DNA of 60,043 nt, filler included, from Hausera hauseri (lineage: Eukaryota), in assembly GCA_046269625.1 (NCBI GenBank). It is 10 parts of 10 records of this genome, joined end to end, with 100 filler letters (N's around TTAATTAATTAA, not from the genome) between each part and the next. Parts side by side here need not be neighbours in the genome. Positions count along the whole stretch, not along the records: positions 39,616 to 47,445 come from JBJURY010902091.1; 9 more parts are not named here. The stretch is one strand, 5' to 3'. The notes beneath the pieces were generated by a model. It ran no database searches, had not been told where the DNA came from, and was given only the letters and a program-made list of their open reading frames with translations. Shown one piece after another: positions 1-60,043 of this stretch (position 1 is the stretch's first letter; each line of letters begins with the position of its first letter). The translations under genes were made by a program, and so were the position numbers.

Positions 1-96
1 TTCAGGCTGGGTAAACCCAAGGTCCTGCGGCTAGAATTGAACCCGATCCACTTGACTCAGCAGCTGAGTGCACTAACCACTCGGCCTCCATGGACC
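1..96 (-). repeat. tRNA-derived SINE-like head (degenerate)
   Basis: Reverse strand reads ggccgagtggttag (A-box-like) ... gggttcaattc (B-box-like); no clean cloverleaf. Confidence 0.45.
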
Positions 97-1758
97 AGTT
101 TTTTTCACAAACACAATTACAAATTACAAACACAAAATATATACATGAAGTTTTGGTTTTGAATCCAAAATATAAATATACAGTTTGGATTTCAGTTCTA
201 AAACACACACTGGGCTTCAATCTACAATATACACAAAATGTTGCGATTTTAAACCTGAAATATAAATTAAAATTTAGATTTAACATCAAAAACAGACACA
301 CTAACGACCACCCAAATATTAATTAGGGTTGGTTGACTTATGAAAGGAGTAACTGAGTAAATGAAGTTTTCTATACTGTTCTGGGGTAGGGTAAGGAGTA
401 GAACCCCAACCTTTCAATGAATGGCAAGCATCTAGCTGCTGGGCCAATCATGTGTTCATTTTAAAAACTGGAAACAAGAGACCATGGGTTTCTTATGTCA
501 CTTGGCGCAACTATCCCTCCTATTCTGATATGACCAAATCATCAAAATCCTGGAACTGGTTCACTTAAATATTGGGATCACTTTCTTTAGTTATCTATGC
601 AAGTCTCCATGAGACTGATATTTTTATGTGGAGTAAAAGGGAATGAGAAAGCATATCAATGATGGACACAACAAACATTGTGTTAGCCTTGTGACAGAAA
701 TGAATTATATGTATTAAAAAAAGACCTAAGGAAGTGTATATTCAAAGTAAGGACCAGAAGGACTTAAAATCAACAAGTTTTTGGGATGGTGAACAGAAGC
801 GCACTTCAGTGCCTTTTGGAATGGAAATGAGAAATACCTTTTAACCTACATTGGAACTGCAATATATAGATTTTATTATATTTTCATATTTTTCTAAATA
901 AATAATTATAAATGAATTTAAAAATGTGCCTTTAATTTAAAAATGAAATAACAAATTTAAACAAAGTAAACTCTCCGAACTTATTTGTGAAACCATGTAT
1001 ATGGCGGTACAATGTTTTCTGAGCTACATAGTTTTATAATGAAATCATCTGTATTGTTTATCAATATTTTTTAAAAACCCATATTTTATAATCTGTACAT
1101 TATGACACAATTTTTTAAATATTATGTTAAATATCAGTTATTTTAACTCAACAATTTGTAAATTTGAGTACATTATGTATTATGATGGTCAAAAAGTTAG
1201 GATAAAGTTACAAAAATATTCTTCAATAATTTTATTAAAATTTACGAGTCTCATAATAGTAAAACTAAGCATGCATATAAAACGGGTAAATTGGGTCGGT
1301 TTTGGACCTCTGAACTATATTTTCTGACGAGAACTGCTTTTATAAGATCTCAGTGAAGAAATCAAAGCGCTCCTCTTCAGTGGACTAGTTAAATTCATGC
1401 ATTATTGAGATGTTTTGAATCAGAGTTTTGTATCATGAATCCATTCTCTCATCAGTAAGTCTTCTGGGAGAAGACAAAAATTGTTTCACTATATTTTCTT
1501 CAGAAAACATAATATTTTAAAACAACTTTAAAATTTTCCTACATTGGAGCATATATACCAGATGATAAGCAAGTAAATTTCAATCAGTTCGCAGCTAATG
1601 TTAGGTAGTTACCATTTTTACCGAAACGTTTTGAAAGAGTTGGATTTGAATGACAGATAAGCTACAAATCGAGTTTAACACACACATTTGATTTTGCATA
1701 TTATCTGTTTGCCATGTTGTGCAGCGAGTAATTACAGATGATTTAATGTAAAAATGTA

Positions 1759-3040
1759 TGTGGTAAGGCCGAAAAGTCCTTAGACACGCATAGAAATACA
1801 ACAGCTAGAACAACCAAATTTTACATTTGAAATAAGGCAACTATATAGGTCTCATTTCTCAACATAGTTTTCATTAGCCTCGACGCACTTCCTCCAGCGC
1901 TCAACCATGCATTTGAATCCCAATTTGTAGAAAATTTTCCCTTTTTCGGGGAGATATTTTGCCACGTTTTCTTTGAGTTCCTCTTTTGATTCAAACATCT
2001 GGCCCAGAAAGTGCTTCTTCAGGTCATTGAACAATCAGAAATCATTAGGGGCTAGATCTGGACTGTATGGTGGGTGATCCAACTGTACAACTCCAGCTTT
2101 CGCGATCGCTTATTGCGTTCGGTGTGATGAGTGGACAGGAGCGTTATCATGCCGCAAATATAAGTCCTGCTTGTACGGCTTTCATCGTATAGTCCTGACC
2201 TCATTAACTAAACTGATATAACAATCAGAATTGATGATGCCTTCAGTGAAATCAATCTTCAAAACTCCTTTGGAATCCCAAAAGACATTCAACATCACAC
2301 ATCTGCAATGCGAAGTGCCGCAGAGGATCACCTTTGGAGCTTCTCCAGTGGCATCACCCACTTCTTAGACTCTCGCTTAGAGAAGGGAATGTAGAGACTC
2401 AAATGGGTTTCATCTTCAGTAACAATACATGTTAAACACTTGGATTCAATATTATCCATGAGACGAATATTGTTTTCACATGCCGTTTTTTGCCTCTCCA
2501 TTACTTCGGCCGTCAAAAAACGTGGCACTAACCGGATACACAGCTTTCTGATGCCCAATTGCTCCAACATGCGCTAGAGAGTTATCTTACCAACATTCAG
2601 TCGTACAGAGAGTTCTGTTTGTGTAATTTTTCTCTCATTCACTACAACTGCCTTCAATTTTTCAAAATTTTCTTGTCCAATTTCTAATGGTCGTCCAGTC
2701 CTGTGTCTGTCAAAAACACTTGTGCGACCAGAGGAGAATTCATTTATTCAGTTATAAATAGTCGCCGGGCATGGTCTTTTACCGCCATAAGCATCACATA
2801 GCTGCTTAATTATTTCTTTTTTTCCACCTTCCGCAATAGTAAAAATCGTATAATACTTTGACATTCCACTTCTTCGAACATGATTTTCAAAAAATCGCGA
2901 AAAACAATAAACAGGTAGCAGTTAATTTAAACAAACCATAGATTTTTTACCTATATATGATGCTCTAATCAAGTATAAAATTTGGTTGCTATAGCTGTTT
3001 TATTTCCTTGTGAGTCTAAGGACTTTTGGGCCTTATCACG
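1759..3040 (-). mobile_element. mariner DNA transposon, full length (~1.28 kb), inactivated
   Basis: ~70-bp imperfect TIRs (tgtggtaaggccgaaaagtccttag.../...ctaaggacttttgggccttatcacg) flanked by TA. Fragmented transposase with RLVPRFLT, IVTEDET, HPPYSPDLAP and ERWRKCVE motifs. Confidence 0.92.
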
Positions 3041-3148
3041 TACTCTTGTGGATGTAACGATGGGTCAATAAGCAACATTTAATCGACTGCTGAACATGAT
3101 TCTGTTAACTAATGACAGTTTGTTTAAGTCACTTTACAAGTACACATA

Positions 3149-4010
3149 CGAGGGTCTTTCAATAAGTTTTTGCTCTCATATAGAAATAGTTAAGTCAACT
3201 AAAATTTTATAACATGTGTCCATGTCTTATGAGATTAATTTAAAAATCTTCTTTTCCTGGGTGGAAGAATTTAGGAGATATCAGATTCAAAATGAGTAAA
3301 AGTGAATGTATTACAAAAAGTTAATACAGAGCTGTGATCAAGTTTTTCCACCTAAACGGAGAATTATGATGAAGTGAAACCTGTATATGATGATAATTGT
3401 CCATCCTTTAGAATTATTAAAACATGAAAGAGACATCTCAAATATGGACGCACAAGCCCAGAGGACTAGCCAAAAGAAAGCAGACCATGTTCGGCAGTTG
3501 ACCATGACAGTGGAAGATGTGATGATGAATGATAGAAGAATAACCATCAATTCTATTATGGCTGGAACGTGTATATCCTCTAGGTCAATATCCACCATAT
3601 TGTGTGATCATCTGCACCTCTGTAAGGTTTCAGCAGGGTGGGTTCCATGGTTACTGACTCCTTTCTAAAAACTGCAACTCGTTGATTGTGCAGCCACAAT
3701 GTTAGCCCTTTGTGAAGACAATGAAGAGGGATTTTTTGATCGTCTAGTGACGATGGATAAATTTTTGGTCTACTACTTTGATTCAGAGACCAAAATTATG
3801 AACAAAGAATGGAAGAACTATGATTCTCTACCCCCAAAAGGGATCATGTGTAACCATTTGCAAAGAAGGTCATGCTGTCAGTTTTCTGGGATTATAGTGA
3901 CGTAATCCTCACTGAATACTGCAGACTATTTCAGGGGTCTGTTGATAAAACTTCGTGAGGTTCTGAAGGAGAAGCGTCGTGGAAAACTTACCAAAGGCAT
4001 CGATCTTTTT
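3149..4010 (+). mobile_element. mariner transposon, second family, 3'-truncated and degenerate
   Basis: TA-CGAGGGT TIR start; fragments KVSAGWVPWLLT, RLVTMDK, LKEKRRGKL. Confidence 0.85.
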
Positions 4011-4343
4011 ATTGACATGTGCCGATCGATAGTGCATCCGGAGCACTACCGATCCAAAAAGTGCCCAGNNNNNNNNNNAACGGTGCCGCTAGGCACCGTT
4101 GCTAAGCACATTTTTGCACTTTTCACTTATCGATCGCTGCACAGTGCAGTATTGATCGAATCGATCGGGGCAAAATGCTAATTGATAGAGCACATCGAGG
4201 TGCATCGATTGGTGCACATTGCAAGTGTGCAGCACATGTGCAACTGTGCAAAAATCAATAATATTGGATTTTCGAAAATCAAAAATCGATCATGAGGGTT
4301 CGGGACCGGGTGCAAGCGGTAGTGCACTTGATGTTGTATGTGA

Positions 4344-4443
4344 NNNNNNNNNNNNNNNNNNNNNNNNNNNNNNNNNNNNNNNNNNNNTTAATTAATTAAN
4401 NNNNNNNNNNNNNNNNNNNNNNNNNNNNNNNNNNNNNNNNNNN
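4344..4443. other. artificial contig linker N44-TTAATTAATTAA-N44 (also 10776-10875, 16432-16531, 23317-23416, 27747-27846, 33978-34077, 39516-39615, 47446-47545, 52996-53095)
   Basis: Same 100-nt structure nine times; TTAATTAATTAA puts stops in all six frames. Confidence 0.98.
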
Positions 4444-4506
4444 TGAACTTAATTCCACCTTTTGTTTGTTCAAGATGCATACATACTTCAGCGATATCAC
4501 CAGATA

Positions 4507-6200
4507 TCAAACATTCTTTAATAAGATCACGTCGATTTTTGGAAAAGAACTGTTTTGATTTCTATCAACATAATCCGTTGACGTTTGGCGACCAAAATGC
4601 CGCTTGGAAAATCTCAGTGACCATCTTGAAGATACAATTAATTTCTTGCATATTCTCAACACTTCGATTTTTTCGCCAAGAATTTCATCTTTCGTTTTCG
4701 TTTTTGGTAAATATTCCGTGAAAAGACCTTTTATGATCAACTCTACAGATGCGTTGAATGTATTTATTGAACGAACCATCAAGACAACAATCGAAACAAT
4801 CTTGAAACATATGTAGGTCACAATTGTCATACAATGAAATTTCCCCTGGTTTAACTTTCATAAATTGAGTATCAGTCAATCGTCTTGGTTTAAATGTTAT
4901 TTCATTGAAAATCTCAAGTGAATGGTAATAGTTTATGGTACAAACTGCAAATGTTGATCGATAATGTAAAACGTCAGATGTGGAGCCAATACTTACATTA
5001 AATGTTTCAGCTTGAAGTATTTTACAATTTTGTCAACATGATTTTGTTCGGCTACACAAGTAAAACAGACACACCAATCCAGAAATGTGATTAAAGGATG
5101 AAAAGCCATTTTGCCCACACTTAGCTTGCTATATTATACTGTTTCGGTAACATGAAATTCATTTATGAATCGGTCGTATCTATCGGAATAGACAAGACAT
5201 TGAATTATTTGTGAAAAATTAATTATATTTGCTTCCGGATATATTTTCACACTAAACGAGAAATTTTTTTCAAGGAAAAAGCTAAATGACGTTTGCATTT
5301 TGAAAAGTTTGTCGTAACATTTAACAGTATAATTTCCCGTTTTCATTGATGTGTTTAATACGATCCGATGACCAATTTTTATTATTTGTGATGGACCTAT
5401 CACTGTAGAACAGTTTATATTGATAGACGTAATACGAAAACTATCGTAAATGTATACATCAATGAATGATGTTTCTATTCTTGGTAAATATTCTGCGGTT
5501 AGACCTTGGACAGTCACTTCTACAGATGCATTAAATTTGTAACACTTGGAAACTTTGGACAAGTCAATTAGCCAACAATCAAAACAATCTTCAAAATCAT
5601 GAAAGTTATATGTATCTTCTAATGAAATTTCCCTTGGGTTGACTTTCGTAAAATGAGAATTATTCAATTGTCTTGATTTTAATTTCGTTTGTTTGAAAAT
5701 TCTGCGATTATATGTACTGTTTCTACTGCAAATTACATTTGTTGAACGATAAAGTAACATCAGTTGTTGGAAAAATACAGACATTTAATTGTTCAGTTTG
5801 AAAGATTTTGTATGATTTTACAAAATACCCATTATCGGCAACACAGGTAAAACAGACACATGTAATGTGAAAATGAGAAAACGGTAAAAACCAATTTTGC
5901 CCGTACTTTGTTTGGTATACGATTCTGTGCCAGTGGCGTAAAATTCCTTTATCAAACGATTGTACCTCTCGGAAAAGATTAGGCATTGAACAGTTTGTGA
6001 CATTAAAATATTTTGTATCCGGATATATGCTTATGTTATAGAAAAAATCGCAATCAAGGCAAAAACTGAATTCCATTTTCATGTTAAGAAGATCTTTGAT
6101 GCACTGAACCGTGTAATTTCCAATATCCCACTTCTGACACCAATGTAGTTTCGTGGGTATCATCGAAATTAAGTGGAACAGTAAATTCCAAAACGACGAG
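4507..6200 (-). pseudogene. frameshifted gene fragment with an internal ~787-bp tandem duplication; Cys-containing, beta-rich (possibly Ig-like) domains
   Basis: Matching blocks offset by ~787 nt (4837/5624, 5056/5843, 5234/6018); repeated peptides FNASVE..GL..EYLP, GNYTV.C, CFTCVA. Confidence 0.5.
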
Positions 6201-7772
6201 AATTAGATCCAACAATGTATTTAAACTCAAAAAAAACTTCAATTTTTTGTCAATTAATCTATTAACCCATATTGTTCTATATAAATTCGTATGTACACAT
6301 AGATACATAGAAAGTTATAGACAAGCCTAGTAATGTCTTTAAAGATCTACCCACTGGTAATTATCGTTTCATTCCAATATGTAAAAAATAATGGTTCAAT
6401 GAAATCGTTTGAAGAAAAACTGTTTGATATTTTCTCCATGAAGTTCGAACATATGGATGTTAGACCTTACATCGAAGATTTTGACGATATTCTCGCAACA
6501 CGATCAATTTCATTAATTCCAACTTATTCTATTGAACACAGGTCAAAGATAAATGCTCGATTACTATATTTATTCATTCAAGGATATTTGCTCCACCAAT
6601 GGTACTTAATTTAACAGCAAACTGATTTCAATACAATGCTGATATTTCATCTCATTTCCATCTGACAACGCTGCACTTGATATTCTGAGATTACACTTAA
6701 TATATACATGCTGGGGAAAGTCCTCTCACCGATTTGCTAACCCCTCCAGTGCGACCACACTTTAAGCACTACATCAACCCCCCTGTGGCAAGATGAAGAC
6801 TATAAGGAAGAAAATTAACGGAGATTATAGTGGGAAAAGGAACTTGTACCTATTCGGTTTTGGTACGTGTTAGACGTTGGATTCCATCTATGAACTTCTC
6901 CCTGCCGTAAGTACTAAATGTCACTTGGCGTGACCTGTTAGATGTTACTGGTTCTTGTGGAGTTGTTTGAGGGAGAGATGCTGTGGATTTTGTGGTGTTT
7001 TGGAAGAATGCTTCATGAATAAGAGAAAGTGGAGAAGAAGTTGAAAAAGGAAAAGCATCACGCGAAGATGGTGAAACTGGAGATGGAAACAAATTGTGTG
7101 ATGAAGGTGAAGTCAGTGGTGAAAGAGCAGTGGACGACGAAGGAATTGAAACGAACTGCATGTGAAGCGAGAGAGATTGCTGTGACGGATAAAAAACATC
7201 AAGAAAATTAGATGATGGCTGGAGGGTAGAGAAGTTAAAGTTGGGATTTGAAACAATGCTGTTATCCTGGTCATCGTCAACAATAAATGCTGGCTTAAGA
7301 TTAGAAATGTATATATTTTGGGGGTTGTCCTTACGTAAAGTAGTAGCGGTGTGCGAAGAAAGGTTGAGTTGTTTGTAAGGGCTAAAGTATTGAGGCCGAA
7401 AACCAGAAGGTGACGGGTCCTTCAGCCATACAAACTTGGCTGAGTATAAGTCCTCTGGAATATAAGATTTGTCTTCATTTATAAGACGGCAAAAGGCGTT
7501 TGAGTTTACATCTACAAAGTGGGACTGTGCCACACGAATAACTTTATCTGACGGACTCTCATCGAGATTGGAAAGCTCAAATAGGACACGAATTGGTGTC
7601 CCAAAAAGAGCCTCAGCTGAAGCACAACCTGTGGTGGTGGATGGCCTGTTGTGCCAACCAAGTAGGACAAGAAGAAGACTTGAGGTCCAGTTACAATTGT
7701 TGTTTGTCAAGATTTTCAAGGAAATCTTCATGGTGCGGTGAAATCTCTCAAGAAGACCATTTGCTTGGGGAT

Positions 7773-8085
7773 TGTTCGCTGCGTGTGCATCCACGCCGTC
7801 CACATTGTCGCCCAGCTTAGGAGGGTTGGAAAATCACCGCCGCCTGGTATGTTTGCAGAAGCAGAATTAGATCGATTGTAGTTACTCATTGAAAAGTTAA
7901 CACTACCTCTTGAAAATTTTATTTTATCTCAAAATACTGACTTTGAAACAAATTTTCAGAAATTCCAAAATCAAATCACACTTTTAATATTTACCCTTTT
8001 AATTTTAAATTCATTGTAGAATTTTAAAATTTAAAAATGCTTTTAATTTAATTTTAGGATTTCAGTTCTCGATTATATCCTTAGA
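7773..8085. mobile_element. 313-bp solo-LTR-like insertion in the gypsy integrase
   Basis: Starts TGTTCG, ends ..TTAGA, flanked by 5-bp duplication GGGAT (7768-7772, 8086-8090). Removing it restores PYHPQAN. Confidence 0.8.
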
Positions 8086-8814
8086 GGGATGGTACGGCGT
8101 CGTATGGAAATGGGCTATCCCCAAGTGCCTTACCAGATATTTAAAAAGATCAGCTTAAAATTGCGGACCCTGGTCCGTTATGATGTGACGTGGTGAGCCA
8201 AAACGGCTGATCCATATCTTGATAAATGCATCAGCTACTGAGTCAGTGTTGGTTGATAGAAGCTAAACGGCTTCGGGTCAACGGGAAGCACGATCCATCA
8301 TGGATAAGATATATTGATAGCCGTTGTCGGATGGTAAAGGACCCACAAGATCCAAATGAACGGTTTCAAAACGAGGCGTGCAAGGGAAGTGGTAAAGTGG
8401 TGGTTTGAGATGTTTATGAACCTTATATTGCTGACATGCTGCACATCCCTTAACCCAGACCTGTGTATCTGTACGCATAGTCGGCCATAGAACATGGCGT
8501 TGCAGTAGACGGAATGTGGCTTTTGAACCCGGATGATAAAGAGAGTGAAAATGAGTGAAAGCCGTCTTTTGCAACGATGGAGCAGGGATGATTTTTATTA
8601 GTAGAATGGGATGTGTCGTAGGCGATGCCATCGATGATCTCAACAGATTTAAAACCTTGGAGAATATCAGATGATGCCTGATTATTTCTTAGAATTTTAG
8701 AAGAGAAGATTGGCTGAACTGTAATTGAATTGACCGACCGCGACAAAATGTCTGCTACTAAATTTTCGGTGCCGGAAATGTATTTCATGGAAAAGTTAAA
8801 TGTCTATAGGTATG

Positions 8815-9330
8815 ATTGTGTGATTTGTCATTTCTTTCATAAATTGTCGCATTGTCAACATTAATGCCTTCGACCAGTTTTGACTGATACAGACTTCAAA
8901 GAAATATTTTCTTTATAATCAACATCATCATAAATATCGTGATTATCGGATTGGTTCATAGAATATAAATTATTGATATTACTTATAACTTTATTAAGCG
9001 TATTAAGAGAATCAGAAGCTTCATCCACATTATCAAAAACAACATAATTCAATTTACCATCTTCATAAACATTTTGATAACACTCTGTCCGCTTAAAATT
9101 TTTTCATAACATTCCTTAGATAGTAAAACTGTATCGGATTCGTTTGAGTCCTTATTGTCAACAATACTGACTTTAATTAAACTTTGTTCATCATATATTT
9201 CACCGTCATCCATGATGCAATTAAAAAACAATCATTTTTGAACGGCTAAAAAAACTCTTGTTTAAAAATTTAAACAAAAAAAGATTTTTTATACAAATCA
9301 CCCATTGGGTGAATGTGGGCACCACAATTA
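8815..9330. mobile_element. ~515-bp AT-rich insertion of unknown class within the gypsy RNaseH-IN tether
   Basis: Interrupts ...RQEQQI / SYL.TFNFSMKYISG; short attgtg/cacaat inverted ends; acidic ORF fragments. Confidence 0.55.
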
Positions 9331-11178
9331 TATCTGTTGCTCTTGTCTGGATGATGGCTGTTTTAATGTCATGATATGAAGTAGAAGCTTGTGGTAGGTT
9401 TGGATCGTAAATTGACGTGATAGAAGCAAATGCTTGAATGCTTTACCGCTAGAACTACGGCCAGAAATTCACGATCAAATGTATAGTATCGGCTTTCCGT
9501 TTGCGTGAGCTTTTGGGAATAGAATTCCAATGGCTTATCAACACCATTGTATATTTGGTGTAATATCGCACCAGTGGTTGTGGTTGAGGAATCAGTAGTT
9601 AATATCAATTTTGCGTTTGGTTTTGGAAAAGCCAATATTTCAACGGTTTTTAGACTTTCACGTAGGCGATCAAATTAATTTACTAGATCTGGAGTCCAAT
9701 GGATTAATTGTCTTTTCTTCCCGGATGATAGGTGCGCGAAAGGTATCGTTAGCTCGGAGCAATGTGGCACGTATTTGTGTAAGAAATGCAATGTTCCTAG
9801 AAAATTCCTCATATCGCTAGTAGTAGTTGGTAACGTCACATTTTTTAATTGTTGTAAGCGATCAGGCTGGGGCAAATGATCTTCGGGAATAATTATGTGG
9901 CCTAAGAAATTGACGCGTTTCTGGAAGAAATTGCATTTGGCGAAATTGATTTGCAGGTTGCTTTGATGTAATCTTTGGAAAATAATTCTGAGGTGTTCAT
10001 GATGTTGTTTAATCGAGGTGGAAACGACTAATATGTCATCTATGTATGGGTGAGCGAAATCAAGACCAGAAAAAACGGTATCAATGTGGCCCTGAAAGGT
10101 CTGAGATACGCTACGAAGGCCGAAAGGCATGAAGATGTATCCATAAAGACCAAATGGTGTGATGACAGCAGTTTTTGGAATGTCATCGAAGACAACAGGA
10201 ATTTGATGGTAGGCCTTGTGCAGATCAATGGTAGAATAGGTGTTGGTGGTGTTAATGCTATGAAGATTATCCTTAATGAGTGGTAGTGGATAGGCATCTG
10301 TAATAATTAGATTGTTTGATTGTCTATAGTCGCCACATGGCCTATAGGTACCATCCTATTTACCACTACGTGAAGGGGAGAAACCCACGGTGAATTCGAT
10401 CTCCGAATGATGCCAGACCTTTCCAGTTTATTAAATTTCTGTTCCATAGACTTATGTCTGCGTGGCGACAAAGGTCTGACCTTTTGTTTGATAGGCCTCT
10501 GGTGCTCTGCTACGATATTGTGATAAGTTGTGGATGGAGGCTTGAAGTTGACGTCTTTTTTAACTATGCGAAAGCAAGACGTTTTAACGTATGATTTAAG
10601 ATTGCAGTCTAGAGACAAAAATGAATGAGGCATATCATTAGAAAAAACAACTCCATTAATTGACAAAAGGCAACTGGCATTGTTACTATCGACGCCAAAT
10701 TTGGATTTTTGTTTTAGAATAGATTTATGATTGTCGTTCATAATTGAAATATTACCGACTTTATCGGAAGTTTTTNNNNNNNNNNNNNNNNNNNNNNNNN
10801 NNNNNNNNNNNNNNNNNNNTTAATTAATTAANNNNNNNNNNNNNNNNNNNNNNNNNNNNNNNNNNNNNNNNNNNNTTTTTAGCGTAGTATTTTGTCGGTG
10901 TGTATTTTGTTAGTCTGCATTTGGTAGGCACACTTTCTAAACGGATGTAAAATAAGACTTTTGTGATATATCGAGGCACTTGTTTATTTTCCACAATATT
11001 CAGATTCTAATGTGTAATTGATATTCTGAAGAACTTATATCCATATAATAGTCGATAACTAATTTTTCTTAGGTTATGTATAAAATTTTGCGTCACAGAA
11101 CGATGACACACGTAAGAATTTTGGACAAATATTGTGAAATTACGCAGAACATTAACTATATAGTATAAATCTAATATA

Positions 11179-12197
11179 CGTGCTGAGACTAAAAAGTCCT
11201 TAGACTCGTATAGAAATAAAAAAGAGGGGATCCAAATGTTGCATTTATATGTAAGTAATTAAAAGATGTGTTTGACAGCGAAAGGAGCGGGAGACCAGTG
11301 GAAATCTGTTCGGAGAAAAAGGAGAAATTGAAAGAAATTGTGGCCCAGGAGAAGAAGATTACCCAAAGGAGTTGTCTCAGCGACTGAATGTGAGCAAGAG
11401 AACAGTTCAGCTTCTGTTGGAGAAATTGGGAATCAGAAAGCTGTGCAGTCGATTCGTACCACGTTTCTTAACAGCCGAAATGTTGGACATACATCAAACA
11501 GCATGTGAAAACAATCTTCGCCCGTCAGACGAGATTTGACCCAGTTTATTGGCAAATATCGTGACTGAAGATGAGACGCCATTATGTCTCTATATTCCCT
11601 ACTCCAAGCGAGAATCAAAGGAGTGGGTTTTGCCCGAGGAGAAGCTACCAAAGGTGCTCCGTTCAGCCAGATATCATAGAAAATGTGTTATGTTGAGGGT
11701 CTTTTGGGACTCCAAAGGAGTCGTGAAGGTCGATTTCACGGAGAGAATCATCAACTCTGAGTATTACATCAATCTGGTCAATGAAGTCAGGAGCCTCCGA
11801 CGCAAGCCGCGCAACCAGGACCTCTATTTGTTGCACGACAACGCTCGTGTGCACACATGGAATTGAACACAGTAGGCAATTGCAAAAAGTGGATTCGTGC
11901 TCATGGATCACCCTCCATACAGCGATTTTTGGCTGTTTCACCACCTCAAGAAACATCTGAGACCAGAGATTGGATTCCAAGGACGATCTGAAGGACAATG
12001 TGTAGAAATTTTACTAGGAAAAGGGGTTCAGATTTCTTCGAAATGGAGGTCAAAACCATAGTCGAACTAGAGAAAACGTGCGTGGGAATTATATTGAAAA
12101 ATAAAACCTTTATATGTTTGTTGTTTCAAATATAAAATTAGGTCCACGTATCAATTTTATTTCTATACTAGTCTAAGGAGTTTTTAGCCTCACCACG
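11179..12197 (+). mobile_element. mariner transposon, internally deleted, related to 1759-3040
   Basis: TA-flanked TIRs (cgtgctgagactaaaaagtccttag.../...ctaaggagtttttagcctcaccacg); IVTEDETPLCLYIP and LLHDNAR. Confidence 0.92.
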
Positions 12198-13439
12198 TAA
12201 ACATCTCCAGTAACGAAAACATTTGTAATTGAATTTTATCCTTTGTTTTCGACGGTAAACATGCACTTAAAAGTCCACCACGCATTTTAAATTTCTTGAA
12301 ATCCTCGCCAGAGCAAAATTTACAAATTTAAAATAATTTAAAACTTGCGCGCCCTAAAAATTCAAAAACATAACTGATATAAACAGGAATTTTAATAAAA
12401 CGAAAAACATTTTGAAATACAAATTGAGGAAAAATATTTTTGGCATCATTGAAATTGTTCTTTCAATATGTTATCATTTCATTTTCTTCTGCAAACTATA
12501 CTTAAGAAATTATATTTCACTTCATAAGTTGTTTCAAAATGGAATTTTTATATGAACATTTAAAATAAGATTCCTGAATTAAATATACCTTTGTTTTACT
12601 GAATCTTAAAGCATTTATTAATGTAATCATATTTCGAAAGAATAATTTCTTATTATAACAATATGGTAATTCGGTTAATTGAGTTTCTTGTAGTCATGTC
12701 ATGCTCTAAATCGCTAATTGAATTTATTACGGAGGATTTTTATTTTCGATTTCAAATTGATGACTTATGTGTTGTGTATATTGTTCGTTAATATAAATTT
12801 ATGACACTTGTTTTGACGATAGGGTACGCATTATATGGAAAATTCGCCTCCAATATAATTGAATAAATTTTTGACATGATATGGGCTTTTGGAATACCAA
12901 TTTATGAAATATCTTTCTACTTACACGATGGATAATTATGCGGTATGTTATCAACAAGAGACTTCCTTTTAATGTCTGGAAAAGAATCGGAATCTGGAGA
13001 AATACCATAGAAATATAAAAGGTCGTTGATGTGTATACACTATTTTTTCAAAACCTTCGTAACGCCTCAAAATTTTAGGGCTTTCACATTTGCAAGTATG
13101 AATTCCATTTTAAACTATTTTTATCGTATTCCGTGTCATAAAAAATTTTTATTCAAACCGCGCCATTTTATTGACTTACTAACGTTTGGGTTGAGTTCTT
13201 TCTTTAGTAGGATGAATGATTTAATAGAGTTTGATGCCTTTCTAACCATCATTCGATCATCCTGCGGCTTTCTTTCTTTTTCTTTTCTTGGTATTTTTTC
13301 TTTATATTCCTGCTATCGTAGAAATGGTAGAAACGTTCGATTTGTTGATTTTAATTATTGGAATAAGATTTAAAATTAGAAACCTAAGTAATTCCCAAAT
13401 TTTAAAACTTTACATTTTTGGAGACGAATAAATCTGTAA

Positions 13440-16431
13440 TTTCTTCTGAATTACTCCACCACCATTGATACCACGGACAAACCCGCCAAACCAACAATCT
13501 CCATCACTTACCTACCCAAGCAAAGTACTTCAAACACCCTGATACATCACACTCCCCACTCTTTCACCCTGCACAGAATATTTCCTCGACAGCCAAAATT
13601 CTACCCAAACATGGTTAAAACTGCATCAATTCTGGCTCCAATCACAAAACGTCGTCGACCCCTTATCCAATGCCAACAACCTGTTTTTTCATTTACCTGC
13701 TTCTATCAAAATCAAAATTACAAACATCATCGACATCCTTCATTACACCGATCCATATTCTCAATTTTATAATGCCGTTATTAAGCTCACTGAGCTGTCA
13801 ATCGATTCTGCCATTCAAAGGTTCTTTAATGACAACGCCACGGGCCTTCAGAAGCCTTCTGAATTCTTGCGCACATGTTTGTCTTACCTCAATACCCTTG
13901 GCGTAACATCTGAACATAGTCCAGAACTTCTTCGTCGTTTTTTTTTAAACGCATTGCCCCTTCAAATAAGAATTTGTTCATTGTTGTCGAAGACTCCACG
14001 GCACTGGAAAAGTTGGTCAAACTGGCCGGCAAAGCCTATGAAGTGCTGCACTCACACACAGCACCAACTGTCTCTGCGGCATTAACAACAAATCACCAAC
14101 AACAAAATGCAATGCTGTAGCAACAAATTGTGCAATTACGCACAGACAACAAAATTTTGCAAAAAGGAATTAATAACATAAACGAGAAATTAAATGAGTT
14201 AAAACTGTCATGACAAGGTTTTTCTAGGGCTGCTTCCCCTAATGTATTTTATTAACGACAAAGATGGTCGCCTTCGCCCGCGCGGTCGTCTATTTGCTAC
14301 TATAACAACAAATTTGGTAACAATGCTCAGAAATGCTGCATATGTTGTAAATTTTACACCCCCGATTTGAATTTAAGCAATATCGTCTGAATCTATCACG
14401 CAAAATTTGGAATAAAAGCACAAAAATGCCTACCTGGCTGTAACTACAACACGCACAATAAAATCAACGCTATTAAACTCACACAAAATAGTAGGCCAAA
14501 CTCACCAGCTACAAAATACTAATTTCGCCGCTAGGACACACGGCAAGTTCTAGCAAAGGCAACAACCTGCAAAAAGATAACCGACACATTTCTTTTGCTG
14601 TATTCACGTTGGAAGCAGCAGTCGTCACTCCAACAAAGCAAAACATTAATTTTCTCATAGACACTGGAGCAGCAATTTCTTTACTACCACCAACACAGCA
14701 CATTCAAAACAATTTCACTTCAAAAAAGCAACTGTTCACTGCATCCGGTGAACCTTTACAAACTTTTGGTGTTAATAAATTAACTTTTACACTTCCAAAT
14801 TTCCCAAATACAATCACTTGGAAATTTACAGTAGCCAATGTACACACACCTACATTGGGTTCAGACTTTCTGCCCCACTACAATTTACTTGTAGACTGCA
14901 AACGATGTTCCTTAAAGAGCGGAAATATTTTTAATCAAATTAGCAGAATTTTGGTGACCACCCAGGCGATCGCTTCCAGCAAGTCAAAACTGAAGAAAAC
15001 GACTTCAGATTTGAATTATTTTTATAATCATTCATTATATAGAAATTTTTATTACGGCAACAAATATTTATTTTGCCAACTGTGTGGCACCTATTACTGA
15101 TAGTACAGCTGCCAATACCATCTTTAACACGAACATCCTGCACCTAATACCACCCTGTCACACCACCTTGTCTACAACTCATACCTCAATTGCATCCAGT
15201 CGCGATGCATCGACACCATCTGGAAACTTTTCATCTTTGCCCTTTGATTTACAGCAATATATTTCGTCTTCCTGCACACGTCTATTGCAAAAGGACAAAT
15301 CATCCGTACCACCTAAATCCATCTTCCATCACATAGTAGCATCATATCAAAGGCCAATACGTCAAAAGGTCCGCCCGCTATCGCCTCGCCGCAGACAGGA
15401 AGTAAAGGCTGAGTTTCTCGAACTGAAAAATCAGGAATAATCAGAAGATCCAAATCCCCTTGGTCTTCACCACTGCATGTGGTTTCAAAAAAAGATGGTA
15501 CCTTTCGCCCATGCGGTGATTACCGCCAACTCAACATCATAACAACAGTGGATGCCTACCCTCTACCATTAATCAACGGTATCCTTCACAGGCTCCATGG
15601 TTCGACCATTTTTTCCTGAATTGATTTGCACAAAGCATACCACCAAATTCCGGTGGCCCAAGCAGACATTCCAAAAACGGCTGTCATTACACCTTTCGGC
15701 CTTTTCGAATATCTTTTCATGCCTTTTGGACTCCGTGGCGCTTCCCAAACCTTCCAAAGGCAAATTGATACAGTTCTCTCATGTGTAGACTTTCTTATCC
15801 CTATATCGATGATATCCTAATTGCATCATCTTCCTCGAAACAACACTCCGAACACTTACGTTTAATCTTCCAGCACTTGCACCATAAACAACTTGCAAAT
15901 TAATTTCTCAAATGCTCTTTTTTCAACATAAGGTCAACTTTCTAGGACATATTATTAGCTCCTCCGCACATTCACCTCAGCCAGAGCGCATCACACAGCT
16001 AAAAAACACACAGATACCATGTACATCCACAGAAGTGTTCTTTTCTCGGAACCTTGCACTTTATTCATAAGTATGTTCCACACTGCTCCACTCTAACAGC
16101 TCCATTTGCATCACTAAGCTCTGGCAAGAAGAAACAGCCTATTCAATTGACCGCCAATTTAGTCAATGTTTTCAATCACCTCAAAGACAATTTAAAAACT
16201 GTGGAGATCCTGGCCTATCCCGACTCCCATGCAGAACTTTTCTTAACCACGGATGCATCCACAACAGCTGCAGGTGCTGTCTTCCATCAAGTCCAAAATG
16301 GATCCCATGAACTATTAGAATTCTTTTCTCAAAAATTCACGGCACAAGAGAAAAGATATTCCACCTTTGACCGAGAGTTGCTTGCAATGGTCCTTGCCGT
16401 AAAACACTTTAAGCATCTGCTAACCGCACGA
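13440..16431 (+). mobile_element. Ty3/gypsy (CsRn1-like) gag-PR-RT-RNaseH, decayed, cut by contig end
   Basis: Gag with two CHCC-type knuckles, LIDTGA protease, MPFGL/YIDD RT, TTDAS RNase H. Confidence 0.92.
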
Positions 16432-17109
16432 NNNNNNNNNNNNNNNNNNNNNNNNNNNNNNNNNNNNNNNNNNNNTTAATTAATTAANNNNNNNNNNNNN
16501 NNNNNNNNNNNNNNNNNNNNNNNNNNNNNNNAGGCAGAATACCAAGAAATAGTAGTAATGGATGGCTTTCTGTGACTGACCTAGAAGAGAGTCAACAGCA
16601 GAGATGATTGAGGACACCAGGAATCGCAAGAGGAGGAGATTCCTGATGACATACACTTCACAGCATGGCACCTGATGATGATGATGAAAATAAATGTCTT
16701 GATTCTTGCCTAAGCCTTCATATTCTTAGTTATGTGATTTTTATTAATACAGCTGTATTTTCTCATAAGATTGTGACCATTAGAGGTCAGTGATTGGCCC
16801 CTCTGAGATCTGTATCCTGAGTAATTATTAGAAGGACTGGCTCAGTTTGCTTGGTGTTAAAATGAACAATTGCTTTTCGGTGCATAACTGAAATCAGATT
16901 TATTGGACATTTTTGTCTCATTTTTCCAACAGAATATTGTTTGTTTTGTTTTCAACATTCTAGTTGTGGACACAGGGTTTGTCAAACTGAAGGCATATAA
17001 CCCCAAGTCAGGAATCGGTAAGTAACAAGCAGTTTAGAAAGCCAGAGTTGTTTTTTTTCCCTTAACTTAGGCTGTCATACAATTTGAGTTCCCTGTGAAC
17101 TGGGTGTGA

Positions 17110-17170
17110 GATTGGCCAAGTGGTTAGACATTTGATCTCTCATAAAAGTCCTAAGTTCAGTCTGCAACTG
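17110..17170 (+). repeat. degenerate tRNA-derived SINE-like head
   Basis: tggccaagtggttaga A-box-like and gttca remnant; similar to the reverse complement of ~390-450. Confidence 0.3.
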
Positions 17171-17473
17171 ACAAGTCCTAGTAAGGTGGCAAGTCATAGT
17201 GATAGCTACATCACATTTTTATGTGCCTTTACAGTGACTAATAAATAATATGGTCCAAATTGTCAAAGCCATGTGTGCAAAGGGGCACTTACAGTGATTA
17301 ACTCTGTTTTTCTGGTCAGAAATAACCTTTATTTATGTAGTATAAATACCTCCTTATGTAGTATGTCAGTGTCCCCTGGTGTTCATGATGACAAAATACA
17401 GGCAAAAAGTATAGGGCCTATATTAAATCACACAGGTGGATGATGAAAATGAAGGAGACATTTTACATTACGA

Positions 17474-18605
17474 ATGAAAAGGAAAGAAGCTGATATTATC
17501 CCAAAAAGTTTACGAACCGAAGTGCTGATGTCAGAATATGATTCATACTTAGCGGGACATATGTCTTGGAAGAAAACGTTAGAAAGAATAATGAATAAAT
17601 ACTTTTGGCCTAGCATTTATATTGATGTGAAAAATTGGGTAAATGCTTGCGAAGTATGTGCAACTAAACAGAAAAAGACGAAAAACTATATGGCCGAGTT
17701 AAAACCAATTGACGTGCCCGATAGGCCCATACAGGCCATGTCAATGGATATCGTAGGACCTCTTCCTACGACTTATAAGAACAATAAGTATATCTTAACA
17801 TGCATTGATCGCCTAACTCATTTTGTCAAATTGATCGCATTGATATATCAAAAGGCCGAAACCTTGGCAAAAGCTGTTGTATAGAGAATTATTTGTCGAT
17901 ACGGGCCCCCAGATCAGATACTCACGTATAGAGGAAAAAATTTTACCAGTGAATTATTTAAGAAAATCACCAAAATATTTAAATTGAGAGATTAACAACC
18001 ACTGCATATCATCCTCAATGTAATTGAATGGTCGAACGGATGATTGCTACTGCCATACGTATATTATCAACAGTAGTTGCAAAAGATCAAAAAGATTTGG
18101 ATGAATTCTTAGAAGGAACTCAATTCGCCATCAATACCACACCACATCCAGTGACAGGATTCACACCATTTTTCATGATGTATGGACGTGCAGCCGTGTT
18201 ACCCACGGACTTAGGAATGATGCCATACACAATTAAGACCGAAGATTTAGAACAGAATTTCGCAGAAGTGTTACAAACGTGATTGAAAAAGTGTTGGGAA
18301 ATCGCTAAGGAACTATCCCAAGAATATCAAAAACCGTTTAAGAAGCAATATGATAAGAGAGCTAAACCGCACGATATAGAACAAGGAAATTGGGTTTATG
18401 TGCATTACCCAGTTGCTAAAAAGGGCACCTCACTAAAATTGACTCTTACAGGCAGAGGACCGTACGAAGTTACAAAGGTTACGCCAACTACAGTATATAT
18501 TAACAAGAATGGAAAAGAAGACGTCATATCAGTGCAGAGAGTTGTCAAGACAGAATACGATCCAATAAACGTTATAATTTACACCAACGTGAAGCGAAAA
18601 CTTAG
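17474..18605 (+). pseudogene. gypsy integrase (zinc-binding, core, GPY/F), frameshifted
   Basis: GH..KKT..KYFWP..CEVC, SMDIVGPLP, MVER, RGPYEV. Confidence 0.9.
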
Positions 18606-19983
18606 TCAATAGTAGCCAGACCAATCTTATATGTTCAGATAGTTTTAGCATTATCGTTGATTGCTTTTTGCATTCCGAGAACGCAAGCAAAAGGGTGGCA
18701 CGACGGATTTGCTACAGAAAAAAAACCACCAATTGGAGGAATTCAAAGATTATTACAATCAATGTCAATTCATTTCTATTCGTCAAACTCTACATGAGTC
18801 GGGTTCAGGGCTCAGAAACCACACCACGATTTTGAAAGATTCCAAATCATCCTAGACAATATAATGACAGAAGAAACCAAAAACTGTGATTTCAAACACG
18901 GAGAGTATACGAAATTCTGCGACGTAGATTTCGGACGTGCCTACGACCTCACTTATCAAATGTACGTACCAAGTTTATCTAAAGTTTATGAAATAAAGCC
19001 GCCATTTTAACTAATTATCCCTACACGAGACAAAAACCATGGAAAAGAACTGAACGAAATGCTGCAATATACTGATCCCGGTATAAAATTGTTAGATAAG
19101 AATATTTAGAGAATTGCTGTTGACCAGGCAAGATAATGCATCCAAGTAGATACCCGCATAGAATTAACAGATAGTCGAGAAATTAGTATCAGATTCGAAG
19201 CAACAACTGGACCGACCCCGGAAATAGAGTATTGCTCCATTCGTGCAGGTGTACAACATCCCTGCTGCAAACTGCCGGCGAACCAAGATTTCAGAATAAG
19301 ATTTGACTTATACGAGGTGCGACCAAATAAGCCAAGCATGCAATTACGCACTTACTATCCAGAAAATAAGATTTGGTAAATTTCAGTGGAAACCACGATA
19401 AATAAAGCTAGTCGAACTCTTACCTCAAACGACGTACCTAAAGTAGAGTTTGAAAATATACCTATCAAATTTTCGGCCCACCGGTATAAGATCGTGTTCT
19501 TCGTGGAGGAAAAACAAAATTACGATATATATAAGTTGTCGAATCACATATAATAAGCAAATGGTAACACTATTTAAAAGTACTTATCAAGCAGAGTGAA
19601 ATTTACTGAAACCACAATCTTAATACATAGTACAAGTGTATGCAGAGAACAAAACAACCCAAACAATTACATTGCATAATTTAGCTGAAATTCATGCGAA
19701 ACCTCACGCACGCGAAGATATAGACGACGAACTTACAAAATCAATTGCTGCTGGAGCACCACTAAGATTAACTGCTTTATCAGTTGCATCTATTGCAGTA
19801 CTGTCAACCTTTGTTCTGATTATATTAATTGCGATTTTTCGACTAGTTACCAAAAACTGTTATTCTAAGCGTCATAAAAATTCAGAATGGGAACTAAGGG
19901 AATTGGAGAACCCCGTAGATCCATATGATAAAATAACCTGTCAATTACAGATCAGGTTATTCTGTCATCAAACAAAGAATTGA
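18606..19983 (+). pseudogene. accessory type-I membrane protein (ORF-A), copy 1
   Basis: Signal-like SIVARPILYVQIVLALSLIAFCIP; YC-x9-CC motif; TM LSVASIAVLSTFVLIILIAIF; tail ELENPVDPYD. Confidence 0.7.
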
Positions 19984-20040
19984 TTTTGGTTTAAAGCCAT
20001 CCTTTGTTTTAAGATTAACCTTTATGTTTTTTTTGTTCAG

Positions 20041-22540
20041 ATTGGTAAGTAATCATACCCAGATGAATCCGAACTGACTTAGAATCGACACCGAATAAAC
20101 TACGAGCCAATTTAGAATCGACACCGAGAACGCTACAAGTCGACTTAGCATCGACGAATTTTTACAGAAATATGTGACAGTACAAACCCCAAATTCAAAG
20201 GCCATTTATAGGCCAATCAATACCGAATTACAAGGAAAGAACTTTGTTTAATACGGGAAAGTTGGTGAAATCCCAAATGGGTTAAAAGGGACAACCGAAG
20301 AAGCCAGAGCAGTATACTTGTACGCATGGAGAGAGGACAAAGATGTAGGGCATACCTATTCAGACAAATCACTCAATATCAAACAGATAAAAAACAGAAG
20401 AAATACGTACACCTAGCCGACGGAGAAATTTATTATAGGCAAATCCGGTTTAGCACCTTCGTATTAGACAGTAGGAACTTCCACAATTATGAGCTAGAAT
20501 TTCGCGTAGCTTCCTTACCAAAATGATGATCGAAACAACGGAAGAAGAAGTAATACCTGTCTCATTGCCGCCCTTAGAATTCAGGCAAAGGCCCTCGAAA
20601 GAAGAACATGGCACACATCTACATTCGTTTAGATTGGTAACCGATGAAAGAAACCTCAGATTTGTCGCAATAAATTATGGGGAAGAAGAAGGAAATTATA
20701 TTCCGATCGAAATATCCATCCGAGAAGAAAACGGGGCCCAAGTCTATTCGAAAATCATTAACCCGAGAAAGAAAGTGCAAGAAACTTATGCGGAAGTTAC
20801 CGGGATTAAAAGAGAACAATTGAATCATGGAAAGGATTCCAAGTTAGTGCAACAAGAAGTAGCACAATGCCTCTATGGATACGTCTTAGTGGGATATCAA
20901 GTAGAGAGGATGATGAAGAAATTAGCCATACCGGTAACGTATATGGCCGGAGTGAGAGAGATAGAAACCCACCCGACTATTATGAGACAAATGGGAATTA
21001 AAGTTGAAGAAAGAAGGAATCATCTACCACTGACCGTGGAAGGCCGTTTTAAGTTAATGATAGAAGCCACGACCGAGGAAATATAAAAATAAGCAGATTG
21101 CTAACCGCAAATCAAAGATCCCAATATCTAAGGGATAGAAATGTTGGATTAAAGTGCGAACATGAATGGATTCCCAGCAACCCCGGACAAAATCTACAAA
21201 ATTTCCCCGAAATCGAAGAACTCAGCTCACGATACTGTAAACATTTTCGCCCATACTCTCCACCCAGGTATGTCAAAATTAAACCCGAATGGAACTACCA
21301 AATAGCTATACAAGGATTGAAAACGGAGAAAACAGAGAATAAAGTACGTACAGAAGAACAACCCAGTACAACTTATGGCGCCTCAGCGAATAATAATATA
21401 TTTAAGATACCAGAAGTACCTCGGAAATACATAGAAGAAACAAAACCGGAAAAACAACAAAAAGGAAAACCTCCTTTTTCGATTACTTATTCAAGAAGAA
21501 AAGTAAAGAAGGGAAAAAAGGACCGAAAAAAGAACCCAGATCAAACAGAAAAAATTCAAAGTCAAAACAACCAGCAGAAGAAACCTTAAAACCAGATGTG
21601 CGGTCCCGCATTGAGAAGTCTAAGGAAAAACCAAGCAAACGGGAAGAACAAATAACCGAAATATACGTCTTACAAAAGAAAACATCCACGGAAGATGTTC
21701 ACTACACCACTAAGGCAGACTACCCCAGAATGCTAATAGCCACAGAATATTATAGCAAACAAAATATTAAAGAGGCAATGTTTTTTGTCAAACTAATGCC
21801 TGCCAGACAAGTTTATGAGAACACTTATGTCTGGGAAAATCCTAAGATCGGAAAATACGTTGCCCCGATATTTCAGTCCAAACGGAATGGTAAAATCTTA
21901 GTCCCTGTAGATAAGTCAGTTAAGCTGCTGCTAAAGAAACAGTACCAAAAGTACCGGTAGACTGGTAAAGTTCCCGATTTAGATCGAGATACTATCAGCG
22001 ATTGGACCTTAATAGCCGTTGGATGCGATCCCAAGAAAAGCTCGATAAACCCGAAGCAAAAAAGAATTTATGCCTACTTATATCAAGATGAGGAAGGATT
22101 GATAGTAGAGCTTATTGAAATTATATTAAGAATGGATCTAGATGACGAAAATTGGGTGAGAGGAAAACGAATGTTCCGTATGTGAGGCAAATCTGAAGCA
22201 GGGATATTTAGTGTTAAATAACACCGACTGCCGGGACAAGTATTGCATAGACTGCCTAGAGAAATTGACGTTGGATAATGGAAGGATTACATGTCCAGTA
22301 TGCCGAGCTGAAACTGCTGACTTGAAGTACTACTCAAACGGCAGTTATACCAGAATCTTTAAAATAAAGCCCTACCATAGCTATGAACTCGAAAAAAATC
22401 CCAGAGAAGATCAACCAAGTACCAGTTTTGGACCTAGTCTGAGAAGACGAATGAAAATGTTGCGTTCGCCAAGACCTAACGGCACCTCTTCTGACGCAAT
22501 GGGCACATCCAATGATGCCGTTCAGGGAGAAGAAATGTGA
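20041..22540 (+). pseudogene. accessory ORF-B, copy 1: DEDDh-exonuclease-like domain (substituted active site), basic linker, unknown domain X, RING finger
   Basis: FVAINYG..PIEISI..G..VYSKIINP..VTGI..LVGY..VREI matches the REX4/ISG20-type pattern; CSVC..C.D.YCIDC..CPVC at ~22170-22305. Confidence 0.72.
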
Positions 22541-23041
22541 TAAATAGCCTCTAGATAGAAAAATAGTTATCAGACAATGGGTTGTAAGTAATTAATTAGG
22601 TTGATTATGTACAGAAACAATTGTAATGCATTTTAAATGAATTCCTTGAAATCCATTCAACCAACAAATAAAGAAAAAATTGAATTATTTAGTGAAAGGG
22701 TTCATATAATGTATAAAACACAGGACAATTTTATGTCAAATGATTGAAAATTCAAAATCAAATAAATAAGTGATGAAACTGAGAGTATATAAAGAGATGA
22801 AGTTGGCGAAGAGATCAGAAGAAAATTGCAGTGTATGAATACGAAAAATTGTGGTTCAAACCCTAAACTGATTATTGATTTTTTCCTTGTGTGCTTCTAA
22901 TTCGAGTGTACTCAGAAATTGTATTGCGTATGGCGATTAAAGTTTTCTTGGTAAATTTCTTTATTTAAAACTATATAGTTTCCTTCGCCCCTTAAGGGTG
23001 ATTAGACGACAATAAGGTTAACGTTCTACTTAAAATATACA
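22536..23041 (+). repeat. putative 3' LTR of copy 1
   Basis: TGT start directly after purine tract agggagaagaaa (22524-22535); internal TATATAAA and AATAAA; candidate ACA end at 23041 (uncertain, no partner LTR). Confidence 0.45.
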
Positions 23042-23479
23042 GTTAAGAGAGAGATTTTGAAACCGTTGGCACAGGACCACACGCATATACCCGCACAGTG
23101 ATTTTAAAATTGTTAAGGTACATTCTGTCTACACAATAACGGTAGACCGAACCGCATAGCAAATAAACTTCAATTGAAACTTACTGTTATATAGTGGGAG
23201 ACGGATAGGAGCCACCCCAATATATAACAAATAAATTTTGATTTCATTCTACTATATAAATTATATAAATGAAATTAATATTTGTTCCATAGACTTGGTT
23301 TTTATGAAGCTATTTTNNNNNNNNNNNNNNNNNNNNNNNNNNNNNNNNNNNNNNNNNNNNTTAATTAATTAANNNNNNNNNNNNNNNNNNNNNNNNNNNN
23401 NNNNNNNNNNNNNNNNCTGTGAGAATGGATTATTAAGTTGAATGCCTTTTATAAGTACAAAGGTGACTAATGAGCCAAG

Positions 23480-24000
23480 TGCGTGAAATATGGCCAGGGA
23501 TTGTCCCTTCCAGGTGAAGATTTCAATTTGGACCTTCTCTAGCCTGTCTCCGCGGATTTTGTTCTAGAGTTCTCACACGTTTTTGCATCCTTTCGAAGAG
23601 AGCGCTCCATGCAGTTTAGTCTTGTAACAGTTTTATGTCAAAGGCTTTAAAAACGTTTCTTTCGGCCACCATGTGACCGTTTACAATTCTTCTTCACAGA
23701 AGAGCACTTTAGGCAGCCGATGGTCTGTCACGAGAACTGCATCACCTGCCAATCGAATCCGTCATCGAATCAGAATAGTCTTCGTGCAAGATGCCAGATT
23801 GTCAAAAATAACATTATCTGGGAGGTGAATCTATTAACAATGATCAGTTTCACAGCATTCGCGTTGATGGCTGGGTCAGTATAAATTTTGTTCGGTCCAT
23901 GTTTCAGTGGAGGCACGGCTGACATGTAGACCATCATTGTTTCCTGAAGAATTACACCATTCCGATGTTAAACACTGGATGAATTGGCTATGAATATCTT
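23480..24000 (-). mobile_element. non-LTR retrotransposon (RTE-like) 3' remnant
   Basis: Decayed RLAGDAV..DHRLPKVLF..KKRF, resembling the RTE ORF2 C-terminal RWAGHV..DxRLPK motif. Confidence 0.55.
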
Positions 24001-25719
24001 GTCATCTTTATTAACAAAGTTCTGAACAGTTTGCTATCAAGGTAAGTGAATCTATTTACAATGATCAGTTTCATGAATTAATGTACGGTAATAGTTCCAT
24101 CCCTTAGAGTTTTTTACAAAATTTGTCATTGAACTAGCTGTTTTCTTTTTAAATAAGAACAAAAGTAAGGCGTAAAACAAATATGAACAAAAATTTATTA
24201 ATATATACAAATTAAAATCTTCTTCTGATTGAAGCCAACTATCATCCCCCATTTTCCTTAAGTTACAAATTAAGGAGACTGAGACCATTTTTCCATCTGC
24301 GTTGAAAATTTTCACTTTGTCATTTGTTGCGTTGCACGGTGCACAAACTGAACTGCCACAGTCGATAAAGCAGTTTATACATTGCTTGCACTGAAAATCC
24401 TGTTGTCCACGTTTTCAGTTAATTTAAATTGTCATTTGAATATTTCTTGACAACTGCAACAATCTGATATATTTTTCAACATGTTGGACACTATTTCTTC
24501 TGCGTCATCCAATTGATAAAGCAGCTGAGGCAAAATTGATGGACACAGATATCCATTCGGATAGTTGTTGATGTAGAATCATCAAAACATATGGCGCAGA
24601 ACATTGGTAAATTATCACAAATGTACATATGTACTGTATTTTATATTTTATTATCTGAGAACACCATCAATAGAAATCATACAATAGAAATTAAGACACA
24701 CATGCATGTGAAGTTCATCTTACCAATGTGCGTATACATGTGCAACAACAACCCTTCATGTAATGTCCTGGCCATATAATTCTTAATTTTAAGTATAATG
24801 TGTGTATGTATTCAACAAAGCTCCTTCATACGACGTTGTAGTTATAAAAGTGTTATGTTCATAACGTAAGTGTGTGTTATAAAACAGTTTTTCTTTTTTC
24901 TTAATCATATCCATAAGATTGAAAACAACATTAAAATAAAACTTAATTTCAACTGAAAAAATTCCAGACACGTAGTGCCTGACATGTTACATTAAATTAC
25001 ATAATAATATTATTATATAATATATGCCCAATTAATTAAACCGAGAAGAACAGTTCTTACACTTTCTTCATCAGAGCCATGAGATTGGCTGTTTACATAT
25101 TTGAAAATCGTTTTTATATATTTTTGGATCGCCATGTCACTGACTCAATGACTATGCAAATTATATATATGGTTATTTTTATAAAAAAACTGGAATAAAA
25201 ACACGTTTTGAAGGCATTTTATTTCAAATTGGAGACACCTATGATAATGCGGTTTACACCATTCTAAAGTATGCTTACCCGACATTAAAGTTGTTCGTAA
25301 AAAATTTACATGGGACTATTATTCTTACGTGTATAACGTCTCAAAGTTGATGGAAATACGTTTCTGATGGAATTCCCTCAAAATAACGTACGCGTTTTGT
25401 TGTACCGCAAACCTTTTTGGATGAAAACTGATATGTGGATGATTTTTTACCCACGTGTGTATTACTTATATAGAAAAAAGAACTTGAAAATATTGATTTT
25501 CTGAGAGATAGAAAATTATTATGCTAGCATGTTTTTACGGAAATCTATGAAAATGTAATATATCTAAAAATAGAAACAGTGCACTCTGGCAGTATTGCTG
25601 GGTTTTCAGCATTAGCGTCGATGNNNNNNNNNNTTACCTCTGCGTTTATCAGAGGGTTATCTCGAGGGCTGTCCACAAGGGTTAACTAGAGACAATCTCT
25701 CTCGAGGGGACCGGCAGGC

Positions 25720-26610
25720 TATGAGGAATGTTGTCAAAGTCACAAAGATCCATCGTGCCCTATCATTTAACCAATCTGTGGTTGCAGCCTTACATAGATT
25801 TCAACACGCAGCTTAGGATCAATGCCAAAAATGACTTCGAAAAGGACCAATTTAAGTTGTATAACAACTCGGTCTTTGGCAAAACGATGGAGAACATCCG
25901 CAACAGGATAAATATCAAGTTGGGATACAACTGGAAAAGGGTAAAGAAGCTCATTGCCAAGCCCAACTTCCATTCCAGTACAATCTACACAGAAAACCTT
26001 GTGAACATACATATACTCAAGATATCTGTGGAGTTTAACAAGCCGATCTATGTCCGGATGTCAATCCTGGACTTGTCAAAGACCTTGATGTGTGATTTTC
26101 ATTACAACATCAAGGTCCCCAAGTTTCAGGAGCCGCAGCTGATGTACATGGATACTAATTCATTCATTTATCACATCCATACGGAAGAACTGTTTGCGGA
26201 CTTTGCTCAATTGGCGCAGCACATGAATACCTCAGACTAACGATCATACAAATTAATCAACCGCCAACAAGAAGGTCCTCGGGAAGTTTAAAGACGAGGC
26301 GAATTGGCCGCTCATCGCCCGTTTCGTGGCGTTGAAGTCAAAAATGTACGCCATCGATGTAAGTGGCAGGGTAAAGAAGCGGGCCAAGGGAGTTCAAAGG
26401 GCCACATTAGCTAAAGACATAGGCTTTGTAGATTTTAGAGAGTGTTGTGGGAACAAACTCGCATAGTCAGTGTGATGAAGAGGATCCAGTTTCGGGAACA
26501 TCAGATTGCTACGGTTGTGCTGCGGAAGAAAATCCTCGACTGGTTCGATGACAAGAGACACATTCTTGAAGATGGAATCAGCACGCTGCCTCGTGGACAT
26601 GCTGCACTGA
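25720..26610 (+). mobile_element. Polinton/Maverick-type protein-primed family-B DNA polymerase, C-terminal fragment (pseudogenised)
   Basis: WLQPYIDFNT..KLYNNSVFGKTMEN, KPIY..SILDLSK, YMDTNS (YxDTDS variant), GKFKDE, LKSKMY, KRAKGV. Confidence 0.88.
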
Positions 26611-26887
26611 TGTAAATGTGCACATTATTGTTGTACTTATTTGACATAAGTTGTATTTTTATGCCAATAAATGTTTGTTATAAAAATTGTCTCGAGTTTT
26701 TGATAAAGTAATGTGGGCGTGGTGGGGAAAGGCAGAATAAAATTAATTAATACTATATAGGTTAAGGTCAAGTAAAAATAACTAAAGAGTATGTAAGGCC
26801 AAGTAATTTATACACGTACACATAAAAATCAATAATCGATGCAGTGCTTCATTACTTGCAACATCATTTCATAATTTCAAAATACTA

Positions 26888-27176
26888 ATGGTCAGCGTGT
26901 GCACAATTTGTCTGGAAGACATTACGGAGAAAATGCATAAGGATGGCGAGTTGCGAGAAGCACACATTTTGCATCGACGGCCTGAAAGAATGGTTACGCC
27001 ACAAAATGTGCTGCCCCACATACGGGACAGAATGTGTTTATGTTGTCGTGCAAGACGTCGGCGACGAAATGATTTTTGTGACAATCGCGCGGTGCATAGT
27101 GACAATGAATAGTTGTGGCAATGTATGGCTTACCGACAGTGATGATGATACTGACAGTGATGCAACAGTTATATAA
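26888..27176 (+). pseudogene. small RING-finger ORF (frameshifted) downstream of polB
   Basis: CTICLE / C.KHTFCID.LKEWL..CCP split across two frames; acidic tail. Confidence 0.65.
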
Positions 27177-27846
27177 TTTGGTTATTGTTAATAAATATTT
27201 TGTTACGAAATTCTCTTAAGTTCAAGGAAACAATATTTATTTCAAAGCAATATAACTTTGACACAACGCTAAACACTTTTTATAGGCACAATGTGTACCA
27301 TGTTCACGATAAATACAAGTAATATTCTTCGGAATAGTCATTAATTTCCCACATTCATAGATGCATAATCTTAAATCTGGGAATATAGAATTGATAAAAT
27401 TCTTTTTTCATCCATAATCTCTATCCCTGACATAGAACAGGGCTTCACGTACATCGGAAATCGATTCAATATCTTGCATTAAACAGTCTTTGCAAAACTT
27501 TGCATTGCATGTGTCCCATGTTAATTGATGATGATTTTGAGTAAAATAGGAATTTTTTATTTGAGCCTTGTTAGCACAACAATGTATTTGGGATCTAACT
27601 GACAAAATTACAATTGCAATACTAAATTCGCTTACTCAAATACATAATGTAATGGATTAAACATGTCATCCACGGGCAATATAAACAACTCCTTAATTAT
27701 GTATTCATCACTATTATCCACAAATCCCTCCAAGTCAATAAACAAGNNNNNNNNNNNNNNNNNNNNNNNNNNNNNNNNNNNNNNNNNNNNTTAATTAATT
27801 AANNNNNNNNNNNNNNNNNNNNNNNNNNNNNNNNNNNNNNNNNNNN

Positions 27847-28030
27847 ATGAAAATGACGTGTGATTCAATTTATTCCTCAGTTATCATTGAGTCTCGTACA
27901 ATTAAGTGTTTTTTATAGAAGTTCAACGAAGCATGAGATGCAGATACTTTTATAAGTTCAATGCAAGTGAATAACTTTGTTAGATATTAAAGTTATTTTT
28001 ACTTCAATGACAAATAAAATGTCTTAAAGA
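27847..28030 (+). repeat. 184-bp direct repeat, copy A (contig start)
   Basis: About 9 mismatches versus 33794-33977. Confidence 0.95.
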
Positions 28031-30318
28031 AAGTTTACCCACTCTTTTAGGCAATGAACTGGTCGATCTAGACACGTGGACGCAAATCGATGGAAAAAAC
28101 ATCCCATTTTGGGAATTCGTCGATCTATATTCTTATTTAGTAACGTGAGGTTCAGTTCTCAGGAGATCTACTGATATTTTTGGAGAATTTTCATGGATGC
28201 ACTTAGATTGAGTTATTTCCTTTCAAGTTCATCCCATTTTCTTCAAACTGCTTCTTCTACTATTTTCAAAAGGACATCATGTATCTCACTTCTTTAGCAT
28301 TTAGAAAAAATTTAATGTATTGCGATGTTAATCATTATTCACTTATTTCAAACTGCTTCCTTAATAACTACGGAATCACACACACCAAAAATCCAACATC
28401 AATGAGGCTGACTGAGCATAGAACTGTGGAGTGGAAGCTCGGAGGGAAGGGGGTCTCCTGTCCAGGCTCGTCCACGCTACTAGCAAGAAGATTTTTCTCG
28501 AACTGTGTCTATAGGCGTGCAGGGAGCATGCGCAAGTCAAACATACATTAATCCCGCAGAGGAAAAACCAAGGGGGTTAGTTCTAGCGGTGACGTCACAA
28601 TAATATGTGGTTTGCATAACCACAAGACGTGGGTGGTATTTCCCCCCCCCCTGTTTTCTATTCTTATTTATGTCCTAAATGAATGGTTCGTCGCAACAAG
28701 CACGGCTTTACTTAACTCAGACAGCTTGCAATTCTGATAGTCAAGAAACAACACAAAATATTCACCATATTATTTTAAACAGCAGAAAAGAATCCATAGA
28801 GGAACCACGAACATGGTATTTAGTCTTGTAAAATGTATTGACTCATTTAGTATTGCAAACCCAAAATATAATACTTCTGAAAATTTTTTCAATTAAATTT
28901 ATTAAAATCAGCTATGTGAATCCATTACATATTTTATTCAAATATCATTTTTTAGGTGACTTTACCTTATTTCTTAATTTAGTGCAAAGCAAATGTCTAA
29001 GTTATATATATATATTTCAATTCAATATTGAGTAGCTTTTCAGAGCAAGGAACTTCGAAAAACGGTTCAATATTTTTAGCCATTTCAACGTCACGTAACC
29101 CTTCGAAGTAAAAATAAGAATGGAGCCCTTTACCCCCACACACAGATATCATCAAAATCGGAGGCCCAATGTCCGACAAGTTGTTTTCGAATCCCTCCCC
29201 CACATGCTTAGGGGAAGTCATGAATTATACCATTTCTCAGAAAAATGTCTTATGATCCTTCAATGAGGGATCCTTGTACTAAAAACCGCCCCCGAAGAGA
29301 AGAAATCTAAAGACGAAAAAGTGGATTGCGAGAGACCAAAACAATGCCGTAATCGGAGCAAATACAGTGGTCTATTAGTTTACGATTACAGGCCACCCGA
29401 AATCTCAGATTACGATTGAGACTGCCATTAAAGTGTGTCCAAAATTTTAGATTATGATTTGATTACGATTACACAACATTTTTTTGATCGATTACGAGTA
29501 CACGTGGTCTAATGAGGACCAATTCTGATCAGTCGGCGAATTCATATTCGTCCGCAGGAACTCAACATTACTCAACCCCAAACTTGTGCTCCCCAAACTC
29601 TGTAAATCATATAAATTTGGCTCTCGTTTCTTCAAAATTCGGATGCTCGTTTCGCTTCCGAGATCGATGGGAATATGCGCGATCCCTTCGTGTGTCCCGA
29701 AAAATCATTTGACTTCGACCTTTCAAGGGGATGTCAAGCGACGGGTGAGTACCATTGACTGAGATGCCGATGGATATTTTTCCTTTTCTACGCCGCCATT
29801 TTCTGAGACCGGTGACGACGCAAAAAGGGTGGAATTGAGCTCTTTATTCAGAAACATTTCTGGACCCGTAAATTTAAAATATGAATAGAAATCTCGAATA
29901 TCTGAGGAAGTATACATCCACCCACTCTTTGGCGAAATTCCGGAGTTATTGAATAAATGATTCTTTTCCGACATTTAAAAATGAAGAAATACGAAAATAG
30001 CATTCAGCTAAATTTATAGTAGGCTCTTAGCCGCGTTTACCCAATAACACGTAACTTTTTTTCCAAGGGGTTTTGGTGTAAACGCGTTTCCAGGGAACAC
30101 CACGAGGAGGTGGCCTACTTTAGTTCCCCAAAAAATTGGCAGAGAAAAATTCTCCTTGTCACTTCAGCAGAGAAAAAGCTCTTTGTAAAGTTAGTTGCGG
30201 AATAATTCCTTGTCAGGTAAATGAACAAAAATGAAGCCGGGCGGCGTATGAATTTGGAGATTACATGAATACAGAATTCCTTGTGGCGACGTTCTTATGG
30301 GATCACCAGCATTGTTTT

Positions 30319-31927
30319 CTAACTTTTATCGCGGAACAGAATAAAATCGTTTAAGATTGGAGGAAGCTCCAATTTCAAGAGTTGTTTTGGTAGACACGCT
30401 GTTTTCGAAAAGGAACTTCTTATTTTGCATCGACACAGGTCCTTCAGGGACCTTGCACAGGAGAGTTCTTTACACCCAGGAAACACTTTTCTAAAAGCAT
30501 CGCAAATTATTTTTGAATTTCTCCTTAAAAATGGAATATTTGAATCAAGAAAATTTGTGATCTCTGCGACCGTTAAGAAAGATTCTTCCATCGATTCCAT
30601 AATAAGATTTAAACATTTTGCGGTCATGTCACCGACTTTTATCTCCATCATCGCCAGTTTTTCCTGATCAATTAGTGCAGTGTTCACTGCGACACGCAAA
30701 GTCCAAAGTAGCAAACATTTTCTCATTGTGTCCGCTGTTGCTTCAGGATTCGCACAGGCTTGGTCTCTCCAGCTGATCATTTCTTGTAGATCCTTTTCTT
30801 CACCATGCAATCTGTTGCTGTCACGTGCCAACTTTATGCTCCACCTAAAAAGAAAAGAAAAAATATTTTCATTAGAAGTGCAAACTGTGAAAGAATAATC
30901 ATACAAAACATTAGTATGTGAAAATGTATCCCAGAGACGTCCGGAAAAAATTATCTCAGAACTTGAGAGCGATCAAATTTTGCTGCTGCAATACGTTATA
31001 AATAAAGGGCGGGATAAACTTAATTTTAACAAGAATTTTGATGAAAATAATATTAAAGGTTCTCAAATTAAAACTCCATATATGTGGTATATAATATATA
31101 CCACAGCACCTCTAAAGGTTAAATGGAAATTTCGGTTGAAACATTAAAAAATGGAAATTAGTACAATCCATACCACAATAATATAATTGAAATACGTCCA
31201 AATAACATGAGAAAATTATATCCTAATAAATAAAGATATTAAAACAGCACAATACTCTATAATGCATGGTGGATATACAATGTAAAAACAGCAATACGAA
31301 TTTACAAAAATATAATTGAATTAGATACATGTATTCACAAATTCATTGAAAATATCATGAAAATCGAACTTACCGGAAACGATCGATTTGCCTGAGTAAC
31401 AACTCGTGTTTCTTCAGATTGAATTGCACCATGTTAAATTTCATAAACAACAATATCATCTCGTAATTTCCATCTTCTATTATGTCGGACGTCCTTAATA
31501 TCAGCTTCGGATTCTTCGTACTTGTTGTGTAGTTCTCGAATTCTCCCGCTTGTAATTCGTTTAGCACGTCGGATGCGAATTCTGAATGCTCGGGTCTCGA
31601 TCTCCGAGACTCAAATTGAAGTCCATTATATTGTTCTATTCTGAAATTGGCGTGCAAAACCGCCGAAATCAAGACTTCGTCATCAAAGTCAGTAGAATAT
31701 ATGCGTGCCAGTAAATTTTCGGACCACACTTTGACAGAATTACGAGACACATGATCACGTTTAAATATTTCGTGAAACACTTCATAAGTTTCCTTGGATC
31801 CATCACTTGTGCAGGAATTTGGCCAAATAAAGCTAGAACGCTTTCCTGATTCAAGTCTTCGTCTTTTCCGTAGGATTGGACCGACTGCACGCAAATTCCT
31901 TTTTGTTCCATTTCCCGAACTCGCCAT
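30319..31927 (-). CDS. two-exon SOCS-box protein, 359 aa (exons 31927-31374 and 30844-30319)
   Basis: Phase-2 intron CG|gtaag ... ttttctttttag|G; joined frame open (1080 nt); C-terminal SLKDLCRCKIR..LELPPILNDFIL SOCS box; N-terminal RKRRR NLS-like. Confidence 0.85.
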
Positions 31928-32069
31928 TTTCCGAAAATACCGATTGGCAGTAACGAGTTGCAATTCTACGTGCTCCTAGCTTCACTGAAATGTATAACTG
32001 CAGAATATAGTCTATTCTACACTTGACTGAAAAGATTCCCATCAATCCGCCCGAAAGACATGCGCAGTT

Positions 32070-32160
32070 CTGCTTTATAACACCAGGATTCGTATTATGA
32101 TTGGCCATTGAGTTTCTCTCACACAGCCAAGGGGGAACTCTCATTGGCCAATCAGAGGCT
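32070..32160 (-). promoter_or_regulatory. candidate promoter of the SOCS-box gene (TATA plus CCAAT boxes)
   Basis: TATAAAG ~150 nt upstream of the ATG; CCAAT boxes at ~32100 and ~32143-32152 (palindromic attggccaat). Confidence 0.4.
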
Positions 32161-33793
32161 GTGATGCAGTCAGATACCTTTGTGTTCTTCAGAGGAAAGG
32201 CAGCTAGCTGCATTTCCTAACAATAGAGTAGTCACTGACCAGAACTGACCATCAGGGATAGGGAGTGAGTCGTGAGAAAGGGAATGAAGGACTATTATTT
32301 TGAGAGAACAATGACAGTTGTCAGGCCCATTGAACTACACTACAACTGGAATGTGTATTCATTCTAGCGTTCGAAAATGTAGCTCACTCCCGCTCTCAGT
32401 GAGTACGGCTGGTTGGTAAGTGAAGCGACATCTATTGTAACTACTATTAATTTAATTCACTTTATCTACTAATTTAATTACTTTTTTGGCAACTGAATTC
32501 TTTCTCCACCTTACGCACTGATAGTTCTACATAACAAAACTGAAATTCTTGCTTTCTTTGATATTTCTGTGGTGAAAAAGTACACTTAATTTATCGAAAT
32601 TAAATCGTGTTTTGTCATTTAAAAGTCTCATTAAACTTTATTTACAGCGGTTTCTCGAAGTTTCATAGTCAAAAACCAGACATAAGAAAAATATAAATCA
32701 TATAAATTATATTTTCCCATAGTTTTCTGAATTTTGAAATAAATTTCACACTTAAGGAAGAAGTATAAGATTCATATTTAGATTTTATTAGAATAAATTT
32801 ATAATACAATTGTTCCAGAAGAATTCTTCATAAAATTCACATACATTCTTTAAACAAACAAATGCACACACGTGTACATAAAAGGAAATATAAATGAGGC
32901 GACGAAATAATAAATACAAATTGAAAAAAAATGAAACATTTCCTTATAAAGTTTTCACATCTTAATTCCTAACTTCCTTTAAGAACGCAGTCGAGCCTCC
33001 ATATACGCCACCCTCATTTATCGCCAATTTTATAAGGGAACGAATTGTGTTCTACACGTTATAAGAAAAATTCCCTCCATATACCGCCAAAGACTTTTCG
33101 ACCCAAAATTTAATTTCCGGCAGAAGCGGCTCAATGTCACGGTCAAACACGAGATGGACATTCCATATCCTTATCAATTTCTCCCCTTGCATTTGAGAAG
33201 TTGGGGAAGGGAAGACATCCATCACAATGCAACAATCACAAACGTAGAGTGGGGCAGAAAAACGTCTTTTTGGAAAAAGTTCAGAGAAAGTGGGTGGTAC
33301 ACCTTAGCCCCTCTATAGCCTCGGGTTTAATACGTGTCAGGAGTGAAAACATGAGATCAAAGATATTTATTATCTTCAAGAAACTGAGTTGAATTTTAAT
33401 TTATATTAGTACATTGCATTGCTTAAGAAAATAATTTATATCAGGTTAATTAGTAAAATATTAAGCCGGAATATCCTAACATGTTAAACTATCAATTTTC
33501 CGTAGCACTATTTCGTACCAACGTTCCACAACTGAGAATGTCAAATTTCAAGAATTGTGTGGACTTGATATTACCAAGAGATTTTATGTCAGAAAAAACA
33601 GCCAAATACGAATTATTAATAAGAAAAAATCACTTTAATTCAATCAGCAGCGATTTTAAAAACAATTTTTCTAGATTGCATACGCATATGGACAAGCATT
33701 ATATAGAAACTCACTTAATTTACATTGAGATACAAATTACATACAATTTCACTGAAAACACATTTCAATTTGAAACTCACAATGCACAGCTAA

Positions 33794-33977
33794 ATGAAAA
33801 TGACGTGTGATTCAATTTATTCCTCAGTTATCATTGAGTCTCTTACACCTAAGTGTTTTTTATAGAAGTTCAAGGAAGCACGAGATGCTGATACTTTTAT
33901 AAGTTCAATGCAAGTGAATAAGTTTGTTAGATATTAAAGTTATTTTTACTTCAATCATAAATAAAATGTCTTAAAGA
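33794..33977 (+). repeat. 184-bp direct repeat, copy B (contig end)
   Basis: Matches 27847-28030. Confidence 0.95.
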
Positions 33978-34312
33978 NNNNNNNNNNNNNNNNNNNNNNN
34001 NNNNNNNNNNNNNNNNNNNNNTTAATTAATTAANNNNNNNNNNNNNNNNNNNNNNNNNNNNNNNNNNNNNNNNNNNNATTGGTCATATCGTTGCCGGTAA
34101 TGTAACAATAGAATTATGGAGTATTTACCTCAATCGAAATTGGCATTATGGTGACAATATCCACTACATGGATCTGGATTGTCGTTCGCAGATTAGTCCG
34201 GGTGGTACTCTCCATCGATACCACAGTTCTAAAATGTACTCAGCAAACAATAGCAATTCTATTGAAAGATCGAAGAATCATGATGATATCGCTTAATAAA
34301 AAATATATATAT

Positions 34313-34552
34313 ACAGGGTGGGCCAGAAGTTAGGGGGCAATACCAAAAATGTTGGCTTAAGTATCTGTTCGGTTTATTTAAGGTATTATACCTATGCACA
34401 ACTCTGTTCTTCATCGATGAACACACTTTGTGACAGAGCTCCAGAGTAATTAAATGAAAAGCGTTGGTTATTCTTTCTTTCAATTCTTCCAATGAACGTG
34501 GTTTAGTACAGTACACAGCTTCCTTTATAACTCCCCAGAGGAAGAAGTCAGT
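34313..34552 (-). mobile_element. Tc1/mariner-superfamily transposon 3' fragment
   Basis: DFFLWGVIKEAVY..PRSLEELKERI motif; TA-CAGGGTGGGCCA TIR-like end. Confidence 0.75.
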
Positions 34553-34559
34553 CTTTGTT

Positions 34560-35655
34560 CAGTCGATGAGTTTTTTCTTCCATTTTAAGGTAAGAGTTGA
34601 ATAGCAACTCAATTATCCTCAATCCATTGCACTATATCTTTACATTGTGGTCTCTTCATTGGCCCCATTTTGTTATATTCATGAACTCTGTCCATCATCC
34701 AGTTTTCCCATTGGACACTCAACTGGTCTTTAAACGGTTTGTTAACTGCAAGATCGAAAGGTTGAAGTTTTTTGGTTAACTCATCCAATATAATAGCCAT
34801 TTTAGAATATTTATTCACCATTGTTTTAACATCTGGCGTTATTTGAGCCCGACAAGAATCCAAGATTAACAGACATTTGGGATTAAAATATGCCATTTTT
34901 CTTGTCCGCCATACACTTTCTAACCAGAATTTCATAGCCTCTGAATTCATCAAATCTTTATCATTGGCACAGGCAATAAGTTTTCTGAGCCAAGGCTTTT
35001 TGGAACAGTCTTTCTTTTAAAAATTACCATGGGTGGTAACTTTGATCCATCTTCAGTTACGCAGAGCACAACTGTAAAATTCGATTTTTCATGACTCGTC
35101 GTAGTTATTGAAATTTCTTTTACACCATTCAAATTAACCGTTCTGGAACCCGGCATGTCAAAACTCACTGGAACTTCGTCCATGTTTCCAAAATGACACC
35201 CCTCAACTCTTAACAAATTTTCTTTAAGAAGTAACCGAAATTTTGTCGCATTCACATTCCAGTCAACCGGCAACATCTGTCCAACATTTGTGGAACATTG
35301 TACACTTAAGTTATTTCTTTTCATAAACCTAATATCTTTTATATAATCTTCTTGATCTATTCTTTTCGACTCCTGCAATATGCGAACTGTTGAAATTCTC
35401 ATACCTTTCATTCTTTCATTAGAAATCCACTCGTAAAGTTGTTTCCAAAGTTGGCCATCGGCAAGTGCCGTACCGCATGGCTCTTTTTTCTTAGGTACAA
35501 CATTTAACACGGCTTCAGACTTTCACCATTCTCTTATACTGCTTTCTTCAACATTATATAATCGTGCAGCTTCACGATTCCCTTTTATCTTTGCGCTTTG
35601 TACTACTTCAAGTTTGAATTTTGCTGTGTATGATTTCCTTTTGGATTTGCTAATG
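34560..35655 (-). mobile_element. pogo-family transposase (Brinker-like HTH, CENP-B HTH, DDE), decayed
   Basis: RKSYTAKFKLEVV..AARLYNV, GNMDEVP, LLILDS, LQPFDLAVNKPFK. Confidence 0.88.
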
Positions 35656-35749
35656 GTGTTTGTAAAATTTTCACTTTATTTATTATCATCAATTGAAATG
35701 CCATCAACATTAGAAAAATCCCTGTTATAATCAATCATTGTTTTATTAT

Positions 35750-38700
35750 TGTTATAATTTTGGTCGTTTGTCATTCGTGCCGTTAGGCAATGAAAACAAT
35801 GGATTACGAATTCAAAAAATTTATTTATTCAAACCTGTGAAGGAAGGTTGAGTCGATCGACCAAAAAGTTGTTTCCGTCTTCCAACTTGAAGTATTTCCT
35901 ATATCTTTCCGGGACTCAATGTGTCCCTCGTAGGGTACCTCCAGTGCTTTCTTTGTATGCTTCCGGACGTAGACGAAGTCGGCGTTTTTGATCGTTTTTG
36001 AAATTGTCGGATGAGTATTGTTGTTCGTGGCCATCATTTTTCGACTCTCGGCTGTTTTTTATTAAGTCCGATGCTGACTCCTCTTGTTGGTGGAATACTG
36101 CTCCTGGTATCGCTAAGTTGGCACCGTACACTTTCTGGGCTGGTGATAGCCCGGTCGCATCTGCACAGTTGCGTAAGCATAGAGCTACCGTCGACAAACT
36201 TCTAGTCAGTTCCTTTTGGGATCTTGTGTTGCTGTCATTATGGCTGCTTTCATTGTGTGATGGAGCCTTTCCAATTTTCCATTGGCTTGGGGGTGGTATG
36301 CCGTAGTCTGGATAGCCTTAATCCCCAGTTGTTTGCACAGCTCTTGGAACAAAGCGCTAGTGAATTGCGTGCCTCTATCCGTGACGATTTCGGCCGGTAT
36401 GCTGAAACGTACAATCCAGTCGTCCAGTAAGTGTTTTGATACTGTTTCTGCTGTAATGCTTCCGATGGGTATCCTTTCTGGCCATGACGTTTGTCTATCG
36501 ATTATGGTCAGAATATACATCTTACCGTTCACTGGTGGAAGTGGCCCGATTATGTCCATGTGAATCGAATGAATACGACTTACTGGTGGTAGCGAGATGA
36601 TTGGAGATTTGACGTGCTTGTATATTTTGGCTCTTGCATATTGTTGGCACTCTTGGCACCATTTTGTATATCCTTTGTTATTTGGTGCCAGGTATATGAC
36701 ATTTGAATTAGTTTCTTTGTCAGTCGAATCCCTGGGTGGCCTTGATTGTGGTGTAGTCTGAATGTTTCTTTTCGGAACGACGGTGGTAGTATGACTCTCA
36801 CGTTTTTTGTGAGCAATTCCATTGACGGATTCTGTAGTTCCAATCGTTGTCTGTTTCGAATATCTTCGAATGGCGGCGGAAATGTATATTTCTGTTGTAT
36901 CGATTTTTTGGACGGGTGTTCTTGAGAGTGCATCCGCCACAGCATTATCGGATCCCTGGCAGTATTCTATTTTAAAATTGAATTTGGAGATATATTGCAA
37001 GTGTCTCCACTGGCGGTTCGACGGTTCCTTTGGGTGTTTGTGAGTCAACGGTCTGTGATCAGTATATATTGTGGTTGTAGTCGCCTCTAGAAAATGTCGA
37101 AAGTGTTTACAAGCTTTGTAAATATTTAACAACTCTCGGTCATAAGTACTATATTTTCTTTCGCACTATGATAGTTGTCTGCTGAAGAATGATATCGGTC
37201 TCCCATTTTGTTGATTGTCCGGTTTGCTTTTGTTAGTGTCGTTTTGATCTGGTCGATATGCTGAGTGTGTTCTGCTTCCGTGTCTGACGCTATGGTAATA
37301 TTGTCGAGGTACGCTGCCTCTTAGTGGATAGAGGCGAAGGACGTTATCGTTTGCCCTTTGGAACGTAGCATGGGAATTTCGTAATCCAAAAGGCATAAAT
37401 AGGAACTCGAACATACCAAATGGTGTGGTGATGTCCGTTTTTGGTATGTCTTCTTCTGCCATAGGTATCTGAAGGTACGCCTTCTCCATGTCGATTGTAA
37501 AAATTTCTTTTTCCCCGTGATTTAGAGGATGTCTTCCATCTTGGGAATTTGGTATTTGTCCTGGTAGTCCGGATAAGTATATTCCGTGACAAACTTTGCT
37601 TCTGCTGACGTCTTGTGTGCTTGTTTTGTATTTCTTACTATCCGCTTGGATTATGTTAATACGAAGTTTTCTTTGCTCATAGTCCAAGACGAACCCGACA
37701 TGTGCCAAAAAATCGTCTCCCAGAATTGGTTGATTAACGTCGCAGTCGTGAAAGTTTTAAACGAATTCTCTGTCGTTGATGGTCACAGTTAGTTAAATGT
37801 TCCCCTGGCATTTGATTATCGAATTGTTAGCGGCGTGAAATATGAAGTCGCAGTGTTGCTTCGGCCGGAATCTGGATGTTGGTGGATACGATATGGCTGT
37901 TCTATTAATGAATTAATGCATCGTTCTGAAGGTACCTCCACGATGTCTATTTTTGGGGTACCATGCCGTTTCCTTGCGTGTTGAAAGTGCAAGGTGAGCC
38001 GTCGTCTAATGCTTTGCACTTCATTGCTTTGTTTCCAAATTTAGCGTGATAAAAACAGTGAGCTTTGTTTACCGTTGAGTTTTTTCTTAATCTGCAATAT
38101 GTCATTGTGGAGCTCGTTCAGATGGCTCTGTAGGTCATTCACCGCTGATGTTTGAGGTGTCACGATGGAGATTTCTGAAGTGCACTAGTCATACAATAAG
38201 CCGGCGAGGTCTACCAGTTCCTCGATCTCCTTGTTCATGTACCCCATGATGCTGCTTCGGAGATGGGCCGGCAATGCTTCAAAGAATTTAAACTTTTCGA
38301 TCTCTTCGTTGTCTATGTTGACTTTGTGTAGGCCCTGTTTTATTCTGTGGAACACCAGTGAGAGTTTGTCCGTTCCGTGATGGCGATTGGTTAGTTCAGC
38401 TGCCATGCATGCATATTTAGATTTCTGTTGTTGTTTCAATATGGTCAGTTTGATTTCTTAGTAATTCTGGTTGGAGACAGTTTTTCGCGGTATCCCTGTG
38501 GCTATCTCTTCTGGTAGTACTGACCAGGCATGGTGGAATCTGGTAGTACTGTTCGAGATGGCTGCCAACGCGAAATGCGATTCGAGTTGTTCGAACCAGA
38601 TGTTACACTTGGAGTAGTAGAATGGCGGCGGTTTGATGCCCATTAGACTGATTTCAGCGTGATCGCCAATGGTTTTGGTCCGTTGTCATTGGTGCTATTA

Positions 38701-38750
38701 GGCAACGAAAACAGTGGATTGCGAATTCTAAAACTTTATTTTCCAAAACA
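35750..38750 (-). mobile_element. Ty3/gypsy (CsRn1-like) element, internally deleted, with LTR remnants
   Basis: Gag IKPPPF..WFEQLESHF; TPFGMFEFLFMPFGL; [23 protein letters not shown]; ~70-bp degenerate direct repeats at ~35760 and ~38676; PBS-like tggcgatc. Confidence 0.9.
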
Positions 38751-38849
38751 AACTCTTATTTAAACAAATTATTGTTTTAATTCCTTTTATAAATTTTCAC
38801 GAATTCATATTATTACAGTGATATAATACACAAATTGATTGTTTCCTTT

Positions 38850-39515
38850 AGAGAAGTATACGTTCGTATAGATGAAGCAATAGTACTTTGGCCAGGCCAG
38901 TTACAGTTCAAGCAATACATCCCTGGTAAAAGCCACAAGAATGAAGTAAAATTGTATATGCTTACTGAGGCGTCGGGATATGTGTTGAACACTATTGTTT
39001 ACTGTGGGCGAGGGGATGTAATCAGTCCAGAACTTGGTCATGAAGGAACAATGGTGATGACACTTTAAAATCACACCTTTGTAAAGGACATCAATTATAT
39101 AAAGCTAATTATTATACAAACATCAAGTTATACAAAAACTAATAAATCATCAATGATCTGTGGAACTTTGCGTAAGAATAGAGCTCAACTACTACCTGCT
39201 ATAAAACATGCAAAGTTACAACGGGGTGAGATGGCACGTATACGTGATGGATGCATTGTTGTCGGTAAATGGCAAGATAAACGTAATGTCCCACTGCTTA
39301 CATCATGTTATTCGGGTGAAATGATTCAAAGCTCAAATCTTGGTAGACAACGCCAGCCAAATATAAAACCTAACCGTATAGTGCAGTACTATAGGTACAT
39401 GTCCGATATTGATAGAAACGACCAATTGATTTCATATTACCAACTATTTAGAAAATCGTTAAAATGGAATCGAAAAATATTTTACATATGATAAATATTG
39501 GTCTTGTCAATGCAT
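38850..39515 (+). mobile_element. piggyBac transposase fragment (PGBD4-like)
   Basis: IDEAIV..FKQYIPGK..KLYML, CGTLRKNR, KWQDKR, MSDIDRNDQ. Confidence 0.88.
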
Positions 39516-39625
39516 NNNNNNNNNNNNNNNNNNNNNNNNNNNNNNNNNNNNNNNNNNNNTTAATTAATTAANNNNNNNNNNNNNNNNNNNNNNNNNNNNN
39601 NNNNNNNNNNNNNNNACGAAGAGTA

Positions 39626-40948
39626 ATGTGGGACGGTGAAGGATCACCACAATGGGAAAACCTTATGGGTAAAGATTATCTAAAGAAAGTAACAAGAAAT
39701 GTTATGGAGAAGATGTGGGGAAAATTTCTATATTTTGGACAAGCCGCCTCTGGTTTCCTGGCTATCTATTTCATTATCAGTGCGTTACGAACAATATTTA
39801 CGGCCCTCGGTAAAGCATATGGAATACACGCAGCAGTAGGTTGTTCATGGAAAATACTAATAGCAGTGATACCAGCTGTAGCAAGTTGCTTTTTAGCTAA
39901 CCACGATGCGCGATGGAAGAAAAAAATATTGCAGAAGGGAGCCAATAAAGAATCTTTGTATAGCATACCTGATAATGACGGCCCCGACTATGATCAAGGA
40001 AGGACGAAAACAAAATACAAACAAATACCTAATATTAAACAAATAATGTTGAAGACACGAAAATCAAAATACCGACATAAGCTTGTGACAGATCTACCGC
40101 ATCTGGATCCCATAGACGAATATCATGGTCAACCATATAATGAACAATTTATAGCAAATCCTTCAGCTCCTAGATACGTGGTACATGCGGGATTGTACCC
40201 AATAAATCAAGTATCGCAGATGCGACAAGATTGTGAGGAAGGCGCAAGACCATATAGGCATGAACCAACGTGCAAAACCGACGATAAAGAAGAAAGATCA
40301 TATACAAGACCAGAAGTAGAAATCGAGGTAAACGGATATCCCATGATGGCTCTATTAGATACTGGATCTACCACCACCATAATGGGAAAAAGTCAACTAC
40401 CTAAAGAATTAAGAAAGAAGTTAAGAAGACCGAAAACCACTTTAATAAATGTAGGAGCGTTTGGTACGGAAGAAGAAATAAAGATGGTTCTTGACGCAAA
40501 TATTAAAATCGGTAACCAAACTGTGAAACACACGATAAGAATAGCCGAGAATTTGACAAACGAAATCTTAATCGGGTGTGATATATTAAGTCAATTAGAA
40601 AATGTATACATAGACGTAAAAACCAGCCAGTTGAAAACGTTTGATGAAGATAAAAGTAGAGGAAAGGTCGCGCTAATAAAAGATATCGTAATACCACCCC
40701 GATCTGAGATAATAGTGCCCGGAAAGATAGAAAGTCCAATACTATCAACAGAAGTATGCTTCGAACCATTCGCACAAGTAATGGAAAAGTATGAAATCTT
40801 GATAGCCCCCCATGTAGATAAAGTAAGGGAAGGAAGAATTCATTTGCGAATTTGCAATACAACAAATAAAGAAAGAAGATTACGAAAGAACACAAGATTG
40901 GGCGAAGTGACGACCAGTGAAGGTATAATTAAACAAGAAACAGGCTAA
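39626..40948 (+). CDS. polyprotein part 1: chuvirus-glycoprotein-like membrane-anchor region, aspartic protease, degenerate dUTPase-like beta domain (5' truncated by contig start)
   Basis: WGKFLYFGQAASGFLAIYF..AYGIHAAVGCSWKILIA; LLDTGS and ILIGCDIL; IVIPPRSEIIV..RICN. Confidence 0.75.
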   Translation: MWDGEGSPQWENLMGKDYLKKVTRNVMEKMWGKFLYFGQAASGFLAIYFIISALRTIFTALGKAYGIHAAVGCSWKILIAVIPAVASCFLANHDARWKKKILQKGANKESLYSIPDNDGPDYDQGRTKTKYKQIPNIKQIMLKTRKSKYRHKLVTDLPHLDPIDEYHGQPYNEQFIANPSAPRYVVHAGLYPINQVSQMRQDCEEGARPYRHEPTCKTDDKEERSYTRPEVEIEVNGYPMMALLDTGSTTTIMGKSQLPKELRKKLRRPKTTLINVGAFGTEEEIKMVLDANIKIGNQTVKHTIRIAENLTNEILIGCDILSQLENVYIDVKTSQLKTFDEDKSRGKVALIKDIVIPPRSEIIVPGKIESPILSTEVCFEPFAQVMEKYEILIAPHVDKVREGRIHLRICNTTNKERRLRKNTRLGEVTTSEGIIKQETG

Positions 40949-40981
40949 ACGGTATCTGATATAGATAAAATAGAAAAATTA

Positions 40982-43447
40982 ATGAAAGAAAAGTTAAAAG
41001 GAGAACCGAGTAAAAATATAAAGAAGGTTAAAACAACTAATATTAATTGGCACGAGAAGTTACAGAATTGTCAAATTTTAACACAAGAAGAAAAGAAGAC
41101 GCTAATAGAATTATTACAAAAGAATAATGCCCGGTTTGCCCAAAATGACTATGATTTAGGTACAATGAACGCGATACAACATACTATTAAATTGAAAGAA
41201 GGACAGGATAACCCAATCAAAAAGAGACCATATCGATTAGCATACGATAAAAAACAAGAGGCGCGAAAAATAATAAAGGAAATGAGAGAAAACAAGATTA
41301 TTCGACCAAGCTGTTCCCCTTGGACGGCTCCTGTAGTAATGGTCAAGAAAAAAGACGGAACTATGAGATTCTGCATAGATTATCGGGCATTAAACGAAAT
41401 TACTGAAACGGATACGTACCCATTGCTCAGGATTGATGAAATATTAGACAGACTCCACGGATCGACTATATTCTCAACCATAGATTTGCAAAAAGGCTAT
41501 TGGCAAGTGGAAGTGAAGGAAGAGGACAAACCAAAAACAGCTTTCTCAATTGGAGAAGGATTATGGGAAATTAACAGGATGCCATTTGGGCTGAAGAACG
41601 GACCACCAACATTTCAGAGAGGAACAGAACTTCTATTGTTGGACGCTCCACATGCTATGGTGTATATTGATGATGTAATAATAGCATCACCAAATTTCCA
41701 ACAACATTTGAAAGATCTGCAAGATCTCTTTGACATATGTGAGATCATGGGTTTGAAGATAAATTCGAAGAAATGTTCTTTTGCCCAGACAGAAGTAGAC
41801 TTTTTGGGACATAGAGTAGACAGATATGGTGTAAAACCACAGGATAAACTATTGGGAAAAATAAAAGATTTTCCAAGGCTGACAACAGTTAGAGAACTAC
41901 GCCGATTCTTAGGCTTGGCCAACTATTATCGGAGATTTATAAAGGATTTTAGTAAAATCGCAAAACCTCTATATGAGCTATTACGTGAAGATCTAGATAC
42001 GGTAATTTGGACCACCGACTGTCAAAAAGAATTTGAATACTTGAAAGAAAGACTAGTAACTGCTCCGATATTGATCTACCCGGATATGAACAAACCATTC
42101 ATAGTAGCCACAGATGCAAGCGATTATGGAGTTGGAGCAGTGCTATCACAAAAGGGTGAAGACGGTAAGGAACACCCAGTAGCCTATGCATCACGAAAAC
42201 TCAACAAGCATCAAAAGAAATACGCCGTGATTGAGAAGGAACTGTTGGCAGTAATATTTGCGCTAGAAGTATTTTCACCGTATATTAGTGAAAATAAACC
42301 ACTATTAATATACACGGATCATCGACCATTACAGTGGTTGAAGCAACACGAAAATCCGAATAGCCGATTGTTACGATGGGCTCTTAAATTACAACCTTAC
42401 ACATTAAATTTCCAGTATAAACCTGGAACGAGAAATGCCAATGCAGATTATCTATCCCGAATGACAGAAAATCCAAAGGTAAAGAAAGAAGTAATAGCAG
42501 CCGTCTGGAGTATGGACGGATCAGTAGAAAAGATTAAACAAAACCAACAGGAAGACTCCGAAATAAAAGTAATAAAAAATTTTATAACGAATAAAGTATT
42601 GCCAGAAGATAAAGAATTAGCTAGACACTTAGCACGATTCGGTGAAGCATATGAAGAAAAAGATGGATTTTTATATTATATCCACCAAGACGGACCAGCA
42701 TTGGTGATCCCAAGGAAAAATAGAACGGTTTTATTAACACAATATCATGATGGATTACTCGGCGGGCATCAATCAACCAGGAAGACACTCAGTAAGCTGA
42801 AACGAAAGTATTTCTGGCCTACAATGATGAAGGATGTACAAGAATGGTGTGAAAGTTGCAAGCTTTGTGCCACACGTAAAAATACTGGATCGAAATTTAA
42901 AGCGCCGCTAAAGGTATGGGACAATCCCCCAGCACCATTCGAATTTACGGCAATGGATATAACAGGGCCACTACCATTAACCCGAAATGGAAACCGATAC
43001 ATTTTAGTCTTTATTGATTACTTTACTAAATGGGTTGTAGCCATACCAATGGCAGACATGAAGGCAGAGACAATTGCTGAAAAGTTCGTGGAAAATGTAG
43101 TGTTTAATTACGGAGCCCCGAGGATTATTCTAACTGACCAAGCCTCCAATCTAACTGGAACTGTAATGCAGTCCATATACGATATTTTAAAGATACTAAA
43201 GCTACGCTCTACACCAGGACATCCAGAAAATAATGGATTAGTTGAGAGGTATATTGGAGATTTGAAAGGAAAACTGCAAACAGTAGTTAATACCAGACAA
43301 GACGATTGGGACGAGTATGTCAATGCATGCGTATTCGTAAATCAAACGTCAGTTCACGAAGCCACTAAAGAAACACCCTTTTATCTTATGTATTTACGGG
43401 ATGCAAGATTACCCATCGACTTGGATTTTAATGTGAGACCTGTCTAA
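40982..43447 (+). CDS. pol: Pol: reverse transcriptase, RNase H, integrase core
   Basis: CIDYRALN, MPFGL, VYIDD, ATDAS, YH..GGH..CESC.LC, MDITGP/TDQA/LVER triad intact. Confidence 0.95.
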   Translation: MKEKLKGEPSKNIKKVKTTNINWHEKLQNCQILTQEEKKTLIELLQKNNARFAQNDYDLGTMNAIQHTIKLKEGQDNPIKKRPYRLAYDKKQEARKIIKEMRENKIIRPSCSPWTAPVVMVKKKDGTMRFCIDYRALNEITETDTYPLLRIDEILDRLHGSTIFSTIDLQKGYWQVEVKEEDKPKTAFSIGEGLWEINRMPFGLKNGPPTFQRGTELLLLDAPHAMVYIDDVIIASPNFQQHLKDLQDLFDICEIMGLKINSKKCSFAQTEVDFLGHRVDRYGVKPQDKLLGKIKDFPRLTTVRELRRFLGLANYYRRFIKDFSKIAKPLYELLREDLDTVIWTTDCQKEFEYLKERLVTAPILIYPDMNKPFIVATDASDYGVGAVLSQKGEDGKEHPVAYASRKLNKHQKKYAVIEKELLAVIFALEVFSPYISENKPLLIYTDHRPLQWLKQHENPNSRLLRWALKLQPYTLNFQYKPGTRNANADYLSRMTENPKVKKEVIAAVWSMDGSVEKIKQNQQEDSEIKVIKNFITNKVLPEDKELARHLARFGEAYEEKDGFLYYIHQDGPALVIPRKNRTVLLTQYHDGLLGGHQSTRKTLSKLKRKYFWPTMMKDVQEWCESCKLCATRKNTGSKFKAPLKVWDNPPAPFEFTAMDITGPLPLTRNGNRYILVFIDYFTKWVVAIPMADMKAETIAEKFVENVVFNYGAPRIILTDQASNLTGTVMQSIYDILKILKLRSTPGHPENNGLVERYIGDLKGKLQTVVNTRQDDWDEYVNACVFVNQTSVHEATKETPFYLMYLRDARLPIDLDFNVRPV

Positions 43448-43606
43448 CATTTAATGGAGGTGCAGGACTATAAACAATTAATTTAAAAACGTCTTCAGTT
43501 AGCCTACAAAACGATTTGTGGAAATCAAGAGGAGTATAAATCCAAATACAAGAAATACTACGATAAGAAGACCAAACAGCCAAAAATTAAAGTAGGTGAT
43601 CAAGTA

Positions 43607-45241
43607 ATGTTATACTCACCAGCAATAAAAAAGGGTAAAACCTCTAAACTGGATAGACCTTACAAAGGTCCATACGAAGTAGAGAAGGTAAGCCTGCCAA
43701 ACATATGTTTGAAGAAGAATAATACGTCGGTAAAGGTCCATATTAATAGATGCAAACCGGCAGCTCGAAGAAGTGAGTTAAGGAAAGGTGAAAAAGAAAT
43801 GGTACTAAGTATAAGAGAGATAAGACAAGAAAAATCTACTTATAAAATGTATTGGACAGTAAAAAGTCTATTGTTAACTATCATCCTCGTATTACCCCAG
43901 ATAGCCGGACAGATGACAGAGCAAGAAATTGAACGAGCAAAGGTACGACATGCGGCGGCCATAAACGAGGATCTATGGTTAAAAAGTTTGAAATATCAAA
44001 TAACGTATTCTATGAAAGGCCAAAAATGTATTCACTGGTATGCCACAAGACGAATGTCTAGCGAGTATATTATAAGGATACGAACAACCCCAATCTACGG
44101 TTATGAGAGGAACTCTGATGAGCGAAATAATGATTGTATATTACGGTCATCCATAAATGAAAGAATATGTCCAATAGATACCTCAGGAACACACGAAGTG
44201 CATCTTACCCTCATGAAGAAGCAAGGAGACTACTATCATAGTCTATATACAAAGTTTCACAGGTATATTCGAGTCCCAAATAGACATGAAATGAACGAAA
44301 CACTACTCGACGAAATAATACTCAGACAGGTAAAGATAAGACCAATGGGATTTAAAAGTGGACGAAGTTGCCTGGAAATTAGGAGCTTGATAGAATTAGA
44401 ATACATTCGATGGATAACAATATCCATAAAAGAAACAGGAAGACGAAAATTGTCCAAATGCAGAATAACAGTAGACCAACAACAAGTTTGCTGCAATGTA
44501 ACAAGAGGCAGAATATACGAGGTTAAATATACTTTATCACGAAAGGAATACGGAAAACTGAGAAATAAAACGCACAGAAAGGGACCAACGATGTATATAC
44601 TATATAAAAATCAGAAAGAATATAACGATATACCCGAAAAAATAGCGCCCTCTGTACAGCCCTCGACTGATAAAATGGAAAGGACTATTCTAGTTAAACC
44701 CTACACATCATACTATCGGGCAAAACGATCTATATGGGAGAATGTTACTATAATAGCAGCCCCGTCTGCGTTAATCATTTCAGTCAGACCAGACTTAGAT
44801 TTTGTAAAAATCAAATTCAGTTGCAAGAAACAAGATATAGTGGTAGCTAAAGGAATCATAACCCCGGATGATTTGGTAGTACCATGTGCAGCCTTAGATC
44901 CAAACACCCGATATACAATAATTTTACAGTTGTTAGACGATAAAGACAAAGTAACATCTACTAAAATAATGACAGCAATCACGAAAGTAAAATATGACAT
45001 AACCGTATTTCATAGGACCAAAACGATTAACCATAAGATAACACTTGAACTCACCCGAACAGTGTATGCACACTCACGGTTAGAAATAATATGTATAGGA
45101 ACAATAACCCCCGTTATATTGGTAATCATAATAACAGTAGCAAGTAGATTCGCATGCAGGCGACTCAAAAATAGAAGGAGCTGGGTCAGAATCGATATGC
45201 GTAATCTAACGAACCCGTTAGATACCGACAATCCCAGCTGA
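43607..45241 (+). CDS. integrase C-terminus (GPY) in frame with accessory type-I membrane protein (ORF-A), copy 2
   Basis: YKGPYEV..VHINRCK, then signal-like MYWTVKSLLLTIILVLPQIAG, Cys-patterned domains, RAKR, FN3-like LDPNTRYTI, TM IICIGTITPVILVIIITVA, basic tail. Confidence 0.8.
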   Translation: MLYSPAIKKGKTSKLDRPYKGPYEVEKVSLPNICLKKNNTSVKVHINRCKPAARRSELRKGEKEMVLSIREIRQEKSTYKMYWTVKSLLLTIILVLPQIAGQMTEQEIERAKVRHAAAINEDLWLKSLKYQITYSMKGQKCIHWYATRRMSSEYIIRIRTTPIYGYERNSDERNNDCILRSSINERICPIDTSGTHEVHLTLMKKQGDYYHSLYTKFHRYIRVPNRHEMNETLLDEIILRQVKIRPMGFKSGRSCLEIRSLIELEYIRWITISIKETGRRKLSKCRITVDQQQVCCNVTRGRIYEVKYTLSRKEYGKLRNKTHRKGPTMYILYKNQKEYNDIPEKIAPSVQPSTDKMERTILVKPYTSYYRAKRSIWENVTIIAAPSALIISVRPDLDFVKIKFSCKKQDIVVAKGIITPDDLVVPCAALDPNTRYTIILQLLDDKDKVTSTKIMTAITKVKYDITVFHRTKTINHKITLELTRTVYAHSRLEIICIGTITPVILVIIITVASRFACRRLKNRRSWVRIDMRNLTNPLDTDNPS

Positions 45242-45352
45242 CGATTATGGTTAGGGATTGCAATAGAGGCAACCCCAAGTAAAAAGATAACTAAACGACA
45301 TCAAGTTATCTTACTCGCTAAAAATAACAATAAAACCACAACGATTACCTAT

Positions 45353-46675
45353 TTGGTATGTTTGATAACCGTTGTGTTGTGTATAAGTATCATGATAAAC
45401 GACCCATTAACTTTTATATTTACAGTCGCAGCAGCAACCTTCCATCAAATCCAGAATATTCATCGATCAAAGCATTGGTATGGTAACGCCAAAACCCACA
45501 TTATTAACGCCAGTCCTGCCAGTCAATACTATGTCTCCCATAATGACAATATGACCAGCTTGAATTATCCCCAGACACCGCAGATACCGAATAATTTGAA
45601 AGGTTATAGTATGGCCAATCGATCTCTGGCCTTGATGCAAATAACTAAAGCTACTTCGTTCCTCCTAACAGATATTATAATTCTACCTGATCGTTTTCAC
45701 TCAATGGGTGTGTACAGTATTGTAGGGCAAATCCAAATCAAGACAACGGACAGAAAAACTTCTATCAAAGGCGATCTAATAAATTTAGACTCAGAACATG
45801 GACTTGCTTTCGACTTCTCATTCCTAAAAGATAATACATTCAAGATTCGTTCTTGTACCAATAGGGTGATCCTAGCACTGGAAATAATAAAAAACGAAAA
45901 ATTCTATCCCAGTCTTCCTGAAGGTAAATGTTTTCACTTGCCGGAGCCCGATTACGTCAAATACAGAACTATTCCTTATCGCAGAATAGAAAAAGTTTCT
46001 GATAACGATATGGTCGTAGTAGCCGTCAATCTGGCCTGCGACCAATGGAATCAACTTCAGCTAACTGAAGCCTCAGTCTTAAATCTTAACGGTGACACAT
46101 TATTCTATGGCATTATTACCCCGAGACAACGTATCAATAATTTTGATACACACATAACAGGTCTCACAGAATTGAATATCAATAACCAAACCGATCCAAC
46201 GGATTTCTATCGGAAGGTGACCGAAGTTATCACAGATAGAATAGTAATTGGAGCCGACGTGGTAGAGATGGTGATAAACCATCTCAAATGCCCCATCCGA
46301 CGGATTGCAGGAGTACGTGATATTTTATGTCACGAGGACGTCATCCGCCGGTACCAACTATCAACAAACACCTACAAAGAATTAGCCCGCAAATTTTATG
46401 ATACAAAGGGCTTCACTCTCAGAAGTACTGCGTTAGCTCAATGCTACCAGTCAATATACAAACAGCTAAAGTGGACGGATGAATACATTGCCCAGAGCGC
46501 GGCCTCCAATCAGGTGCGAACAACACCAACTACATCTCAAGGTGGAAGAAAACGAAGAATCCAGTTGGACGAAACACTAGTACTAGACGATGAAGTATAT
46601 GAGCCTGAGGCAATTCGATACAAGTCAAGAACCTCTGGCAAATATATGCATGTACCCATAACGTTGGACCAGTAA
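45353..46675 (+). CDS. accessory ORF-B, copy 2: DEDDh-exonuclease-like domain with substituted catalytic residues (true start probably via splicing at 45425)
   Basis: VVAVNLA..LTEASVLNLNG..LFYGIITP..INNFDTHITGLT..IVIGA..VRDI. Confidence 0.72.
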   Translation: MVCLITVVLCISIMINDPLTFIFTVAAATFHQIQNIHRSKHWYGNAKTHIINASPASQYYVSHNDNMTSLNYPQTPQIPNNLKGYSMANRSLALMQITKATSFLLTDIIILPDRFHSMGVYSIVGQIQIKTTDRKTSIKGDLINLDSEHGLAFDFSFLKDNTFKIRSCTNRVILALEIIKNEKFYPSLPEGKCFHLPEPDYVKYRTIPYRRIEKVSDNDMVVVAVNLACDQWNQLQLTEASVLNLNGDTLFYGIITPRQRINNFDTHITGLTELNINNQTDPTDFYRKVTEVITDRIVIGADVVEMVINHLKCPIRRIAGVRDILCHEDVIRRYQLSTNTYKELARKFYDTKGFTLRSTALAQCYQSIYKQLKWTDEYIAQSAASNQVRTTPTTSQGGRKRRIQLDETLVLDDEVYEPEAIRYKSRTSGKYMHVPITLDQ

Positions 46676-47545
46676 TAAATTGAGGACAATTTCTCAAAAC
46701 CCCCGTCGAGTTGTTAACGAACTTTACAATTGAATAACGAAATTCGAAATTTATTGTTGACATTGTTGACATTGCGAACCTTGAAATTAACTATTTACAC
46801 GACGAATTATTTAACTACTATTGAAATGATCTATGATCAAATAATATCATCGTGTCATTTACGTGATCATCAAATTTATACCTTTGTGCCATTTGCATGA
46901 TTTGTGGAATTTTCTAAATGTTTTATGAAATTTTGATTATACTACATGTATTATTCCTACGCATCATGGAATTTTTATCATGATAATACCATATGAAGAC
47001 AAGTATATAAAGAACGATTTATGGTACACAATTCACAATTATTTACGACTATTTACAATTGTTTTTTTGATCATGTCGTCACGTAAGTTTTGTGGTTCAA
47101 TGTATGTTCTGTTTGCTAAATTGGTCGTTTTATATGTATTGTTAAAATAGAGTTATCGTATAATAATATTTGTTGAATTTTGTTTTATAAATAAACTCAA
47201 TAACTAATTAACCTTAAGTAAAAGTGGCAGAATCTCCGACCAGGTAAAAGCGACCTGACGGAGGCCTCAATAAAATTTAAGTAAAAACATAAGATAATAA
47301 TCAGTAAGTGAGTAAAGCAGTACCTAATTTCTCATACCCCTCTTGTAACACATTACCTACTTATACTTAGGTAAGATTAGCCTTACATCAGCTCTCCCAA
47401 CGATAACGTATACTTTGTTCAATATTCTGTAAAAATAAATAAATANNNNNNNNNNNNNNNNNNNNNNNNNNNNNNNNNNNNNNNNNNNNTTAATTAATTA
47501 ANNNNNNNNNNNNNNNNNNNNNNNNNNNNNNNNNNNNNNNNNNNN

Positions 47546-48945
47546 ATGATGATAATAATGACGATGCACTCCCACCAAATGATTTCAGAACAATCGATAT
47601 ATATCCGAACTTCGATGATATAAAAATGACAGAATCATGTGACGTTTTTCTACGTAGAAGCAGAATTACCGGATCTTATCGATCTGTTGATGATTACTTA
47701 GATGTACAATTTCGACTTATGAAAGAGGATTTTGTTCAACCTTTTAGAGAAGGATTGAAAATGTTTGATAGTGATCGTTGTAAGAACAGGGTCGACGTTC
47801 GAGTCTATGAGGGTGTTAGATTATTGCGATGCTTGCCATTTGATCGAGAGGGCATTATTTACTACTTAAAATTTCGAACATCGAATCTTACAAATGTAAA
47901 CTGGCGTCAAACAAAACGTTTTATCTATGGTTCTTTCTTGTGTTTATCAAAGACTTTCCGAACTTTATTGTTTGCAACTGTAGCTTATAGTGATATGAAT
48001 GAGTTGGAAGAAGGTGAGGTAGCTGTAAAGTTTCATAACTCAGAACCGGAATATGGTGTCCATTACACACTGATTGAGCCCATCACCATGTTTGAAAGCT
48101 ACCGCCACGTTTTGCAGAAATTAAAGGACACAAATAATACGAATTTATGTTTACAAAACTATCTCATCTTTCCAAATTCATCCAGTCCTGTTCAATCTCC
48201 AAAATATTTGCTTGAGAATCCAACACTAACATTTTTGATCGGTGAAACTAGTCTCTCTCTCTCCATTGAATTCCGAAGCAGTTTGGCCTAATCTATCCAG
48301 TCTTGGACTGGACGAATCCCAGTTTCGTGCCTTTAAAACAGCTATAACGAAAGAAATATCGATTATTCAAGGTCCTCCTGGGACTGGAAAAATCCACGTT
48401 GGATTTAAAATTTGTAAATGTCTTTTGGAAAATGTCCAACGAAAGTTACCAAATTTCGGACCCATTTTAGTCGTATGTCATTCTAATCACGCCTTGGACC
48501 TTTTTCTTAAAGGAATTTGTGATGTGACCAACAAAATAGTTCGAGTTGGTAGCCAAAGTAAACCGGAAAAATCCGAATGTTTTCATTGTTACAATACAAA
48601 AAACGTGCTGATTTAACGGATTTTATGGAAACTAAAAGTAAAATGTTGAGCGAACTGAGATAGAAACCGATCTTTTGCATGCGCATACAAAGATAGAAAT
48701 CGCCGAGTTAATTCGACCGATTTACGATCGCCTTGACAACCATGAAATGGTTTTGAAATATGACAACTTTCAGTCGATGGATACGAATTTATACTTTTTC
48801 CATCATACAAATCCGGAAAATTCGTGTTATGATAGTTTTAGTTATTCAAATCAATTCGAGATGGAATTCGTGCTAGAATTCTGTAAACATCTTATTAAAT
48901 CCTGCACTGATGGTTCGAAAATCACGATTTTGACGCGTATATTCA
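47546..48945 (+). pseudogene. ZNFX1: ZNFX1-like SF1 (UPF1-like) helicase fragment, frameshifted and internally deleted
   Basis: PPNDFRTIDIYP, YLDVQFRLMKEDF, NWRQTKRFIYGSFLCLS, LDESQ..IIQGPPGTGK, VVCHSNHALD. Confidence 0.85.
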
Positions 48946-49609
48946 TGGGGTTGCGCAATGTCGTATTGTTGCTTTGGGCTACTGATCAAAAACGATTTGT
49001 CAATGAACGGCTGCTACAGAAATGTTTTTTAGTTCATGGCTTGGTTAGAGTAGCCCTTTTGACATAAATTGTACCGGATTCCCTTAGGATTTATGGAATT
49101 CATGGTTATATTAATTATGGTTTCACCAATTACCCGGTTGATGTCTTCTGTAATCAGCCAAAAAATTTGTTCTCGTTGGAGCTAATTTGTCTGATATTGC
49201 TGCTGCTCCGCATTTGAATAGCTTACGGGCTAGTGTAACGATTTTAGAAGAGAGTGCACCAGTGAAAGAAGCTGGAAAGTTGATACCGATGAAATTGAAA
49301 AGGTTCGAATTGGTTTCATCGGATAATCATACGTTGTCCCACCAAATGATTTGGTTCTTATCGGCAATACTCAGATTTTTACGGGATAATACCGTGTTGA
49401 AAATACTTCTCGACGAATTCGGAAACCAAATTATCACTTTCGAATGTAAATCGATTGATGATGTATTTATATTTTCTGTAAATTTTTCCAAATTTCCAGT
49501 ACCCGACGATAACAAATTTCGTGCGAGATATTTAATAAACAGATTACCGACTTATTATACGCTCACCTATTTAACACTACGTTTCTATTTATTAAAATTT
49601 GCATGTGCT

Positions 49610-49976
49610 ATGAATAACCAACTTCGAACTAACTTGTCTCACAAGGAATTGTCCTTGTTCAAAAGCATACTGAAATGCTACGACCAGAAATAATTTAAAA
49701 ACGGTTTAAAATTAACCAAGCAAATTTTATCAAATCCAAAATTTTCGGAACATGGCGAAACGTTAGCAATGAAAGGACTTATATAAGTTGTATGGGTAAA
49801 CGAGATGAAGCCTATGACCTCGTCAAAAGTGGAAATCGTAATGATATCAATAGTTCAGTTTGTTGGCACGTTTATGAGTTAGTCCAAAAGTTATAGGCAA
49901 TACGCTGAAGCCATGAAATGTTATTTGAGAGCATTGAAAATGGATAAAGATAACACACAGATATTGCGCGATTTGA
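49610..49976 (+). pseudogene. NAA15: NatA auxiliary subunit (NAA15/NAA16) N-terminal TPR fragment
   Basis: [66 protein letters not shown]; stops and frameshifts, no introns. Confidence 0.85.
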
Positions 49977-52900
49977 GGGGAAATTTGGTCACCCTGAAAT
50001 TTGGTTCCCGCCGCGCCGGGCGGAGGTCCGCTGCGTCAACCCCACGCCGGTCGGTCAAACGGCGCCTTTCGCGTCGGTCCCCACCACGCCCCCCGGCGCA
50101 CTACTTCTCTATTTTCCTTTTCCTCAATAATACGCACATTTAGACGCTCACTACACAACATTTACTTATTACAGCCCTTCGTACCTTCATTTCTTTCTTA
50201 ATTAACTCTTCCGAATTTTATCTCACCCATAACCGCGCTAGCATATCTCTCACCGGAACCCTACCATCTTTCTCAAGCCGCATTTGCTCCACATACATCT
50301 TTGTATCCGTGGTGGCATGAACTCTTCGCCAACAATTGACACAACGGATAAAACCACCACAAAACCAAAATCTGTCATATCAGTTCAAAAACCCATTTCT
50401 ACTCCTGTTAACAACCTCCCATCCATGATATCTTCCGCTCCTTTCCCTCACTGCACCGAATTCTTCATTTACAACCAAGGCTCCAGCAAAAATTTGTTGC
50501 AATTTCACCAACTTTGGCTGCAGGCAAATAAAATTACCGAATATTTAACTAAGGCACATAACCTTCTCTACTTACTCCCTAATAACATCAAAACCCGCTT
50601 TCACAACATCATCGAAATCTTTGAACTTCCAGACACATATTCCCAACTCTGCAACGCAGTTCTTAAGATTACAGAACCTTTCATGGACACGATCATACAA
50701 CGTTTCTTCCACGACAACGTTATAGGCACCCAACAGCCATCAGAATTCTTACGTACATCCTTAGCACATCAACATACCCTCGGCGTCACTAAGGAACACA
50801 ACCCAGATCTATTGCGCCACTATTTCCTCAATGCGTTACCTATCCAAATCCGGGCCCTACTTACCGTGGTGGAGGACTCCACGCTGCTTGAGAAATTGGC
50901 CGAACTAGCCGATAGGACACATGACGCCCTACACGTAAATTCTCCACCAGTTATTTCAGCAGCAGTTACCGCTAACGATAATATATCCATAGAACAACAG
51001 CTTAATCGGCTACGTGCTGAAAATATTGCACTGCATGCAACAATCAACAATATCAATAATAAATTAAACGAATTGTCTCTGTCCCGTCGAGGGGGTTTTG
51101 CCACTGACCGTGCCCGTTCTGCGTCTAGAAACCGCTCACCATCACCTGCGCGTTCGTCGATCTCCTATTACCACAGCAGATTTAACATTAATGCCCAGAA
51201 GTGCTGCCTAGGGTGCAAATTCTAAAACAAGAATTTTTCCTCCAACACCGTTGTTTGCATCTACCATGCAAGATTCAAAAACCAAGCTCGTAAATGTATT
51301 CCAGGCTGCATTTTCAAATCATACACGAACGACGGACGTACTGCCTTTCCTTTTAATAGTCGTCCAAATTCACCCTTTCAAAAAAACTAAGTTGGCCGCC
51401 AGAAGTCACGGTAAACTCTGGCGATGGCACTACTTCACTTTCTGAACGCCGACACATCTCTTTTGCTGTCTTTACTCTAAAGACTGCAATCACTGCTCCT
51501 ACAACACAATCTGTTGATTTCCTTATCGATACAGGTGCAGCGATTTCTTTCTTACCACAAACCCTTCCTGTACAAAATTCTCCATGCAAACTTAAGCCCT
51601 TATACATTGCTTCAGGCCAAACGCTGCACATTTTTGGCATGGCCAAATTATCTTTTACTTTACCAAATTTTCCTTCACCTTTCCACTGGACGTTCACAGT
51701 CGCTAACGTCCAGACAACAATTCTAGGAACTGACTTTCTCTCACATTATAATTTACTGGTTGACTGTAATCAGCGATGTTTGAGGAACAGCACCACTGGC
51801 GACATTTCTAGACATGTCAATAGCATTTCGACTACCGCACAGTTGACCGGAATGCGGAAGTCAGTCTTAAAAAAGTCAATGAATAATTTGATTTTTTATA
51901 ACAACAATTCCATTCGTAAATTTTTAAATAATAATATTGATATACGATCGAGGTTCGATGCCGATGATTGTGGTACTGCTGCCAACGTTGGTTTATTCAG
52001 CGAAGTCACCTCATCCAACACAATTTTCAATTCGACCATCTTACACCAAATACCACTTGATTGCACATCACCTAACAACTCACAAATTGCATCCGCTACT
52101 ACTCAAGCCGTTTCACCACTTCCACCAAATCTCTCACAGTTACCTACAACTTTACAACAATTCGTTAACACATCATATCCACGAGTACTTAAAAAAGACC
52201 GTACATTTACTCCCGCCAACAGTACTTTACACCATATAGTTACATAGAACCAACGCCCAATACGCCAAAAGGTACGGCCTCTGTCATCTCGACGTAGACA
52301 GGCCGTAGAAGTCGAATTTCTTGAACTAAAACGTTCCGGAATAGTACACCGTTTCAAATCTCCTTGGTCGTCACCTTTATACGTCGTACAAAAAGGACGG
52401 TACTTTTAGACCATGCTGTGACTACCGACAGCTGAACAACTTGACTATCATGGATGCGTACCCTTTACCACTCATCAAGGATACCTTGTATCGTCGTAAT
52501 TCAACCACCATCTATTCGACCATTGATTTAGCTAAAGCATACCATCAAATACCGGAGGAACCCGAAGACAGTAAAAATTGCTGTAACTACTCCTTTTGGC
52601 CTCTATGAATACCTGTTTATGCCATTCCGTTTGCGGAATGCTGCATAAAATTTTCAGCGACACATTGATTCCATTCTTTCAGATTCCCCGTTTGCAAACC
52701 CTTACATCGATGATATTCTAGTCGTTTCATCTTCTGCAAACAACAGGAGAAACACCTTCGCGCAATATTCCAACGCCTTAACTACCATAATCTCGAAGTC
52801 AATTTTGACAAATGCCATTTCTTCAAAAAGCGCATTAACTTTTAGGCCACGTTATTACACCAGACGGTCATTCTTCCCAATCAGACCAAGTCGAAGCTCT

Positions 52901-52995
52901 TAAAAATATCTAGTTGCTATGTACAACCACTGAAATGCGCAGCTTCTTTGGTACACTATACTTTGTACATAAATACGTACCATATTGCTCCGAAC
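49977..52995 (+). mobile_element. Ty3/gypsy (CsRn1-like) PBS-gag-PR-RT, same family as 13440-16431
   Basis: PBS-like tggtcaccc (tRNA-Trp-like); gag 50284-51225; two CHCC knuckles; LIDTGA; PYIDD. Confidence 0.92.
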
Positions 52996-53095
52996 NNNNN
53001 NNNNNNNNNNNNNNNNNNNNNNNNNNNNNNNNNNNNNNNTTAATTAATTAANNNNNNNNNNNNNNNNNNNNNNNNNNNNNNNNNNNNNNNNNNNN

Positions 53096-53172
53096 ACTAC
53101 TACTTCTGCCAAAGTCTCGGCCTTTTGGTCTATTAACGCTATAAGCTCGATGAAATGAGTCATTCTGTCTAC
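53096..53172 (+). repeat. 77-bp exact terminal direct repeat (= 59967-60043)
   Basis: actactacttctgcc...cattctgtctac identical at both contig ends. Confidence 0.97.
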
Positions 53173-53279
53173 ACAGGTCAAAAGGTATTTGTTGTTTTTG
53201 TGAGGCAATGGTCCTACAATATCCATGGACATTGCCTGCATTGGTCTATCCGGCACATTGATGGGTTTAAGTTCGGTGA

Positions 53280-55132
53280 CTTTCCCTTAGTCATTAGTGA
53301 TCTCAAACGATCCTTACGTTTCCGTCTCAATGACGGGCTGCGGCCTGTACTCTTTGTAATCTTAAGTATTAGTGGTTCCATAAATTCCTTTTCTTCGTCG
53401 GTCTCCACCTTTTGGCTTACCTTTTTCGCCATATACTCTGGTTCTGCGACTAAATATACTTCGTCCGGAGTCTCAGGTTTTCCTGTTTCGTCTAACTCTT
53501 TCTTTATCGTAGAAATATTCTTATTCCGTGCCATATCAATAAGCCTTCGCGGGTCAATGGAACGTTCATATTCAGTTTTCGGTTCACGCGGGCCATGGTA
53601 AATTTCTAACAATGGTAATTTATGCTCGTACGCGTTTCTGGCCACTAAGACTTTAGGGTCTTTAGTGTTAGGTGGGGCCTTTAAGAAACGACGTAAGTAT
53701 TGTATCTCAATGATCATACCTGTGCCTTTACGGACACCGTAAATTACTTCTAAGTTTTTGTTTTTAATTACATTAGTTTTACTAGGTTCCACAAACGAAA
53801 TACTTCGTGGATTTGGACAGGATCTCGCTATGTGTCCTTCTTGTCCACATGAGTAACAAATTAAGTTGCAATTTCGCCGACTTTTGTTGACCGTCTTCAT
53901 TAACCGGGGATTTCGATCTACTCGGATTCCTATTGCAATTCTGATGTTGCGGGGCTTGTCTGGGATCACCATACTGGCAGTTATCATAACTTCGGCAGTA
54001 ATTCTGTCGATTTCCTTTGTTAAAATCTCTGGAACTATCTAGGCGTCTATCCGGATCGTGGTTTAGTTTACTAAATGAACTATTACGGCTACTATCAAAA
54101 TTCCGATTATCATATAGACTACCTTTGTGATAATGGTTATTGTTCTTATTACGGTCCCCATAATTCTTGTTAAATCGCCTATCATTTTTATTATTCCGAT
54201 TTCTATCGCTTCGATCACTTTGATCATTATTTCGATCATTTCTGTCGTTGTTTCTGGTATATCTGTCCAATGTCATTTCTAAGTCCTGAGCTAATTTCAA
54301 TGTTTTATCAAAGTTCTCCGGGAGCACTAGAATCAATTGCTTTACTATGTCTCTAGACCAAATACCATTTATTAACTGCGTCATCATCATGATGCCTAAA
54401 TCTGGAGGACTTGCCTTTTCTGCGGCTTTGCATTTTGCTTCGTTTTTAGCCTTGGCTATGTTTGCTATCCTTGAGGTGCTTACGTAACTGTTTCCCAATT
54501 TCTTTAAGGCAAACACCAATTGGGTTATTGATTTACCGTTCTGTTGTACTCTATTCTAAAAAGCCATGAGTTTTTGTTGAGGAGTTACAGTCGGCAGTAG
54601 TTTTCGGTTCAGGGCTACCACCAGGGAGGACTAGGTTTTCTTTTCGTCGTCAGTGAGCTCGCTATAGGCATCATCGGCCAAATTCTTTAAATATAGTGAC
54701 AGACTCTTAATCATTACGTTAGATGCAAGTCCGGCACCTTCTGCGTGCAGCTTATAAATTCTCAGGAATTCATTGAGTCCGTCTGTGTCTCCGTCGTACG
54801 CCGGCAGATTTAGAGAGTCAAATGTAAAAATGTCCGGTTTCTGCGCTACTGCTTGACTTTCAATCATGTTTTCAACGTTTATCAGATTTTGCTTAATTAT
54901 CTTACGGGTTCTAATTCTTTTATCAGGAACTTTAAATTTAATAGACTGTTTAGCAGCGTTTAAGTCTATGGGTTCAGTATTAGCTAAGTTTGTTTCCGAT
55001 AAGGTGCGTCTACTCAACGTCTTACCTTGTCTGTATACTTTATTGCGTGTTTGGCGAAGATTAATATCCTCCTTACCGTTTAAGATAGAATTTAAACTAT
55101 CGTCCGAATTGTGTCTATCAATATTCGTTCAT
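53280..55132 (-). pseudogene. gag: gag with capsid-like region, N/R/D-rich linker, CCHC knuckle and ~180-aa downstream extension
   Basis: LPAYDGD..EFL..YLKNLADDAY; CYSCGQEGHIARSC. Confidence 0.82.
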
Positions 55133-55389
55133 GCTTTATTCAATTTTTCCGTTAGTTAAGGAATAATCAATAACTCTCCTTCCCAATAAACTATTTTTAT
55201 ATTTGCAAATTTACTGAAGATTCAGTGGTTAATAATAATAAATTTTCATTATTAATTTCTAATACTAATATTTATTTTCAGTTTCACTTTCAGTTTTGTT
55301 TTCCAGCTTCACTTTCTGTTTCATTTTTCAGTTTCGTTTTGATTTAGTTAAGTACAATTTTATTTTACTGCCATTTTACTACATTTCTC

Positions 55390-57800
55390 CCTGAACTGCA
55401 CTCTTGGATGTGCCAATTTCGTCAGAAGAGGTGCCGCATAATCTGTTCAATCGTCCGCGCAAGTTCGCTTCCGAATCCGATTCATCTTGCGGCGATGGCG
55501 GGTCAAAGTGGTAGGACGTAGTGCGTTTTGGGGGCAATATCTCCACTATTTTTTATTTTATCCATTGGCGTAGTATCTCAGTCTTGTAGCCTCAGCTCTA
55601 CATACAGTGCAGGTCGTCTTCCCATTTTTCAGGGTTTACGTTTCTAAACAGTACCGGCAGTACTTGTGGGTACAGTCTTCATTATCCAACACCACGAATC
55701 CTTGGTATAGACTGGCATCACAAACATGGCACTCTTCTTTTTCTCTTCCATCTATGTCTACAAGGTTCTCGTCAACTTCTATTCGTTTAAATAGTAATCC
55801 ATTTTTATCTTGATATAGGTACCCATATAGTCTTTTTTGTTTTGGATCGATGGAGCTTTCTTGGGGTCATCTGATACGGTGACTAACGTCCATTCAACGA
55901 TTTCTTGTTGGTCTAAGTCTAGTATTCCAATCTTCTTATATTGCCTTTTTAATTGTATTTGAACTTGGGTATCTACCAGAATGGTTAATCTATTGGTACC
56001 GTTTTTTGACTGGAATATTGGGGGTAAGTATTTGTCAAAGGTTATGTCCTCCCGAGCGTATCCATTCCCACTTACGATTCTCCTAGGAACAGTGGATACG
56101 TAGAATATGGCTTCCTTGATCTTGCCTTTTCTGTAATATTTGGCCATGACGAGCATTCTGGTATACTCCTTTACTTGCCCAAATTTTGTGACTTTGATAT
56201 TTTCATCCTTTTCCCAATTCTTCCAAAGAACTTTCATTTCCGTTTTACGGGACTTTGTATCGGCAGTTCTCATCTTGATCTCGTCGGGATTTTCGGCTTT
56301 TTGTCTTTTGGGTTTTTCGCTATGCTCATTTATTCGTTTGTTTGGCGTAGAGCTATTAGCAGGTGACTTGTTTTTTTCCACTTGGTTCTTACTAGTTTTG
56401 CTCTTTTTCTTGCTAATATACTCTAAGAAGGAAGTTTTAGTCTTTTGTCCTCTCAAAGTTTTGGGGTTACTTGAATTTTTTTCAATTTCTTCTCGGGCTC
56501 GGCTGGTCAACGGTACCTGTTGGCTGTTGGGCATTTCCACGGAACTATTATGAACGGTTACTCGGAATCGGTTGTGTTATTGGGGTTCGATTTGTCTAGG
56601 AGGTGGGTGTTCGTTAAACCCTTTTCGAAATTTTTGTATCAAGATCTTTGGGTTGTGGCCGGACATCACATTCTGTATGGAGTTCCTGGGTTTCCACTCA
56701 TGTTCCCATCTCAACGAGGCGTAAATATTCTTTATAAGCTTCGTACGCGGACTCGCTGACATTAGTTTAGGAAATTTAAATCGTTCGCCATTCATGGCTT
56801 CTAACATCATTTTGAAATGTGATTCACGTGATGCTGTCGGAAGTAGTCACCCTCTTTTCTTCATCAAAACGGTTTCTACTCGACTTGCAACCGTTGGATT
56901 CCGATTCAGTTCGCGAATTTCGGCTATATACTCTTGTCTAATTCCCAGTCGTTCCAACATTTCGTGCACTCGGAATCCGGTTGCAATACATCCACATAAG
57001 AAATGGCTTATATCTTCCTGTATTTCGAAGAAATCTTCCCCTGCTTCGAGTTGTACTTTCGTAATTCCGGTAACATCGGCAAAGGTGTCCTTCACCCTAG
57101 TTCTCGGTGCAATTATTTTGTTTATAATTTCTTCCCAGTTTGTATTTCGAATATCGACTTCAATCGGCGCATACCATCCATCATCCTTTTCTCCATAGTT
57201 CACGGCTAAAATTGTAGTATTGCAGCCGTCTGGAATTAATTTATAAGATTCGCCATTTTGTTCTATTTCATCTTCTGAAGGCTTTTGCATGCACATTAGT
57301 GGTGGTAGCGGACTCATTAATTCTGTCCGCCAGGTCATTTCGAACATGAGTATGGTTGGGAGTTCTGCGATTCTGAATTCCAAAGCATAGTTCATGAGAC
57401 TATGGCAACATAACTCATAAGTGCTAAATTTCCATTGTTGTTCGTTTTGTGTGCTCCAGGATTGTCCTACGATTCTGTATTGGATTTCTCCATCAGCTAC
57501 ATGTACGTACAATTACTGATGAGTTGGTTCATATGGAATCATATCTCTCAACAGGTATGCTCGTGCGTCTCTGGGGCTTCGCACTGCGTATAGCCGAATC
57601 AGTCGATTGTCCTCTAAACCCCATTTCAACCAATTTGGTATTTTACTTTCCTGACCGATTTCGACATAAGTTTTGTTTTTCAGATTCCCTCCAATTTGAC
57701 GATAATGGTTTGAGGACTGTTACATGCTGTTGCAGGAAGTTGTCGATGTCATGTTCGGAGCTGGTTGCTGAATTCTTTGCCTTTTTGGTCATATTTACTC
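55390..57800 (-). pseudogene. accessory ORF-B, copy 3 (pseudo-exonuclease, basic linker, domain X, C3HC4 RING)
   Basis: ORFs starting at 57512, 56810 and 56540 share one frame; ILAVNYG..PIEVDI..IIAP..VTGIT; CHVC..CTHKYCRYC..CTVC. Confidence 0.75.
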
Positions 57801-57897
57801 TGCTGAAATAAAAATAAAGGTCAATGCTAAGACAGATCATCCTTTTGAAACAAAACATTTTCTCTGTCTGATGATAGGATAACCTGGTCTGTAATTG

Positions 57898-59237
57898 TCA
57901 ACTTATGCTATCATAAAGTTCTTCTCGGCACCCTTTTACCCGTTTATCTCTCTGTCGATTTTTACTGCGTTTATTACAATTTTTGGAAAATAGAAAAATC
58001 ATCGCCGTTAATATGACAAGAACAAAAATTGACAAACTTAACATATCTATCATCGGTAATTTGTTTGGTTCAATAGAACCTTTTGTGGTAAACGCATTTT
58101 GAGTACTAAGATCTTTATAGTGCATTACATCAATTTGCTGTCAAGAGTTCGTACCGTAAAAGTTTTAGGGTTTTACCCTTCGCGGTGATTAGGATTACAT
58201 AGTTATGCTGCGGTCGTAATGATGGCATTCAGTTTCCTGACTATTCTTTCTTAGGATTATGATTCGGTTGGTGTGCAGGATGCGACATTCAATTTTAACG
58301 TCTTGATTTAACGTTCCTTCAGCGTAAAATAGGATTTTATCACTTTTTGCTAAAGTCTTAATCAGTATGCTCCCTAGTTTCTTTTAGGGTATTTCATCTG
58401 AAGTGACGATCGCAGTAGTGAGAGTTGTACTTGGAATAGAGGACGTATTCCTCGTAGTGGTTGGAAACGGACGCTTCCATATTCCGGTTTTTGGGCGGTA
58501 TCCTCGTAAGTAAGTACTCGGTTCTTTAGGGTAAGTATTGTAGAGATCAAACTGTAACTGGTAGTTGTGTTCTAGCTGCAATCTACAACATACAGTAGGC
58601 TGTCTTCGTGCGAGATAACAATACTCCTAAATAGGGACCGAGGCGTTCAGTGGTATAAATCGGACAGAAATATGTCTGTCTCCTGACAGTTCTATTTTGG
58701 TCTCAATTCGGGTACATTAATTCTTTAAGTCCTTGAAAATCCCAATAATTTTATAATCTAAGAGCCTTTTAAATGGATCAGTACATTGGATTATCTCATC
58801 CATCTTGGCTTGATTCGTGTCATTTCCTTGAGGCGTCCTTATTAAAAGTTCAGTAATTATATAGGCTTGGGCTCCGGGTTGATTATAATAGAATATTTGA
58901 AATCTGTATCGGTATGTTTGTCCGAAATCCAAACTACAACACTTCCTATGAGCTCCGTACGGAAAGTCGCAAGTTTTCATCGTGTACCTAGTCACGAATA
59001 TAATTTGAAATTTTACCTGATTCTGAATAGGTTTACTTGCTTCAAACCACGCACATGGTTTGCTCAAATCCATATCATATACTCTAAGTGACTGTAACTT
59101 TTGAATATCCTTTAGTCTTTTGCATATTGTAGTTTTTCGGTTAGGGTTATCGACCTTGTCTTTGGTATATACGAGGGGATTAACGATAAGGCGAGTACTA
59201 TTTGTACATACGATATTGGTCTAGTCACTATAGACAT
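57898..59237 (-). pseudogene. accessory membrane protein ORF-A, copy 3
   Basis: MSIVTRPISYVQIVLALSLIP; C..CC repeats; TM MLSLSIFVLVILTAMIFLF. Confidence 0.72.
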
Positions 59238-59264
59238 CGTTTTCTTTTCTTTATTCGTATAATT

Positions 59265-60043
59265 CTATTTTACTTTGCTCGAACGCAAACTGTAGCGTTT
59301 GTTTGGTCTTATTTCCGTTTTAACTACTCTTTGAATTGATATGACCTCCTCCTTGCCGTTTTTATTTATATAAACTGTGGTTGGTGTAGTTTTGATAACT
59401 TCATAAGGTCCTCTGCCTGTCCTGGTAAGTTTAAGAGATGTGCCTTTCTTTGCCAGTTTCCTGGCTCTAGATCGTGTGGTCTCGCCTTCTTGTTGCATTT
59501 CCTCTTCAATTGTTCCTGACATTCTATAGATAATTCCTTGGCTATTTCCCAACACTTGTGTAATCTGGATTGCAATACTTCGACAAAATTTTGCTCTAAG
59601 TCTTCCGTTCTTGTTGTATATGAGATCAGTCCTAAATCTGTGGGCAGTACAGTTTCTCTACCTTAAATCATGAAAAATGGAGTGAATCCCGTCGCAGGAT
59701 GTGGTGTAGTATTAATGGCAAAATGTGTGCCTTCTAAAAACTCGTCCCAATCTTTCTGGTCTTTTCCAACTACTGTTGATAAGATTCGTGTAATTGTCGC
59801 GTTCATCCGTTCAACCATCCCATTACATTGTAGATGATAAACTGTGGTAGTTAATCGTTCAATTTCAAAAATTTTGATAATTTTTTTGAACAATTCTCTC
59901 GTAAGGTTTCTTCCTCGGTGTGTCAAAATTTGTTCAGGTGGTCCGTATCTGCAAATAATTTTCCGAACTACTACTTCTGCCAAAGTCTCGGCCTTTTGGT
60001 CTATTAACGCTATAAGCTCGATGAAATGAGTCATTCTGTCTAC
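59265..60043 (-). pseudogene. gypsy integrase core and GPY domain, copy 3
   Basis: Near-identical peptide blocks to 17760-18600 (CNGMVER, FAINTTPHP, RGPYEV). Confidence 0.9.

Follow-up and report, generated by a model that had tools for sequence, protein, structure and literature searches.

A decayed Ty3/gypsy element of Hausera hauseri with a gB-type env ahead of pol and an apparently new 3' cassette

INTRODUCTION

Errantiviruses with a GAG-ENV-POL organization and an env of the HSV/gB type are known from Platyhelminthes, Nematoda and Bryozoa (Chary and Hayashi, eLife, PMC13524379), and the giant planarian elements Burro and GYPSM1 carry an in-frame env placed after gag and before pol (PMC6431247). 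Downstream of pol, the bdelloid elements Juno and Vesta have a DEDD-fold gene, their ORF3s being reportedly expressed from spliced messages (PMC5408684), and the belpaovirus Atlas virus encodes one Gag-Pol-Env polyprotein in which the glycoproteins GN and GC, a two-part attachment/fusion pair, follow the integrase in frame (PMC9094657). Herpesvirus gB, a class III fusogen, requires gH/gL and receptor-binding partners (PMC8262866).

We analyzed an element that fills the contig 39616-47445 of a window of 60,043 nucleotides, consisting of ten concatenated contigs. An earlier note on the same sequence had described a retrovirus-like Ty3/gypsy element with a long single frame for an env-like C-terminus, protease (PR), reverse transcriptase (RT), RNase H (RH), integrase (IN) and a membrane protein, followed by spliced accessory cargo. 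The features of this copy (family A) and of two related copies (family B) are provided in Table 1.

Table 1. Features of the family A element and location of the family B copies in the window.
Feature	Position	Strand	Basis and remarks
Class III (chuvirus/HSV-gB-type) env, C-terminal part	39617..39979	+	PF24664, hydropathy; two hydrophobic segments; ectodomain truncated by contig start
Aspartic protease	40304..40600	+	PF00077 E 1.3e-11; in env frame, DTG at 40358
Reverse transcriptase	41342..41818	+	PF00078 E 1.6e-32; YIDD at 41663
RNase H	42083..42400	+	PF17917 E 2.4e-40
Integrase	42707..43760	+	PF17921 E 3.6e-20, PF00665 E 1.1e-11; HHCC, DDE core, GPY module at 43664
Internal signal-peptide-like segment	43847..43909	+	Judged by eye from translation; in integrase frame
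Predicted type I membrane protein	43910..45241	+	Structure model, Foldseek, VIA-align, ESM Atlas, family B homology
Two predicted FN3-type beta-sandwiches	about 43964-44281, 44318-44611	+	Structure model
Probable third domain	44900	+	Motif only
TM segment	45086-45157	+	Followed by short tail closing at TGA 45239
Nucleotide-conserved island over tail and stop, predicted RNA hairpin	45175..45250	+	Summed contig depth, folding
Candidate splice acceptor	45330..45425	+	Conserved island (45330-45400), branch-point-like motif, pyrimidine tract, CAG; AG ends 45425
Accessory ORF2	45426..46675	+	415 codons past acceptor-like site; N-terminal domain, exonuclease-fold domain, short tail
SDN1/ISG20-like DEDDh-fold domain without catalytic acids	about 46000-46470	+	Three-copy profile
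Short hairpin, then C-rich non-purine stretch	46680..46711	+	Sequence, folding; polypurine tract expected here
Candidate 3' LTR	46712..47350	+	TG...CA, 5-bp inverted ends; TATA-like site 47004; AATAAA at 47190, 47269
Family B copy 1, decayed	17453..22540	+	Integrase, homologous membrane protein, acceptor-like site (20040), ORF2, purine tract, TGT
Family B copy 2	53096..60043	-	Circular contig, 77-base terminal overlap; gag to TGT

RESULTS

Reading Frame, Copy Status and Classification

A single frame of 1,874 codons (39617-45241, +) encodes, in this order, the C-terminus of env, PR, RT, RNase H, integrase and a signal-ectodomain-TM protein. As the earlier note had stated, its only breaks before the final TGA (45239) are three TAA codons, at 40946, 43445 and 43484, and beyond this TGA the same frame stays open until a TAA at 46673. 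Over 39617-46675 the coding frame had 5 stops, against 250 and 172 for the two remaining sense frames. The three TAA codons differ in most other copies of the element: for the two that interrupt the integrase, other copies depart from the stop in 2,911/2,916 and 1,202/1,215 of the summed depth (run X1), and for the first the whole depth (93.6/93.6, from one contig) does so. The TGA was not among the variable positions in the 40 of 55 rows listed. Contigs of other copies covered 30/30 bins in two runs and span the env tail-protease (39943-40329), integrase-membrane protein (43639-44050), TM-spacer (44971-45311) and spacer-ORF2 (45255-45577) junctions. The element represents one decayed copy among many of a Ty3/gypsy retrotransposon.

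The assignment to Ty3/gypsy, already made in the earlier note, follows from the domain order PR-RT-RH-IN and from matches to PF17917, PF17919 and PF17921, with an HHCC, GPY/F-type integrase. No BEL/Pao-type Pfam family was found at E<=0.1, and domain order together with Pfam excluded both Copia and BEL/Pao identities. A metagenome scan gave six generic gypsy loci (27-38% identity), none matching env or cargo, and a viral scan gave none. The contig holds neither gag, a RING finger nor the "X" domain, and lacks most of the env ectodomain.

The env fragment matched PF24664 (Monjiviricetes_fusion) with E 1.5e-15 (also 1.1e-14) at profile positions 520-617 of 653, reaching 56.7 bits against a cut-off of 27 though the fragment covers no more than the final ~100 positions of the profile; compared with PDB sequences it gave no match. 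This copy has two traits of GAG-ENV-POL errantiviruses with an HSV/gB-type env, an env upstream of pol and of the chuvirus/gB type. Further hallmarks of that group, an upstream gag and a five-domain gB ectodomain bearing fusion loops and cysteine bridges, would lie ahead of the contig start. The gB/chuvirus type had gone unrecognized in the earlier note.

The Membrane Protein After the Integrase

No stop separates the integrase from the signal-like segment, at the start of which there is an ATG (43847). The ectodomain of the protein that follows bears cysteines, paired inside both FN3-like domains, and a RAKR site at 44717 that family B lacks. A Foldseek check of the cargo had been recommended previously; applied to this protein, it pointed to an FN3-type fold, which had not been named before. 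The structure model is of low quality (mean pLDDT 41.8; below 50 for residues 218-444). With it, Foldseek returned 278 matches at E<=0.001, with fibronectin, Tie2, cytokine receptors, contactins and Robo among the matches listed. VIA-align placed two separate FN3 domains (Z 8.4, 2.2 Å, 84 residues; Z 8.1, 2.9 Å, 89 residues), on par with unrelated Ig-like domains at Z 7.6-7.8. In ESM Atlas, fn3 or its clan appeared in 10/10 best family matches (top score 0.92), at a recognition value that is low for this protein (1585; 156 shared features). The low-confidence model presents tandem seven-stranded beta-sandwiches of about 90-100 residues, a description with which Ig-like alternatives tie. We predict, with low confidence, that the protein holds tandem fibronectin type III domains.

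Pfam gave no match, fn3 included, either for the whole protein or for three pieces of it, and internal-repeat tests gave a weak signal (6/500) for domains 1-2, other pairs being not significant. Homologs were found neither in a set of 5.8 billion sequences at near or shorter lengths nor among 1.84 billion representatives, and a three-copy profile had no match among PDB sequences. It must be noted that these blank homolog searches carry little weight, because a query with env plus protease, at longer lengths, also found no match in the sequence sets despite containing the protease. Over the tail and stop of the protein, summed contig depth reaches 11,250 vs. about 500 nearby, and the hairpin predicted there has -21.6 kcal/mol (z -2.9; 1/200 shuffles as low).

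Acceptor-like Site, ORF2 and 3' End

Between the membrane protein and ORF2 lies an acceptor-like site, present once per element at the equivalent position among 7,060, 5,090 and 4,664 sense bases, under a rule that was fixed only after the sites had been seen. The earlier proposal of spliced cargo is supported insofar as this motif fits it; splicing of ORF2 is likely on this sequence basis.

The exonuclease-fold ORF predicted after the membrane protein was confirmed by a profile built from three copies (SDN1, E 1.3e-7), as a pseudo-exonuclease. The similarity to DEDDh nucleases is one of fold and the catalytic D-E-D-D-H set is not retained: the first Asp of motif I is Asn and the Asp of motif II is Met in 3/3 copies, the E of motif I is also replaced, and motif III falls outside the profile alignment. 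An active exonuclease is rejected. The structure model of ORF2 was of low confidence (pLDDT 30.9), ESM Atlas gave no usable match for its N-terminal domain, a WW-like motif at 45527 fell short of significance (E 2.5), and Rfam matched nothing over 44900-47445.

In 3/3 copies an LTR-like start comes after the cargo, in support of the earlier note's view of the cargo as part of the element. In the family A copy the exonuclease ORF abuts the LTR-like end, and a RING finger is rejected there. No polypurine tract precedes this end (46680..46711), and the hairpin in that interval is no stabler than shuffles (63/200 as low). Depth over the candidate LTR rose from 48 at its midpoint to 1,166 in the last bin. 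No partner LTR was found within the contig 39616-47445.

Family B

The order integrase, membrane protein, exonuclease is repeated at 17.4-22.5 kb (+) and 60.0-55.4 kb (-), the two contigs on which relatives had been reported. ORF2 of copy 1 comprises the dead exonuclease, X and a RING finger. In copy 2, a CCHC-knuckle gag has been fused by deletion to the integrase core, after which come the membrane protein, an acceptor-like site (57803), the dead exonuclease, X, RING, a purine tract and TGT. Identity between families A and B is 38-40% in the integrase and 22-26% in the membrane protein, whose greater divergence is as would be expected of a host-facing protein. The membrane proteins appear homologous in all three copies: the family A protein scored 75 against each B copy (0/500 shuffles each), with cysteines in common, and ranked only third among 2,002 targets, of which 2,000 were shuffles, with a profile from the two B proteins. 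Both B copies have one stop between integrase and signal segment, and in one of them the signal segment opens with an ATG; fusion of integrase and membrane protein was seen in the family A copy only. No env was seen in the B copies, and env is seen together with the FN3 protein only in family A. Between the B copies, differences are more frequent at third than at second codon positions (FN3, 0.60 vs. 0.40; exonuclease, 0.61 vs. 0.37; RING, 0.63 vs. 0.19). A tree of seven integrase rows left the placement of family A unsettled and gave no support for A and B as sisters.

Comparison of the sequences supports the cassette as a family-level feature and not a chance insertion, in agreement with the previous claim. 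The single-element map drawn earlier (gag-X-env-PR-RT-RH-IN-membrane protein // Exo-X-RING) is not supported as drawn: it is a mosaic of two families, with gag and RING taken from family B, where env is unseen, and with a family A copy that has no RING. The proposed length of more than 12 kb is not supported as claimed.

DISCUSSION

From the observed domain order, the common frame, the absent catalytic residues and the recurrence of the cassette in another family, we tentatively favor, as a quite plausible reading, an element that combines a gB-type env in frame before pol, an FN3-type attachment or adhesion partner and a likely spliced gene for a dead exonuclease. The polyprotein would thread through the ER membrane, with env anchored first; PR-RT-RH-IN would remain cytosolic, where the protease would cleave. 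The internal signal after the integrase would restart translocation, and signal peptidase would release a type I glycoprotein produced in step with env. The FN3 protein may then bind neighboring cells, or particles to target cells, enabling fusion of the gB type. It is proposed as partner of the fusogen by analogy with herpes gB, which requires partner glycoproteins (PMC8262866). The dead exonuclease could attach to RNA ends or act as a competitor of host REXO/ISG20-type nucleases, and in family B the attached RING finger might turn it into a ubiquitin-ligase adaptor. A broader and rather more doubtful version would be an errantivirus lineage with a two-glycoprotein entry machine from one polyprotein (a gB-type fusogen before pol and, after the integrase, an FN3 attachment protein acquired by a separate capture), plus a spliced pseudo-nuclease, joined by a RING ligase in a sister family, countering RNA-degrading defenses of the host. 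In that version a complex retrovirus-like organization would have evolved independently of vertebrate retroviruses.

The main rival, possible but on balance improbable, holds that the FN3 protein derives from capture of a receptor ectodomain and acts independently of fusion, as a decoy or modulator that soaks up a host cytokine or growth factor or blocks superinfection. The listed fold matches include IL-2R beta, IFN-gamma receptor, gp130, IL-12R and Torso; however, the cytokine-receptor rows tie with fibronectin and adhesion molecules and do not exceed them, and no WSXWS-type motif is visible in the translation. Paired cysteines within both domains and a short tail without a signaling domain would suit a decoy. 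Shedding of the two N-terminal domains at the RAKR site would suit it too, but family B is without this site. Finally, the cassette exists in family B, where env is unseen.

It is unlikely that the FN3 gene is instead an accessory ORF apart from the polyprotein, with its own start, incidentally fused to the integrase and with a role unrelated to env such as adhesion between expressing cells. The in-frame stop before the signal segment in both B copies and the ATG codons at the signal start in one of them and in family A would agree with it, whereas both B copies have many further stops, another copy preserves length across the integrase-membrane protein junction, and the rule used finds no acceptor-like site upstream of this gene. 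Cargo passively carried as host DNA or as a nested insertion without a role is very improbable. The contig offers neither a 5' LTR nor a target-site duplication that would speak against it, but it is largely refuted by the order common to two families with integrase identity of about 40%, the excess of third-position differences in the B cargo, the coverage of every bin by other copies and the LTR-like start after the cargo in each copy.

If the reading of an FN3-type partner beside a gB-type fusogen is true, the surface protein would be a concrete attachment factor, with parallels in herpesviruses and paramyxoviruses, and would bear on how invertebrate retrotransposons with an env select and enter their target cells. 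Retention of a pseudo-exonuclease in two divergent families would point to a step of host RNA decay that the elements may oppose. In addition, surveys that end at the pol stop codon may overlook conserved accessory genes amounting to 3 kb. This is suggested by the published flatworm GAG-ENV-POL elements, in which, as far as the tabulated rows go, an LTR is mostly not recorded in the searched flank (none for 8/9 rows), so cargo there may be unnoticed (PMC13524379).

With regard to known systems, the errantiviruses of PMC13524379 are alike in their Ty3/gypsy pol, their multiple copies and a chuvirus/gB-related env ahead of pol. In the sections compared here env alone is described for the gB-type elements and a post-integrase membrane protein is not mentioned; the word "exonuclease" has no match in the main text, and other ORF arrangements were outside the authors' search. 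Burro shares, besides the position of env, ubiquitination-linked accessory domains and a dUTPase-like spacer between PR and RT; its env is gypsy/F-like, unlike the gB/chuvirus-type env of family A, its cargo (BIR, MATH, BCL2, ankyrin) lies upstream of pol, it exceeds 30 kb, and its published description lists neither an FN3 protein nor an exonuclease (PMC6431247). The ORF3 of Juno and Vesta is described as RNase D-like DEDDy, with catalytic residues intact and in the place of env (PMC5408684), whereas the family A domain is SDN1/ISG20-like, lacks the acids and is accompanied by env and another membrane protein. Atlas virus differs as a BEL/Pao element with a class II fusogen of phlebovirus origin and both glycoproteins after pol, and the FN3-like topology described for it belongs to domain III of its own fusogen (PMC9094657). 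The herpes gB system, of a DNA virus, offers a functional analogy only, the FN3 protein having no detected homology to the herpes partners. Our literature search, directed at LTR elements with FN3 proteins or with membrane proteins after the integrase, found nothing of equal architecture. The earlier note had not recognized the combination from any described family; env before pol had in fact been published (PMC13524379, PMC6431247), and what looks new is the 3' cassette of an FN3-like type I protein, an acceptor-like site, a dead SDN1/ISG20-like domain and an LTR-like end.

Reading frame of the family A element

The decayed Ty3/gypsy copy, here family A, is read in a frame that starts at 39617, is broken by TAA codons at 40946, 43445 and 43484, reaches a TGA at 45239 and is open onward to 46675. 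Over the region this coding frame held 5 stops versus 250 and 172 in the other two sense frames, bearing out the single frame with three TAA codons described in an earlier note. The catalytic motifs of protease (PR), reverse transcriptase (RT) and integrase (IN) were all present. Contigs from two public runs (12,452 and 1,640 placed at ≥85% identity) covered 30 of the 30 bins of the element; it must be noted that this coverage reflects repetition of the element and is not independent support, as the window itself may derive from one of these runs. At the integrase stops 43445 and 43484, other copies differed in 2,911/2,916 and 1,202/1,215 of summed depth; at the first TAA another copy differed, in one contig of run X1, and the TGA was absent among the 40 listed variable rows of 55. 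Therefore, the three TAA codons stem from decay, and the long frame probably has its genuine end at the TGA. The spacer between protease and RT (40670-40900; no Pfam match) resembles a degenerate dUTPase-like domain.

Features of the two element families
Feature	Position	Strand	Remarks
Family A contig	39616-47445	+	
Signal-like segment	43847-43909	+	assigned by eye; follows GPY module
Second membrane protein	43910-45241	+	
Ectodomain	390 residues	+	after signal-like segment
TM segment, then 27-residue tail	C-terminal part of second membrane protein	+	
ORF2 (accessory ORF)	45426-46675	+	exonuclease-fold domain
Candidate LTR	46712-47350	+	TG...CA ends, 5-base inverted termini, TATA-like site, AATAAA
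Family B copy 1 contig	16532-23316	+	
Family B copy 2 contig	53096-60043	-	

Predicted structure of the second membrane protein

No sequence relatives of the post-integrase membrane protein were found in the 5.8-billion set at similar and shorter lengths, among 1.84 billion representatives or among PDB sequences, and it had no Pfam fn3 match. A single-sequence model, weak overall (pLDDT 41.8), contained two beta-rich domains, whose 10-residue blocks scored 34-77. Foldseek related it to tandem FN3 arrays (278 matches at E ≤ 0.001, with query TM-scores of only 0.15-0.18), those listed including fibronectin, Tie2, IL-2R beta, the IFN-gamma receptor, gp130, contactin and Robo. With VIA-align, residues 20-125 (Z 8.4) and 138-235 (Z 8.1) each matched fibronectin FN3 separately, Ig-like domains of glycosidases tying with FN3 at Z 7.6-7.8, and Atlas returned fn3 with a score of 0.92 at low recognition. 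We regard a pair of FN3/Ig-type sandwiches as likely; a third domain is a motif-level guess.

Family B and the shared cassette

The two copies of family B, a second element family, shared 72% DNA identity over the integrase, which was 38-40% identical to that of family A, versus 30-32% for four other elements; the integrase tree does not settle how close the families are. Their post-integrase proteins were 22-26% identical to that of family A, with cysteines common to both, and gave local scores of 75, above 500 of 500 shuffles each; however, a profile built from the two ranked the family A protein only third of 2,002 targets. The exonuclease domains of both B copies were homologous to that of family A (0/1,000 shuffles as high, each), as was the preceding domain (0/1,000; one B copy tested). 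This homologous cassette bears out the family-level order integrase, membrane protein, exonuclease. When the two B copies were compared, the cargo varied more at third than at second codon positions, a pattern compatible with past purifying selection.

In family B one stop, in the same frame, lies between integrase and signal segment, so fusion of the membrane protein to Pol is seen only in family A. The RING (PF13639, E 6.4e-6, below cut-off) and X, the domain between it and the exonuclease, occurred only in family B, and no env was seen in the B copies. Therefore, the full map in the earlier note, gag-X-env-PR-RT-RH-IN-membrane protein // pseudo-Exo-X-RING, is not one element but a mosaic, with gag, X and RING from family B and env from family A. 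Copy 2 is a circular contig with a 77-base terminal overlap. A deletion in it has brought gag up against the integrase core, and the gag start lies only some 240 bases from the purine tract. It is a non-autonomous deletion derivative, a tandem array or a circle, with the cargo whole and PR, RT and RNase H lost.

ORF2, acceptor-like sites and LTR-like end

The exonuclease domain matched SDN1 (E 1.3e-7) and ISG20L2 (E 9.9e-6), and its motif I and motif II acids were replaced in all three copies. Near the ORF2 start, a WW-domain-like motif (45527-45560) had Salvador WW as its best PDB match (E 2.5, not significant). Under a rule set after the sites had been seen (at least 10 T within 18 bases, then YAG), each element had exactly one sense-strand acceptor-like site, in 7,060, 5,090 and 4,664 bases, directly 3' of the membrane ORF and preceded by a branch-point-like motif; among 300 trials with shuffled local regions, 5%, 19% and 11% produced a site. 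The in-frame ATG upstream of the acceptor was variable in about one third of depth. In family B copy 1, a donor-like motif 4 bases after the site (20041-20050) is possibly a micro-exon or chance. Two islands, 45175-45250 (predicted hairpin, z -2.9) and 45330-45400, were shared much more widely among other copies than the surrounding coding DNA and may act in cis as RNA signals, either in splicing or in packaging.

The candidate LTR begins within 40 bases of the ORF2 stop. Its depth was 48 in the middle (one contig only) and 1,166 at the end, compatible with, and no proof of, a variable U3 and a conserved U5. The tract ahead of it was not purine-rich; in both B copies the RING ORF has a purine tract and TGT at its end. 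The cargo thus precedes an LTR-like start in all three copies, which speaks against its lying outside the LTRs, a case that the earlier note named as refuting.

Other elements in the window

The window (about 36% GC), made up of ten contigs with N spacers between them, is rich in transposon debris. Other decayed gypsy elements (RT plus integrase identity 30-53%) lie at 4444-16431, 34078-39515 and 50242-52995, the last a gag-pol relic adjoined by decayed ZNFX1-like helicase fragments (47548-49690; PF25396, E 7.2e-23). A Tc5/DDE_1-like transposase remnant (34953-35522) matched below the cut-off. Contig 27847-33977 carries the same 184 bases at both ends (27847-28030 and 33794-33977, 95% identity), which are either a direct repeat at the termini or a tandem unit that has collapsed; the region they enclose holds a SOCS-box ORF (30322-30972, E 4.9e-8).

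Proposed role and comparison with known elements

The architecture is much firmer than any proposed role. Our leading reading, held tentatively and at slightly under even chances, is that env and the FN3 protein derive from one polyprotein, whose topogenic processing would yield both in step, and that the FN3 protein would attach to cells and so help a gB-type fusogen; partner glycoproteins are needed for herpes gB function (PMC8262866). That the FN3 protein is instead a decoy receptor seems rather unlikely, and a separate FN3 ORF with an unrelated role is improbable. Least credible is a cassette that is passive cargo.

Precedents exist for the element class, for the env order and for cargo of exonuclease type. 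An env ahead of pol is already known: in Burro (PMC6431247) it lies in frame, with gag on one side and pol on the other. Of the 9 flatworm elements in a table of the eLife errantivirus paper (PMC13524379), 8 lack an LTR entry, compatible with, and no proof of, unannotated cargo 3' of pol. In the article texts covered, no post-integrase FN3 membrane protein was reported together with a gB-type env and pseudo-exonuclease, and this combination looks new. Burro has a dUTPase-like domain at the same place as the family A spacer. Atlas belpaovirus is a precedent for glycoproteins in frame after integrase, as in family A (PMC9094657). The exonucleases of rotifer LTR elements are DEDDy with intact residues (PMC5408684), unlike those described here.

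Follow-up and report, generated by a model that had tools for sequence, protein, structure and literature searches.

A predicted accessory type I membrane protein that follows the integrase in the same frame in an envelope-carrying Ty3/gypsy element of Hausera hauseri

Envelope-bearing LTR elements of invertebrates are, to our knowledge, mostly reported to have a single surface protein. The window analysed here (a stretch of 60,043 nucleotides from Hausera hauseri, assembly GCA_046269625.1, which consists of short animal contigs joined by N-linkers) contains an element whose integrase frame runs on into a further coding region, here called ORF A, which is followed, behind one stop codon, by a second region in the same frame (ORF B). 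A first-pass annotation had suggested that ORF A encodes a membrane protein with cysteine-patterned repeats, released by signal peptidase, which would give the element a second surface protein and might act in receptor binding, as a receptor decoy or in superinfection exclusion. The locus raises the question of what kind of protein ORF A encodes, whether it is made together with the integrase, and what it could do for an element that already carries an envelope gene. We conclude that ORF A, which continues the integrase frame of a Ty3/gypsy element with an env gene, is predicted to encode an accessory type I membrane protein. The evidence is derived from sequence, and comprises, for the main copy (that of contig JBJURY010902091.1), the single reading frame, the signal/ectodomain/TM layout and a readthrough-type context at the ORF A stop, and, across two distant families, homology and purifying selection. 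The features discussed are collected in Table 1, together with two broken homologs of ORF A found elsewhere in the window (copies 1 and 3).

Table 1. Positions, in the window, of the main element, of its ORF A and ORF B, and of the ORF A homologs.
Feature	Position	Strand	Remarks
Contig JBJURY010902091.1	39616-47445	+	part of a Ty3/gypsy element, env-PR-RT-RH-IN order
Fusogen, C-terminal end	39617..39979	+	Monjiviricetes fusion glycoprotein family; gene truncated by the contig start
Aspartic protease	40304..40600	+	in frame with fusogen; Pfam RVP E 1.3e-11
RT, RNase H, integrase zinc finger and core	40949..43447	+	Pfam; same frame, stops 40946, 43445, 43484
Integrase tail	43487..43785	+	GPY/F motif at 43667; tblastn to integrase tails of copies 1 and 3
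Open junction and ORF A signal segment	43786..43909	+	Met 43799, Met 43847
ORF A domain 1, Cys-patterned beta sandwich	43958..44290	+	FN3/Ig-like; low-confidence model
ORF A domain 2, Cys-patterned beta sandwich	44291..44560	+	FN3/Ig-like; AlphaFold2, repeat alignment
R-x-K-R site	44717..44728	+	chance-level, unconserved
ORF A domain 3, probable FN3-like	44738..45016	+	signature at 44894; model unreliable here
Transmembrane helix and basic cytoplasmic tail	45074..45238	+	helix 45074-45160, Kyte-Doolittle 2.77; tail of 26 residues
ORF A stop	45239..45310	+	CAR-YYA-like context (1 mismatch), hairpins downstream
ORF B	45242..46675	+	ORF A frame, 477 codons, first Met at codon 51
Copy 1, broken ORF A homolog	18606..19980	+	distant family; 19939 followed by an exact CAR-YYA hexamer
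Copy 3, broken ORF A homolog	57892..59237	-	stop 57900, then exact CAR-YYA; hairpin in common with copy 1

The main copy is read in a single frame from the contig start to 46675, where the only stops are those at 40946, 43445, 43484, 45239 and 46673, and its lesion load is low: four stops in 2352 codons (one of them being the stop between ORF A and ORF B) and no frameshift over 7 kb. The protease-RT-RNase H-integrase order, the Ty3-like RT and the GPY/F integrase tail place the element in Ty3/gypsy (Metaviridae), and Ty3 Gag-Pol is the best PDB match of its Pol (E 4.6e-112). As had been proposed, ORF A would be a second surface protein beside an Env: the C-terminal part of a fusogen, located upstream of the protease, matches positions 520-625 of the 653-position profile of Pfam PF24664 (E 1.1e-14). 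This class III-type glycoprotein ahead of pol corresponds to the arrangement of GAG-ENV-POL gB-type errantiviruses, and we call it gB-type on the basis of the statement in PMC13524379 that Chuviridae-like glycoproteins resemble gB; the gag of the main copy lies beyond the contig start (which falls inside env), and only the env-pol order is visible. Env ahead of pol is reported for gB-type errantiviruses of Nematoda, Bryozoa and Platyhelminthes (Chary and Hayashi, PMC13524379). By hydropathy, two hydrophobic segments close the fusogen ahead of the protease (39743-39910, +); Pol would remain in the cytosol if these are a single anchor with a membrane-proximal region, but not if both truly cross the membrane.

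The element belongs to a multi-copy family, with 15045 contigs in run X1 and 2181 in run X2 at 80% likeness, covering all 30 bins. In both runs, another letter predominates in the contig depth at the first stop of the integrase, and this stop is therefore taken to be a lesion of the main copy. Ahead of the probable 3' LTR, at the place expected for a polypurine tract (46680-46720, +), an A-run is followed by a C-run, not a G-run; copies 1 and 3 have a purine-rich stretch at about 22520 and 55390.

Behind the integrase, the frame does continue past the GPY motif into a signal-like segment, as the first-pass annotation had stated: 43487-45238 (+) is stop-free for 584 codons, from the integrase tail through ORF A, and contains a signal-like hydrophobic core at 43856-43909. 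The topology of ORF A was derived from hydropathy and the -3/-1 rule. For a putative signal-peptidase cut after 43909, assigned by hand, the residue at -1 (counted from 43910) is small and that at -3 is Ile; the suggested release by signal peptidase is compatible with this, since the junction could be cut there. The two domains with a common cysteine spacing were also recovered, with C-x9-(C/x)-C at 44135/44168 and at 44459/44489/44492, and they form an internal repeat (best cross-domain z 7.3, reached in 0 of 500 shuffles), domain 1 of the main copy by itself giving z of at most 1.2 against the others. At the C-terminal end, the anticipated transmembrane helix and basic tail are both present (Table 1); the tail bears two N-P pairs, and this motif also occurs in copy 1 and was not found in copy 3.

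Among the elements of the initial description that did not hold is the furin-like RAKR. The site exists at 44717, but R-x-K/R-R occurs in 3912 of 10000 shuffles of the ORF A ectodomain, and no such motif was found in the ORF A frame of the ectodomains of copies 1 and 3. This bears on whether ORF A could itself be a fusogen, new or of class I type, activated at this site. A mildly hydrophobic stretch (44744-44785, 2.12 over 13 residues) does lie behind it, but the conserved furin site followed by a fusion peptide that characterizes class I fusogens was not found in ORF A, and the element already has a fusogen upstream of its protease. Domain 2 is moreover modelled as a small beta sandwich, and on these grounds a fusogenic ORF A is very improbable. 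The region after the R-x-K-R site, where a class I fusogen has a heptad helix, is modelled as strands, at a pLDDT below 50. A search of viral folds with the full model showed no fusogen among the 50 matches listed, but carries no weight in this judgement, as that model is of low confidence.

The ectodomain looks instead, in the models, like a three-domain receptor ectodomain of FN3/Ig type. The full-length single-sequence model has a pLDDT of 43.8, and its Foldseek matches, three-domain fibronectin fragments (best E 9.8e-8, TM 0.16), are a lead only; domain 1 in this model reached a structural Z of up to 8.1 over residues 38-150. The Torso ectodomain was considered as a donor and rejected, the full-model match (Z 7.7, rmsd 16.7) being too weak to name one. 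For domain 2, AlphaFold2 with a six-row repeat alignment gave a model of 90 residues with a short helix and six strands (pLDDT 83.3). Compared with 48,161 chains, this model obtained Z values of 6.9-5.6, none reaching 8, with FN3 domains (from fibronectin, cytokine receptors and adhesion receptors) tied with the Ig-like domains of glycosidases: the match to a GH2 Ig-like domain (Z 6.9, rmsd 3.5, 82 aligned) and that to fibronectin (Z 6.6, rmsd 3.0, 84 aligned) are equivalent. Judging by title, the 50 matches listed are mostly FN3-type or cytokine-receptor chains; the best Foldseek E for domain 2 was 0.047. The FN3-like repeats suggested initially receive support from the model of domain 2, a sandwich of FN3/Ig-like type. 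Two cysteine positions are unchanged across the six domain copies and are located on neighbouring strands of the domain 2 model, which fits a disulfide between them.

The ESM Atlas neighbours of ORF A are FN3 proteins (0.92-0.88), at a recognition value of 1962, below the reliability mark of 2300. As for the FN3-like strand proposed initially, the L-x-P-x3-Y signature is present at 44894, in domain 3, and in copy 3 at 58219, but it is weak alone, the same pattern arising in 536 of 10000 shuffles. Pfam fn3 gave no match in any of the three ORF A homologs at E up to 10, and we therefore do not file ORF A as a member of the FN3 family.

The ectodomains of copies 1 and 3 are related to that of the main copy, with z values of 7.4 and 6.6 (0 of 1000 shuffles each). 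At 20 and 25% identity, respectively, they represent a distant family, and their treatment as copies of the main element was rejected. Between copies 1 and 3, ORF A is 35% identical over 206 codons, with pN 0.43 and pS 0.75; their integrases are 74-86% identical, with pN 0.10-0.13 and a pS similar to that of ORF A (8 of the 11 rows of this comparison were dropped as wrong-frame integrase pairings and, dS being saturated, only pN and pS are quoted). These values indicate that ORF A is kept by purifying selection and evolves much faster than the integrase, a divergence pattern as expected of a retained, host-facing protein.

The contig of copy 3 (53096-60043, -) has a 77-nt direct repeat at both ends and contains, in this order, an integrase tail, ORF A, ORF B, a RING-like region and gag with a CCHC knuckle, which leads directly into an integrase core, with no Env, protease or RT. 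One possibility is a one-LTR circle, another the collapsed tandem array of an internally deleted element. Further features lie elsewhere in the window. The contig at 27847-33977 has 184-nt direct repeats at both ends (95% alike) around minus-strand ORFs, one of which (30322-30972) ends in a SOCS box (Pfam E 4.9e-8), and no RT was found in the ORFs scanned; it is possibly a non-autonomous LTR element with a ubiquitin-ligase adaptor. At 47546-49700 (+) there is a ZNFX1-like helicase gene in several short frames, with no evident introns (Pfam ZNFX1, AAA_11, AAA_12), possibly a decayed retrocopy of an antiviral gene. Remnants of DNA transposons lie at 38900-39500 (+, piggyBac-like DDE_Tnp_1_7), 34612-35522 (-, DDE_1) and 11540-11866 (+, mariner-type transposase).

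Outside the window, relatives of ORF A were sought in several collections. Word-index searches among proteins of near length yielded none from 3675 candidates with the single protein and none from 5492, at E up to 1, with a three-row alignment; phmmer against 1,835,955,588 cluster representatives gave no match at E up to 0.001, and no host donor among them; PDB sequences gave one match (E 0.36), unrelated. Scans of contig collections, which are mostly microbial and in which an empty result is not proof of absence, confirmed none of 8 pattern matches for ORF A (viral contigs), none of 87 and 116 for ORF B (metagenome and viral contigs, respectively) and none of 172 for the integrase alignment (metagenomes). 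These results also concern the idea that ORF A is merely a captured fragment of a host receptor, with no role for the element. Its receptor-like layout would agree with such an origin, but the same position is occupied in two distant families, pN is below pS with the cysteines conserved, ORF A is intact in a multi-copy family and the phmmer search revealed no host homolog; we regard this explanation as hardly credible.

Whether ORF A is made fused to the integrase depends on the junction between them. Of random 29-codon stretches with the base make-up of the junction, 11% would lack a stop. In runs X1 and X2, one contig each aligns with both flanks and preserves the 103-nt length of the junction with diverged letters (these contigs are known by length, their letters not being shown). 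The 40 variant rows listed (out of 1788, runs X1 and X2) include none inside the junction and do not bear on whether other copies have a stop there. With so few lesions in the main copy, the loss of a natural stop is unlikely (a few percent, by our estimate). The fusion described by the first-pass annotation is consequently upheld for the main copy, on the open frame, the low lesion load and the retained junction length, and it is probably the true state of the main-copy family. For the other two copies, said to be in frame with the integrase end and separated from it by a single TAG, the description is right for copy 3, where the GPY/F motif and ORF A share a frame with a stop between them, and wrong for copy 1, where the GPY/F motif is in another frame (owing to a 1-nt offset inside the integrase tail) and the stop is at a different position. 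For the junction stop of copy 3, which lies within a 22-nt block missing in copy 1, the chance that it is a random lesion is 21%.

Alternatively, ORF A could be an ORF3 of its own, with translation starting at Met 43847 on a sub-genomic or spliced message, and the open junction would then be incidental. From that methionine the signal would be a canonical one of 21 residues, with A at -3; a Met with A at -3 stands directly before the signal core in copy 3 as well as in the main copy, and together with the junction stop that precedes it in copy 3 this makes separate translation plausible. There is also a precedent in the Tor elements of Oikopleura, for which internal promoters of env-like ORFs are reported (PMC4402516). 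On the other hand, ORF A occupies the same frame in two families that are only about 20% alike, the junction is open in a copy with few lesions, and its length is retained in a diverged subfamily. A purely separate ORF3 is, in our judgement, unlikely, but fused and separate routes of expression can coexist.

At the other end of ORF A, the sequence context, on which the first-pass annotation had not remarked, suggests that the stop may be leaky. CAR-YYA is the readthrough signal of tobacco mosaic virus, and in other viruses 3' stems 7-12 nt downstream stimulate readthrough (PMC3159437, PMC2194720); among LTR elements, PMC2829016 cites SIRE1 as a case of stop suppression. The ORF A stop of the main copy is followed by a hexamer with one mismatch to CAR-YYA and then by 477 open codons in frame, whereas the hexamer behind the copy 3 stop is exact, and copy 1 has this same hexamer at the homologous place after a sense codon. 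As a background, the 6518 stop triplets of the window include 8 with the exact hexamer and 183 with one mismatch; TGA plus the exact hexamer occurs twice, once at the ORF A/ORF B stop site of copy 3. The one-mismatch standard is weak alone, being reached by 6 of 79 ORF ends (the lesion stop at 43445 included), and the context test was post hoc. Conservation points in the same direction: in the 60 nt around the stop, copies 1 and 3 have a DNA identity of 0.77, compared with 0.47-0.70 in the rest of ORF A, and behind the stop the encoded peptide is best conserved when read in the ORF A frame (score 70, compared with at most 44). The hairpins of the main copy (45245-45344) are more stable than those of shuffled sequences (z -3.97, 0 of 200 shuffles), and a 12-pair stem is retained in copies 1 and 3 with two compensatory pairs, although the hairpin of these copies is not significant, with energy z values between -0.8 and -1.4 and 122 of 500 shuffles in the control. 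On this basis, readthrough joining ORF A to ORF B appears likely, a little less securely than the fusion upstream. At 45349, about a third of the contig depth in runs X1 and X2 carries one extra nucleotide, through which the start of ORF B could be out of frame in some copies.

A hydrophobic segment opens ORF B (45332-45436, with a value of 2.59 in the main copy, and of 1.57 and 1.08 in the other copies) and is followed by a middle region; ORF B may lie on either side of the membrane. Its C-terminal part resembles DEDDh nucleases of ISG20/REX4 type (ISG20L2, E 6e-4 over 69 positions), and the Pfam RNase_T match in copy 1 (E 0.0022) is under the cut-off; by eye, ORF B looks intact, with the first acidic motif seemingly replaced. 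One natural relative was found in ENA (P0003, 55% identical). Behind ORF B, copy 1 has a C3HC4 RING finger (22160-22540, +; Pfam zf-C3HC4 E 2e-4), of which copy 3 retains a decayed counterpart (about 55800-55600, -), and the ORF B of the main copy is without a RING.

Based on these observations, we propose a mechanism in which ORF A would form the end of the Env-Pol polyprotein, from which the host signal peptidase would release it. Pol would be cytosolic after the Env anchor, and the hydrophobic segment behind the integrase would act as an internal signal; the cut after 43909 would leave Pol tethered to the membrane until the protease of the element frees the integrase. ORF A would thereby reach the same membrane as Env, in about equal amounts, and Met 43847 may additionally allow its separate translation. 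Its three FN3-like domains would be displayed and would bind a host surface molecule rather than fuse membranes. A minority of ribosomes would pass the stop at 45239 and add ORF B, which is nuclease-like and perhaps RNA-binding; a cytosolic ORF B could, speculatively, link genome-containing cores to the membrane patch of ORF A. We favour attachment or adhesion as the role of ORF A because it would be co-produced with the fusogen and its tail is short, but this account as a whole (a polyprotein tail, freed by signal peptidase, acting as an attachment or adhesion protein beside a gB-type fusogen) is put forward tentatively, at somewhat less than an even chance. Host-like binding proteins next to a fusogen are familiar from the herpesviruses (gD with gB), and the poxviruses have interferon-receptor decoys; no sequence relationship to these systems was found.

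A different role, that of a receptor mimic which modulates the host, is nearly as likely as attachment, given the receptor-like fold and the RING in the sister family, though we would still call it doubtful. Here ORF A would either bind up a ligand as a decoy or serve as a surface adaptor by which a host protein is removed or silenced, the latter through the readthrough product, with its nuclease-like domain and (in the family of copies 1 and 3) the RING; the superinfection exclusion through receptor down-regulation suggested initially is one form of this reading. The top fold matches of the models include cytokine and growth-factor receptors, ORF A evolves fast, the 3' accessory block has a RING finger in copy 1, and Burro has ubiquitin and apoptosis domains (PMC6431247). 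FN3 folds, however, serve many roles, the W-S-x-W-S motif of class I cytokine receptors is absent by eye from the ORF A translation, the ORF B of the main copy ends without a RING, and the phmmer search found no host donor. Conversely, gB-type errantiviruses are mostly described with Env alone (PMC13524379), and a separate attachment protein is therefore not a requirement. The most complete version of the attachment account would be a two-protein envelope from one polyprotein, with a gB-type fusogen ahead of Pol and a new FN3-type receptor-binding family behind the integrase, both freed by signal peptidase, plus a membrane-anchored, RNA-binding pseudo-nuclease made by readthrough, which would replace matrix or silence host defence; taken jointly (two-protein envelope and programmed readthrough pseudo-nuclease, with the RING in the sister family), we consider it a rather unlikely combination.

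Compared with known systems, the element is closest in its backbone to the GAG-ENV-POL gB-type errantiviruses, with which it shares a Ty3/gypsy Pol, a fusogen upstream of the protease and the multi-copy state; the available text of PMC13524379 does not mention a second membrane protein and has no occurrence of the word "fibronectin", and its supplement 1 gives coordinates only. The giant planarian gypsy elements Burro/GYPSM1 likewise have Env in frame between gag and pol, a RING, and accessory domains either as separate ORFs or within the polyprotein, but their description, in the text available, includes neither an FN3-like type I membrane protein behind the integrase nor readthrough (PMC6431247), and the visible part of the main element is without their dUTPase, BIR and BCL2 domains. 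Non-fusogenic ORFs behind pol (DEDD nucleases and small transmembrane ORFs) are reported for the ORF3s of the bdelloid rotifer elements Juno/Vesta, as separate ORFs and with intact DEDDy sites (PMC5408684), whereas in the main element the integrase frame continues into an FN3-like ectodomain, and a stop of leaky type precedes the DEDDh-like ORF B. A single stop between two in-frame ORFs is also found in the soybean LTR element SIRE1, where it separates pol from an env-like ORF (PMC2829016), while here it separates two accessory ORFs of an animal Ty3/gypsy element; the CAR-YYA-like context resembles that of TMV, and hairpins follow it downstream, as do the stem-loops of alphaviruses and benyviruses a few bases on (PMC2194720, PMC3159437). 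PMC12440569 (Troyka), as far as its available text goes, had no relevance here.

Each of the ingredients is already known separately, that is, the element type, accessory domains in a polyprotein, DEDD ORFs (PMC5408684) and readthrough. In the literature covered (with Repbase and subscription papers outside its scope), neither an FN3-like type I membrane protein in frame behind an integrase nor readthrough between two accessory ORFs was found. What appears new is the accessory protein family of ORF A and its position directly following the integrase in one frame. A second, fast-evolving receptor-like protein, kept across distant families, would offer a handle on target-cell choice, entry and host evasion by these elements. 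Its in-frame position, together with the likely readthrough, would add two expression strategies to animal Ty3/gypsy elements, and screens for env that end at the fusogen miss such an accessory surface gene.

Follow-up and report, generated by a model that had tools for sequence, protein, structure and literature searches.

An exonuclease domain present in three diverged copies in the genome of Hausera hauseri was described, in a sequence-only reading, as a catalytically dead relative of REX4 and ISG20 which is maintained as a pseudonuclease. This raises the questions of whether the domain is dead, whether it has been kept or is decaying, and what a retroelement might use it for. The window analysed here (the whole stretch of 60,043 nucleotides) consists of ten contigs of ~4–8 kb each which were artificially joined, and it is not one locus; the contigs are separated by N44-TTAATTAATTAA-N44 linkers and neighbourhood across these linkers has no meaning. 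Homology of the three copies was upheld, with tblastn from copy 2 finding the other two beyond chance (E-values of 4e-10 and 1e-9). Each copy lies on its own contig, and the gene itself is broken in copies 1 and 3.

Retroelement context of the accessory gene

Copy 2 was found on a contig which begins inside env and which carries, in order and in one frame, a fusion glycoprotein, protease, reverse transcriptase (RT), RNase H, integrase, a membrane-protein ORF and the accessory ORF (Table 1), the arrangement being that of PR-RT-RH-IN with an envelope of the gB/chuvirus type before the protease. The contig matches the Pfam families Monjiviricetes_fusion (E 1e-14) and RVP (E 1e-11). Its pol is broken in frame by the three stops of the contig that read TAA (40946, 43445 and 43484), and TGA stands at the natural ORF end. 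The 464-aa membrane ORF of copy 2 matched no Pfam family at the cut-off. No paired LTR was present among the listed repeats of these truncated contigs, whose 3′ regions were read by eye.

Copy 1 maps onto P0002, an open homologue of 870 aa, as six pieces in several frames. Both share one layout, namely an AlkB-like domain, the dead exonuclease (~20640–21050 in copy 1), a basic tract, an uncharacterized domain and a RING finger (22160–22320 in copy 1; E 3e-7 in P0002), and P0002 shows how the copy 1/3 type is laid out when intact. A RING remnant lies near 55730–55600 in copy 3, and the RING finger marks the copy 1/3 lineage, which is sister to copy 2. The domain between basic tract and RING, found at 21637–22152 (+), 55780–56200 (-) and residues 566–740 of P0002, is 42–45% conserved, and its K-S-x-x-G motif resembles, by eye, the C-terminus of copy 2 and of P0001, a full-length homologue of the copy 2 accessory protein with 53–58% identity.

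A gag with a zinc knuckle was seen solely on the copy 3 contig, on which neither protease nor RT was visible, and this contig possibly represents an internally deleted non-autonomous family. Its ends (53096–53172 and 59967–60043) have 77 identical bases in common, as in a circular assembly.

The order integrase, membrane ORF, accessory gene is the same in all three window copies and in two element lineages. The integrases of copies 1 and 3 are 73–84% identical with each other and 38–44% identical with that of copy 2, and the accessory proteins of copies 1 and 3 are 22–25% identical with that of copy 2. By blastp the membrane ORFs of contigs 1 and 3 match one another and not that of copy 2. This second accessory gene encodes a hydrophobic N-terminus, an ectodomain of ~410 aa, a single membrane segment and a short tail, belongs to no known family and is present although the element already encodes a fusion glycoprotein. 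On the context of the three window copies, the gene under study belongs, as an accessory gene, to Ty3/gypsy elements which bear an envelope.

A branch-point, T-tract and CAG motif was recognized by eye upstream of the accessory gene in 3/3 copies, the motif ending at 20040 in copy 1 and at 57803 in copy 3. A spliced subgenomic mRNA is the probable source of the accessory protein. Spliced expression is treated as a lead, since a preset splice model (background 0.4 sites per kb) found two of the three sites, those of copies 1 and 3, which are related, and the copy 2 site failed it.

Table 1. Positions of the retroelement features, contigs and linkers within the window.
Feature	Position	Strand	Remarks
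Contig of copy 1	16532–23316	+	
Integrase pieces and membrane-protein ORF pieces before copy 1	17453–19983	+	membrane ORF 18593–19983
Copy 1 accessory gene	20003–22540	+	frameshifted pieces of a ~870-aa P0002-type protein
Contig of copy 2	39616–47445	+	
Chuvirus/gB-type fusion glycoprotein end	39617–40948	+	in-frame fusion to aspartyl protease; cut by contig start
Ty3/gypsy RT-RNaseH-integrase	40949–43800	+	right boundary approximate
Membrane-protein ORF, 464 aa	43847–45241	+	hydrophobic N-terminus, single C-terminal membrane segment
Copy 2 accessory ORF	45242–46675	+	477 codons open, counted from stop to stop
Candidate splice acceptor (TTAAC, T-rich tract, CAG)	45407–45425	+	upstream of AlkB-like domain; lead
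AlkB-like double-stranded beta-helix domain, model residues 1–147	45461–45901	+	predicted model; lacks HxD...H iron motif
ISG20/REX4-type DEDDh exonuclease fold	46007–46483	+	five catalytic positions all non-canonical
Contig of copy 3	53096–60043	-	integrase, membrane ORF (57898–59264), accessory gene, then gag with zinc knuckle
Copy 3 accessory gene	55380–57803	-	P0002-type; in-frame stops, frame change
Linkers	4344, 10776, 16432, 23317, 27747, 33978, 39516, 47446, 52996		

Elsewhere in the window, fragments of mariner-, piggyBac- and Tc5-type transposases were found, together with degraded copies of another, env-less gypsy-type family at 6850–10741 (-), 13440–16479 (+), 35916–38457 (-) and 50242–52903 (+). 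A fragmented ZNFX1-like helicase gene with several short frames lies at 47548–49693 (+) (Pfam ZNFX1 E 7e-23, AAA_11, AAA_12); lying on a separate contig, it is either a gene of host RNA defence or a pseudogene. A SOCS box (E 5e-8) terminates a host-type gene at 30319–31975 (-). Taken with the transposase fragments, the SOCS box and the ZNFX1 fragments suggest that the genome is that of an animal. The ORF at 25725–26240 (+), which had no Pfam match at E 0.05, is presumably a fragment of a protein-primed family B DNA polymerase of the Polinton or adintovirus type. ORFs with internal repeats (two units of ~780 nt, 73% identical) occupy 4507–6202 (-), with no Pfam match in the single piece scanned. 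No tRNA or Rfam match was detected within the window.

Fold and catalytic positions of the two-domain protein

The exonuclease was found to make up the second of two domains in its protein, the N-terminal 147 residues being modelled as an AlkB-like domain. The copy 2 model (window 45461–46516, built on a 52-sequence alignment) reached pLDDT 93 and pTM 0.88; a fold from a 6-sequence alignment (pLDDT 45) was discarded, and a homodimer prediction that made no use of the alignment scored 0.00, which counts neither for nor against a dimer. As the second half of the model matches ISG20 (Z 17.2, rmsd 2.6, 155 residues aligned), the call of an ISG20-type DEDDh fold holds. The exonuclease half also matches ISG20L2 (Z 16.2), and Foldseek placed it on the ISG20-type fold at E 3e-9. 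Taken singly, the copies stay below the threshold of Pfam RNase_T; a profile built from all three matches SDN1, ISG20L2 and ISG20 at E-values from 1e-7 (SDN1) to 2e-3, and the 52-row family profile reaches 9e-32 to ISG20L2 and 4e-20 to ISG20.

The motifs read from the sequence were all recovered: ExoI as AVNLA at 46022 in copy 2, AINYG at ~20667 in copy 1 and AVNYG at ~57206 (minus strand) in copy 3, the latter two positions being counted from translations, and ExoII as GADVVEM at 46250 in copy 2, GYQVERM in copy 1 and GFRVHEM in copy 3. The substitution had been taken as a conserved D-to-N change, and this was not supported. In the HMMER alignment to SDN1, the Asp of ExoI is matched by Ala and its Glu by Asn, and the same register was obtained when 6/6 close relatives were set against a profile made from 28 motif-intact members. 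An ungapped block test from which the two catalytic columns were omitted gave this register for 5/6, with P0002 preferring the D-to-N register. The first structural pairs (model 183 with ISG20 6, model 181 with ISG20L2 176) agree with Asn-on-Glu if the strand is ungapped, a register which the model inherits from its own alignment. It is thus most likely that the invariant Asn replaces the ExoI Glu and that Ala replaces the Asp and, with Asn on Glu rather than on Asp, the argument from a D-to-N change falls.

ExoI reads A-x-N instead of D-x-E in 6/6 close members. The ExoII Asp is absent, being Met in copies 1–3 and P0002 and Thr in P0001 (P0004 stops short), and both ExoIII positions are Leu in copy 2 as in P0001, copies 1 and 3 breaking earlier. 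No ExoIII His occurs in the copy 2 segment, whose exact register shifts between methods. In copy 2 the catalytic positions are thus Ala at 46022 and Asn at 46028 (ExoI), Met at 46268 (ExoII) and Leu at 46418 and 46433 (ExoIII); since all five are non-canonical, the description as dead is strengthened, and on these residues the copy 2 lineage very likely encodes a pseudonuclease. A nuclease still active through other acidic residues near the site would have to draw on acids which copy 2 does have near the motifs (Asp194, Glu203, Asp266 and Glu269 of the model), of which Glu203 is common to the six Asn-type proteins. Five of these, however, extend as far as Asp266 and have D, N, N, Q and R in its column, the Glu269 column varies and the ExoIII segment of copy 2 lacks His, and we regard retained activity as very improbable.

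When the whole two-domain model was searched, the N-domain matched ALKBH6 (Z 13.0, rmsd 3.0, 141 residues aligned), ALKBH5 (12.8), ALKBH7 (11.9) and E. coli AlkB (11.6), while no chain of the cupin type scored above Z 10.5 (over 99 residues). Plant-virus replicase polyproteins ranked first in a viral fold search, matches which we take to be their AlkB domains. The whole N-domain thus aligns with AlkB proteins (135–144 of 147 residues, Z 11–13), yet identity is 4–12% and the HxD...H triad is present in 0/37 members: a first-region HxD/E occurs in 3, a second-region His in 3 others and both in none, the regions, like the RxxxxxR positions, being assigned from strand order in the model. The RxxxxxR on the last strand is also absent, with its last position Glu in 36/44 and its first position variable. 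Conserved instead are Tyr7, Ile-Pro-Asn-x-Leu-Lys at 42–47, His85, Gly89 and Glu141. With hhalign the probability against bacterial AlkB was 0.3%, using a shallow profile (28/87 sequences, Neff 3.9); the exonuclease control likewise gave no signal. No AlkB family appeared among the listed Pfam or NCBIfam matches of family members, and an Atlas search with the N-domain returned no usable match. As modelled, the N-domain is AlkB-shaped and outside the AlkB enzyme family, the likeness being one of fold alone. PHROGs, NCBIfam and Pfam supply names for the exonuclease half only and, as Pfam and NCBIfam are blind to the first domain, such genes would be annotated as unknown ORFs.

Family history and constraint on the dead domain

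A profile search returned 610 proteins at E <= 0.001, of which the best 150 were analysed, so that the family is under-sampled. A domain tree made by quick search comprised 149 of 153 domains, 4 being left out as short. In it the window copies fell among 52 rows which were set apart from 97 cellular REX4-like rows with an SH-aLRT of 97 (best 150 of 610). The A3 alignment likewise has 52 rows from the best 150 of 610 (P0120 out, P0004 in), and in it D-E-(D/E)-H-D is kept in 28, degenerate in 22 and truncated in 2, with the ExoI D-x-E in 30/52. The ExoIII His is found in 28/28 intact members and the D-E-E-D variant in 17/28; P0151 and P0152, found later, also have an intact motif. Pfam RNase_T was matched by 24/52 rows and DNA_pol_A_exo1 by 2/52 at weak E. 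Searched against the window, family members gave no match beyond the three accessory genes.

Whether most homologues keep D-x-E depends on where one looks: it is retained by 115/150 among the matches listed, but by 0/3 of the closest full-domain relatives. By group, among the best 150 of 610, it is present in 85/100 cellular-type and 30/50 family proteins. In the wider family (best 150 of 610) the nuclease motif is mostly kept, and the AlkB iron motif was never seen. P0003, P0005, P0006 and P0007, on the cellular side of the tree, are proteins of 730–800 aa with 3–4 tandem REX4-like domains, several with degenerate motifs, and would seem to be a separate case of dead REX4 domains.

Among the matches listed, the Asn is confined to the three copies, P0001, P0002 and P0004, and the remaining dead members have other substitutions. 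Holding the Asn-type rows together (5 tested) raised the likelihood by 4.3 (p-AU 0.72), and these sequences fit one inherited loss. Repeated independent catalytic loss is not claimed, as the AU test does not reject a single origin for the 17 dead rows tested (p 0.196). A two-domain tree (41/52 rows, 11 short ones dropped) requires 3 changes, with P0017 nested among intact members. The motif was probably lost once in the window lineage, the fold being preserved across elements whose integrases are ~40% identical. An N-domain profile from 23 motif-intact members recovered copy 2 (E 3e-6), P0004 (6e-11), P0002 (1e-5) and most branch members; P0001 was reached at E 0.01, level with the best non-family match (0.009).

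The claim of a maintained pseudonuclease, as opposed to recent decay, survives for the lineage, on open ORFs and constraint, but without its argument from a conserved D-to-N change. Maintenance in the lineage follows from the same losses being present in the open ORFs of copy 2, P0001 and P0002. Between copy 2 and P0001 identity is 58% in the AlkB-like domain, 59–60% in the exonuclease, 42% in the tail and 29% in the leader, and 49/2000 runs of a neutral simulation, in which indels were not modelled, reached this divergence stop-free. Copies 1 and 3 differ at 0.62 of third codon positions against 0.43 of first and 0.35 of second. Neutral decay of a captured host gene would agree with copies 1 and 3 being broken and with the three stops in the pol of copy 2, through which all three insertions are defective, so that the measured constraint belongs to their ancestors. 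It is at odds with ORFs open at 40% divergence (those 49 neutral runs), with the third-position excess and with the separation of the two-domain family from cellular REX4 (SH-aLRT 97), and is accordingly given very little weight.

Four dead pairs have N-domain/exonuclease identities of 0.58/0.59, 0.52/0.56, 0.64/0.63 and 0.37/0.48, and the dead exonuclease domain diverges no faster than its partner domain. Purifying selection acted on the dead domain, and it was weaker there than in intact members: over all pairs, exonuclease identity is 0.24 in dead and 0.36 in intact members, with N-domain identity equal at 0.18 and 0.19. Pro-Arg at 221–222 of the model is present in 23/23 dead members, with Arg in 30/100 cellular proteins, and Arg286 is retained in 20/22 dead members. 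The Arg of the REX4 'DYRT', found in 96/100 cellular proteins, is variable in dead and intact family members alike.

It is somewhat unlikely, in our estimate, that the dead exonuclease is a structural passenger, kept by its packing against an AlkB-fold domain in which (or in the tail or RING) the function resides. A passenger would explain why identity has dropped to the level of the N-domain, why Gly, Pro and hydrophobic residues make up most of the columns that are kept, why both domains are placed by the model (pTM 0.88) and why the canonical DYRT Arg is gone. Against it, Arg222 (dead 23/23, intact 23/28) and Asp245 (dead 22/23, intact 22/28) vary less among dead members than among intact ones; they form a candidate binding site and could equally form a salt bridge.

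Candidate roles and known systems

The likeliest reading, to which we would give a little less than an even chance, is a non-catalytic binding role by which the element RNA is shielded from host decay or silencing. The ancestor would have been an RNA 3′–5′ exonuclease with a non-catalytic AlkB-fold partner domain; the dead version would bind instead of cutting, holding RNA ends or occupying a host RNA-decay or small-RNA factor, and the element RNA would be protected by this binding. In the copy 1/3 lineage the partner so bound may in addition be ubiquitinated through the RING finger. Such a role is suggested, as far as sequences go, by the fold together with motif loss, the N-domain profile matches of copy 2, P0004 and P0002, the conserved gene order, the constraint on the dead domain, the third-position excess, Pro-Arg 221–222, Arg286, the RING and the dead DEDD domains of piRNA pathways described below. 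Counted against it are the clearly relaxed constraint on that domain, the variable DYRT Arg, the low N-domain score of P0001, the defective elements, an element context that comes from the three window copies and the copy 2 splice site that fails the preset model. A dedicated antagonist of silencing or RNA decay, in which the AlkB fold would read modified RNA, the exonuclease fold would clamp 3′ ends and the RING would destroy a host factor, is considered unlikely.

A housekeeping function in the element cycle, namely that of a non-catalytic RNA chaperone or particle component for packaging, 3′-end protection or reverse transcription with no part in host defence, would suit the fixed position of the gene within the element and the presence of basic tracts in copies 1 and 3 as in P0002. 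To our knowledge, other gypsy-type elements do without such an accessory protein, and the fast divergence, variable tails and RING gain look more like host conflict, for which reasons we hold this function to be quite unlikely. In its favour, auxiliary replication roles are proposed for retroelement exonuclease ORFs in the accessible part of one report (PMC5408684).

That report, as far as its accessible part goes, describes an accessory RNase D-like DEDDy ORF3 with intact residues in the rotifer Juno and Vesta LTR elements and in Terminons (PMC5408684), and rotifer retroelement exonuclease ORFs are echoed in accessible parts of two others (PMC6338049; PMC6431247). The window protein is like this ORF3 in being a 3′–5′ exonuclease-type ORF placed after pol, and the D-E-E-D variant is likewise shared (accessible part of PMC5408684), but it differs in being DEDDh, two-domain and dead. 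GAG-ENV-POL errantiviruses with a gB-type envelope are reported from Nematoda, Bryozoa and Platyhelminthes in the available part of another study (PMC13524379). The copy 2 element resembles these in its class III fusion glycoprotein before protease-RT-RH-IN, and the window elements differ from the errantiviruses of that part in adding two ORFs after the integrase. Exonuclease, DEDD and AlkB are all unmentioned in what is available of this source (text and seven supplements), and the accessible parts of PMC12440569 and PMC13172572 hold nothing on the accessory gene.

The accessory protein has fold and profile similarity in common with ISG20, ISG20L2, REX4 and SDN1, from which the window lineage differs in lacking the catalytic residues, in its AlkB-like fusion, in being retroelement-borne and in forming a separate branch. 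Dead DEDD domains which keep RNA binding in piRNA pathways, those of Maelstrom and EXD1, are described in the accessible part of PMC5408684, and that of PMC10123124 describes a dead DEDDh in the C-terminal domain of amniote PML, beside a RING-containing region. With Exuperantia (Z 9.9), and as far as these partial sources describe them, Maelstrom, EXD1 and PML are like the accessory protein in having a nuclease fold without catalysis; they are, however, host proteins, and the likeness is one of fold and description, not of close homology.

A viral DEDDh domain acting against innate sensing is known from the arenavirus nucleoprotein. Its exonuclease had an Atlas feature score of 0.89, which is a lead; it differs as an active enzyme within a capsid protein which has no AlkB-like domain. 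Malik and colleagues reportedly noted an exonuclease in one of the Cer elements of C. elegans (Malik et al. 2000), and the nematode GAG-ENV-POL elements said to be treated by Sacco et al. 2022 may cover such ORFs. An AlkB fold joined to a DEDDh domain on a retroelement was not found in the open full-text literature; no earlier description of the two-domain accessory protein came to light there, and it may have been described before.

It is largely an open question whether animal LTR retroelements encode RNA-silencing suppressors of their own, and the accessory protein is a specific candidate. Its family offers natural controls, with one two-domain architecture occurring in nuclease-intact, nuclease-dead and RING-bearing forms. 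If the reading as a dedicated antagonist were true, the >50 clusters, among which both active and dead forms occur, would constitute an undescribed class of retroelement counter-defence proteins.
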